From Takakia lepidozioides (lineage: Eukaryota; Plantae; Bryophyta), in NCBI GenBank assembly GCA_030704615.1, contig CM060731.1, positions 82,398,001 to 82,462,000 on the forward strand: 64,000 bases of DNA, read 5' to 3'. The position numbers and the translations under genes are program-made. The notes under the pieces are model-generated. The model saw only the letters and a program-made list of their open reading frames with translations, was not told the origin of the DNA and ran no database searches. Shown here piece after piece: positions 1-64,000 of the stretch. Numbering within the stretch: the first letter of the stretch is position 1; every line of letters begins with the position of its first letter.

Positions 1-2
1 GA

Positions 3-570
3 AAGTGCATGTTGTCAGTGGCAGAAGTGGCTGTGCAGGAAGAAGGGAATACCCTGGACATTGGAATATGGGAAGCACTTCCCACAGAGCTTGATGCTGT
101 TCTTGCACCTATATAGTCTCTCTTGAGAAATGCACAATATGTAAGAATCTTTTCCAGGAGGCTCATGCTGATGTCACCTCCTGGGGAAGTCTCTCCCCAG
201 AGCCCTAGGGTCATTTCAGGTTTTTGTCAATTGGCAGTAGATAGACATGCTCGACCTGAATTTGTGTCAAATAAGTGGGCGATGGATGCCACCAGTGGCG
301 TGCGTTCCTGCTACTGTGGTACATTCATTGGCAGGAGATGGGGTCTTATTTTTCTGCAGTGCGGAGGAAGATGGGACTGTGGGCCTGTGTGCAGGCATCC
401 TGCAGAAATGCAGTCCTGATAAGTCGGAGGCTGCATGCTTGACAATCAAGGAGCATGTCCTTGAATATTCTAAGTTCTCAGCAGCAGCAAAGATTGAGAC
501 TGCCCCCTATACCTACTGGCATACCACCCCATATGTCAAACATAATCACAGCATTTTTGCACTCTAGAGA
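3..570 (+). pseudogene. Possible degenerate F-box gene remnant
   Basis: Frame 3 reads LDIGIWEALPTEL, like the N-terminal F-box motif xDxxIWxxLPxEL. Further on, SGRW...SLAGDGVLFFC resembles the segment that follows plant F-box domains. Stops and frameshifts are present. Confidence 0.3.
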
Positions 571-3500
571 AAGATACCTACCCCCTCGTCTCTCAGCCCC
601 TTCCAACACAGACACTTCAGGTTGTGTTTGGGCTAAGTGATCTACTCCTTTGACTCCCTTGCATGTTTGTACCCAAGTGATACTTATTGGTTCATATTGG
701 AATGCTATGGCATGGAAGGGGACCTGCCATTCACCTCACACATCCTCACAGACCCACATCATATGATCGTTCAATCTCCCAGGTCAGTCATATAGTGCAT
801 TGTCACTATCTATCACTATGAGGTACGTTACCTTATCATGAGCTCATTTATAGAACCTAAGCTGTAAGCTCTATGATCAAGTTTCCTGGGAATCATATGT
901 GTGGTAGGTTTGCAATGACTCGATCGAGGTTCGTCTGAAAACTATTACAATACAATGCTGGTTGACAAAGCAGCAATCTGTATTACACAGAGCTATCTCC
1001 GGCTCTCTATCATGGTGCAGCAATTCATGAGAAACCATGAAGCATTCTGCCTACCTCTGTGGCAAACCTAAGATGGGAGTTTCCTGGATAGGTACACCAC
1101 CACCCACCCCGATCACCTCTATGGATATGGAGTCAATGCTGAGTCTGGGTCAAGAAATGTGACGGTGCCTTCCTTGAAAGCCGCTGATATAATCTTTTGA
1201 TCCAGTCAGGGACAGACAGATCATGGTCTTGTAAAGACAAGCCCTATCTCTCTCTCTCTCTCTGCCCAAGAACCCAAAGATGCAACCCCTCTTCGTGCAA
1301 AATTTGAGGTTTGTTCTGTCTTGTTCTTCTGCTTCCCATGGGCCTCTGGATGATGAATCAAGATTTCTGTCTTTTTTCCTCTCTATTCCATGTCACTGTC
1401 GTAGGCGCCAGCCGAGCTCGCTTTGCACCTCTCGGTTCCTCTCTTTCCTCCTTTTCAGGAAGATAAAAGAGGAAGGTCACTTCACCTTCTTCCGTCTATG
1501 TGCACCTCTAATTTCTCTCTCTCCGCGCCTCTGAAACACTCAAGTTCTTAACTACCAATAGAAGGGCACAAATGTCTTTTCTTCTCTCTCTCTCTCACAC
1601 ATACACACACGCACGCACCACTCACCAGATCCCTCACCCTCAATCCCTCATCCTAATAACTCCCTTGCAAACTGCAGACGTGCGGTTAACTGCTCGACCG
1701 GACGGTATCCGGTCCGCAGGACGGCACGACCGTTGGGCCTCGGACATACACGGAGGTTCGGACGGAGATGCGGCCTGTTTCCTGGCTCGTGGTGAAGGTG
1801 CTGGGCTTTAGGAGAGCTCATAGAAGACGTGTAGTTGGCACCTTGAGGGGGGAGTTCAGCTTCTGGAGCTGCCGATTGAGCAAGAATTATCACCGGGGAG
1901 CTTCAAGTGCTGTACAATGGGCAGGATTTGTTTTGCATGTGGGTTAGTTTCTCACAAACGGAGTTGATTGGGGAAGAGGAGAGGGAGAATGATGTGAGGG
2001 GTTTGAGTATTGAGTAGGCAGCCATGGATGCGGGATCTGCAGCAGCCCTTTATGCTGGGACAGTTTTGCTTAGAAAGACTTTCGAGGCAGTGGCGCAGCG
2101 CTCAGTCTCCTCACTCTTTACACGCCTGCATTCTCGCTTTCGAGGCCAGCATCAGGTGGCTCTTGTCCCTCTTCCGCTTTCAATTGGTGTTTCTTGCAGT
2201 TGCCTTTTTGCAAGTACTCTGAATCAGCTCTATCATGATTATATACGAAAGGGGATGGTGAGTAGTAGTCAATTTATCACTCTGCTCATCTACTTTGGAT
2301 ATATTCTTTAAGGATTTTATTAAATGTAGACTGACGTGATGCAGTTGGTGGTTGCAGCTTCAAGTTCTGCAGAAGGAGCTTGAGTCGCGGCTACAGGTGA
2401 GCGCTGGTCCTCAGCCTCTTGTCTGTCTAGCACTTTCTCTCTCTGCGGGGAGGAATAATCTGGTCTGACATGTGTCAGGCCACCAGGAGCATGGTGCGCA
2501 AGGGATGACGAATCTCCCCTTTCTGTCTTTCTATCTTTTTTTGCTCTTGTTTTGTTTCCTCTCTCTTGTTTTTTCCATTTTGTCCTATAAGCTATTTGAG
2601 CTTTCTGCGGACGTTATGAAGTACCACTTCATTTCATTTCATTTCCCTTCTGTTGTGCGCAGTGTCCAAGTGAACAGAATGAAATTCGACGGTTGGGTCT
2701 CATCTGCGTTTAATTTCGCCATTTTGTTCACATTCCCAGGATATATGTTGCTGGACACACAGGACTATTGTTGGGAGGCTTTTAAGGCGGGGTGAATTCT
2801 GAAGTGTTTTCATGCGTGGGTGGCAGGTACTGAGCCTGCCGGTTGATATGTGTGTGCAATATGTGCTGCACGGTAATACTGCCCTCCAGGTTTGTACCTT
2901 GGATCAACCACCCCTCTAATGTAATTAAGAAATTTGCCTTAGCAGCTTTCTTTATGTGGAGGAAGAACCCTCCTGATAACACAAAAGCCTAATGGATGCT
3001 AGAGGCAGCTCTTCCAAAGTGATGGTTGTAGGGATCAAGGGGCTAGCCAGTATCATCACGTCTTGGTTTGGTGTGGAGAACAGGGTGCCTTGGATATGGC
3101 CCTACGTGTGATCAACGACATCATTGGCTTTCAGGAAGAGCTGGAGGCACAGGCCTACAATGAGGTAGTGTCCTTAACAACTGACTCTCATGGTTTAAGT
3201 GTCATGGCCAGGAAACACCTTATGCATTGTTTCATACTGTAGCAAATTTCTCAAGTTTTGGACCTAAATTATAAGTGTGTGGGTTGAAATCAGAGTATTG
3301 TCAAGTTCTCACAGGCTGATGCTGCGGCACGGTTGCAGGGCTTTTTGTCACAGTATGAATCCTTACTTTCTGTGGAGTTTTTTTCTCTCTCTCTCTCCCT
3401 CTCACCCAGCATGTCTTTCTTCATTTCTTTCTCAAGTGTCCCATGGCCTTATTGACCTCCAGTGAACATAGTGAACTTGTTCTTTTTCTTGTAATGATAA

Positions 3501-3580
3501 TGCTTCTCCCGTGTCAAAATGATGCTTTGTAATGTCACCTTAGTTTGATCTCTGTAGCCTTGTGGCTATTGACTTTACTA

Positions 3581-3673
3581 GATGTCATTCTGAATAGTAC
3601 CCTGGTGGACATGTATGCTAAATGTGGGTGCATTGAGGATGCAAAGGGAGTGTTCAACCTAATGGCTGAACAC
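3581..3673 (+). pseudogene. Isolated PLS-class PPR motif fragment
   Basis: Translates to DVILNSTLVDMYAKCGCIEDAKGVFNLMAEH, the typical plant PPR motif (LVDMYAKCGxxxDAxxVF). There is no flanking ORF. Confidence 0.8.
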
Positions 3674-6600
3674 TCCCTTTGGAGTTACCCAGTCGCGAAA
3701 GGCAACAAAGGGTAACTCTTAGAAATGGTAAGAGGAAGGAACATGGACCACTAACTGTGGAGCTGGAGCTGATGTCGTCACTTTGGTGATATAAGATTCA
3801 CAAAAGCAAAGGCTCTGCCATCTTCAATTTGTGAGGAGGAGGTGATCATAATGATGCCTCCTGTCCCTTTAATGTTTGTAATGTTCACAGTGGATCGGGG
3901 GTGTAACTGAGGGTGTTTGTAACAGGTTGGATTCAATCTTGCCATATTTGTCCATGGCAGTCAATGCCGTGTCTCTTCTCAAGATATCTGATTCTAGTTT
4001 GTCACCTTCCCGGCTGATGGAGGCTAGTTACCTGGTAAGGTTGTCAACCAATGGGGCAGTACTGGTATGTTAGCGTATGATCTCTTGCACCTGCGAAAAT
4101 TGCCTAAGTTTTTGGAGACCCAGTTCATGATTTTCAAAAGTCTTAATGTGCTCTATGTCCCTTTTCCCTCGGAAAAAGACAGTTTTTTAATAGTTAAGTT
4201 GCCTGGAGAAGACACAATCTCACACGTAAGTTAATTATAGTAAAATCAGATGACTGACAAAGAAACTAATGTGGTGGTTCTTCTCTTTCACGTCTTTGTC
4301 TTCGTTTCTTCAAACTTTTTTTGAAACTGTTTTCTTTTCTAAATAAGGTGATCAAGTTTGTGTGAGGGCAGATCCGAAGTGCAGGTAGCAGACAGTCGAC
4401 TGTGATGAGCATTCAAGGAAAACTGTACAAATTTGAAACATGCCTCACACTGCCTCGCTGGCAAGAGAAGATGATGGCTTGCCAAATTGTGCTCCAGCAA
4501 TCAAATGCTGTGCCTGGGCTGGGAACCAGCGAGTTCAATCTCTTCATCACAAATGTAAAATGAAATTACTTCCGAGAGTCCTCTGGGTATATGGTTACTG
4601 GAGGTACTGTATGAGCTATGGGACTTAGATAAGGTTCACATAGATTCTGTTGAATGAGAGATTGATCAAGCACTAATCCAGTCTGTTTGTAGTGTTGCTG
4701 AGGATGGTTGAAGTGCTAAGTTAGTGATCTGATTTTTTTGGTACTATTTGTGCAACAGCTCAAGGCTGATGATTTGGACTCTCCCTCCATTATTTGCTTG
4801 CCAGTCGCAGATATTGCTGCTGTTGGTGCGTATCAGCTTTATCTATGACTTTCATGTTCCATCTAGACTAACTGTAAAGGAGGTGATGATTACCATGCTG
4901 ACCACACATACGATATCTGCGACCCTGCCACATCATTAGAAGTCAGGAGTGCCTGACGATCTTCCAACATTTCTCCATTCTTTTCAATTATATAGGGTGA
5001 AGGAAATCCCTGGGCATTTGTGAGGAGTGCAGTGGTGGTTTGTCTGAGCAATGGGCTTTCTTGGAAACATGTACAAGTCTGTCACTGCATCTCTTTTACT
5101 CAGTTTGATAGGCTCATGAAAATGTTGGAAGCTGTGGTTGTTGTTAGATAGTTCTTGGAAAGATTTGGATGACCTACATCACCTCCTGGTCAAAGGTAAA
5201 TCCAGTTACTAGAAGAAGCATTCACCTTTTGCTCTCTTTCCTGTCACCCTCTCCTTTCTTTCCCAGTTGTTAAGGACTTCTGCAATTCAGTGCCTACAAG
5301 TCTTCAGACAATTCTGTATTTGTGCCATCCTGTAACCTGACAAGTTTTTCATGTTAAAAGTCGAGGTGCACTATTCGGATGTTGATAGTGGCTATGGTTA
5401 ACCTGTGTTGCATGAACCAAATTAAAGGGACAGCTTGTTCTGCCTGTGGATACAGGCTCATCGACATTGCATGTCTTGGGTCTGGGGGAGCACGAGTTAG
5501 TGGCGGTGCTGTTAGTGGACTGCTTGCCCTCATCTACAACTGGAAGGGTGCCTGGTATTCCTTTCCGTTTTGGGGGACTTGGTCCATCAGTTACTTCAGC
5601 TCGTTAGGCATACTACTCTTTATTTATTCCTGACCATGCGTGTGCTCATTTTATCAACTTTTAAGCCTTGAAGTGTATGGTTCTTGAAGGAATAAAAGAA
5701 AACTTGCATGTAGGAGCTTCTTGCTGCTGTTTCTCATATATAGCTGACATTGTTTATGAAAAGTAGACATTCATAGTTTACAAGAGATATTTGTATAAGG
5801 ACCATATGGCTTGAGGTGTAGTATTCAGTTCCCGATTTGTTTGGGTGAGTGAAACTTTCAAGTACTTGCAAACCAATCTTTGACAGCAAATGCTGTAGAA
5901 ATCCAGAACCAAACAAAAATATGTAGTTCTGGTTTGGAATAATGTTTTATGTGAAGGCTTCAAGGGTAACATTTTGCAGCTATGTAAGCCTGTTTGCTGT
6001 GGAAGTACAAGGCAGCAATCACCATCAAGCATTTTTTAGGACAATTTGTCTTTCATTGCAGCAGGCACTCAAAGAGAGAGGATGCCCATGATGAGGTACA
6101 GATGATGGTTCATTCTATCGTTTGCTTGAGCCACTCTAGATCTCGATGAACTCTCCTGGTTTTTTTCCTGCAGATACTGGCATTGAAGGCCTGCCTGGTA
6201 CCCCTCTTCAGGTGCAATCCTGCCTGATTCAATCCCTCCAATTTTTCTATGTTCATGGTTTTCTTAAACCTTTTGACAGTAAGTGAGCTAGGTAACATGG
6301 GGGAATAACTGACTTCCTATTGTCATTGTTTGCAGGAAGCAGCTGGGAGGGTGGTTCACTATGCTTTTCAGGTAAGGATCGTCTTCCTCCATATGTTGTT
6401 GTCGTCTTCTGTATAACTTGGATATGTAGGGTGTGCAGGTGCCATATTACTGTTATGATAGTGTCAGAAGAGGCTTGAAAAAGGTACTGGAAGTGCTGAC
6501 AGAAAAATGGAGGGAGCATGAGTCTGGTGCTGGGTTTATTGAAAGGAGCTAATATAATATTAAAGGGACAACTGTCCCAGGTTGGGATGTCGTTTGTCAT

Positions 6601-9600
6601 GGTGTAGTATTACTTCCTCTGCCTGTGAAGTGATGGATGCCTACAAGCTTCACTCACTAGTCAGTCTTGGTTGTCCCGAGTTTGTGGAAACCTCCTTTAC
6701 ATGTTGTGGGATGACCAGTTATTGAAGGAACACTGTTGTGGTTGATTACAGTGTATTGAAGAGGATGTGGAAAGTGGGGCTGAGGAGTCAGATTCAGACA
6801 GCACTGGCGGCCATGAATACACAAGTGAGGGGGGCAGTCAACAAGAAGACTTGTGTGACAAGGAAGCTGTTTTGGAGTCAAGGATTTCCAAGTTGGGTGT
6901 CTTGGAGGTCAGTTGAATCAATTTACTGGGTCTGTCGGTCATTTTGCAGGGGATTGTCTGTTAGATTGGTTTTCTGGAGACGTCCGAGTCTCCTAGTGAA
7001 GGATTAGCCACTTCAAAAACCAAAAGTGCCTGCCTCTAGCCGAGGGTCCGGTACAATAATTTATGCGTGTCTTCCTGCAAACAGAATGACTTCAGCTTCA
7101 TGTTGATATATTGCAATATGAGTTTGGTGGGTCCTTTTGTTTCTGCAGTATGCCCTCAGGCTATGTATGTTGCAAGTGAGGGAAGAGAAGGAGCATTGGC
7201 TGATTCCTGACGAACGCATCCGAATGTTCTTTTTGGATCCAAGGTGGGCTACCCAAACTATGTTCTGCTTACCTCTGCTATATCTCTGCAAAGATGTGCA
7301 TTGAGTGTACTAGCTTGACTTGCATTCGTCCTCATGCTCATCATGCATGCTTTGCAGTGACGCCCATACTTTAGATGTGAGAGGTTTCGCGGAGAGGAAC
7401 CGCCAACCTTGATGGTACTTGTCAGCAATAATTGGGTCCACTGCCTGCCATAAAATGAGGAAAGTAATGGCTGACATAAACTTCCTGACTTGATTTTATG
7501 TATCCTTGAGGGCAGATACATGAGTGAGCCCGTGAGTCTCCAAAAATCTCCAGGCTCAAGTGGAAGCAGTGGGAATAGAACCCCTACACCAAGGAAATCA
7601 ACCCCTGCTGGTAGAAGATCCTTGAATAGCAGGACACCAGCTGGGCCAGTAGTGGCGTCTTCTCTTTCCACAATTTCAAGATCAAGTGTGGCTGAGTTGT
7701 TTTATGAGTTGAAGTTGGACAGCCCCAACACCACCAATTCCAATTAGGACAACTGTCAACAGTGACCCTAACAGGATGTCCGACAATTCAAGTGATTCTT
7801 CATTGTAGTCATATCTCTCTGGTCTGTAAAGAAGTTTTGTAGGTATAGATCATTCCCTATGTTGGTGTATTAAGATTTGAAGATACGTAATATACGTCTG
7901 TCAGCAATTGATGACATGTTACAGTAAGTGGAAGTCAAGGGCCAAAGTTAAGGTTGGCACATAGTGACAATCATCCCTATTGATATTGTGGTACTGATTC
8001 ATTCGTTTGAATTGCTCAAATTCAATGTATTGTGAATGTATTGTAATGTATGTTTGAAATGGTGGGATGATGACGATGATAATTTTAGCAGGCATTCATA
8101 CCAGATTTGTCGTCCACAAATATGGACATGATGGATAAAACCAGCGCTATTGAAATCAACATACGGTACTTTGCTACACTACCAAGACACCTTCATCTAC
8201 ATCATGGACAGAGTTAGTGTGTTAAATAGTGTCTGTACATGTCTGTAAGTGTTAGAAGTGGCTTCTCAATGCTTTTGCTGCAAAAGAAGGGTTGGGTTTG
8301 CAACAATGTGCTGGACAGGTAAACCAGGGAAATTTTCTGCTGCTGCCTTGTCCTATTGTATGTCAGCTTAACGATCCTGCACCTCATATAAAGCTCTCAT
8401 CATTGCCGTCTCCACTCAAAAAGGCCGGAGGTGGAGTCATTGTGTTGAATTAAAAGAGTGATCATAGTATCAACGGCAGTGAAAGAAGAAATATTCTTTG
8501 AACACTTTCAAGTTCCCTGTAGTTCCCAACGCAAGTGGGGCATAGTTCCCGTTACAGTTTTTTCCCACCTACCAGTCTCTATTCACAGACTTCCTCCCTG
8601 TCCTCTAGGAAGCCTGTGGACTTGATACAGGAGTACATTAATGTCTTTGTGACTAAACGCCGGCCTTATGTCCTAGTGTCTTTGTTTGTTTCGACCTGAA
8701 GCGCTTTGCTCCAGGTAAGGTAGTGCATTGGATTTAGTTGGAAAGTTTGGGGCCTTTCCCTCTTTAGAATATGCCTACACGGGCCATTCCCTGCAGCTCC
8801 TTTGGCGTGGTGATCTCTGAATGGTGAAGCGGACCCCTACCGCTTGGGGGCAGCCCCTCCGCCCAAATTGGGCAGTCGTATGCTCTGTCTAGCATACTCG
8901 GCACTTGGGCTAGGGTTGGTCCTAGCATGCGAATTCAATCATTACTTTACCTCTTACCAACAACAGCACTCCCCGGGGTGATTCCTGGGAATTGGATACT
9001 TATGCCAAATCTAGGGCTTCATGTGTAGTTTTTGGGGTGAATCCTAGGATGGACGATCTGTTCTTTAAAACTACATGCTCTAGCTTAGGCTTGGATTTCA
9101 TGGCTAATGGTTCCATCTCGAGACTTGATAACAGGGGGTACTTTGAAGGTTGCAATGCCCAAAAATGCTTCTAATATAGTCACATCAATTCAATCTCAAA
9201 GAAGTTCGTCCCTTGACTAGCTAGAGAGCGGTCTTAGACATAGGTGATTCATTGGGGCACTCTAGGAAGACAACCAAAGGCAGTGACTTCAACTGGAGAG
9301 TTTCTAATCGGTTTGATGCTATGGATGAGGTTGAATCCAAACAACCAGACGGACAATCTGCCCCTAACTATACGGAACCTGAATGTCCTGTATCTGAAGG
9401 ATTTGGTACTCTGAATGGTTTACCAATCCTCAAAGTTTACACAAGACGAGCAAAATCTATACATTGTGTAATTGTCCCCAAGCAGTCAGACGGATAATCG
9501 GTCCCTAAGTGTGCAGAGCCTGAAGAGGGCAACTACCGTGTAAGCAGAACCCGTGAGCACGGTCACGCTTTGCGTGGTAAACGTGAGCAGAATCCCTTAA

Positions 9601-9891
9601 GCGTGAGCAGATTAGTGAAGTGGAGCCTACAATTGAGGGGAAAAAGAGGGCCTATTGCCGTGGACGCAAACTTCACTGCATGGACGCAATCTCCTCTCCA
9701 GCCTCCATGACGACAATGTGGTACGAATGTGTGATGAAAAGCTGCCGGATGAATGAATATGTGATGAATGAAAAAAGGGAAGGGATGAACGTTGGATGAA
9801 TAAGGGGATGAAACATTGGCCTGATGAGTGAACCATGGATGACTGCAACAACATCTATCCTTATCGATCAGCATGTGCGCGGGAAACAGAC

Positions 9892-10311
9892 ATTAAGTTG
9901 TCGTCAACGCCAGCTTAATTCGCAGCCCCTGTCAGCACATGACAATTCTATCCATGAAAAAAAGAAATAACTCCCCAGGAAAAAACCTTACCCATAAGCA
10001 TTTTTGTGCAAGGAAGCAGGCATTAAGATGGCGTCAACGCAAGCTTAATTCCGAGCAGGGGCACATGACATTTCAACACAGGGAAAAAACCTTAGCGGTA
10101 AGCATGTGTTTGCAGGGGCTGGGGCTTAAGGTGTCGTCAACGCCATCTTAAATCCCAGCCCCTATTGGCACATGAGAGTTCAACCCAACAGAACAAATTA
10201 AAACAAAAACCCAAAAATGTATGTGTTGTTGAGTTTAAGTAAGTGTATTTTAATTTGGCAGAAGCTTAATTCCAGCCCAGAAGACCAGCCAGATTAAGGT
10301 GTCGTCATTCG

Positions 10312-10372
<61 letters not shown>

Positions 10373-10711
10373 CTGCTTTTTTGTTTTTCAATATCCTTCT
10401 GCTTAGAGGGGTGGAGATTAAGCTGGCATCAACGCCATCTTAATCCAAACCCCGACAGACCGACTGGTAGACAGATAGACATACAAGGTTCTTGAGTGGT
10501 TTCTGCTTTTTTGTTTGTCGATTTCTTTGTGCTTAGAGGGGTGGAGATTAAGTTGGCGTCAACGCCATCTTAATCCAGACCCAGACAGATAGGTACACAA
10601 ACAGACAGACAGACAGATACACAAACAGATGGCATGACTTCAGTGGTTGCTTCTTTTCTGTTTTTCAATTTCCTTGAGCTTAGAGGGGTATGGCGTCAAC
10701 GCTATCTTAAT
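9892..10711. repeat. Array of ~7 palindromes, consensus ATTAAGaTGGCGT-ca-ACGCCAtCTTAAT
   Basis: Core CGTCAACG or a variant at 9902, 10032, 10135, 10303 (partial), 10427, 10557 and 10694. Spacing is mostly 124-137 bp. Confidence 0.85.
10314..10369. repeat. (TA)n microsatellite
   Basis: Uninterrupted AT dinucleotide run. Confidence 0.97.
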
Positions 10712-10825
10712 CTAGACCCAGACATGTAGCCATTCAAACATATCATTGCAATGACTCTCTGTGATGTGGTCGAGCAAATTCACTCAGTGGAGATGGAACA
10801 CAGATGCAACTTAGGAAGGTCACAG

Positions 10826-11190
10826 AAAGGGGTGCGACCGATCATGGTCATTTTCATTAGTGGAGTCAATGTATGTGCCAACCTTGGATACCTGGGGAAG
10901 GGCAAGCAAATCCATGCTCATCTCATTCAAAAAGCAGGAATTGCATCGTACATCAGACAATATCATCTTTATTCCACTTATCTTTGCTTGCAGTCATGTG
11001 AGACTACTGATCATGGTGGAGGTTCTTGGCCGCCCGGGGATATTGGATGAGGTAGGCCATTTGATTGCCAAACTGCCAATGGACCCAGGCATATTGGTGT
11101 AAGGGGCCTTGCTTTGTGCCTACAGACTTCATGGCAAAGTGGGGTTAGCACAACGTTGTGCATAAAGCCTTTCTAGAAATGCATCCATAG
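10826..11190 (+). pseudogene. Captured PPR (PLS/E-domain) gene fragments inside the Pack-MULE
   Basis: GVRPIMVIFISGVNVCANLGYLGKGKQIHAHLIQ is L-motif-like. MVEVLGRPGILDEVGHLIAKLPMDPGILV*GALLCAYRLHGKVGLAQRCA is S2/E-motif-like. Confidence 0.8.
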
Positions 11191-12483
11191 GATGCCACAG
11201 CTTACGTGCACACTTCCCAAGTCATGATTCTTACTCAACACATCAACATTTCTGCCAACAAAAATCATTGTGTCCCATTGGTAGAAAAGCTGATGCGCCA
11301 AGAAGGAATCATCTTGTGAGATTGCTGCAGACGAAACCTGTTGACCATCGTACACGGAAAGCAGCATCGCCCCCTCTCTCCTCCAAAGCAACTTCTTTCA
11401 AGTCTTTTACCTTCCTTACGCGATAAGCAGACTGGAATCGACATTTTACATTCATCCATTCTACATTCATCCAGATTTTTATCATATCACATTCATCCAT
11501 TATTCACCACTCACCAATCTTATTGCCAAGCCTTAGTCACACTCCAGGAATACTAAGCTCCCATTTTTTGCAGTTACGCCCCGTGGCAATAGGGCTTCTA
11601 GGAGTTGACGCACCGCGGTAATAGGCCCAATCCTAACTAATTCCAAGGAACGTGAGCAGAATTCTGCTCACAGTATTTTCTGCTCACAGGTTCTGCTCAC
11701 GAAATAGCAATCCCCGAGCCTGAACGTCGTGTAACTGAAGGATTTGGTACTCTGAATGGTTTACCAATCCTCAAAGTTTATACAAGACGAGCAAAATCTA
11801 CACATGGGGTAATTGTCCCCCATTTGCAGAACGGTTGGTTGTCCAGGAGCAATCATAAGCGACCTAGGGCCAGGCCGCACTTGGGGGTTTAAAAAACAAA
11901 AGTGGTCCACTACACCCCTCTGCGCTCAAGGATGCGGGGGCATCGTCATCCCTTCCCCGCGCACAGCTCTCCTGGTTATTTTTCGGTTATTTTCGCCAGC
12001 CCGGGCACGTTTCAAGAAAAATTTAAGACGATGACATGGCTACGAAACGTGGCGACGATGACGTGACATTATAGCACCCTATTCTTGCTCTACGCTAAAT
12101 TAGCTTCCGACCTTCGATCGTCGCTAGATTTATTTGTTTAAGTATTGAAATGTAAGCACTATATATCTATACATCATCTATGAATCGTCCATCCTATGCG
12201 TAGGTTACTCATAAGCTTCTTGAATTCATGGGATACACATAAATGATCTATATAATACATGTAAGAAGGCCCCACCTCCGTAGTCAATGTACTCGCCCCG
12301 TTATACATGGTCTCCGTGTCACTCGCCATAATCACGCAGTTTGACACATCTATAAACTTCTCATGTCCAGATCAGAAACTAGATGGTTCTCACTCATCAA
12401 TGCTGGTACCTACCAAGGTCGAGCCCCTGACCACACTGTCCTTCACTGGCTACTTCCGTGTACTTGCCATCACTCACCCTGTA

Positions 12484-13208
12484 TGTCGCGACCCTTTGCC
12501 TTGAGGGGAGGGGGTCGGGACACGAGAGGGGCTGCCCCTGTGGTGGGGGCAGTGACAACAATAGATGCGGGGGCTGAAGCACCCTTGAGTGCCAAGGCAC
12601 TCAAGGAGGCGGAGGCGCTCACTAGGTGGAGCCCCGCACACCGGGTTGCGGTGGGGGTGGCTCCACAAGGGGGTGGTGGTAGCTTAGTGGGACTTAGTGG
12701 GGGTGGTATAGGACTCACCATGGGGCGGAGAGCTTGTGGTGGGAGTTGTGGGGAGTCTTGGGACTCATCACGGACCAATGGGGCCGTGGTGGGTGGGCCA
12801 AGACTCACCGCAACTAATCACCGGGAATCGAGGGTCTTCGTGGTGGTTCGCCATAAAATGGCATGGTTGTTTGTGAAACCCCCGCGGACAGTCACAGAAC
12901 TATATATAGGGAGTAGTAACCCCGAGAACGGTGCAAGCCCGTTGGTGACAAAAAACTAGTGAGTAAGCGAGCGAGCCGGAAAGCGACCAAGGAGTGGGGA
13001 GCTATTCCGGACTGCCATCTACCAAAGGGAATTTCCACTAGGCCCAAATTGGTGGAGGGTCTGTTGGGGGAATAAAGGGGGACCGTTATGTCCCGGTGAG
13101 CAGCCGAAGCTCCGAGTTGGCCCGGCGGCCAGTTTGGGAGTTAGGCGCACACGTCAAAGCGAGTAGCTATGACTTGAAGGGGAGCTTGCCGAAGTAAGGT
13201 GCGCGACA
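12484..13208 (+). repeat. 5' LTR of the truncated gypsy copy
   Basis: TG...CA ends, aligns with the LTRs at 30439 and 36686, and is followed by the tRNA-Met PBS. Confidence 0.93.
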
Positions 13209-13263
13209 TTTGGTATCAGAGCTTAGAGTTCAGTACACGATCGTCCTTGGGATCGGCCTCATC

Positions 13264-16200
13264 ATGGGGTCGGGCAAGCCAAAGTGAAAGCGGAATGGTC
13301 CGAAAGATGATGATCCTGGTGAGCCCGATGGGGGCGACGTGTCACCGAAGCGGCCATTTGAAGAAGGGATGCATGCTTTTGAAAGCGAGGCCACTCAAGA
13401 ACGGGAGAAAATCTGAGGAGTCGGAGCCCGAGGAATTCTTGAGAGCTCCGACAGACTAACAGATGTCTCCCATGCCAGCAGCCTTTTGGGAAGGGTTGTT
13501 GGCGCAGTTTGGCGGGACTTTGAAAGACGTGTTGAAGGCGGCTAATGCCACTTCCACTAAGGCAAAGTTTAAGGTGAAGCCTAAGGAACCCGACACCTTC
13601 GAGGGCGTCCGAAATCGGAAGGCACTCAACACCTGGCTCTTGGAGCTAGAGCAGTACTTCCGGGCAGCCAAGTTGAGTGACGAGGATCGGGTGGAAGTGG
13701 CTCCCACCTATTTGAGGGGCTATGCTTAACAATGGTGGCAGAAACGCCTTCACGACCGAGGTCCAAACCCGGAAACCTTGAACTAGAGTGGGTTCAAGTA
13801 ACTGATGAAGAGACAGTTTGTGCCCCTCAACGCGTCCTGGCTCGCCCGGGACAAAATGAGGAATTTGAAGCAAACAGATGACATTCGGGGATATGTTCAG
13901 GCTTTCAATGTACTGTTGCTTGAAGTCGCGGACATGATAGAACCAGAAATGGTCTTCAACTTTGTGGCGGGACTGGCCCCATGGGCCAGGCGGAAGTTGG
14001 AGGAGAAGCCACCTAAGACTTTGAACGAGGCAATTGAGAGGGCTGAATGTTTCTCGGATGTCCCTAGGGGCGAAAGACCAGGCCGTATGGAGCTGAACCA
14101 CAAGAAGGCCCGGCGGGAGGGTGACTTCTTTCGACCGGAAAAGAAGTGGGATAGGCCACGCGGCGACAATGGCACGTGGAAATCGAAGGGATGGCCTTCA
14201 CACGCCAAGACAACACCCGGTGCTCCGAAAGGAAAATCAGGTGTGACGGCTTATAGCGGATAAAAGACAACCTTCGATGGAGTGTGCTTTAATTGCGGGG
14301 AGCCCGGGCACATGGCTAAGAAGTGCGCAAAACCCCGACAATTGAACATGACTCGAGCGACCACAGAGCTGTCGGAAGATTCCATGAGCCGCTTGGTGGA
14401 AGCGGTGGTCGCCAAGACTTGCAAGGTAGGCAACTACTCTTGTGAGTTGTATGAGGAAACTGGCGCCCTGCGTAAAGGGAGTCAGTTATTGTTCATGAGT
14501 GGGATAATTTCCGGATCTAACGTGTCGTTGTTGGTGGACACAGGAGCGTCGCACTCCTTCATGACACCGGCAACGGCACAGAAGCTGGGACTCCCGACAA
14601 GTGATGTGGGGGCCTCTATTGAGGTGCGTTTGGCTAAAGGAGAACCACAAATGGCGACGAGGTTGGCGTTCGATGTTCTTCTTCAGCTTGGGAGTTGGGA
14701 GGGACGTGAGAACATCACCATTTGCAAGATCGATGGAGTGGATCTCATTTTGGGGATGACTTTTTTGAGCAAATCCAGAGCGGTCATAGATGGCCGCAAG
14801 AGAGTAGTCACGCTGCCGTGTAGGAATGGTGGCGAAGTTTTACGAGGAAACGCCCAAACCCGTGGGAGGGCGAATAAACCTTCTGTCAGCAAGGGAGTGG
14901 GTCATGGAGGACCCACACGAGCCCCAGTTTTTGCTTTAGGTAAGACAAGTGAAAGGAGAATGCGGTGGGGAGCCGCGCCCAGATTGGATCAAGGGGATCT
15001 TGGAGAAATACCAGGATGTGATGCCGGAGGATTTACCAAGCGGCTTGCCACCGCGAAGGGGAGTTGATCACAAGATTGAGGTGATACCGGGATCGGAACT
15101 GCCTGCCAAGGCGCCCTACCGGTTGAGCCACAGAGAGTTGGTCGAGCTGAAGGCTCAGCTCAAGGATCTAATGTCAAAGGGGTACATCCGGCCGAGTAAA
15201 TCACCTTACGGAGCCCTGGTGCTATTCGTAGACAAGAAGGATGGGATGTTGCGGATGTGTGTCGATTACAGGGCTCTGAATAAGGTGACTATCAAAAACC
15301 GGTACCATTTGTCAAGGATCGACGACCTTTTCGATCGGTTGGCAGGAGCGAAGTATTTCAACCGGATCGATTTGTGTTCCGGCTATCATTAAATTTGAGT
15401 GGCGGAAGGAGATGATGAGAAGACCGCGTGCAAGACAAGATATGGTTCGTACGAGTTCTTGGTGATGCCTTTTGGGCTCACCAACGCACCCGCGACCTTT
15501 AGCACGCTAATGAACAGCCTTTTCCAGGAGTGGTTGGATGACTTTATGATCGTGTATATCGACGACATCTTGGTGTACTCGAAAACAAAGGAAGAGCACC
15601 TGGAGCACCTAAAAAGGGTGTTCCAGAAATTGCGGGAAGGGAAGCTGTATGCTAAAGCTTCAAAGTGCGAATTTGGGGTCACAAAAGTGGAATTCTTGGG
15701 GCATGTGATTACACAGGATGGGATCTTCTGAAACCTGGTGTTCTGCACAGTCAATAAGAAAAACAACATACCTAAGCCTCTATTGAGGATTGCTAGTGCT
15801 TAAACACAGTCCAGGACGGCCCTGAATTGAAAATGGATAACAGAAAGGTGAGGGCGATCTTGGACTGGGAGCCTCCGACTTCGGTCCCGGGAGTGCGATC
15901 CTTCCTAGGACTCGCCTCCTATTACCGGAAGTATGTGAGAAATTTCGCCAAGATCGCGGGGCCGCTGTCAGACCTCCTGTGTAAATCCAAAGTCTGGGTA
16001 TGGAACACCTTTTGTGGCCAAGCTTTTGCCGAGTTAAAGCAGCGGATGGCGGAAGCTCCAGTCCTCAAAATTCCGGAGTTCGACCGTCTATTTTGAGATC
16101 CATACAGATGCGTCAGACTTCGCAATTGGGGGTGTACTCATGTAGGATGGACGTCTAGTGGCTTACGAAAGTAAGAAACTGAATGAAGTGGAGCGACGGT

Positions 16201-16336
16201 GGCCTACGCACGAGAAAGAAATGAAGGCGGTGGTGCATTGCTTTGAGCTTTGGCGCCACTATATTGGTTCCAACCCGGTGAAGGTGTTCACAGACAATGT
16301 CACGGTGAAGTATTTTGCCACGCAGCCTAAGTTGTC
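13264..16336 (+). pseudogene. gag-pol pseudogene (gag, protease, RT, RNase H)
   Basis: ORF fragments 13463-13729, 13805-14263, 14282-15067, 14949-15392, 15399-15731, 15827-16096 and 16158-16358 are collinear with the full-length copy. Many stops and frameshifts, plus a 104-bp insertion. Confidence 0.93.
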
Positions 16337-16794
16337 TCTGTCATGGTTTTATTTGTGATTAGTTAGAAATAGTTATTTCTAACTAATTATGACATTATAC
16401 ATTTATATTTGTATTTTGTTGGCATTGGGACTTCATTTGGTTCCATGTGCCAAGTGAGGTGGCGAACCTCACTTGGGACGTGGGGAGGTTATCTCCACGT
16501 GAGACGTAGGCAGGCTCGTCTTCTTCCAGTCGAGCCTCCCGAGGCCTCTCTCGCCGCCATAGCTCTAGTACTTGAGATGGAGAGTGTGTGAGGTCTGTAT
16601 GGTGGAGTCATTTAGCAAAGGTGCCATTGGCTTGACTTATATAACGTGATAGAGTGGTTTCTCCTCTTTCACCATTTCCGTATCACTAGAAGAAGACCTG
16701 CTTACATCTATGAGTGCAAGGTGTTAGCATAGTTAGCACTTGTGTGTGGAAGAGAGCTTGATAGATAGCTCTTAAGATACAAGGTGTTGCAGGG

Positions 16795-16864
16795 TTTGCA
16801 AGAAGAAAGCCTTGTGGTGTTTATGTACAAGAGGAGGTCTTCAAGGAGAGCCCCATTGGAAAGT
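16795..16864 (+). repeat. Dispersed repeat shared in inverted orientation with 61662-61731
   Basis: tttgcaagaagaaagcctt(g/a)tggtgtttatgtacaagaggaggtctt(c/a)aaggagagccccattg occurs at both positions. Confidence 0.85.
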
Positions 16865-17432
16865 TTGAGAGCTTGTGAAGAAGCTCTTGTTCTGCAAGTG
16901 TTGCAGGGTTTGACGAGTTCAAGAAGAGCTCGGGTGTTAAGGAAGCAAGCGGTGCATGTGTGGAGCATGGTTTCAGCTTGTGGGAGTCTTCAACTTCAAG
17001 CTTAGGAGAGCTATGAGTGGAGGTAGACATTTGATTTCTCTTTGGGGCAAAATAGTGTATTTGTAGAGCATGCTTTAAGTTGGGGTTTCAATCCCAAGCT
17101 TGGGAAGAGCATATCTATAGAAGTGGCAAGTGCAGGGCTGGATTAGGAGCTCTAAGAGGTGCACTATGGCCATGGAAGGAAGCACTATGAGTGCATGCGA
17201 TGGCTAGAAGAGGGTATGCCATAGAAAGCTCCATAGCTTGTTCTATGCTTGTTTTAATAAGTTCTAAGATAAAGAGAGCTTGTTGTGTGGCAAATAGCCT
17301 GCTCAGGGAGTTAGAGGCACTCTTGGTGGTCTATTGAGGCTCAAGAAACCAAGAACGGCACCTCTGGTTGCTCCATAGAAGCCATAGCTTGTTGCAGCAA
17401 TCGCAGAGGCAAAGCGGCGCAAACCCTGGTAG

Positions 17433-20400
17433 TTTTTCATCCGGTACGGATGGAAAAACAGGATGCTGTTGGCAACCTCCATAGAGGTAATTTTTTTCTT
17501 CCATGGTGACTCATCCGGTATGGATGAGAGTCAATAAAGGAGGAATGAAAAGGCCAAAAGAACCATCCTAGAGGTAATTCAGTGTTCATCCTGGTGGCTC
17601 ATCCGGTATGGATGAAAAAGCCTGATAGAGGATGAGAAAACAAGAAGTCAACACTGATAGCAAACTGCCAATTCCCAGTAGAGAAAGAGACAGAGGGAGA
17701 GAGGAGGCAACAATGATAAAAAAAAATGTGGCAACTGCTCAGTCACTCCCCCCCACCTTCCCTTTTTGTTTTTTTGGTTCCTGATCTGTCCCTCTCTCTC
17801 CCTCTCTCTCCCTCACTCCAACTACTCGTTTGGGATTATCAAATTTTTTTCCATAATACTTATTTTGGAAATACTATATATTTTTTAATCCCTGATGGAA
17901 TTTTTAAGGTTTCATCCATACTGGATGAAATTTCTGTTATAACCATAACTGGATGATTTATAGGCAGATATGCATTTCAATGCATTTTAGGTTTATGCTC
18001 CTTTGATTTAAACCTATTGAATGCCCATTTTTCATCCTGGTCTGATATCATCCATACCGGATGGTGGATGAAATCGCGGGAGGTTTTCCTTAAGTGTCTC
18101 TCTGCCCTAGACACAACACGATATCGTGCGTGTTTTTTTCTCTGGAAGAGGGCGATGGATGACGAATGCTCGAGCAGCAAGATCCGAGCGGGTGTGTTCT
18201 TGTTTTTGGAACGCGCGATGACGGCAGGCACTTTCATCTCCCGCGATGGCAAATGACATACTGTTGTGTTTGCCTACGTTTTTCCTCATTGATGAAGCAG
18301 CGGCGGTTATGGAGGTGGGGAAGCGGCCTGTATTATCAAGATACAACCTATCCTCAACTCTCCTCCCGTTGCATTCTGTTGTGCTCGTTCAAATTCAGAT
18401 GATGAACACCGCAGCGTCCTACTCCACAAAAGATTGAGGTTCTTTGTGGTGTCACATCTATGCTTTCTTCTGCTGGTTCTGTGATCTTTGCATGCTTTAT
18501 GGCTCATACCTGATATGGATAGCAACTGTGAAATCTTGTAATTCACCTCGCGCATCCTCACTAACGCACAAAACATTTTTTGTGTTTGTTTTTGGGACGG
18601 GCGCAGGTGACGGATTTCACTTGGCATGAACTCTTTGGCTTGCAGACGATCTGGTTACTGCAAGAGGGATAAGATATGTTGCAAACTGCCGTTGTTGCAA
18701 TTTTCTTCTTCAAAACTGCTTCAAGGGGGATATGCCTTAAACCTTTACTTTGATTTCTGGTTCTTGGTAACCAAATCTGTTAAGTCAGGGAAGTAAATGG
18801 GCTGGGCCTCCTAGAAATCAGACCTTATTGTGAAGGTTCGGGCTGGTTGTGATGACAAGGGTTTGGTGGTGCAAGTGTGACATTGGATGCATTTTTCCAG
18901 ACCTGTTTTCTGGCCTTTTGGAGAGTCAGACAGTGCCGTTTATGCCTCACCAGTGTAGAATGTATTAAGTAAGGCATTGGGTAAGCCTTTTTAAGAACAC
19001 ATACATTCTTCAGGCTCCCCCATGGAGATTATAACCTGATTACAGACTGGTATTTTTGAGGATCTCTCTAAAACTTGGCAGTATTTTGGATAAGGCCCTG
19101 GGATACATACCCTAGCCCTGCATCTACTTATGGAAGTACAATCAGTTCAGCTTGTGCTTTTAGGAACATACAAGTCCTTTAAAGCTGTAATAGGGAATTG
19201 TTTTCATCAAAGCTCTCCTGCTGGAATGGTTTTCTCAAAGACATGCTGAGCTTACAACATACTTGTTTAAGCTATTCGAACCCTGGAATTACCAAGCTCG
19301 TATTTTTGAAGGGCTTTTTTGATTACAAACTGTACTCTTAAGCTCCCCCCAGAGATTGGGAATGTGACATGGTAATGATTTACGGGTTTTTGTATGATCA
19401 TCACAGCATTTTCCCTCTGTTTGGTTGTTGTAAGCCACTGGAACACTTACAGCTCTTATTTAAAACTCAGTATGTTTTAAATAAAGTGGTTCAGACTTTG
19501 ATTGATTGACTGTATGCAAACGTGCATATATTCTTCAGAACCCTACAGGCTCATGTTATGTGTTCGTTTTTTTAAAAGACCCCACCCTATGATTTCAAGA
19601 ACTTTGAAATCCAGTCTCTTTTATTGAAGATGAACTATTTATGGAGGGGAAGTGTTAACATGATGATATAAGGATACCTTGTAATTCAAGGATCTTTTTT
19701 CTGGGATTGTACATGTAAGGAGATGTTTGACAATGCCTTGTAATGAGGCTGCTATGTCATTTTTCTTGACAATGACTTTTACTAAGTCTTGTCTGAGTCT
19801 TGACATGACATGAATATCTTCCCTCTCTTTTGTGCTGCTCACCAAAAAAAAATCCACAGAGGGAGAGAGGGGGTAGAAAAAGTTAAAAAGAGAGAGGGAG
19901 AGAGTGGGAAGATATTCATGTCATGTCAAGACATGGAAAAGACCAACTAGGGTCATTGTCAATTAAAGACATAAACAGCCCATGACAGGGCACCATCTAA
20001 CACTTCTAGTCTTGTCATAGCATACCAAGTGACGACACCCATTCAGTCATGATAAAACAGGGTGGGAGGGCGGGGTATATTCATATTCAGATTCTTGTCA
20101 TGTACCCAAGTGACCCTCTTGCATAATATAAGTCAGATTGCAGCCTCAGATTACATCATCCGTAGTTATCCATAAGATATGCATCATGCAAGATATCATG
20201 GGTATATAAGAAATTCTTGCCACATTACAGATCCAATATATGTATACACAGGTACCTTGAAGTGATCCAAGATAGGCACTATGCAAGGCTCCAAGGGTAT
20301 GTAAGAACAGCCTGCCCTACACCAAATTCATGGAATGTACACACAAGCAACTGGAAGAACCAGCCTGCAATTAATTACACTTCAGGCATGCAACCGAGTA

Positions 20401-20680
20401 AACTTCTTGGGCATGGCAAACCATATTGCAGCTTCACATTTGGCCAATTGTAAGTAACCCAAGACGTGCATCGTGCAAGGCCTTCTGGGTAGGTAAGAAC
20501 AGCCTGCCATTGTACAGATTCAAGACCTGTGTACACAGGAATCTTGTTGGACCAGCCTGCAGTTAATCAGACTCCAAACATGCAACAAAGTGACCACTTT
20601 GGGCATGACAAGACAGACTGCAACTTCATTCTACACCATGTACAGTTGCCCCAAGATATGCATCATGTAAAGCATTTTGG
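17433..20680. repeat. Copy A of a diverged, duplicated non-coding unit
   Basis: Blocks 17433-17820, 18478-18610, 19700-20090 and 20230-20680 match 22220-22660, 23425-23550, 24270-24630 and 24660-25320 in the same order. Confidence 0.8.
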
Positions 20681-23600
20681 CATGGAAGAAAGGCCTGCCA
20701 TGTCACAGCATCAAGATATGGACACTCATACATTTTGAGTGCCCGAGATCAAGCCCCCTTGGCCAGAATAAATCATACGATGCAGGAGGTTGTTCTGATG
20801 GCAAAATGAGGCAACTAATCATTGGCCAAGGTCCATTAGACCTTACCACCACTGTTTCCCAGGAGGCTAATGCCATGTTTTGCAAATAGAACCTCACTAT
20901 ACTCCATTCCACATCAAATCTAGGCCTGAAAGAGGCCTGTCATTGCCTTATCAGGCTGCCATCTTTAAAAAACCGGGCCTCCTCTTCCTTAGAACCTAAC
21001 AACCACTGATGTCTTTACCCTTAAACCATCATTCCTCTTTTAAGGCCAAAACTGTACCTAGTCTAAAAATCCACAAGCAATGCTGTCAAAGATTCAAGAC
21101 AGGGTAAGATTCAGATGTTGTGCTTCAAGAGACAGGCCTGCCAGGCCGAAATGCTCCATCAACGGCAGCAAAACATAAGTCAAAAGTAAGCATCAACATG
21201 TCAAACCGGGAGCAAGCGGGCCGAAAGGCAGCAGCCAAGTCATGACGCCATACAGAGTATGTTCCTTTTGCTCACATCCTTATCTGCAAGCTCAAGAGAA
21301 TTCAAAGCAAGTAGGGATCCTCACCTGGTCCCATCACAAGCCCCCACAAAAACCAACAGGTTAGTAAGGATTGTAGAACCCCAGGTGAATCACAGACCCC
21401 TACACTTGTCATCGATGTCAACTAAGAACCTCAAAAGCAAGAGAGAAAGACATAAAGTAAAAGGAGCCCTAATCACCAAAAGCACCTTGAGCGATTGGGG
21501 AAGGTAACTGTGCGCCATCGTCACTAGCAAGCCACCTCCAGCACAGCTGAAGGTGAAGCATACAAGCATCCTTGCTAGGTTTAAGAAGGGAGAGAGAGAT
21601 ATTTCCCCACACAAGCGCCGCTGCGAAACATAAAAGCCAGAGAAGGGAAAGAGACGATGCAATCACAGCAGGGTCTCCCGCCTGTGAGAAGAGACAAGAC
21701 GCCGCCATTGCGCATCCCCAGGAGCTCGTCCGGCATGGGCACAAAGCAGTAGACATGGTAGCAGCAGAGCTCAGACGCCATAACTCTCAGCCCGCGAGCT
21801 CAGAAGCACGAGGAGTGCTGCTGACGGCGGGAGAGACATCCTAGGGCAGTGCCCGATTTTTCATCCGTGCAGGATGAGTAATCAACACCCCTTATTTCGA
21901 AACCCGACGGATGTCATCCGTTAGCTAGGTTTAAACAGTAGGTTATAGGGTAGGGGTTAGGGTTTCACTCCTTAATTAGCCATAATTAAGGGTAATTAAA
22001 CAAAGGTCCAGGGCCATCATAGGCTGCATATTTCATCCGGTTCAGATGAAAAAGTTAATAATGTCTAGTTGGAGAAGGTCCGTCAATAGGATGGAAAAAC
22101 AGTGCATATCATCCAAGGCAACGGTTTCTCATCCTAACATGTAATTCATCATCCCCTAAGAAAAGCCTCATCCAGTACGGAAAAAAAGGCCATAAAAGAG
22201 GAATAAAATGAATTAATATCCTGGTATTTTTCATCCGGTATAGATAGGATGCCAGTGTCAACCCCTACAGAGGTAATTCCTCATTCTCTGGTGACTCATC
22301 TGGTATAGATGAAAGTCAATAAAAGAGGAATGAAAAAATCATAGACCCATTTTAGAGGTATTTTAGTGTCCACCCAGGTAATTCATCTGGTATGGATAAA
22401 AAATCTTTATAGGGCGGGTGAAAACACTGTTTAGAATCCATCCGGTATAGATGGAAAAACATGAAAAAAACACTGATACAACCGGCCAATTCCGAGGAGG
22501 GAGACAGAGGAAGAGAGGGGGCATCAAAGAAAAAAAAAAATGTGGGGGCAGCTGCTCAGTCCCCCCCCCCTCCCCCTTTTTTGTTTTTTTTGTTTTTTGT
22601 TTCCTGATCTCTCCCTTTCACTCCCTCTCTATGTCCCTCTCTCTCCCTCTCTCCCTCTCCCTCTATAACTCTTTGGATTTCATCTGGCCTTAACCTTTTG
22701 AGGTTATTTAGTTTTTCATCCAAATCTGGATTATTTTATTTTATTATTGGATGATGAAACTTAATATACAGAAAGCTAGAGTTACCATCTGTTTTTTTCA
22801 TCTAAACTGGATGATCTACATAAATAATGGTTACCTATTATAAAATCTAGGAGAATAATAAAACTACCATCATAAATGATGGCAGTTATTAAACCTAAGC
22901 CTATACCATAACCCTAAGAGATACATTTCTATGGGATGTCATCCAGTGACAAAATGCCTCTCTTGGTAAAATGTGATATTTCATCCATCCTGGATGAAAA
23001 ATCGGGAAGTTTTGCCCTAAGCAGGCCGACACACTTCACAGCACTGAACTCGTGCTTCAGTGAACCTTGATGATGCGCCGTATAAACCTGCTCCCCTGCT
23101 GCTACATGGTACTCGTGATTGCTGGCTCTTGGGATGCGCATTGGTGGTTAAACAGATTCTTCTATGGCAGACGACAAAACCGTGATTGCTCTGATCAGGA
23201 ACTCATGGTTCTTTATTTTGCAGCGGCGCTTTTACTCCTTGTTGGGAAGTACTCTATCCCTATTTATCTACAGATTACAGGTTGCTCTCTCTTTGTGTAT
23301 GAGCCATTCTCTATCTGTGAACGCTTCTACTCTGATTGCGTTCTGTTGGAGTCGATCTGTTGGACGCCATGGCGCAGGGCATACCACAAACACTCAAGGT
23401 TTTTTGAGTTTACCATTGCTTGAATTGTGATCTGTACTTGCTTTAGAATTCAACACTGACATGGATAGCAACTGTGAAGACCTGCCATTTACCTGCTGCA
23501 TCCTCACTAACACACATCGCTATGTGGTGGTTTTTGGACGGGCACAGATGAGGGTCTTCACTTGTCTTGATTTCTTGAAGCTTGCAGTTCCTGTTCTTGC

Positions 23601-24197
23601 AAGTGTGGATACTGCTACTGCCTAAGCTGCTGATGTCATCTGCTGTTTCAAACTGCCACCATGCCGCTTCAGACCTGCTCCAAGATGGCTCCAATGAGGA
23701 TCTGCTTCTCTCCTTACCCCTGTTTATGGTTTTTTACAACCACATTTGCATATGTAGGAGTTTAGCTATGAAGGATACAAGGATACAAAATAGCAGTTAT
23801 TACTTTGACTGCCTTGATACTTGGCTCTGAAATGAGAACTCTTGGTATGACTCTGACGGATCAAAAGGATAGGCTTTGATAGATAACACACATTCTTCAA
23901 GGCCCTCATATCATTTTGATTTCATGGCTTGATAACAAACAGGGGTTTCTGAGCTGCTCTTTCACCTTGGCAGAACTATTTTATGAGGCCTTAAAATACC
24001 ATTCTAGGCCTATACCTGCTTAAGGGGGCTCTACCCTGTTGTTTCTTCTTCCTTTTTAAGAATCTTGCTTATATCTTGGTTCTAAAACATCATCTTCAAA
24101 CCAAACCTGCAATCTGGTTTTTGAAATGAGTTTAAAATGGATTCTTGAGATGATGATGTGTACTATGGTGCTTTCATGATATGAATGACCTGGAATC

Positions 24198-24620
24198 CCA
24201 CCCTCCCGCCCTGTTTTTTCAGAGACCCTGAAATGTAATTGGGTATTCAAATGAGATTGTAAACATGAAAGAGAATGTTAGATGGTGCCTTGTCAAGGGC
24301 TGTTTTGTCTTTCAATGACAATGACCTTAGTGGTCTTGTCCATGTCTTGACATGACATGTATATCTTTTCTCTCCTCTCTTTTGTGCTGCTCACAAAAAA
24401 AAAATAACCACAGAGGGAGAGAGGGGGTAGAAAAAGTTAAAAAGAGAGAGGGAAGATACTTATGTCATGTCAAGACATGGACAAGACCCACTAGGGTCAT
24501 TGTCAATTAAAGACATAAACAACCCATAAACATGGCACCATCTAACACTTCCATTCTTGTCATGACTTCCCAATTGATTTCACCCAATCATTCATGATAA
24601 AACAGGGTGGGAGGGCGGGG
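24198..24620. repeat. Long imperfect inverted repeat (arms ~24198-24372 and ~24443-24620); a shorter version lies at 19720-20010
   Basis: gacaatgaccttagtggtcttgtccatgtcttgacatgacat versus atgtcatgtcaagacatggacaagacccactagggtcattgtc, and gttagatggtgcc versus ggcaccatctaac. Confidence 0.9.
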
Positions 24621-24661
24621 TTTGTTTATGTATAGGTCATGACAACAAGACAAGCATATAA

Positions 24662-25320
24662 ACAAGCATCTTGTGTACTGAAAAATCAGATTGCTGCAAC
24701 ATGTTCAAAATCCTGTAAGTAACCCAAGACATGCACCATGCAAGGCTCCTTGGGTAGGTAAGAACAGCCTGCCCTGCTACAGATTCAAGGTATGTTCATA
24801 CAAGCACCTTGAAGGACCAGCCTGCAATTTACCAGATTTCAAACATGCAACCAAGTAATCTTCTTGGGCATGACAAAACATATTGCAGCTTCACTCTTTG
24901 CCATTTGTAAGTACCCCAAGACATGCATCATGCAAGGCTCCTTGGGTAGGTAAGAACAGTCTGTTCTACTACAGATTCAGGATATGTTCATACAAGTACC
25001 TTGAAGGACCAGCCTGCAATTAATCAAATTTCAAGCATGCAACCAAGTAAACTTCTTGGGCATGACAAAACATATTGCATCTTCACTCTTTGCCATTAGT
25101 AAGTATCCCAAGACATGCATCATGCAAGGCCTCTTGGATAGGTAAGAATATCCTGCCATACTACAGATTGAAGACATGTATATACAAGCATCTTGATGGA
25201 CCAGCCTGCAATTTATTAGATTCCAAACATGCAACCAAGTGACCCACTTGGGCATGACAAGACAGACTGCAACTTCATTCTACACCATGTATAATTGCCC
25301 CAAGACATGCATCATGTAAG
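24662..25320. repeat. 192-bp tandem repeat, ~3.4 units (about 2 units at 20250-20680)
   Basis: caag(c/t)a(c/t)cttga(a/t)ggaccagcctgcaattt starts at 24801, 24993 and 25185, a period of 192. Confidence 0.9.
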
Positions 25321-25699
25321 CAGCTGTTCAGTCCCCCCCCACCTTCTTTTCTTTTCTTTGTTGCCCCCTGATGTCTCCCTCTCACTCCATCTCTCTGTCC
25401 CTCTCTCTGTCCCTCTCTCCCTCTCTTCTGTGCTGCTCTCTTTTAAGCTCCCGACGAGATAAATTCAAGTCAGATGGTGGGTTCAGCTGCAACATATGTC
25501 CAACATCAGATATCATAAGTTAATCGACTCTATATCTTGGAAACAGGACCGCCCTATCAAACAGGCTAAGCCCTGGCAGAAGAGATTCTCAAGGATCTGA
25601 ATCTAGACCCGCAAGTCTTGACCTTGCTGGATAAACCTGACTTAGAGAGTGTCGTGTCCAAAGCCATGTCTGTTACCAGAACTTGTCTGATGAAAATAA

Positions 25700-25990
25700 A
25701 TTTAAGAAGAAAACTTCCCTGAACTTGTTTCCAGTCTGTGACATGGGGGAGGACATCATGGATGTGCTCAAGGGTCTATCCCACTCTTGGCATCAGACTG
25801 AAATTTAAACTCAGGGCAGGAAGCCTACCTTTGAACAGTAAACAAAAGCAGAGAGGAAAGAAATAGTGCAATTGCCCGTTGTGTGGGCAACTTGAAGACA
25901 GTATTCATTTTCTGATGTCCGGGGTTCTCTCACCAAACAGACGCTCTCTTCAAATCTATCAAGGGAATTGTGCATGTACCTCTATTTACC
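25700..25990 (+). pseudogene. LINE ORF2 C-terminal zinc-finger fragment
   Basis: IRLKFKLRAGSLPLN...CPLCGQLEDSIHFLMS matches the CxxC-E-D-xx-H pattern of non-LTR retrotransposon C-termini. Confidence 0.6.
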
Positions 25991-27787
25991 AACTTTGAAA
26001 GTCTCGAGGCTGAGCCAAAAGCCCAGCCCCTTCTGCTCAGTAACCCTCCCCCCCCAACCTTTTTTTGTTTTGTTTTGTTTCGTCATCTCTTCCTCTCTCT
26101 CCCTCTTCCTCTCTCTCTCTCACTTTTGATGTGACATACAAGTTATGGACAACTCTCGACATCTTTCCATTGATCCCACATGACAAGACAGACCATTTTT
26201 CGATCTCCCCACCCTGACCTACCTCTGCTGCTGCTGCTTCAAGCGAGCTGTTGCGGTGTTGTCGCGGCTGCCAACGGCGCGGGTCCCCGCTGCTGCTGCA
26301 GGGCGTCTCTCCCCCGCTCACCACGGCTCTCTCTCTCTTCAGCTCGTTTACATCCCGCCTCTATGCGGCGTTTCTACCACACAAGGGAGAGAGAGATCAG
26401 CCCGTGCTTAGAGCAAGAAAGCAAGAGAGAAAGTGAGGGAGGAGGCGGTGCTTACCTTGGCTGTTGGAGCGGCATTGGGGCTAACTCCTTGGGGCCTTGC
26501 AACCACCTCGGGCTCAGCAGTAGGTGCATTTCTCCTCCACCCTAAATACTCTCTGAACTACCTCTCTCCCAAAGAACAAATGAAAACGGGAGGGGAAGGA
26601 GGTGCTTCAAGCACTTAGGAAAAAAAAGGGCGCGGCGCCTACGTGCGACGCCCGGCCGTCGCATGCCTGCGCCCCGCCCTTTTTTTGAAATGTACAAATG
26701 GTATTCGCGACGGCGGGCCGTCGCTACTTGCGACCCCCGGCCCCATAAATAAATAAAAACATGTCGCCTCCCGCGACGGCTTTCCGTCGCGGGGTGCGAC
26801 CTCAGGCTAAAAATTTGAAAAAAAACGCGTCGCCAAATGCAACGCGAGGGTGTCGCAGGAGGCGACGGCCGGCCTTTTTGGGTTTAGGGTTTAGGGCCTT
26901 TTGGGGTTCTTAGTTTTTATTTTTATTTTGTTTTTTTTCATATGGTACTGGGTTAGGGTGTTTTTTTTTTTTTTATGGTGCTGGGTTTTGGATCGGCAGT
27001 TTGGGTTGTGGGTCTTGGGGTTGAAAGGATAAACGGTGTAACTAGGATTCATATACCCAAAATGTGGTTCAATATGATAAGCGCAAAGCGCTGGGTCTCA
27101 GTAAAATTTTCCATGGTGTGGGCATCCTGAAGATAGAACGTGAGGAAGGATTTATTGTCTTGGGCTTTCTAGCACCATAGGGATGCTCCGCTTTTGGTTA
27201 CCAATTTTGAAAGCCCCAAGGCTGAGGCATAGGGTTTTTTCGCCAACAGTTTTTTGTGAATGTTAATTAGGATGCGATGGTGAAGAAACATCGACCCGTT
27301 TCCCTCGAGGATGGGGAGGTAGTACCGAATATCAATTGTGGCCCTAGAGCGACCGTTTTTCGTGGGGAGGAGCCACCCATTGCACCTGATCCAATACAGG
27401 CTGCCGGGCACAATCGTAGAAGGGACCGGGGCCAAATTTCAGGTGATGCGGAGGATGTTGACACTCCGGGATTGAGTCAGGCACGCCACGGATTGCCCCC
27501 TCGCGGGCCACCCCTGTCCAACCACATCCACCTTTGACCCCCCGACAGGATTGAGTGTTGGTGCACTAAGTGTTGGGAACGGATACCGCCGGGCGGCTCC
27601 AGACCACCGAGGCGGCGACCGCATGTTGTCGAAAAACATTACAAGAAGAACAGGATTGCGGATGCGGCAAAGGTGAGTGTTTTTCCCACCCCTCTCATTA
27701 ACATTCATTTAAGGTACATTTAGGTTTATCTAATAATATAGTATGATTGGTAAGCATACATGAATCCAAATTACGACATAAGTATTG

Positions 27788-28899
27788 ATGCGTCGTTCAC
27801 TACGTATATTGCAGCCACGACTTGATGCCCAAGCTCGTAATCACATTGCACAGGAGGCATTTCGCGCCGGTCTACTTGCAGAATTTGTGCCAGAGCATGT
27901 GCCCGATGTGACCAATTGGTTCCCCCAGCAACACGTAGATGATCGTAGGTGTCATAGGCTTTATGGCTGGCGACAAGCAGGCCCCCCCCCCCCCCCCTCC
28001 AGTTTCCTCAGGCGGTCCCCCTGATCCAGTGTCCTCATCTGATGATTCTCCGCACCGTACATATAGTAGCAGTTTGCAGGCCGATTGTGCCCCCCCCACC
28101 CCCGTCTGTTTCTTTGCCTGATCCACCTCCGGTAGTACCTGATCCGGACGTTGTACCCCCGGCTGCACCTCCGGCATTACATCCTCAACCACCTCCACCT
28201 CCACCTCCACGTGCATGTGCCCCCCGAACCTCTAGGAGGGGTCGGCTTTGCCCTAGGTTTCTTCCCCTTAGGCTTGGGCGGCCTGAGCTGGATCCTCGGC
28301 CCCGATGGGAAGCGCATAGGACTATGTTACTGAGGACCATCCAGCCTCGTTGATGGGGGAATCATCTCGACCCTCCCACCCCCATCCGAGAGAATGTGTA
28401 TTGGGGGAGACGGTATGTTGTGAGAGCCGCTACAGACCCTGCTATGGGTCAGGGTTTATTCACGGTCAATGATATTGTGGTTCCTCCTCGGAGAAACAGC
28501 ATGGTTGATTTGTTTCCCTACTACGGTCCATACTATACCTCCGCGGAGTTCCGTACATTACGCCTCAAAGCCCCATACATCCTACCCTACATTTTGTGTG
28601 TCAACGGACAGGATGTACGTAGACGGAGGTTGTCTCCCATTGAGATAAGATTTTGTGATGGTGACCCCGACATCTTCGGCAATGTAGCTGGGTTGGTCAA
28701 CAGTTCTTTTGGTCATCCTAGGAGAACCAATGTAGTATGGGACAAGCGAAGCGATGGGCATGAGAGCTTTTGTGGTCATACGTCGGTATACTGTGAGGGG
28801 ATGCACATGTTTGTGATGACATGTGCTAGTAGGACTATTAGGGCTGGCAGCGAACTATTTGCATCATACGAGTTCTCCCGGGATGATTGGGACCTCTGA
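27788..28899 (+). pseudogene. Proline-rich protein with C-terminal SET domain (SET at ~28410-28872)
   Basis: SET motifs in order: GQGLF (motif I), PYYG (II), GNVAGLVNSS (III, canonical RFINHS), IRAGSELFASYE (IV, canonical IxxGEELxxDY). ORFs 28042-28353 and 28396-28899 share a frame and are separated by one TGA. The upstream ORF 27788-28024 joins through a poly-C frameshift. Confidence 0.8.
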
Positions 28900-30438
28900 T
28901 TACAACGTGAGTGGGATGTGTATGATAGAAATAGGGTTCCTTTGAGACAGGGATCGCGTAGAGGGGCATTGTAGATATTCTCATGATGTACTTTGTATAC
29001 ATCCGATTGATCGATTGATGTAAATATTTTTCTTGTAGCTCGTGTGGGTTGCAACTTTGCATATGTGATCTAAACATACTTATGCACATGTGGACCAAAT
29101 ATGAGCTTGAACCAAGTTGATTCAATGAGTCATTCTAGTGTTGAACACAGCTACGTGTCGTAGACACGGAAAATTACGTTTCGCCTGCACATGATTTTTA
29201 TTTTTTTTTCCATTTTCAAGCCATATGCTTAATGATAGCATATGCAATGTGCGTGCAAAATTTGGGAGTAAACAAAAGTCATTTGGACCCATAACCATAT
29301 TTTGTTCTCTCATTTGCACTCCAAAGTTGAGTTATCTTCAACTTCATGCACTCTTAATAAACAAAAATTGGTTGATAGGGTGAACGCGTCCTTGGGGGGG
29401 CAAATGATTTTGTTTGGGTTTGAAACTTTGCATGCGTGACGTTGCGCACATACATGTAATTATTGAATGACATATTTGATGCATGCACACATTGAAGGTT
29501 GTTATTTGCATTTCGCTTATAATGAGTTGTATGGTTGCAATGAGACATTATAATATATGTCCCTATGTTCATTTGTTCGTATCAGGACTTTGTCCATCCC
29601 TTCCCGGTCCTTTCTCTTGGCACCCCATCCGAAAACAACCCAAGTACATCAGGCGGGAGCCGTGGATGAGACGTCGCCCCCATGGTACCGGACGATGATG
29701 ACGATGACAGTGACAGTGACAGTGACAACAACAATGAGCATGGAATTAACCAGGAGGATGTGCAAGCCATGTAGGATCTCTTCATGCATCATGTGGGCGC
29801 TGATGCATCCCATGGAGAGGGAACCCGGCCAATCGATGATCCTGAAATGGCCCCCTCAAATGACATGGAGAGGGAGGAAATAACTCTTTTGTACGAAGGG
29901 GCGAAAGTGAGTCGACTGTCAACAATCTTACTTTTGCTCAATCTTCAAATTTGATTTGGCATAAATAATGTTGGGATGTCTGCCATAATGCGAACTATTG
30001 CAGACTATATCCTTGTTCCACACTTGAAACCCAAGATACCACGGTCGCGGAAAGAGGCGCGCGAAGTCTTGGACTCTCTGGGTATGGGCTAAAAGATTTT
30101 TCATGCATGTCCATGTGATAAAACCCTATACTACGGAGAGGATTCGCGTCTCACCAAGTGCCCAAAGTGCAAGAAAGACCGATATCGGGATGTTGTCCAA
30201 GGGAAAAAAGTACCACGCAAGGTATAAGCGTCATTCCCCCTCACATGGAAATTACTTTCTCTAATCTTCTCAATGCATGTAAAGTGTATTCCACAAAGTT
30301 TAGGGTTTAGAGAGTAGTACTCATGCAAGATCTGATTGTGGTTTTGGAAGGAGTGAGTGAGGAGTGGAAGGAACGACATTCGGTTTTGACCATTCACGCC
30401 CAAATGAGGGAGAGGCTGCATAAAGGGAAAGGCATAAG

Positions 30439-31163
30439 TGTCGCGGCCCTTTGCCTTGAGGGCAGGGGGGTCGGGACACAAGAGGGGCTGCCCCTGTGGT
30501 GGGGGCAGTAGTAGCGATAGGTACGGGGGCTGAAGCACCCTTGAGTGCCCAAGGCACTCAAGGAGGCGGAGGCGCTCACTAGGTGGAGCCCCGCACACCG
30601 GGTTGCGGTGGGGGTGGCTCCACAAGGGTTGGTGGTAGCTTAGCGGGACTTAGTGGGGGTGGCATAGGACTCACCATGGGGTGGAGACCTCGAGGTGGGA
30701 GTCGTGGGGAGTCTTGGGACTCATCACGGTCCATTGGGGCCGCGGTGAGTGGGCCAAGACTCACCGCGACTCACCACCGGGAATCGAGGGTCTTCGTGGT
30801 GGTTCGCCATAAAATGGCATGGCTGGTTGTGAAACCCCCGCGGACAGCTACAGAAGTATATATAGGGAGTAGTAACCCTGAGAACGGTGCAAGCCGTTGG
30901 TGACCAAAAACTAGTGAGTAAGCGAGCGAGCCGGAAAGCGACCAAAGAGTGGGGAGCTGTTCCGGACTGCCAACTACAAAAAGGAATTCCCGCTGGTTCC
31001 AAAGCGGTGGAGGGTTCTTTGGGAGAACAAAGGGGGACCGTTATGCCCCGGTGAGCAGCCGAAGCTCCAAGTTGGCCCGGCGGCCAGGTTGGGAGTCAGG
31101 CGCGCGCATCAAAGCGAGTAACTATGACTTGAGGGGGAGCTTACCGAAGGGAGGTGCGCGACA
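30439..31163 (+). repeat. 5' LTR
   Basis: 725 bp, nearly identical to 36686-37411. Confidence 0.97.
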
Positions 31164-31165
31164 CT

Positions 31166-31177
31166 TGGTATCAGAGC
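31166..31177 (+). promoter_or_regulatory. Primer binding site (initiator tRNA-Met)
   Basis: TGGTATCAGAGC, two bases after the LTR end. Confidence 0.95.
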
Positions 31178-31218
31178 TTAGAGTTCAGTACGCGATCGTC
31201 CTTGAGATTGGCCTCATC

Positions 31219-34200
31219 ATGGGGTCGGGCAAGCCAAAGCGAAAGCGGAACGGCCCAAAAGATGATGATCCTGGTGAGCCCGATGGGGGCGACATGTCAC
31301 CGAGGCGGCCGTTTGAGGAAGCGATGAATGTTTCCGAAAACGAGGCCGCTCAGGAGCGGGAGGAATCCGAGGAGTCGGAGCCCGAGGAATCCTTGAGAGC
31401 TCTGACAAACCAAGAGATGCCTCCCATGCCGGCAGCCTTTTGGGAAGGGTTGTTGGCGCAGTTTGGTGGGACGTTGAAAGACGTATTGAAGGCGGCTAAT
31501 GCCACTTTCACTAAGGCAAAGTTTAAGGTGAAGCCTAAGGAACCCGGCACCTTCGAGGGCGTTCAAAATCGGAAGGCACTCAACACCTGGCTCCTAGAGC
31601 TAGAGCAGTACTTCCGGGCGGCCAAGTTGAGTGACGAGGATCGGGTGGAAGTGGCTCCCACCTATTTGAGGGCTATGCTCAACAATGGTGGCAGAAACGC
31701 CTTCACGACCGAGGCCCAAGCCCGGAAACCTTGAACTGGAGTGGGTTCAAGGAATTGATGAAGAGACAGTTTGTGCCCCTCAACGCATCCTGGCTTGCCC
31801 GGGACAAGATGAGGAATTTGAAGCAAACAGATGACATTCGGGGGGTATGTCCAGGCTTTCAATGTGCTGTTGCTCGAAGTCGCGGACATGGTAGAACCAG
31901 AAATGGTCTTCAACTTTGTGGCGGGACTGGCCCCATGGGCCAGGCGGAAGTTGGAGGAGAAGCCACCCAAGACTTTGAACGAGGCAATTGAGAGGGCTGA
32001 ATGTTTCTCGGATGTCCCTAAGGGTGAGAGACAAGGCCGTACGGAGCTGAACCACAAGAAGACCCGGCGGGAAGGTGACTCCTTCCGACCGGAAAAGAAG
32101 TGGGATAGGCCACGCGGCAACAATGGCACGTGGAAATCGAAGGGAGGACCTTCACACGTCAAGGCGGCACCCGGTGCTTTGAAAGGAAAAGCGGGTGGAG
32201 CGGCTTATGGCGGACAGAAGGCGACCTTTGATGGAGTGTGTTTCAATTGCGGGGAGCCCGGGCACATGGCCAAGAAGTGCACAAAACCTCGTCAATTGAA
32301 CATGACTCGGGCAACCACGAAGCTGTCGGAAGATACCATCAGTCGCTTGGTGGAAGCGGTGGTCGCCAGGACTTGCAAGATAGGCAACTATTCTTGTGAG
32401 TTGTATCAGGAAACTGGCGCCCTGCGTAAAGGGAGTCAGTTATTGTTCGTGGATGGGATAATATCCGGAACTAACGTGTCGTTGTTGGTGAACACAGGAG
32501 CGTCGCACTCCTTCATGACGCCGGTGGCGGCGCGAAAGTTGGGACTCCCGACAAGTGACATGGGGGCCTCTATTGAGGTGCGCTCTACCAAAAGAGAACC
32601 TCAGTTGGCGACAAGGTTGGCGTTTGATGTTCCTCTTCAACTGGGGAGTTGGGAGGGACGTGAGAACTTCACCATCTGCGAGATCGATGGAGTGGATCTC
32701 ATTTTGGGGATGACCTTTTTGAGCAAATCCGGAGCGGTCATAGATGGCCGCAAGAGAGTAGTCACGCTGCCATGTGGGAATGGTGGCAAGGTTTTACGAG
32801 TGTCGGAAACGCCCAAATCCGTGGGAGGGCGAATAAACCTTCTGTCAGCAAAGGAGTGGGTCGTGGAGGAGGCACATGAGTCCCAGTTTTTGTTTTACAT
32901 TAGAGAGGTGAAAGGAGAAGGCGATGGGGAGCCGAGCCCAGATTGGATCAAGGGGATTTTGGAGAAATACCAGGATGTGATGCCGGAGGATTTACCAAGC
33001 GGCTTGCCACCGCAAAGAGGAGTTGACCACAAGATTGAGGTGATACCGGGATCGGAACCGCCTACCAAGGCACCCTACCGGTTGAGCCACAGAGAGTTGG
33101 TCAAGCTGAAGACTCAGCTCAAGGATCTAATGTCAAAGGGGTACATCCGGCCGAGTAAGTCACCTTACGGAGCCCCGGTGCTATTCGCAGACAAGAAGGA
33201 TGGGACGCTGCGGATGTGTGTCGATTACAGGGCTTTGAATAAGGTGACTATTAAAAATCGGTACCCTTTGCCAAGGATCAACGACCTTTTCGACCGGTTG
33301 GCAGGAGCGAAGTATTTCAACCGGATCGACTTGCGCTCCGGCTATCATCAAATTCGAGTGGCGGAAGGAGATGAGGAGAAGACCGCGTGCAGGACAAGGT
33401 ATGGTTCATATGAGTTCTTGGTGATGCCTTTTGGGCTCACTAATGCACCGGCGACCTTTAGCACGCTGATGAACAGCCTTTTTCAGGAGTGGTTGGATGA
33501 CTTTGTGATCGTGTACATCGACGACATCTTGGTGTACTCGAAAACAAAGGAGGAACACCTGGAGCACCTCAAAAGGGTGTTCCAAAAGTTGCGGGAAGGG
33601 AAGCTGTACGCCAAAGCTTCAAAGTGCGAATTCGGGGTCACAAAAGTGGAGTTCTTGGGGCATGTGATTACACAGGATGGGATCAAAATGGATGACAGAA
33701 AGGTGAGGGCGATCTTGGACTGAGAGCCTCCGACTTCGGTCCCGGGAGTGCGATCCTTCCTAGGACTCGCCTCCTATTACCGGAAGTATGTGAGAAATTT
33801 CGCCAAGATCGCGGGGCCGCTGTCGGACCTTCTGTGTAAATCCAAAGTCTGGGTATGGAACACATTTTGTGGCCAAGCTTTTGCTGAATTGAAGCAGCGG
33901 ATGGCGGAAGCTCCAGTCTTGAAAATCTCGGAGTTCGATCGTCCATTTGAGATTCATACAGATGCGTCGGACTTCGCGATTGGGGGTGTACTTATGCAAG
34001 ATGAACGTCCAGTGGCTTACGAAAGTAAGAAACTGAATGAAGTGGAGCGACGGTGGTCGACGCACGAAAAAGAGATGAAGGCGGTGGTGCACTGTCTTGA
34101 GCTTTGGCGCCACTATGTTGGTTCCAACCCAGTGAAGGTGTTCACGGACAATGTCACGGTGAAGTATTTTGCCACGTAGCCCAAGTTGTCCCCAAAACAA

Positions 34201-35779
34201 CTTAGGTGGCAAGATACTTTGGCGGTGTTCGACGTGGATATCCAGTACAAACCGGGACGAGACAACGTGGTGGCCGATGCTTTAAGTAGAAAGCAGCAGC
34301 TCTTGTTGGTGTACAAGGGCGAGACGACGCTCCAAAGGAAGATCCGGAGGGCTTACCGGAAGGATGAGCTGGCGAAGTCCGTGATGCAGGACTTGAGGAT
34401 GGGGGTTAAATCGCAGTTCCACTTGCAAAATGGACTGCTCCGGTATAAGCAAAAACGTCTCTACGTGCCAAAGGGAGGGATCAGAGATAGCCTCTTGAGA
34501 GAATGCCATGATAGCCCGCTTGCGGGCCACGGCGGAGCCAAGCGCACTGCGGCACTCTTGAAGAAAGAGTATTTCTGGCCCAAACTGAGGGAGGAGGCAG
34601 AGGAGTATGTCAAGACATGCACCACATGCCAACAAAACCGGAGCGAGTACAAAAAGCAAGCGGGGCTGTTACAACCCTTGCTGATTCCAGAGGGGACTTG
34701 GGAAAGCGTCTCGATGGATTTCATGACTGCTATGCCGCTGTCAAAAGGATTCGATGCAATCATGGTGGTGGTGGATAGGTTCAGTAAAATGGGCCATTTC
34801 ATCCCCACCAAGGAGACGGCAACGGCGCAGGAGACAGGGCGACTTTACTTCGCCCATGTCTTAAAGCATCATGGAGTCCTGAAGGATATTGTCTCGGATC
34901 GCGATCCAAAGTTTACGAGTAAATTTTGGAGGACACTTTGGAAGAAGATGGGGACGAGGCTGAAGATGAGCACCGCCTTCCGACCTACGACGGACGGCCA
35001 AACGGAAAGAGTGAATTCCGTAGTGAAGCAATTCTTGCGGAATTACGTGTCGGCAGACCAATCCGACTGGATGGAACACTTAGACGCGGCAGAGTTCTGT
35101 TATGATAACACAGAACACTCCGCAACGGGAGTTTCCCCTTTCGTATTGGTCTATGGAAAAGCACCTCTGGTGCCGACAAGTTGGGCCGCCCAGGACGTTG
35201 AGGAACCGGCAGTAGCGGCGGTACTGGAAGAACGCGAGCGTTTGTTGAAGCTCGCAAAGTACAACATTGCCAAAGCTAGGAAACGGTATGAAAGGCAGGC
35301 GAATCGGAAGCGGAGGGAAGTGAAGTTTGAGGCAGGCACAGAGGTCTGGTTGAACATCAAGAATTTTCGACTACCTCCGGAAGTGAGTCCGAAGTTCGAA
35401 CCTCCGTATGCGGGACCCTTTCGCATTCGGAAGGTTATGAATGAGGATGTGTATGAATTGGAGCTGCCGGCAAACAGCAAGGTGCACCCAGTATTCCATG
35501 TCTCCCTTTTGAAGCCTTACTTCAAAGATGAAGCGCGTCCGAATCGACATCAAGTGTTGCGTCCGCCACCTATGCTGTTGGATCATGAAAAAACCTGAGT
35601 ACGAGGTGGAGGCAATACTTAAGTCGAGGAGGTTCAAGAACCGAGAAACGGAGTATCTCGTCAAATGGAATGGCTATCATCATGTGGAGGCATCTTGGGT
35701 GCGTGCCTCAGAAATGGGAAACGCATCCGAGGCGGTTGCAGCTTTCGAAGGGCGATCTCAAAAGCGGAAGAAACGTTGA
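31219..35779 (+). pseudogene. gag-pol polyprotein with chromodomain, disrupted
   Basis: [14 protein letters not shown] knuckle; protease [10 protein letters not shown] (D>N); RT YIDDIL; RNase H TDAS; integrase HHCC and SMDF/SDRD/DGQTER; chromodomain EYEVEAIL...EYLVKWNGY...ASW. Frameshifts at ~31671, ~31842 and ~35590; stops at 33721 and 34177. Confidence 0.96.
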
Positions 35780-36670
35780 TGGGGACATCAACCTTGGAGC
35801 GTGGGGGAGGAAATGCATGCTTAGCCCGGCTTAGCTAGCTTAGGAATCCAATTACAAAAACTTGTATTGTACAAAAATTTGTTATAAAGGAAATGGGTTC
35901 CAAATGTTGTGCGTCCTATTTTGTTTGGAATGGTGATGCATGGTATGGTTGGCTAGTGTGTAGAATGCATGCTAGCTTATAAAAGTGGGAGAGGTAAATT
36001 GGGTTAATCGTGTGTTTGCGTAGTGCCAAAATCGGGTGACCCCCATCCAAGGGGCAAGGAAACTTGCGACTTCTTTGGGAGTTCACGTGCTAGTGCGCAC
36101 CTGGCGCGTGCGCGTACTATAACTGCGCTACCGAGGGGGTTGCCTTGTAGTGCGGGCTAACGCGGAAGCTACGTGCTTCCATTCACGTACTATAATCGTG
36201 TAGCCTCGGGACGAAGTCGTAGTGCGGCTTCGGCGTGTTCCCGTACCTCAGGCCAGCATTCCAAGGCGGACCCAATTGTAGTGATTGGGGCGCACGGTTG
36301 GTTCAAGGTTATCTTCCTAGTCAAAGAGGGTTCCAGGTGAACCCTTGCTCAAGGTGATGCCAAAAGCGGCATCATGAGCGGTCGCAAGCAATGTTGTTGC
36401 AGTAAGGCGATTCGATCCTCAAGGAGGATCGTTCCTTGGCCTTGAAGTAGGCCAAGAAGAGTGCACTGGGAGGAGCTTGAGAGGCTCCACCCTTGGCCGG
36501 GACTTGGAGGAAGTCGGCCGAACTAGCTAGTGGAGAGTAGAGTCAAGTGTGGGGTTTGGTTCTTTGCCATGGGACGCCATGGTACGGAAACAAACTCCTT
36601 GATGTGGGACGCCACAACTTGGATGTTCGTTTCTACAAAATGAACAAGTCGATGAGGACATCGACTCCCT

Positions 36671-36685
36671 GTTGGTAGGGGTGTG
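36671..36685 (+). promoter_or_regulatory. Polypurine-tract position (G-rich)
   Basis: GTTGGTAGGGGTGTG immediately precedes the 3' LTR. Confidence 0.65.
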
Positions 36686-37411
36686 TGTCGCGGCCCTTTG
36701 CCTTGAGGGCAGGGGGGTCGGGACACAAGAGGGGCTGCCCCTGTGGTGGGGGCAGTAGTAGCGATAGGTACGGGGGCTGAAGCACCCTTGAGTGCCCAAG
36801 GCACTCAAGGAGGCGGAGGCGCTCACTAGGTGGAGCCCCGCACACCGGGTTGCGGTGGGGGTGGCTCCACAAGGGTTGGTGGTAGCTTAGCGGGACTTAG
36901 TGGGGGTGGCATAGGACTCACCATGGGGTGGAGACCTCGAGGTGGGAGTCGTGGGGAGTCTTGGGACTCATCACGGTCCATTGGGGCCGCGGTGAGTGGG
37001 CCAAGACTCACCGCGACTCACCACCGGGAATCGAGGGTCTTCGTGGTGGTTCGCCATAAAATGGCATGGCTGGTTGTGAAACCCCCGCGGACAGCTACAG
37101 AAGTATATATAGGGAGTAGTAACCCTGAGAACGGTGCAAGCCCGTTGGTGACCAAAAACTAGTGAGTAAGCGAGCGAGCCGGAAAGCGACCAAAGAGTGG
37201 GGAGCTGTTTTGGACTGCCAACTACAAAAAAGAATTCCCGCTGGTTCCAAAGCGGTGGAGGGTTCTTTGGGAGAACAAAGGGGGACCGTTATGCCCCGGT
37301 GAGCAGCCGAAGCTCCAAGTTGGCCCGGCGGCCAGGTTGGGAGTCAGGCGCGCGCATCAAAGCGAGTAACTATGACTTGAGGGGGAGCTTACCGAAGGGA
37401 GGTGCGCGACA
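36686..37411 (+). repeat. 3' LTR
   Basis: 726 bp, TG...CA, followed by the TSD. Confidence 0.97.
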
Positions 37412-40400
37412 ATAAGGGTGTTGTATTATGTGTGCTAATGGGATGATTACATGTGGGGGACGTGGGGTATTTCATCCTAGAAAATGATTACTTTCCGATC
37501 ATCCCGCGATTGAGGGCACAGTACCGAAGCCCCGAATTGGCCAGACTCATGAGATGACACACCTCGCATCGGAGCCCCCCCGGGAAAGGTGTGCGGGCCA
37601 CAAGATTCACAAGCATAGAGGCATATTGAAGAGATATGGCCTTTTATCTTGGAGGACCCACGACATGTCCACCTCGGCTTCTCCTCGGATGGGGTCAACC
37701 CATTCTCTGTCCAGTCATGTAGTCATTCCACTTGGCCGGTGACCATGGTGAATTACAACATCCCTCCGTATCTTTCAATTAAAAAAAGGCATATCATGTT
37801 GGCTGCCATTGTGCCAAGTGAGTGTTCTCATTTCATGTTTATTATTGCCTTGGACTTTACATTAAACTTCTGATCTCTGACGCAATTCGGATGCAAGATT
37901 GATGAGTGACATAATCATGGAGTAAGACGTGTAATTCATTTTGTAGTATAATTTGCATATTGGTGGAGCATTGAAACAATGATGTGAATGTCTCATAGGG
38001 AAAAAACAAGTGGCAAACATGGACACGTACTTGCGACCTCTTGTTGATGAACTTAAGGAGCTAGGGAGGGGGGTCCCGGCATTGGATGCTTCACTTGACC
38101 CTATGGCCGGACAATCTTTTCAGATGAAAGGCATCTTGCTTTGGACAATGCATGATTATCCAGGTATATTATGTTCCCGATGAACAACCCGCGTACATTC
38201 ACTTGTCAATGCCGGATAATATCGATGAGGATTGGGATTGATTGAAGTAGCGGCGACAGTCTTGTGCACCGTAGTGGGGTAGATTGCATTATGGGCCATG
38301 CACATGACAACTTTTTGTCTTTGCTAATGTGGCGAGATGTGTAGTACATGACTAACTGTTTGCTCGGGGCTAAGCACCAAAGGGTACCATGCATGCTTGC
38401 ATTGTGGCGATGATCTTGATGCACATAGCTCCCGCCATCTTCACAAGATGGTGCAAATTTCTTCCTATGAGCCATCGATGGAGAAAAAGAGATAAACGCT
38501 TGTTTGATGGCAAAGAGGAAGTACCCCCCCCCCCCCCCCCCCTCCCCCTTTATGACACCATCCGAGCAGTTTTGGGAGGACCGATGGAAGGAGGCCCATG
38601 CGGGCACGGACGGTGAAGTGGATGTGCCCGACATGAAGCGACTTTCAATCTTCTACGAGTTGCCATATTGGGCGGTACATATTCCACAAAAACACCGTCA
38701 ATATCCCTATGCATGCATGTGATATTGCACATTTGGTATGCGTTGCATTGTCACTTTCACGTCAAAAAATTTGTATAAACATTGTGGGTGGGGATATATG
38801 TAGGACCCAAAGATTCGCCATCTTCTAGATCCCATGCACATTGAGAAGAATGTCTGCTCGTCTCTTTTTTGGGTTTTTCATGGCACGCCGGCAAAGAAGG
38901 GAGTGGCTGCAAAAGGAGATTCTCTCGGTGTTAGAAAGGAGCTTGAGGAGCAGGGTCGCATGCGCCATCTATGGGCCGAACAAAATGGTGTGGACCCAAA
39001 GGGTGTTGTACGGTGGAAGTATAGGCGCGCACCTTGGCAATGGACAAAAGAGGAATACAAGAAAGTGATAGCCACCATAAGTGTTGTCCGAACACCAATT
39101 GGTTATGGGTCATCTCTCCGTACAAAGTTCAGCGAAGAAGACGGGGTCCATGGTTTGAAGTCTCATGACTATCACAATCTATTGCAAGACATCTTGCCAT
39201 TCCAGTACGTGGGACATTGACTTCCGAGGTTCATGAGACAATCTATAGATTGGGAGGCTTGTTTCGGTGGATTTGCTCCAAAAAAATTGGAGGAAGCGGA
39301 TTTTCCACGCATGAAGAAGGAGGTGGCGGAGGTAATGTGTATGTTGGAGATGCACCTTCCTCCCTCCTTCTTTGACATCCAAGTGCACTTGATAGTGCAC
39401 CTAGTGGATGAGGCTTCGATTGCCGGCCTCGTTCATTCTCGGTGGATGTACTTCCTTGAGCATTATATGAAGACTTTGAAAGCATTTGTAAGACAAATGG
39501 CGCACCCGGAGGGTAGCATGGCGGAGAGGTATACGTTGCAAGAAGCTATGGTCTATTGCACGGAGTACATGACAAGAGTGGATGAGGAAGCCCCTCGGAT
39601 TTGGAACGAAGAGGAGGATGCACGAACCAATGACATCGTTTTGCCCAAAAAATCGAGGAGGGTAAAATTGCCGACCTTGGTGATTGAGCAAACGCATGAC
39701 TTCATACTGAAGAACACCCCATCCATATATGAGTGGGAGCCAAGATACAATAACCTTGTTCAGCAATGAGAGGAGGAGACACTTGCATGGAGGCGGAACC
39801 ATCCAAGGCCGGTTACTAGTCGCCCACAACGAAGAGCGGGCCGCCGGAATGACCCTTCACAAAATTTGCCCACGGAATTGCAGCCTCTAAGTTCATTCCA
39901 ACAGTGGCTTCGGACTTCAGTTTATGACGCCGTTGCTCAAGGAGAGGTGGTTTCAGATTTGGTGCAAGACATTGCAAGGGGCCCCTCTCAATTCGCGACC
40001 TCATACACGGCAGTTTGGGTTCACGGTCGTCATTTCCGCATTCGTTCTCTTGACATGAAGTGCAAAACAACCTTTGATTCTGGCTTGTGTGCCACATATT
40101 GGCAAGACTCCGTGTGGGGCAAGGGAGATACACGACCTGCTATGAGCAAACTTGAGTACATTGGAGAGCTTGAGAGCATACTCCAACTTCAGTATACAAA
40201 GTACCGACGTCTTCTCTTCAAGGAAAGGTGGTTCCAGTCACATCTTGTGGGGCCCTCCGCAACACTAATGCAAGATGATTGTGGTTTCATGCGCGTCAAT
40301 GCAGATAGGCTCAACCCAACTCCTCGTCCCTCCGATGAGCCTTTTTCACGGCCTTCAGACATGGAGCAAGTTTTCTTCTCCGATGACAAAACAAGAGGGG

Positions 40401-41749
40401 GGAATTGGAAGGTGGTTGTGTATGCTCAGCCAAGAAGAAGACGTATCTATCATGGTCTCGGATCTCCATGGGGTGAGGCAATTGCGGTGGACGGAGAGAC
40501 TGGTCATAATGATGCTGATGATGGAGGTTGGATAGAGGGGGTAGAAGAGGATGATGACGCCCCGGAGAATGCATCCCAGACCCTATATGATGAAGCTCCA
40601 GAAGATACGGATATTGGAGGAGACGAAAACACGGCCATTGACAACGAGGTGGAGGATGATTTGAAGGTGCCTTTTGAGGGCCGGACCATTTATGACGATG
40701 ACTCTGATGACCAAGAAGACTTGCAGCTTGATGAGGATGAAGAAGCTCCGGATGATGATGTTCAAGTTGATATGACATGAAATCAAAGCTACATAACAAT
40801 TCTCGCACCGAACTGTACTCATCCCTTCGATTGATTGTACAGGTACATGCATATTGTAGCTTATTTCTATGATTGATCAAAGATGGCTGTGGCTGGTAGT
40901 CTTTCAATAAAGAAGGCAGATGCATTGAATATGTTGGAGCAACACATACAGATGTGGTATCAAGATAATTATCAAAATGAATGTCACAATCTACAAGAAG
41001 GTCCACAACAACAAGCTAAACCATAAAGAAAAACAAACACCCTACCCCAGTACCATATGAAAAAAAAACCAAAAAACAAAAAAACTAAGAACCCTCAAAG
41101 GCCCTAAACCTAAACCTAGAAAGCCTGGCCGTCGATGCCTGCGACCCCCACGCGTCGCACGCTGCGACGCATTTTTAGCATATATGCGGCCGGGGGTCGC
41201 AAACAGCGATGGCACGCCGTCACAGGATGCGTCCTGTTTCTTTTTTGAAAGAATTGGGCAGCCCCTGTTTGCGACGCCCGGCCGTCGCTAATGCGTTTTG
41301 CCATTCATGCGACGGCCTGGCGTCGCCAACAAGTGCTGCGATGAAAGAAAGGGCAAGAAAGGGCTGCCTTTTTTGCGTTGGCGACGGCCGGCCGTTGCCA
41401 GAAAGGGCTGCCTTCTACCCTTCGCTTGGGGGCGACGAGTAGGTGTCGCACGGAAGGGCTGCCTCCTGCCCTTCATCCGCCCGTGCGACGGCCGGGCGTC
41501 GCCGCATGGCCCCGGCGCCAGGTGGCGACCCGCAGTGTCTATTTGCGACGGCCGGGCGTCGCAAAAAGGCGCCGCGGGGTTGGCATTGCACGCTCGGTGC
41601 CGTGTGAGGCATGGGGGCGCGGCTAGCGTCGCAAACCCACCCTCCCCCCCCCCCCCCCCCCCCCCCCCCATTTTGCTGTAGTGCCCCCGCACATTGGCCG
41701 GTCGCCTTGTAAATTGTAGTACCTTTTTTGGGGCCGAGAACCTTCCTAG

Positions 41750-43930
41750 AGCCTCTTTGTAGGTGTAACCTAATCTGCTAGCTCAGATTGCAGTGCTATC
41801 TTTTCGTCCCTTGTAGGTTCAGAAGGCAGACTTGAGGAGGTCAGGGGCTTCTGTGAGCTATTCTCTGCTGGTGCCATAGCTGTTGTTTCATGAAGGTGTT
41901 GCTCCTGCTTGTCCCCATTTTTTCAGCGAGAGACATCGCGAATTAGACAACAAGCAATTGCTGCTAGAAATAATCAATAAAACATAACAAGGCTCCTATC
42001 ATGTACAAGCATTATATAATATGCATCTTCTATAGTACTAGATACCCTCATGGACTTCGAGGTCCTCGAGGGTCAACATATCATCCTAAGACCATCATCA
42101 TCACCCCGATCACTCTCGCCCTCATCCTCACGTCGCCTTCATCCTCATCCTCACTAGTCTGGCCCTCATCCTCGACATCGGTCACCCTATGGTCAGTAGT
42201 GCTACTAGTAATACTTCGCTTTTTTGTACTCTTCGCGGAGAGGGCCCTATGGGTCTTGATGCGCTCAAGAAGCGCGGGGTATCCTTCATTCTTGACAAAT
42301 TCTACCTCCTCCATGCTTGGGTGTCTCCCAAACCTACGATGCTACACATTCACAAACAACCTTAATTAGTTTATGCAAGATATACCAAAGAGATAGCCAT
42401 ATGTAGACAAAGCAACACGTTAAAGTGAATGCATCCATGAAATGCTTACAAATCGGGTCGCGAATGACTTGTGCCCTCCCGGACCAAACCTGTGGGTGCA
42501 GGTATCTAGCCCTTTCTCTTTGCGTAACGTGGCCGCCTCACGACCCCTAGCAAATTGAGCCTTCTTCTTGGCATCAACCTCCTCGGCCATGAGAATGTCC
42601 CATGACTCCTAAACAACCAACCACCACATTAGCTTTACTTCTTCAAATTGAAGAAAACATGCATCATTAACATCTTGCACATGTCCAAAATACAATGAAT
42701 GAAATAGGAAGGAAGGTGTGGAGTTCATACCTCACTAATATTTGATGGCCTAATGGCTTTGACACCGTTCTTCACTGCTTGCCGGATCTCCTTCCTTGCA
42801 CGATATCGCCTCCGATCAACCCCATCAAGCGGGACTCACTCCAACCACCCCCAAACTTCTTCTCCAATTCGGCTACAAATCCCCTACGGTGCTCCCATGG
42901 TTGTTGATCCCACTCTACAGGCAAAGAGAACCATCGGGCCGCTTTTGGAAAGGCATGCCTCCTCAACGCTTCCCAAAACTCTACAACTGGATACCTATAC
43001 TTGTTGGCCTCTAGAGGTGGGACCTTCTTAGGCACCTCCAGCCCTCCCTTCTTTCCGCGCTTACGAGGCTATCCTTCTACTGAACCCTCTCCAATATCTC
43101 CCTTCCCACTACCCTCCCCCAACTCTCCGACTGTGAGAGGGGTGTCCTCAATGCAAGGCTTCTTCTTCATCTTGCTAAGAGGCTTTTCCACTATCCCACA
43201 ACAGCCTCAACTTCCATCTCTCTCTCTCTACGTCTCTCTCCGGCTCCCTCGGCAATGACCAGAGGTCTCTCAAGGACGTGGCACCGGGTCCACAAATGGA
43301 GCCTGCGATTACAATGGGTTTTGTGAGGCCCTTGGCCAATCTCTGCAAGTCATGTACACAAACCAAATAAAAACAACAAAAACAAAAAGAATGCAGTAGG
43401 CAATACAACAAAATGGCGAGAGAGATACTGGCCTCATGATGCTCCGAGGCGATGGTATCCCTGGGCCTGAGCTCGGGCATCTCAGGCACCTCGAGTTCAG
43501 GTGCCAAAAGTTGTCCCATTGATGGCAATGGAACCCCCATTGCCGCCAAAGATGCTATGAGTTGTGCTTGCTCTTCAGGAGAGGCTTGACCCCAACTGCC
43601 ACTAGCTAGAGTCACAGCAGCGAGCTGGCCAAATGCGAGGCCCTTCCTGGCCGAGGACTGGCCACCAATGGAGGTATCATGGACATGAGCGGGAGAGGCG
43701 CCTTTGGTACCATGAGATGCATCATGCCATGAAGAACTCCCCAATCTTTCAACAGGAGCATCATTTGGGCCAAGTGGCCTAGCTAACTCCCCACGTATGG
43801 GACCCCTCTCCACCCTCTCTCTCTCTTGTGCATTGATCAGCAAATCCTGTTGACATGTCATAACCCTCCTAACCTCGGTGGTTGGCCCGCGGGAGCAATG
43901 TCCAATTGGCCCATCCTAGGACCATCTTGA
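41750..43930 (-). pseudogene. CACTA second-ORF (TnpA / Transposase_24-like) fragments
   Basis: Spliced-looking exons: FWEALRRHAFPKAARWFSLPVEWDQQPW; ESWDILMAEEVDAKKKAQFARGREAA...THRFGPGGHKSF (like the HxxGxGGY motif of En/Spm ORF2); PSMEEVEFVKNEGY. Confidence 0.55.
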
Positions 43931-44002
43931 AAAATCTTTATATTACCCGTATACAATGCTTCTAACGAAAGAGAGAGGGTAGCGCTAGATACTGTAGGCC
44001 CA

Positions 44003-44509
44003 ATGGTGGACTCATCAATAGTACCAGTCTTCCTGGATGTTTACAGGGACGATCCTCGACTTGTCCAGCTAAGAGCAATGGAGTTTCTTCCAGGATTGCA
44101 CGATTCTCCTGGACCCCGGCTGGGGAGCAGGTGGTTCCTACGCATCATGGACCTAGACTTTCCGCATGTGTGGGAGCCGAACAGATCACGCACAGCGTTG
44201 CTGTATCGCTGGAATTGTTGCGAGTGGACGTATGATGAGTGCATAGGTGAAAACTTTACGCGTGGACGGACTGGCTCGGAAAGTGGGGACATTCTCTTCA
44301 GTTATGAGGATGAGGAGGAGGGGAACACAGGGCCCACTGTGAAAATGTCCTTCCACCAAGGGGGTGCTATCGATAAACACGACATCCTCGTTAGTTTCAA
44401 CCGGGCGACAGAAACCACTGACATTTTGTTCAAATATAGGCACCCGGTCACTGAGGAGGTCCTTGAGAGGCCAGTTAGAGTTCCTTCTTCTTGGGCGAGG
44501 GGACCATAG
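44003..44509 (+). CDS. Orphan 168-aa ORF of unknown function, convergent with the MULE transposase
   Basis: Uninterrupted ATG-to-TAG ORF with globular-looking composition. No motif recognised. Confidence 0.4.
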   Translation: MVDSSIVPVFLDVYRDDPRLVQLRAMEFLPGLHDSPGPRLGSRWFLRIMDLDFPHVWEPNRSRTALLYRWNCCEWTYDECIGENFTRGRTGSESGDILFSYEDEEEGNTGPTVKMSFHQGGAIDKHDILVSFNRATETTDILFKYRHPVTEEVLERPVRVPSSWARGP

Positions 44510-45192
44510 GTCTTGCATGCTAGAGTAGACATGTTTCGACTCGCTGACACTCATGGCACATACATTTTCATTCAGAAATCAAGCAGCTTCCCTGTGCCAT
44601 ATGGGGAATATACATGCTTGGATAATCTTCTGTTAAGGTTTTTTGCAATTCACTGCCAGTATGCTGGGACGTGTCCTTTGTCGTATGGATTGCTGTTTGC
44701 ACAAGGTGCAGTATGCAAATGCTGGAATGTGCAGTAGGACCCTTCCCACTGGGACACAAAACTAGCAATCTTGTAAAGGCATCACATTTGCAGAACAGTA
44801 ACAATGTATTTGTAGCAAATTGGAGACTTCTCATAAAGGTGGACGAAAACGCCAGGATGGGCTGCGAAATCACTACAAATTGAATGAAGAGCAGTAACAA
44901 GGAAGCACTATGCAGTACACAGACCATAAACGGCGCTGAAATAGGCCTCAATGCCCGTTAATCTCCACACAATGTATGCTTTACTCGGATCCATTTGTAG
45001 ACAACCAAAATAAAAAAAGCATGTGCATGCCATTCATGGCCAAAAACCACATTCTCATGTATTGCGGCACCGAAATTCACCTGTAGCCATGGCGATGCGG
45101 CACCACCAAGTGTATAATTCCTCACAAAAAAATAGGGTGCAAGAAGATGAATGTAATATAATTGTCACTTTCTCCTTCCCGAATGTGGAATG

Positions 45193-48100
45193 TCAAGCAG
45201 TCCGACCAGTATCCTGCCGTAGGGCCTTGTGCAGCTCGTTGAAACTCAGTGTTGGAGCATGGATGAAGACGTCCACTGCGGATATGCAACTCATGCGCTT
45301 CAGAAAAATGTAATAAAGGTGTTTGCAGGGGACGTATGCTGCATTCTTCGATTCCATAACAAGGAAGTCCTCACAGTTGCAAATTGGGTACTGTGAAACC
45401 GTGATTGCATACACGACACTGCGCGCAGCAGACCCGGCTGTTGACAACTGAAATATGCGCCCCATCCCGGGGTGAGGAACATCCCTGCAACCTTGCACTA
45501 TGCAGGGCATTGCAAGAGCGTTGGCCATCCTGGTGTCGTTCGCCTTTGTTGGTGGCCGCCGTCTTTTCAGTTTCCCCCACCGATGGGTGGGCCAAGCTGC
45601 GGGGTCACCCACCAATATGCGGGGCGAAGAGCTTCTCGTGGGAGGAGGATGACGACTGGGAATTGGATTTCGTGGGAACGTCTGTCCTCTCCACCAGTCG
45701 AAACCCTGCACTTCCTAGAGCGTCTGCCTCCTCCAGGGTAAGATATGTACCAGTTGCCATAGGCCAGACTGCCGGTGGTTCAGGCATGCCTTGTACACCA
45801 TACTTGGGCTTGCCGAACACACACGACATGATGTCGTGCCTGCAGAACCAAAACTCCTTCAGTGTGGCCTCCACAAACTTTGCGCACACAAATCTCCCTG
45901 TGAAGCAAGGGGCAGGCACACCGCCCTACGGGCTCCTCCGAATCATCTCATTGCATCTCTGGTTGGTGTCGACACAAACAACATAACATTTGCCACGAAA
46001 TGTAGGACGGGTCCGTGCAATTCTCCACTGCGAGGCCGACACATCTCGCTCCACGATTGGAATGCTGTATTGGGTAACGAAAACAGGAGCAACATGCTCA
46101 TCCTCGGCATGTTGTCTCGAGTCTGGCAGCGATTCCATGGATGCTGCAGGAGAGGGGGTACGAGTCCTGCTTCGTGGAGGCGTGGGACGCAACATCGTTG
46201 TGCCCCGAGGTTGAGTGCGGATGTTCATATCTGATCTCCATGAATCCCCGTCCCCTCCGGGCATGTCCTCAATTCTTCTCTTCACCGGCCGGCTACGGAC
46301 ATCGCCCTCCAGGCAGTTCCCCCGACTGTGTAACGACGTTGACCTTATTGTTTCCCGCAATGCAGCAGTCTATTTTTTGGGATCGGTCGAACGATGCGCT
46401 GCCCTCATCAACATCTCCTGCCTGTCTGGTCCGATACCCCATTGCTTTCCTCCCAGAAACTGGTAGTAACGAGATTGTTGCATGATGGCCCTCACAATAT
46501 CTTCTGTTGTTGCTGTCAATATGTCAACGAGATGTGCCGCAGAGGAAGCACGCCAGGAAGAGTGCACCGATTCGGCCATGTTCGTCGTCGGCATATCCGT
46601 GTCATCCTCCAAGCTCATGTCCTGTTGAAGGAAATTAGAAATGTCACTGATTGTGGAGAATGTCCAAGCACAAAACAGAACAATTGTCAAGTACAGAAAT
46701 GTGTTACTTGTCTCATGTAGTCTCCAAACTGGCGGAATCTATAGTGCCACCACGCAAGCCACGTTTGCAGTTCTGGCTGATCTTTCACATCCACTGCCCC
46801 TGAAGACACCCACCAGGCTCGTAGGGTTGCAAACTCGGTCTCCGCCTCGTCGATGGAATTCGCATTTTTCCACGTTAGGCACATACTGATATGATCCTGC
46901 CGGTAGCGTGACGCCACGAACCTTTTCATTTTGCGTCAAACTCTGCATGAAGTGGAACCCGCAAGATCTCTCCTTCCCTTCCATTGGAGTCTTTGGGTCG
47001 TCCCCATATACCCTCCTAACTGCAGCCCAGTTCGCCTGGGCATTGTCAGCCATGAAGCCCCTAAAATCGGGAGGGGGCAACTTGGCTCTCGCCATTTGCT
47101 CATTAATTCCGCGCCACATATGCAACTCCGAATCTGTGTCTTCTCCCTTCATTTCGCAGATAGCAATGGTCATCAACTTTCTGCAATGTGGGTCGTATAC
47201 ATGTGCCCCCATTGTCACCCAATCGTGGTTGGTAATTCGCCGGATGTGGTCGAACATGACCCAGCAATTTGAGAGGTCTCCACTGGTCATCCGCTTCACC
47301 AAATCGACGCCGCTCCCCGGTCCGCACGTTGACATCTTAAATATGAAGCACCTGTCCGTCTCCGAGCCTTGACCAGGAAAGAAGCTGCCTTGGATGAAGT
47401 CGTAGCCGCATGTGCGCTTCACTTCCAAGATGGAGTGCATGTCTGATCCTCTTCCGATTCGTTTCTTGCAGCCGACAATGTGGTTCCTGACATTGGGGCT
47501 GCACACATGGGAGACAGCTTCCAGCAGGTCCTTCATGTCCCCCTCGCCCAGCTTCTCTCTTGTGCTTCCGTCCTCCGACATTATTCTGCCAATTGCAATC
47601 CTATGTACCGATGCGAGCTGTATCTGCTTTGGTTTTGCACCCGGCCTCAACCTCACCTCCTCCTTGATAATATCCTGGGCTTGTTGAAAAGCGACTCTGC
47701 AATTGCCTCTGGCGAGGGGGTGCTCATGCTTTCCGATGTGAATGCATGCTCTGGTGCACGCTGGGCCGACGGTCCCGACGTAGTACTGCTTGGCATTGCA
47801 CACTGCCATGCACGTAGGGGCTGCGTTGCAATGGGCACACTTGAACGTCCCTGCAGGAACTCTACCTTGAGGCCAAAACGGGGTCGACGAATTGCCAATC
47901 CAGTTAGTCTCATTCCTGGTGCCTTTGCTAGTGTAATGGTAACATGTGCTCGAGAAACATTTAAGATGCCCAACACACAATACATATCTCACTCGAACTC
48001 CATCACCCGGTTGGACGATGAAGTTTTGGTGACACACCAAGGGTGGCCGTCATGTTTCCTGTTCATTTCTGCGAGCATGCCGTCTGGGTCTGCGCCTGCC

Positions 48101-48789
48101 GACACTGGAGGGAACTCGTAGATAACATTCCCATCCACAACATCAGGCAAAGTTTCCACAGAATGGATTGGAGTTTTGTCGTAATCAAGCCTAAGAAGGT
48201 CACTGGAGCGGGAACCCGTTGTCTTCATCCTCCGCAATATGTCGATTACTGAGCGGACGAAAGTTGAGTCGAACGGTGTATGCTGAACACTCCTAGTGAC
48301 GGACGACTTCGAAACGTACGATGGAAGGACCATACAGTCTTCATCGTCACTGGATAAGTCGTGGACGACTGTTTCCCTGTTTTCCTGGATTTCCCTTTTC
48401 ACATGTTTGGGCTTCTCTGTTTGTGAAGAGGTGCCCACATCCTTCACATCTTGCACGCCAGACCCTCTTGTGGAAGGAGGATCAACCAAGTTCCAGCGTG
48501 GGAACTCTTTAGGCACGATTTCACCAATGGCACTGTACCGGATGGATTCAGAAGCTGGGAGCCGCCACTCTTTGCCTTTTTCGAAATCTGCATGTAGAAT
48601 GACGGCACTTTCCAGAAAATTTCCATAAGTATCCTTCGTCTCCTCTTCCAAAAACACCGTTCCAGGGCGGAGCCCGAACTTCACACACAAGTACTGCTCA
48701 GTGACAATCGCAAATCCTTGGTCGCAGGGTATTTTAGCTTTCAGAGAATCAGGATGGAAGTACACGTTTACCCAAACACGGGAGTCCAT
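45193..48789 (-). pseudogene. MULE-type DDE transposase with N-terminal GCM-like Zn domain and C-terminal SWIM finger
   Basis: GCM/WRKY-like: KHDGHPW...CVGHLKC...CAHC...C...HIGKHEHP. Catalytic core: VMFDH, FMADNAQANW, CGFHF (CxxH), TTNMAESVH. SWIM: CNCEDF...VPCKH. Frameshifts at ~48010, ~46930 and ~45610; stops at 46370 and 45926; intron at ~46628-46707. Confidence 0.85.
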
Positions 48790-48979
48790 TTTGAAGGCGA
48801 GACCTCTCGGTACGCTCCGCAGCGAAGTCCTGCAATGAGAAGAGTGTGTCCTACCTAATAACACAAATGATTTTCTGGAGGATTCCGTATCCAACAGGAT
48901 GGGTGATCAGTGCACGTAAAGATGAAGGTGTATAACGTACGTTACAAAAACAGACGACAATAGCAAGTTCACATCGGAT

Positions 48980-50717
48980 ATTTGGTGCCTGAATTGTAAT
49001 GTACAACCACTTGGGCTACAATAAATCAGGCCTTCCCATGAATTTCGGCACCGAAATCTGGATGAACATCTCTGTCATGTAACAGCTTTGGAAGCCAGGG
49101 GATGAATTCCGGCAACAGAAATCGTAATTTGTTCACCTCATGAAACTGACCAAGCACCCAACGGATGGATTTCGGTGCCGAAATTCGGATGAACATCTTC
49201 TTCATTAAATTGTTTCTGCACATAAGGGTTGAATTTGGATGCCAAAATACGGATGAATGTGTTCCTGATTACAGTCGTGATTCACCACGTGTCCGGATAT
49301 CGGTACCGACATCCGAATGACAGTAATCCTGAATCGGCAGAATGGATGTATTTCGGCGCCGAAATTCATTCTTCATCTCCTTTTCCGACCCTAATTCTGC
49401 TGCCTTGCGGATGGATTTCGGTGGCGAAATTCATCTGAAGTCCTTTTTGTTTTTTTTTTTCTTTGCGACAGATGAACTTCGGCGCCGAATCTCATCCAAG
49501 TACTCCCTTCTAATTTTCCTTTTTCTTCGCGAGCAATGAATTTCGGCGCCGAAATTCATCCGAAGTCCTCCCGAATTTATTTTTTTTCCTTCGCGAGCAA
49601 TGAATTTCGGCGCCGAAATTCATCTGAAGTCCTCCCGAATTTTTTTTTTCTTCGCGAGCAATGAATTTTGGCGCCGAAATTCATCTGAAGTCCTCCCGAA
49701 TTTTTTTTTTTCTTCGCGAGGATTGAATTTCGGCGCCAAAATTCATCCGAAGTCCTCCCAATTTTTATTTTTTTTCTTCGCGAGCAATGAATTTCGGCCC
49801 CTAAATTCAACCGACTTCATCCCTCCAAATTCTTTTCAGGGTTTGAGAGCCGGATTTCGGCGCCGAAATTCATCCTTACTATCCGCAATGAGTAACTGTA
49901 ATATTACATTTTCTATGCGACGGATGAATTTCGGCGCCGAAATTCGTCCAAACCCGACACTTACTTTTCGCTTCTGGATGATATAATTTTCCGTAAATCG
50001 TTGGAAATACCCCGTTCCGACGAAGATAACAGGAATATTCTGCATTTAATGGAGAAATCGGCATATTGAACCCCTTCTGTCAAAATTAATTACATTTTAG
50101 CCATTTTTTTCATTTGAAACCGACAGTATCCATTAAGTGGTCTTTTTCGCACGGGACGTTGCCGCACATAAAGTATAATTTCGGCGCCGAAATTATAGTT
50201 AAATGTCCAGAAATGGCAAGTCCAACAGGCATGGACAACATCCGTTAGGGGCAATAATGGCGGCAAAGCGTAGCATGGTGCCGATGTAGTCTTCGCTCTG
50301 GATGAATTTCGGCGCCGAAATATGGATGATTTCACCTCGTCTACGCGCGGACGGAGATATTCGTAATGAATTTCGGCGCCGAAATATGGATGAAATGTGC
50401 CCAAGTGCAGCCGTTTCCACTGTCCCGGAATTAATTCCGGCTCCGATACCCCACTGACAGGTTTGCTCATGACGGATGAGGACTTGGGAAGCGATGAATT
50501 GCGGCGCCAAAATTCGTAAGTTTGAAAGCACTTGAATAGGAAGAATTTCGGCGCCGAAATTCATCCGTCCGCTGATGAAACGTACCGACCTGACTGTTGA
50601 ATGTCATAGGCAGGGGATTTTCATGGCGGTTGGATTTCATGATGTGCGGATATTTGATTCAATGCCGGCTGCTCCGGGAACAGCATCCGGTGAACAGAAG
50701 GTATTTCGGTGCCGCAA
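48980..50717. repeat. Phased array of the palindrome (GGATGAA)TTTCGGCGCCGAAA(TTCATCC) between the divergent genes
   Basis: About 23 copies here. Perfect 14-mers start at 49351, 49541, 49605, 49855, 49929, 50179, 50307, 50371 and 50546. A recent tandem expansion of a ~63-bp unit spans ~49405-49830. Confidence 0.95.
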
Positions 50718-53700
50718 TTCGGATAAACCGTCGAAAGAGAGGATACACTGGGGTGCCTTCGCCTACCTGGGACAACATAATCTCATTCCTCAATCTAGTG
50801 AGAATTCCGACTCCGGCAAAGAGAAAGAAGACGCGGGATTTTGGGAAGCCGCCAACGATACGACTTAAGCTTCGTCTCATACATGAAATGCAGACCTCGT
50901 TATCCAGAGACTCGGATCGCCCACCAGTGAGAGATTCGTGCTTCGCGGATGTGAAGCACTCCATACGCAATATTCCTTTTACACCTTTTTTTTTACGTGC
51001 AGTGTCTCATGTTTTCCTGTTTGTTTGACATTGGAGCTGGGGAGGGATCGCAGGGGGGCGAGGCAATACAGTCAACTTTGGATACTCCTGCCCGGGTGCT
51101 GCGCTCGCAAGGTGGAAGTGCATCGAGGCAGGCGAGTCCTCATTCAACACCTCAGATATCGCCTCAGAAAAGCCCACCTAGAGTTCGGAAGCCGAGGAAG
51201 CAGAAGGAGCCCATGGCTTCGCCAGTAAAACCCCTAGGGAGACTGCAAGCGGTGATATTGGGTTTTCAGTCAATTTCAGAAAACACGGATGCGGTGGAGG
51301 CCGCTAGAGATGTGGGAGTCGGATCTGCAGAAGGGCGGCCCATTCAGCTGACAGAAGGAGAGGACGATAACGTGGTACGACTTGGCGACGATCAGAACCT
51401 GCTGGAGCTTACGGAGGAGCAAAACCTCCAGGACAGTAGACAGGCTGGTGAGAGGGGTGAGGGAAGTGACAAAGGTGATAGAAGTAAGAAACTGGTGGCG
51501 GGTATGCTCATGAGCGCACGAGACATGAACATAGCAGCAAACAGTTTGCTGGCAGAGACTCATAGCAACATAGGCCACGTTTTGGGCTCCATGGTGTATC
51601 CGGAGAACCTCAAAGTTCCTTTGTGTCGCATGGTAAGCCTTCCAGTTGTAAGGCAAGCACTGCGAGGGGATATCGATCGACTGAAGCACAACTTCAGAGA
51701 AGGGTACAGACGGGGGTCGGCAGCATTCTACGTTTCCATTGAGAATGACCAGGGTGTCACAAGGGGCCCCACTGCAGAGGAGCTTCAGAATTGGGGCCCC
51801 CACTGGCACACTGTTAATGCCGAGTTTGAAGCCTATCTGAAGACTAATCCCACATTCGCACACATGGAAGGGAAGATGTTCTTCGTTTGGGACGGGAACC
51901 ACAGGATGCTTGCCTGGACAGAGTACATTGCTGAAATGCATCCGCAAGATATCAGTTGGTATTACATGGTGGACTGCTCGTGAAGTTGGACGTCAGGGAC
52001 AGAGGACTGTTGAAGGGTGCCATGGCGGATATAAATCTGTAAGTATACAATTACATCCTTGTGTACTGCCTATTGCGGCGCCGAAATAGGCAATGTTCAC
52101 CACTGTCATGCACTCTTTGAACTGGAAATTGGATTGCTGTGCCGAAATCATATTTTCATGTTGTTTTTTTTCTCCATGGCAGGGTAACAGAGAGGGCTTT
52201 CGTGGAAACTCATCTGGCTTATACGCTCTACAGAGTGCAAGAAGTGGGGACAACTCCGCTGACGGACTTCCAAAAGTCCCTCGATCCCGAGCTGTACAGG
52301 AAGTCCCTAGCGAAAGCAGATCGCACCTGGTACCGACCAACACTGGACGCCATGGTGGAGATCCTCTATTCGGTGAGGTTCATCTCAAATTTCAGTATCA
52401 ATTTAATGCTATTTGTTGCAAGGATCCGTGGCCTGACTGTATCTGCTGGGTATGGGAATGCAGACGAACATCAGGGATGATTTGGCCTATGCCAAATAGC
52501 AGTTCTTTGAGAATGATGCCCCCAACAAGGCGGACGCGTCGATAGAGAGTCATATTGTGCAGGCAGGGAGGCAATCCCGGACCAAGTACAGGTCCAAACT
52601 TGTTAAGCAAGTTGCAATCGCTGACCCTGGTCTTGGTGCTGAGTTCCTGGCGGAGATAGGACTGCATTACTCCAGACCCATGAAACCGGAAATGTCCATG
52701 GAGAAACTTCATCACATTGCAGTGTCCTGTGTTGAGCCGGCCGAGAAGGTAAGCATGTGTTTATTCTTGTTTTGTGACTTCTCGCGATTCTTATGTTGGA
52801 GTTCTTGTCTGACCGATGTGAGGTGGCTGCAGACGAGGTGGCTGCGAATCTGGAATGGCCATACAAACACGAAGCTGCTGTACCACTTTCCCATCGAGCC
52901 AACAGACGACAAAATGAACGACTGGCTCAATGTGATGACTTGGTGGCATCAGGTATAATTTTCTCCTATTCTGTGTTGGACATCGTCGCAATTTCAAAAT
53001 CATGAATGTTTTGGAAACCTGCCATGCTGCAGGTACTGACCCACGCCCAGGAGCAATTGGACTGCAACACCACCACTTTCAAGTTACAGATCAACTGGAC
53101 GAAGCCTGAGACAATGGAGAACTACGTGCAGTCCTGGCGAGGGCGCTTCGCAAACCTCTTTTTCAGAGAAATTGCAAAGGCAAGACGCAGCGTATACATC
53201 GAAGAGCAGGAGGGTGCCGACAAAGCGGCAATGCGTGTCCTGTTCAGGTAATCTGCTGCCAATGCATCCCCCTATTTGCAGTTTAGATGATTTGGCTAAG
53301 CAGCGATGGATATTGCGGCGCCGAAATATACCTCTGCAAGATGTGAGTTCTGGGTAATTGGGGCACGGTCCACTACGTATTTCGGTGCCGAAATACCTTG
53401 TGCATTGACAACTTACTCTTGCATGATGCATCGGTAGAATGATTTTTGTTGAACTGCCTCGTGATTGCAGGTACATAAACTTTGCACTCATTCCATCCGG
53501 AGCCATTCAAAGGGTTCCACCATTCTTCCTGGCGTGGAGGACACCTGGAGGTCGTGGAACGATGTACACATAAGTAATGGTGAAGGAGTGGCATGCCGAG
53601 CATTTGGTAGACTGTCCCTAGTATGTGGATCTCCCAAGTGGGACCGTTGACCTCTCAGAGGTGAACTTGAAGAAGGAAGCAAATGCCAGGGCTATGAAGG

Positions 53701-55937
53701 CGCAATCGGATCCCCAACCAGAGGACGCGGAAAGACTGAAAGCAGAGGAGGCAACCAAGCAGAAAGCACTGAGAAAGTCAGCCAAGGTGGCAGCGTTGGC
53801 GAAGGAGCAGATGGAGAAGCAGGCAGCTGAGCAGCCCAAGGACAGGAAGAAAAGAACGCGCAAACAGAGGCAAGAGACGAAGACCCCCACACCCAAGAAG
53901 AAGAAGCAGCAACACAGTCAGCCAGATGAGGACGATTCCGACGACGATTTCCAGTAGGAAAACACCCAGGGGGCCACATCTCGTCCGAAAATTCACAAGG
54001 GCCAGCGCTCCAGGGGGTCGGCTGCGAAGAGATTACTATACGAGGATGCACCTGGCAGACCCTACCGTGCGGTGCACATTGCGGGCAGGGAAGTCCTCAA
54101 AACACCCACAATTGTGGAGTGTGTTAATGAAAATTTCCTAACTGCTCTGACCAGAAGGCTGGAGATAACGAGATTGAGGAAGGCGATCGAGGCCCACCAG
54201 GGGAAGGGGAAGAGGAAGGCCACTGGCAATGATATGGAGGACACTCCTGGCTACACAAAGATGATGGAGTATTTTGTGGCGATGAGCCACGGCAAAACGA
54301 GCACAGTCGGGGGCAGGGCGGTGAAAGCCTCCATCGACATGATCCTTGTGGATATCCCGGATGGGCAGGAGATACTGGGGCTGGGCTCAGTACCCTGGTG
54401 GAACAAGTTCGACGAATGATACTGGAGCCACACATTCGGGTTCACAACCAACATGTTGGACGACGTTGGCTGTGTTGTTGTGCTAGCAGCCGATGGAGAA
54501 GTCACTGAGAATGATATCAAAGTATGGACGGGGAGAAGTGCAGCACCCATCCTGAAAAAGATCTGGACTTGCATCAACACGCAGGGTCTTCTCAACGATG
54601 GCTAGAAGGTATGTTGTGGTTCTCCTTTGCTATGTCAATTTCTGCGCCGAAATTGCCCCTGTACGTGTAGGCCACCTCTGACGTTTTCATTTCCTTCTCT
54701 GCAGACTCTTATCTTTCAGGCATTTTGCTTCGTGAAGGAACATTCGAAATTTAAATTACGTGAAGCAGGAAGACTTGTTGATTCCACAGTTGATCCACTG
54801 GAGTATAACGTCCTGTTCAACCATGTGGGAGAGAAGGACATTCTTTGTGATTTGTCGGGCAAGCCATGGAGGTATGGCAGGACCAGGGGTCCTGCATTCA
54901 TCCAGACGCTCATGGAAACGTGTACGGATGTTGAAGGCAGGGTCCTCGACGTCACTGCAAATACAGGTGAGAACGTTAATTGAATGCGGCACCGAAATTG
55001 ACACCATTTCCGTTTGTGTATGTTTGCTTGTGCGAGGAAGCGACTCATTCTTGAGTTTGGCTGTGGTTGTGTCGTATGAATTCGCAGGTGCCTGTATGTG
55101 GGCGGGAAGGATGTTGAACCGATTTGTGCTCTCATTTGAGGGGGATACGGCCTTGTACGATTACAATTTGGCGGGCCTTCAGCGTCTGCCTCCGACTGAG
55201 GATCCCAAAAACGCAGAAGAGGACGTGGAAGGGGAGGATGAAGATGAAGAGGAGGAAGTCCAAGAAATTCGTTCGATGCAGGGGCGCCCGAAGCCGCTTC
55301 CCCCAATGCCTGTCTTCGAGTGAGTTGCACCATAGTAAGTGTATTGGTTTCGGTTGTAGGGACCATGCAACCTGCCGATGATTCCCTGTTTGAATTCTCT
55401 AATGTACTTCATTCTATGTTTGTGCGTACACTCAGCCTTGCAGAGTCGTCCGACGAGGAGAAGCTGGGAGACTTGCCCGAATCGGACCTTGTTGCAGAGG
55501 AGGAGACAGAATCGCATCGGCCATTCTTTGCCAGAAAAGCGTTTCTCGCGAGTCCCCAGAAGCCCTTTTTTCTACCAGCCTATGCAGACACGGCTGCCAG
55601 AGAAGCCATCAGGAGGGAGGATAAGCCTACTCGGTTAGAGCAATTGACATACGGGAATGAGCAGAGAATTATAATGAGGCGTGAGGCCAAACATAGAATT
55701 GTGAAAGACAGAGTAGGGAAGTTCGTAATAGAATCCGCGTCCGAGAGCGAGGGGAATGTTGAGGACACTTCCGCACCCAGGTGGACAGTTCCGGCTGGTG
55801 AGGATGGTATTTTTGAGGGGAGGGCTTCTCAGAGTAACAGCGGTAGCGGCAGTGCAGGTTCGGAGGCAGGTGGAAGGCAGCCATCCTTGCATGAGGCCGG
55901 GGATGCATCGGACAGTGATAGCGGATCCTCACCATAG
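50662..55937 (+). pseudogene. Multi-exon gene: ParB/Srx-like domain, helical region, beta-class N6A/N4C DNA-methyltransferase-like fold, acidic tail
   Basis: ParB-like: KVPLCRMV...VRQ...IDRLKHNFREGY...FFVWDGNHRMLAW (DGNHR at 51891-51905). MTase-like: IDMILVDIPDG (54333-54365, motif IV position) precedes RTRGPAFIQTLMETCTDVEGRVLDVTANTG|ACMWAGRMLNRFVLSFEGD (motifs X, I, II, joined in frame across intron 54967-55087). GT-AG introns at about 52039-52181, 52373-52462, 52749-52832, 52953-53032, 53248-53470, 54609-54703, 54967-55087 and 55320-55435. Several stops and frameshifts; start uncertain. Confidence 0.75.
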
Positions 55938-55998
55938 CAAAGTCTCATTTGGATCCTTTTGTTGAAAACCCTGCCGTTTCTAACATTCCTATTGGGAA

Positions 55999-56275
55999 AT
56001 TTGGCGCCGAAATAGCCCAGTGCGCGCCTTCGTTATATGGGCCTCAAAAATTCCACGGATGAATTACTGCACCAAAATATCGCGATGGAAGCCTTCAGCA
56101 CAAGACACTTCAGCACATTCCACTTGGGTATTTCGGCGCCAAAATAGCCCGTTCTGCGCCTTTAAATACCGCACTATATCACATTTTAAGAGGTAATTTC
56201 AGTGCTGAAATACCCCGGTGGATGTCTTCAAAACACCATTTTAGCACACTGCTCTTGGGAATAACGGCGCCGAAA
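55999..56275. repeat. Five degenerate TTTCGGCGCCGAAA palindromes downstream of the ParB-MTase-like gene
   Basis: Copies start at 55999, 56064, 56131, 56197 and 56262, spaced 65-67 bp. Confidence 0.85.
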
Positions 56276-57698
56276 TACCTCATTCCGCATCCTGGACCAG
56301 GAGAAACAGACCCTATTACCGAGGTAAGAGGACATAACACCGTCAATAAAGGCAGGAAAATTCCAATTCCGCGGATGCCCGCTCATGAGCTCATAGGCTC
56401 ATAGGCTCATGGGCTCATGCGCTCATGAAATAGTAAACCTCCGGGTGGAGTGTTGGTGCGAGCGGTGTTGGGCACGAGTGGCACCTGGAGGTGTTCCCGT
56501 GATGCGGCAGGATCATATTGCGGATGAACACTATCAGACATGGGGGATTGCCGATGCGGCAAGGGTGAGCCTTCTATAACGCATTGTTGTAGCATTTTTT
56601 GTGCTAGTATATAAGGACGTACGTACTCGGATGTTTAAAAATGACTTGTAATTGATACTGTAATGGAAGTTACTGTGGTTAAATATATGAGTAAACAACA
56701 AACTAATTGTATGAATTATATATTACGTGCAGCCACGAGTCGTTGCCCTCCAAGCGCACAAAAACAGTACATCACAGATACGTGATGAGTTGGAGGTGGA
56801 CCATCCATTGCCGGATGTCACTTTGTTTTTCCCTCAGGTTGACATAGATAGGGTCCGTGAGACGAGGGGCTTACCCTACGCCCTTCGACTGGGGGTCGCT
56901 TCAACTTCCTAACAATAACCCGACGCTGTTTAACAGTGCCCCCTAGGGAGACTGTTGCTCTGTGTTGTTGTTGTTGTTTTTTTTCTTTTTCTTTTTCTTT
57001 GTGGGGTGCTACCAGCGACTCCCTGGGCGTCGGTTCGAGCTCCCAAATATATATTGGGGGTGCGCGTAGCGAATGGCTTAGGGGTCGTAGTCAACTGTTT
57101 AGTTATTTGTTAATAGCGACTGTAGAAAAGTCGGTAGGATACCGTCCATTCAGAGGTCGGTTACAGGTTTTCTGCTAAAAAATCAGACTTTAAATTGACA
57201 TTAAAGAATTAAAAATCAAAATCAGAACTTTAATAATCAAATTTCCCCGTTAAAGCGACGCCCAGGACGACGGTAGACAGTGTTAAAAATATATTTGGTT
57301 GGTCTGAAGGTCGTTTGGGGGGGGGGGGGGAACCCTAATCCGACTCCAGAGGGGTCGGATGGGGACCGTCGGCAGGGGCGTCGCAGGAAGAAACCGACGG
57401 GAAATCAACCCCGCCATATTAGCGACGCCAGGGGGGTCGGTCCCAATGACTTAGTCATTTTGGGATCCTCATTTTGCTGGGATTTCAGTATAGCGACCCC
57501 TCAGGGGTTGGTATAATACCGACCCCTGAATAGCGACCCTCTTGACGTCGCTGATAAGTGGGGTCGCACAGTGTCGCGCGCGTCGGGCCGTGGACGTCGT
57601 AAACCCCCCCTTTTTGCAGTAGTGTTCTAAAAGACCAGGCCACATCAACCCTGCTGCAGCACATTCCCTGCGCAATCTCTCAAAGGGACAAATCAATT

Positions 57699-59017
57699 TT
57701 GACTGAACCATTCTCCATGGAGGAACTGGGTAAAGCGGTGGATTCCATGGCATCCCAGAAATCTCCAGGCTTGGATGGCCTCCCTGTAGAGCTCTTCAAA
57801 GCAATGTGGCAGACCCTTGGGGAAGAATACCTGCTCATGGCCAATGACATTCTTGAAAAGAAAATTATGCCATCACAGATTTCTGAAGGACTTGTCACTC
57901 TCATTTTCAAGAAGGGAGACAGGGAGGATATGGCCAACTACCGCCCTATCACATTGTTGAACTCCACCTACAAAATTATAGCAAAGGCCCTTGCATTGAG
58001 ACTGCAACCTCTGCTGTCAAAGATGATAAGGAAAAATCAAACAGGCTTTCTCAAGGATCGCATGATTCTAGACAACATCCTTCTGGCACATGAGGCCCTG
58101 CACAGAGCTCAGGTGAACAATCAACCTTTGGCATTTCTTATGCTAGATTTTGAAAAGGCATTCGACTCCATAGATTGGACATTTCTGATAGGAGCCTTGG
58201 AGAAGACAGGGCTTGGGGGCCCCTTTCTTTCTTGGGTTCAGATCTTGCTGCACTCGGCCTCCAGCAGAGTGATGGTAAATGGTGTGGTCTCCAAGAGTTT
58301 TCCAATTTCCAGATCGGTCAGACAGGGGTGCCCCTTGGCCCCATTTCTATTTTTAATAGCTGCAGACTCCCTGGGTCACTTGCTTGACCACCGAGTGGAC
58401 ATCATTGGGCTACACCTGCCAACACTCATACCTGAGATGCTCAAATTGTCTATGTACGCAAATGACACAGTTTTGCTGCTTGACAATTCCACCACAAGCA
58501 ATATTGATAGAGCTCTTCATACATTGTGCACCTGCCTGGGTTCTGGGCTGAAGATAAACTGGAAAAAGTCAATAGGGATCCTGTCCCAGCTGCAAGAGGG
58601 CTCAGGTGTGACACATTTTCAACCCTGGGGAGCTGACATCGGCTTGAGGTGGTTGCAAGAGGGGGAAACGCACACTCTGCTAGGGCATGAGATGGGATTA
58701 AACATGATGCAGCAAAGTAGAATGAAGGAGGTGCTGGCAAAATACAAAAGAAAACTGGCATTCTGGTGCTCTGCAATGCTCTCAGTTGTAGGGAGGGCCC
58801 TTGCAGCCAACCAGATTCTGCAGGCTTCATTGTGGTTCTTCGCTGCAGTATGGACCCAGACTCAACTATGCTCAAGGAGATTAAAGCCCTCACGCGCAAC
58901 TTCATTTGGGGAGCCACCAAAGTCACACAAGTGAGAAGAGCACTACTCTCATGGGATCAACTATGCCAGAAAAAATCTGGGACTCATCGATCCTACAGCT
59001 CAAATAAATGCCTTGCT
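57699..59017 (+). pseudogene. L1/Tx1-like LINE reverse transcriptase fragment
   Basis: KSPGLDG, NYRPITLLN, QTGF, LDFEKAFD, SVRQGCPLAP, YAND (for YADD), SGLKINWKKS, GLIDP. The 5' side abuts the CACTA-2 terminus. Confidence 0.95.
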
Positions 59018-59475
59018 AGCATGCAAAAGGATGGCGATCTGCAGAACTGTTTCCTTATGTTTGATCACGTCAAACGAGTGAAAGACTGGAAAACAATGGC
59101 GTGTCATGTTTATGATCCTTTCTACCAGCGAGTCGTGTCAATTGCAGTGTGTGACATGCAATCGGAGGATGCGGAGTCGCAGCAGCTTATGTGAAGATGT
59201 CTCATTCGCGTGATGGCATCCCATGGTGTCCCATCCCCAAATTTCGCTGGTTTTATGGCCGACAGTGCTCAAGCAAATTTCAATGTTGTTCGCATTGTGT
59301 TCGGTTCAGGAGATCTAAAGGTGCCAATGCCAGGAAGAGAGCGAACATGTCTTTTCCATTGGACGCAGTCCCTTGAGAAACATACCAAGGCAGACATCAA
59401 ATCGGACATGCGGCCGATTCATCTTAAACTATGCAAACAATAAAAAGATGCCAAAAGCAAGGCGGAGGCGAAGTC
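59018..59475 (+). pseudogene. Fragment of a paralogous MULE-type transposase core
   Basis: GDLQNCFLMFDHVKRVKDWKTMACHVYDP...FAGFMADSAQANF...RERTCLFHWTQSLE aligns with GDLSNCWVMFDHIRR...FMADNAQANW...KERSCGFHFMQSL at ~46930-47290. Confidence 0.9.
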
Positions 59476-59479
59476 TAAA

Positions 59480-61040
59480 TTTAGGATCTCGACTTTTCTT
59501 ATGCCTCCAATTGAAATCTGCCTCGTCTCCATCACCAGGGGACTTCCCATTGAGGGGGGATTGATTGATTCCAGGTAAAGCGCATGTTGGGAAGACTAGA
59601 GCCGAGCAAATTGCCTTTGCCCCAGGAGTCGGCGAAATCTTGAAGCAGCTTCCTCCCTCGTTGCTCCGAAGTTCTGGGAAGAGCTGCACAAACAGTGTCC
59701 CATGCTTTTCGCCCCTCAGGTTACAGATCAAAATATATGTGAAAGAGGATTGATCTGCCCCTGGGGGCTTTTCCCTCATAAACCCAATTGCATCTGGCTC
59801 TCCATAGATTCCACAAGGTGTGGGCTCTAAGAGTGTTCCATACTGGGCAAACACTCATTGTTAGACCAGACAGGAAATTTAAAAGCAGTAGAGATGGAGG
59901 AGAAGAGGCTGGGAAAGAAGTCCAATGAGAGTAGAACGAGAGAACCAGCCCCCAGATTCTACTTGAAAGATTGCAGGACATCAGACAATGTTCTATGGAT
60001 TCCGTTTGTGAATGGCAGAGAGTACAGGTAGGGTTATCCTCATGCGTTCGCTGCCTGACTGGAATGATTCTGTGTACGAGCTTCCATAGAAAGCCTGATA
60101 TCTTTGCAGGCCTATGCTTCCTCAAAATATCTTTCCATATCTTGTTCCAGATCCTTTGGGTAAGGCTGTTGTTGCCCCATTTTGCTGACCATTTACCTCT
60201 AAAGGATTGGGGTGGGCAGGCCAGGGAGTACCCTTTCTTCACTGTGTATCCAAAGAAAGGGGTTTTCTTCTTGTCCATCCATTTCCACTCCCCTGGGTCA
60301 AACTGCAGATCTTCCAAAGGGCACATGAGAAACCAGGTGAGTGTTTCATGACAGGCCCATTGAGCCTCCATCCCTAGAGGTGGCAAGGGGTTTGCATTTC
60401 CTTTGCCATCAAGCACCTGTATGTGGAACAAGTTTGTTTTAGGAACCTCCACCATCCCTGTATAAGAGAGGTCACCCTCGCAATCTGTGTGAAACCCCAG
60501 TCCAAATGCCATTGGTCCATGAGTTTCTATGACCAGTATCACTGTCTTTCCATTGTCTCTGTTGCAAGCCATCCAGAAGAGCCGTCCAATTCTGAGCTTG
60601 TTCCTCCAGCAGTGGGGTCATATATTGCGGGATATTGGCCAGGAGAGCGCCCCAGGCCCTGGATCTCCTCCTGCCAAAGGTTCCTGATATGGCCTCTTAT
60701 GTAAGGAAATTTTCCCCCGAGCGCATTGCTGCAATGTGAGTGAAACCCTGCCCCTCCCAGAAAGCCCAGCGAGGGGTTTGCGTGAGCAAGACAACAGAGT
60801 CCGTGTTGTAGTTTGCGAATAGGGGTTGCCGAAGACATTCCTGCCGGCTGGCTGGCATTCTTTGGATAAGGTTACCCCTGATGCTTTGCCAGGCTCTCCA
60901 GATAGATTGCCAAGGTCTAGAGCCGAGAGCCACTGCTGCGTTTTTGCCTTGAACAATCCATCTAAGTGATTGAGCCCAAAGTTTTTGATGTTTTTGGCAC
61001 TGAGCCCATCAGGTAAGGTTGAATGAGCTTACTCCAAGGG
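59480..61040 (-). pseudogene. LINE ORF2 3' part (zf-RVT region), inverted relative to the RT fragment
   Basis: FLWKLVHRIIPV...CTLCHSQTESIEHCLMSC...LWNLWRARCNWVYEG. Confidence 0.9.
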
Positions 61041-61769
61041 GAGTATCTATGAGTGATGGCTCAAGTTCTAAAGTACTGAACTTGTCTTCACATTGCCACT
61101 GCAGATCTTCTCCAACTCCTTGTCTTCTCAGCTCGTCAACTCCGGATCAGCTCCGCACCTCATCTTTGCATGACCTTTGTGCTCTTATCTCAAGGAGTAG
61201 CTAGCTACCTCTCCAATCAAAACCATTCTCGGAACAATGCATACAAGTCTCTCTTGCATAGATATTTCTTACTGCTCTTTCACCCTGCCCTAGCATAGCA
61301 TGTTATCTCTCTCGCAACCTTTGCTTTACCACTATTCACTCCCTCCCTATCTACTGTTAGCAAGTTCGCTACGGCCACGGGGATGTTCCCCCTTAGTAAG
61401 CCTTCACGGCCTTTTGGGTGGTTATTTTTTTCCACCAATGTGACATCTTCTTTTTAATTAATTTGACTAAAAGGGCCTATGTCCCTTTCCAATAAATCAA
61501 TAAATAAATAAAATCTCGAAATTTACAAATGGCACAGTTCTAGCTTGATGATATCAGCATGGACCTCTCTGCCCTTTTCCACTGCCCCTAGGCTAGCACA
61601 CGCATTGAGAGCAGAAACGAACGTGACCTTGCCCGCCGTCACGCCTTTATGTTTCATAGTTGCTTTTCAATGGGGCTCTCCTTTAAGACCTCCTCTTGTA
61701 CATAAACACCATAAGGCTTTCTTCTTGCAAAGATCTCCATAGCCTTTCTACTAAACCCCATAGTCCATA

Positions 61770-61856
61770 GGCATTCCGTTCAGACATTTTGTCAAATACT
61801 TCACGAGAGTCCCTTGTGCTCCCACACTTGGCATACATGTTGACAAGGGTGTTCAG
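61770..61856 (-). pseudogene. Isolated PPR motif fragment
   Basis: LNTLVNMYAKCGSTRDSREVFDKMSERNA. Confidence 0.8.
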
Positions 61857-64000
61857 CTTGAAAAGGATGTCCATTCTACTCATGTTCCCCAACAGCATAG
61901 TATGACCATATAGGCAACTACTTCAATCACTAGGTGCTGGTATAGGTCCAGGACAACACGGAGACTGCATTGCTGTGACATACATGCTCTAGAGACCCGA
62001 GCATGATTCTTGGGCCCGAAGTTTGCAAGGTGGAGACCCAGTCCATCTTCAACCATTGTATCTGAAACTTGCACACTGTTTTTTTTCTTTTTCTTTTTGT
62101 GAAGGAAGTCTGAGCGACGGCTACAGGGCCTTGGGGGAGGGTGTGGTGCTGCAATACATCAAATATCCCACCGGACTGCTGCCTGCCTCAACACCTTCAA
62201 CATCCACATAGCCAAGCACTTCTTTGCAAAGTCTGCGGAGCTCGTATGGGTCTTAAACCGAACATCTCACTAAACGAGCTGACGACAGCCATGCAGCCTG
62301 TATGAATTTTCGTACATCTCGTTAAGGACAAATCAACTTCTTCATATGTCAACGGTTGCAATTCCTTCTATATTCCTCGATCGCTATCACCGTGAAGTGG
62401 ACCCGCAGTTCTGATGATCAATACTGGGAAGAGAACTATGAAAAGTCTGGGATCTCTTCTCAATCAAAGTCTGCCTCGGCATCTTGACTGTGAGGATTTC
62501 TGTCTTCTGGGTCATCTCTTTCTCCCGTACGTTGAGCACCCTTCTCCTGCACATGCCTGGGATATCAGAATCCTGTTGTTTTTGTCTGGTGGCAGTTTTC
62601 CAAATTGCCTACTGGTCCTCTTGTTTTTTCCTCCCTTGCCAAGCTTAGAGGCTTTGGAGTATGTCTTCTTTGAACCACTCGATGCATCCGTCCTCTCAAG
62701 ATTACTGCCGCTTCTGCACGCCAAAAACTATTGCAGCGCTTATTTTATTTTCTCCTTGAGATTGGCTGTGTTTTTAGGATGAAATTTGTGCGGCACAACA
62801 ACCTAGCTATGCTCATCTCATCTCAAAGCCTCTGATTGCCTACTGCATTCTTGTTGCGGCTTCACATTTGACCTGTGAATATCAGTACCCAACCATCTGA
62901 TGCTCTTTGTTCCTACAATTGTTTAGCAGTGAGGAATGTGGCAGATCTGGAGACATATGTTCTGGCATCCCCTGTTCATTTTCCTTGGTAGGCAGATTGT
63001 CCAAGGGTTCATTTTCTTGGGCTATAACAGGAAGAATCTGCCTCCTGGGTTCATATATTGCTGGAAAAAGGGGAGGGTGAACGCAATATTATTTATGTGT
63101 CTGTCCACATCTGTTGTTTGATAGAACAAGCGAGAACTTTCAAAGGGTTACCGCAGGGAAAGATAAAGATAGAGATCCTTTAACTTTCACCAAAACTGCG
63201 TAGGCTTACCACAAGCTGGATTAGGATCCTGGTTGTGCAGTTGTTTTTGCATCAGTTTGGAGTGCACCGGGTGGGTTTTACCAAAGATTATCGTGTGGTG
63301 GGGATGGCAGCATGCTCCATCGTTCTCCTGAGTGCTCATGTGGGCTCCATATTCAAGGCCATGCCTTCTCGTTTTGGTCATGCAAGAGGCCGCATATCAT
63401 GCAGCAGATTAAGGGGCTGGGCTGTGGAGCTCAAAGCAGCACCCCCCTTGGCAATGTGCCAAGGACAGAGTCTCTTACAACTGGTGGCTATGGCGCCTTC
63501 TGATGCCAATGAAAGCAGGTCATAACGGAACACCTTTGCAGTTTCTTTGTTGGGGTCGCTGTAATGTATTCACTTTATAATCCAGTTCCGAATTGTCCTT
63601 TTGACCTATCCAGCAGAAACTAATCTAACTTGGTTGAAGAAGTAAGACAATGGCTATAATCGATACGTTTGCCCTCTTGAAACTTTTGGTATATCTGGTA
63701 CATATGTCAACAGAGCAGTGCTGGCAGGAGTTCTTTAAAGAGACTTCACAATGGTGCGACTACAGTGTTGACATGGTGTGCATCTTCATGTAGGATGTGA
63801 AAGACTCTGACATGGAGGGAGTTGGACTGACTGGTATGATAATGTTTTGTGGACAGAATTGTCCCCATAGTTGTTGAGTTGATTATAATTTCAGTCGTTC
63901 TGCAAAAGGTGCTCTTACTGTCAGTATCGTCTCTATCATAGCTTGTTCTTCCTAAGTGGCAGGATGCCCAAGCGTTTTTGCTTGGAGTTTGCAAGGTACT

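What the first reader, a model, noticed from the sequence alone, without database searches (positions are those of the whole stretch)
27788..28899. CACTA transposon carries a minimal SET-domain (lysine methyltransferase-like) gene upstream of TnpD
Seen: all four SET motifs (GQGLF, YYG, GNVAGLVNSS, IRAGSELFASY), no pre-SET or post-SET cysteine clusters, an apparently intronless domain and a proline-rich N-terminus. It lies between the subterminal repeats and TnpD on the same strand, and no TnpA-like ORF is visible in this element. Known: standalone minimal SETs such as chlorovirus vSET methylate host histones. Inference: this is a transposon-encoded chromatin modifier rather than a random capture. 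One TGA (28351) and a poly-C frameshift disrupt this copy.
Basis: partly seen in the sequence, partly recalled or inferred. Interest (0 to 1): 0.78.

Follow-up and report, generated by a model that had tools for sequence, protein, structure and literature searches.

The report
CACTA transposon encoding zinc-finger SET protein
A many-copy cut-and-paste transposon of a likely non-flowering land plant carries, just ahead of its transposase exons, a conserved exon for a protein predicted to have the SET fold, joined by splicing to a small zinc-finger-like exon; it likely methylates histone lysines so that the element can influence its own silencing, though this copy is broken.

Summary
Core observation confirmed; anatomy revised. 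The ORF models as a SET domain (pLDDT 86; Z 13.3 to SET8) and has 66 relatives at 27-53% identity, named ones from liverworts and Ginkgo. It is a family feature: reads lay on it about as deeply as on TnpD, and a SET exon precedes TnpD in 8 of 23 related loci (three families at ~33% identity; 7 loci show no TnpD). dN/dS between subfamilies is 0.24-0.31. The gene is not standalone: a CxCxxC..H exon is joined to the SET exon across a 142-nt GT-AG intron in one probable RNA run, and is in phase with the first TnpD exon too (that splice not seen). This copy has three premature stops in the gene (including 28351 and the supposed end at 28897), two linker frameshifts and a 9-nt deletion. The left repeats are probably internal; the left end and a divergent TnpA-like gene seem lost. 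Activity and target untested; the R and H of the RFxNHS motif are replaced. SET cargo is already published for HarbingerS, MuDR, Helitrons and red-algal EnSpm (Plavaka); this plant layout was not found in my searches. The scan noted it six times on other DNA.

The parts
26300..26560 (-). Family sequence left of the repeat cluster; candidate first exon of a divergently transcribed (TnpA-like?) gene, ending at a GTAAGC donor at 26455 on the minus strand; the rest of that gene and the left terminus were not found
   Evidence: Summed contig depth 21,000-29,000 in X1 and a diverged X2 contig bridging 26548-26722; donor seen in sequence; same position as the divergent gene in L012/L014/L021. Identity as TnpA-like is inferred, not shown
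26600..26979 (.). TGCGA/TCGCA repeat cluster and GGGTTTA boxes, inverted relative to the right subterminal region; probably an internal cluster
   Evidence: 78% identity over 229 nt to 41020-41245; L021 has such a cluster between its divergent gene and its zinc-finger exon
27277..27672 (+). Exon 1 coding part (start ATG inferred) with CxCxxC..H motif at 27556-27633; ends at a phase-0 donor; this copy has a compensating indel pair (27515, 27537) with a TGA at 27535
   Evidence: the motif is also upstream of SET in L001, L002, L004, L012, L014, L016, L017, L020, L021; weak PF13963 match in L001 (E 0.008) and L004 (E 0.08), none in the window
27673..27814 (+). 142-nt GT-AG intron
   Evidence: Predicted from phase, then seen as a joint 27670>27813, GT..AG at cut +2, in one contig of run X9 (RNA by guess), 58 letters on the short side
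27815..28350 (+). Exon 2, 5' part: hypervariable Pro/Ser-rich linker, then a basic stretch; two frame changes in this copy (one within 27813-28021 near the C15 run, one at about 28085-28118)
   Evidence: Net length differences of +17, +8 and -4 nt (all +2 mod 3) in laid contigs (table 8); frames
28351..28353 (+). Premature TGA private to this copy
   Evidence: 28353 read as T by 61,341 of 61,406 depth in X1 and in X5, X8, X9
28354..28896 (+). SET domain with short N-terminal extension (core about 28396-28884); 9-nt in-frame deletion after 28397 in this copy
28897..28974 (+). Second private TGA (28897-28899) and the 25-codon Cys-free tail up to the family stop TAG 28972-28974
29586..30221 (+). 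First TnpD-specific exon (acidic stretch, then TnpD N-terminus), opening at a phase-0 acceptor; decayed (stops)
   Evidence: matches the TnpD start of L001, L004, L009-L012, L016, L021
30439..37411 (+). Ty3/Gypsy-type LTR retrotransposon inserted in a TnpD intron; LTRs 99.45% alike, 5-bp duplication ATAAG
   Evidence: class named from gag-pol-integrase-chromodomain order (recalled)
37481..40780 (+). Remaining TnpD exons (Transposase_21, DUF4218, DUF4216), decayed; exon limits approximate
   Evidence: PF02992 E 1e-19, PF13960 E 6e-32, PF13952 E 9e-6
41020..41683 (.). Right subterminal repeats and right terminus ending in TGTAGTG (CACTACA on the minus strand), followed by CCC

Best explanation
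This is a broken copy of a many-copy CACTA transposon whose first exon, carrying a small Cys/His motif, is spliced to a conserved SET-fold exon, giving a short protein that likely methylates histone lysines at or near the element's own copies to shift their silencing. Shown: SET fold of the model, family-wide presence, linkage to TnpD in three families, purifying selection between subfamilies, the exon 1 to SET splice in one probable RNA run. Inferred: the same exon 1 is alternatively spliced to the TnpD exon at 29586, so that SET is an alternative terminal exon inside the first intron of the transposase gene and both proteins start with the same transposase-associated zinc finger; that finger (or the basic linker) would bring the enzyme to the element or its transposase complex; the enzyme uses SAM; the substrate is a histone and the effect favours the element.
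For: Fold: pLDDT 85.8, pTM 0.80; Z 13.3, rmsd 2.6 over 126 residues to SET8, and the first 43 rows include only SET/PR-type entries; Foldseek SET8 and SET7/9 E 4e-6 to 1e-4. 25 of 30 relatives hit PF00856, 16 over the cut-off. In 37 relatives G32/G34 35-36, N116 31, N126 37, E167 37, final Y172 34. Linkage: TnpD downstream on the same strand in 8 of 23 loci; 5 more run into the same spacer at >=95% until the contig ends; Riccia model P0020 runs into the TnpD start (E 0.001). Selection: omega 0.24-0.31 between subfamilies against median 0.71 among sibling copies; 9 of 13 listed majority differences in this SET are synonymous. Splicing: phase-0 donor and phase-0 SET and TnpD acceptors in the window, L001 and the L009-L022 family; joint seen in X9. 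Precedent for alternative splicing and anti-silencing accessory proteins in Spm and for SET cargo.
Against: The R and H of the canonical RFxNHS motif (recalled) are replaced: G/A in 37 of 37 and S in 36 of 37, so the protein may be inactive. The exon 1 to TnpD splice was not seen; acceptors were picked by me after seeing the frames, and L012 and L021 lack the phase-0 SET acceptor. The RNA evidence is one contig of a run whose RNA status is a guess; an X8 contig runs through the intron unspliced. 7 of 23 loci form a group with no TnpD match, 2 of them with over 4 kb downstream. The zinc-finger exon of the window has no Pfam match. No histone reader or known DNA-binding domain is present. dN/dS loci were found by an intact motif and 7 of the 13 loci of the main family were used.
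Confidence: 0.5

Rival explanations
1. The protein is a catalytically dead SET that is kept as a binding module: a decoy or scaffold that binds histone tails or host silencing factors, or shields the element.
For: R to G/A and H to S in motif III throughout the family; Pfam scores near the cut-off; inactive SET proteins with chromatin roles exist (PMC12886896, start of abstract in search listing).
Against: GxG, the motif-III Asn, the later Asn, Glu and final Tyr are conserved at about 33% overall identity; the best solved-structure profile hit, Legionella LegAS4, also lacks that His and has a non-aromatic residue two before the final Tyr (alignment), and is an active enzyme (recalled).
Confidence: 0.22
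2. It is an active lysine methyltransferase, but its substrate is not a histone: it methylates the element's own TnpD/TnpA-like proteins or a host factor to tune transposition.
For: Top structural neighbours include SET7/9, solved with non-histone peptides; a shared first exon would place it beside the transposase; no histone-reader domain is present.
Against: Nearly all top structural neighbours are histone methyltransferases; other transposon SET cargo is described as histone methyltransferase, although by homology only.
Confidence: 0.17
3. SET is an internal exon of the transposase, so the product is one long zinc finger-SET-TnpD fusion protein.
For: Four database gene models (P0001, P0020, P0068 named Riccia; P0059 unnamed) run from SET into an acidic exon, and P0020 into the TnpD start.
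Against: Those models leave the SET frame before its final Tyr; SET ORFs end in a stop ahead of the TnpD exon in L001 and L009-L012; the X9 contig stays on the window to 28932, past the domain's end; no relative of 878-2505 aa was found (weak evidence).
Confidence: 0.08
4. A host gene fragment captured by this copy and decaying neutrally.
For: This copy is decayed; host absence could not be tested; the setting of the Ginkgo model is unknown.
Against: 2,112 contigs of one run lie on the 1.45-kb stretch in four identity bands; linkage in three families, omega 0.24-0.31; no plant host SET class is among the sequence relatives by name.
Confidence: 0.03

Closest known systems
Plavaka elements (EnSpm/CACTA superfamily) of red algae, accessory gene PAG2 (bioRxiv 10.1101/2025.02.11.637652; passages read)
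   Same: EnSpm-type element that carries a conserved SET-coding accessory gene proposed to modulate chromatin.
   Different: PAG2 is a separate gene fusing an N6-adenine methylase to SET within a three-gene cassette; here SET is an exon between the zinc-finger exon and the TnpD exons of a plant-type TnpD element, with no methylase domain. Sequence kinship to PAG2 was not tested.
HarbingerS and oomycete MuDR elements with SET genes; Helitrons with captured SET (PMC12730594 introduction and references)
   Same: DNA transposons carrying SET genes as presumed counter-silencing tools.
   Different: Other superfamilies and hosts; the Repbase Reports originals were not readable, so gene structure and kinship were not compared.
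Maize En/Spm and Arabidopsis EN/SPM3: TnpA and TnpD by alternative splicing; TnpA of Spm3 induces CG hypomethylation (bioRxiv 10.64898/2026.08.24.746577 and PMC13547354; passages)
   Same: One transcription unit gives a transposase and an accessory protein; accessory proteins counter silencing.
   Different: The alternative product here is a SET-fold protein, not a DNA-binding TnpA; a TnpA-like gene seems to lie separately and divergently.
VANDAL/VANC anti-silencing system (passages)
   Same: Element-encoded protein acting on the element's own chromatin state (inferred here).
   Different: VANC is a sequence-specific regulator without SET fold; no targeting is shown here.
Chlorovirus vSET (PMC3089700, passage) and other short viral/bacterial SETs
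   Same: SET core without Cys-rich pre- and post-SET clusters; giant-virus SETs are structural and feature neighbours.
   Different: Here 250-450 aa proteins with a spliced Cys/His exon, long linker and insertions; no viral contig encodes a relative (0 of 15 candidate stretches); vSET not among rows shown.

Membership tests
CACTA (En/Spm) transposon | TnpD transposase with Transposase_21, DUF4218, DUF4216 | tested here: met
CACTA (En/Spm) transposon | CACTA terminus with subterminal repeats at the right end | tested here: met
   TGTAGTG at 41677-41683 and repeats 41020-41660
CACTA (En/Spm) transposon | Matching left terminus and 3-bp target duplication | tested here: inconclusive
   No CACTA/CACTG at 24490-27300; CACTT at 26612 has another flank and family contigs cross it; copy looks left-truncated
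CACTA (En/Spm) transposon | TnpA-like accessory gene | tested here: inconclusive
   Only a candidate first exon at 26456-26560; divergent gene in L012/L014/L021 has no Pfam match at E 0.05 beyond a chance hit; TnpA likeness rests on a recalled HxxGxxG motif
SET domain (PF00856) | SET fold | tested here: met
SET domain (PF00856) | Profile match above the curated cut-off | tested here: inconclusive
   This copy 15.1 bits against 22.4; 16 of 30 relatives pass
Active SET lysine methyltransferase | GxG motif, motif-III Asn, GEEL..Y with final Tyr | tested here: met
   residue roles recalled
Active SET lysine methyltransferase | Canonical R and H of RFxNHS | tested here: not met
   G/A 37 of 37; S 36 of 37
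Active SET lysine methyltransferase | SAM-dependent methyl transfer to a lysine | not testable with these tools
   needs an assay
vSET-like standalone minimal SET | Whole protein is only the ~120-aa SET core | tested here: not met
   Spliced upstream exon and linker; relatives up to 501 aa
Plavaka PAG2 | N6-adenine methylase fused to SET, in a PAG1-3 cassette | tested here: not met
   Pfam finds no methylase family in 30 relatives; neighbours are the zinc-finger exon and TnpD
Transposase-associated domain PF13963 | Profile match of exon 1 | tested here: inconclusive
   2 of 5 exon-1 peptides hit weakly (E 0.008, 0.08), under the cut-off; window none

The most novel reading that the evidence does not exclude
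A lineage of land-plant CACTA elements, spanning liverworts and probably gymnosperms, has for a very long time carried its own histone methyltransferase as an alternative exon of the transposase gene; the shared zinc finger targets it to the element, where it writes a histone mark that diverts or blocks host silencing. This would be a transposon writing its own histone code in plants, and could bear on why DNA transposons of non-flowering plants carry marks unlike those of flowering plants.
Probability: 0.3. Interest if true: 0.85.

Novelty: new variant of a known kind. Interest (0 to 1): 0.62.

Why it matters
Known plant transposon anti-silencing factors (VANC, TnpA) are targeting proteins; an element-encoded histone-writing enzyme would be a different route in the host-transposon conflict. 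The family is under purifying selection, has open-frame members and at least one spliced transcript, so the question can be tested directly with one purified domain and one transgenic line. It also means that some 'SET domain-containing proteins' annotated in liverwort and gymnosperm genomes are likely transposon genes.

Tried and rejected
Single-sequence word search found no relative; single-sequence folding failed (pLDDT 34); single-sequence PDB search gave one chance hit; NCBIfam gave nothing for the SET proteins. No own genome is held, so copy number and host-gene absence are open; summed contig depth is not a copy number. No run is on record as RNA; X8 and X9 are guesses. The wide alignment had no stretch conserved enough for a locus scan, so the scan used a narrower one with the pattern GNIAG[FY]IN, which the window's own family does not match. 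Viral contigs: 0 of 15 candidates confirmed. Long fused forms: none among 4,770 candidates (weak). vSET not listed in the rows shown: inconclusive. CACTT at 26612 rejected as left end. A profile of the L012/L014/L021 divergent gene found nothing in the window; Pfam named none of 8 TnpA-like peptides. An X9 contig leaves exon 1 at 27670 into 64 letters that match neither exon 2 nor, by eye, the exon at 29586: unresolved. Tree: the window's SET is a long branch (1.46) with weak placement; no donor or order of events is claimed. Literature searches without a report of this layout: (open-licence library only; Repbase Reports and preprint supplements not seen). No complex prediction was run.

Full report
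Observation. The frame 28354-28896 is open for 181 codons and holds the four motifs quoted. Alone it scores only E 0.033 against PF00856, under the cut-off, and folds badly without an alignment. An exhaustive search found 66 relatives at E<=0.001, 26 at E<=1e-10, 27-53% identical. With 37 of them the model reached pLDDT 85.8 and matched SET8 at Z 13.3, rmsd 2.6 over 126 residues; Foldseek gave SET8 and SET7/9 and giant-virus SETs. 25 of 30 relatives scanned hit PF00856, 16 above the cut-off. The language-model atlas gave SET clusters at 0.96-0.97. The SET call is sound.

The element. Downstream on the same strand lie TnpD pieces with PF02992, PF13960 and PF13952, interrupted in an intron by an LTR retrotransposon at 30439-37411 with 99.45% identical LTRs and an ATAAG duplication. 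The right end is TGTAGTG at 41683 after subterminal repeats. No matching left end was found: there is no CACTA/CACTG between 24490 and 27300, and family contigs continue left of the repeat cluster at 26600-26979, one diverged contig bridging 26548-26722. In the related locus L021 the order is CACTACAA end, subterminal motifs, a divergent minus-strand gene, an internal motif cluster, zinc-finger exon, SET, TnpD, subterminal motifs. The window fits this plan with its left part lost, leaving a candidate minus-strand exon ending at a donor at 26455. That the divergent gene is TnpA-like rests on a recalled motif; Pfam did not name it.

A family feature. In run X1, summed contig depth is 59,000-87,000 over the SET bins and 69,000-104,000 over the first TnpD exon; 2,112 contigs in four identity bands lie on 27500-28950. 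Depth is not a copy number, but the SET exon is clearly not private to this copy. Its lesions are: 28353 is read T by 61,341 of 61,406 depth, and 28897 C by 45,715 of 45,905, so both TGAs are private and the family frame ends at TAG 28972-28974; nine bases missing after 28397 are present in X5, X9 and some X1 contigs; contig length differences of +17, +8 and -4 point to two frame changes in the hypervariable linker; exon 1 has a compensating indel pair around a TGA at 27535.

Other families. A metagenome scan gave 23 loci. Eight (L001, L004, L009-L012, L016, L021) have TnpD directly downstream on the same strand; five (L013, L014, L017, L019, L022) run into the same spacer at >=95% until the contig ends; three (L002, L018, L020) end too soon; seven (L003, L005-L008, L015, L023) form a separate group with no TnpD match, two with over 4 kb downstream. 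Window, L001 and L011 SETs are 32-34% identical and their DUF4218 parts 40-46%. In a 47-row tree the four TnpD-linked rows need four label changes even on starred branches, that is, they are spread across the family. Named relatives are gene models of Riccia sorocarpa, Calypogeia fissa and Ginkgo biloba; most are unnamed. One Riccia model runs into the TnpD start. No viral contig encodes a relative (0 of 15). The host of the window is therefore likely a non-flowering land plant (inference).

Selection. Nei-Gojobori estimates on the SET core (7 of the 13 loci of the main family, those with an open core) give omega 0.24-0.31 for L020 against six sibling copies, 0.28-0.93 (median 0.71) among 15 sibling pairs, and 0.24-0.28 among L003, L005, L007. 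This is the pattern of a gene needed by active lineages and decaying in inserted copies. Of 13 listed majority differences inside the window's SET, 9 are synonymous (P about 0.002 if 27% is expected, my rough figure; the table showed 26 of 37 places). No CpG correction was made, and loci were found by an intact motif.

Gene structure. A CxCxxC..H motif lies upstream of SET in the window and in 9 of the 16 loci scanned, and in 4 stored proteins in one chain with SET sequence; two of five exon-1 peptides match the transposase-associated domain PF13963 weakly. It ends at a phase-0 donor at 27673. Phase-0 acceptors open the SET exon (27815) and the first TnpD exon (29586); L001 and the L009-L022 family show the same, though L012 and L021 lack the SET acceptor in phase. 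After this prediction, run X9 (RNA by guess) showed a joint that removes exactly 27673-27814 with GT..AG ends, and a 912-nt contig across the whole domain; X8 and X9 show a second joint into 27813 from a related first exon, and one X8 contig is unspliced. The exon 1 to TnpD splice was not seen.

Mechanism. Best reading (0.5): one transcription unit gives either zinc finger-TnpD or zinc finger-linker-SET; the SET protein methylates histone lysines at cognate copies to the element's benefit. GxG, the motif-III Asn, a later Asn, Glu and the final Tyr are conserved, but the R and H of RFxNHS are replaced family-wide and the residue two before the final Tyr is non-aromatic (roles recalled). The best PDB profile hit (E 2e-4) shares the last two traits. 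Rivals: dead SET used for binding (0.22), non-histone substrate (0.17), SET-TnpD fusion (0.08), neutral capture (0.03). That this is a selected, transposon-encoded, spliced SET-fold gene I put at about 0.9.

What is known. SET genes are reported in HarbingerS and oomycete MuDR elements (PMC12730594, passages), in Helitrons and in red-algal Plavaka elements of the EnSpm superfamily, where PAG2 fuses an adenine methylase to SET (10.1101/2025.02.11.637652, passages). Alternative splicing of TnpA/TnpD and TnpA-induced hypomethylation are described in 10.64898/2026.08.24.746577 and PMC13547354 (passages). vSET methylates host H3K27 (PMC3089700, passage). PMC11982613 (passages) discusses H3K27me3 on DNA transposons but not this gene. 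Searches showed no report of a SET exon in land-plant CACTA elements; subscription journals, Repbase Reports and preprint supplements were not seen. The scan's own notes hold six unreviewed or unchecked reports of the same layout in at least two other genomes, seen after I had reached this reading; none on this genome. They are not independent support.

Verdict. Real, conserved and expressed in at least one relative copy; a new variant of a known kind (transposon-borne SET), distinguished by its place as an alternative exon of a plant CACTA transposase. Interest 0.62; 0.85 if self-targeted histone methylation is shown.

Noticed in passing
window 42081-43068 (-): Decayed multi-exon gene just beyond the right terminus with an HRFGPGG motif and acidic tail, like CACTA TnpA-type proteins (motif recalled; no Pfam match); probably part of a neighbouring element.
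   Followed up: partly
window 50955-54500 (+), right-end-like TGCAGTAGTG at 57624: Long decayed gene with WDGNHR (ParB-like, recalled) and DMILVDIP (methylase-like, recalled) motifs upstream of a second CACTA-type end; reminiscent of Plavaka accessory genes. Pfam, NCBIfam and PDB gave nothing.
   Followed up: partly
window 45196-48906 (-): ORFs with a CxC..CKH motif (SWIM-like, recalled) and Cys/His-rich stretches, probably a MuDR- or Zisupton-like element; no Pfam match at E 0.05.
   Followed up: partly
window 12480-16336 and 30439-37411: Two copies of one Gypsy-type LTR family, 91.5% alike over 3.2 kb.
   Followed up: no
window 57603-60617: LINE-like reverse-transcriptase ORF on + and a further LINE-like 3' ORF on - (class recalled).
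   Followed up: no
window 19700-20740 and 24250-25430: Two copies of a repeat containing 192-bp tandem units and long inverted arms.
   Followed up: no
L003, L005-L008, L015, L023: AT-rich group of SET relatives without TnpD nearby; in L008 and L023 a decayed ORF with a recalled TnpA-like motif follows on the same strand. Its SET also shows omega 0.24-0.28.
   Followed up: partly
P0085-P0153: Large set of near-identical, decayed SET relatives, some with the same CxCxxC..H start, pointing to a high-copy family in another genome; they group with the Ginkgo model in the tree.
   Followed up: partly
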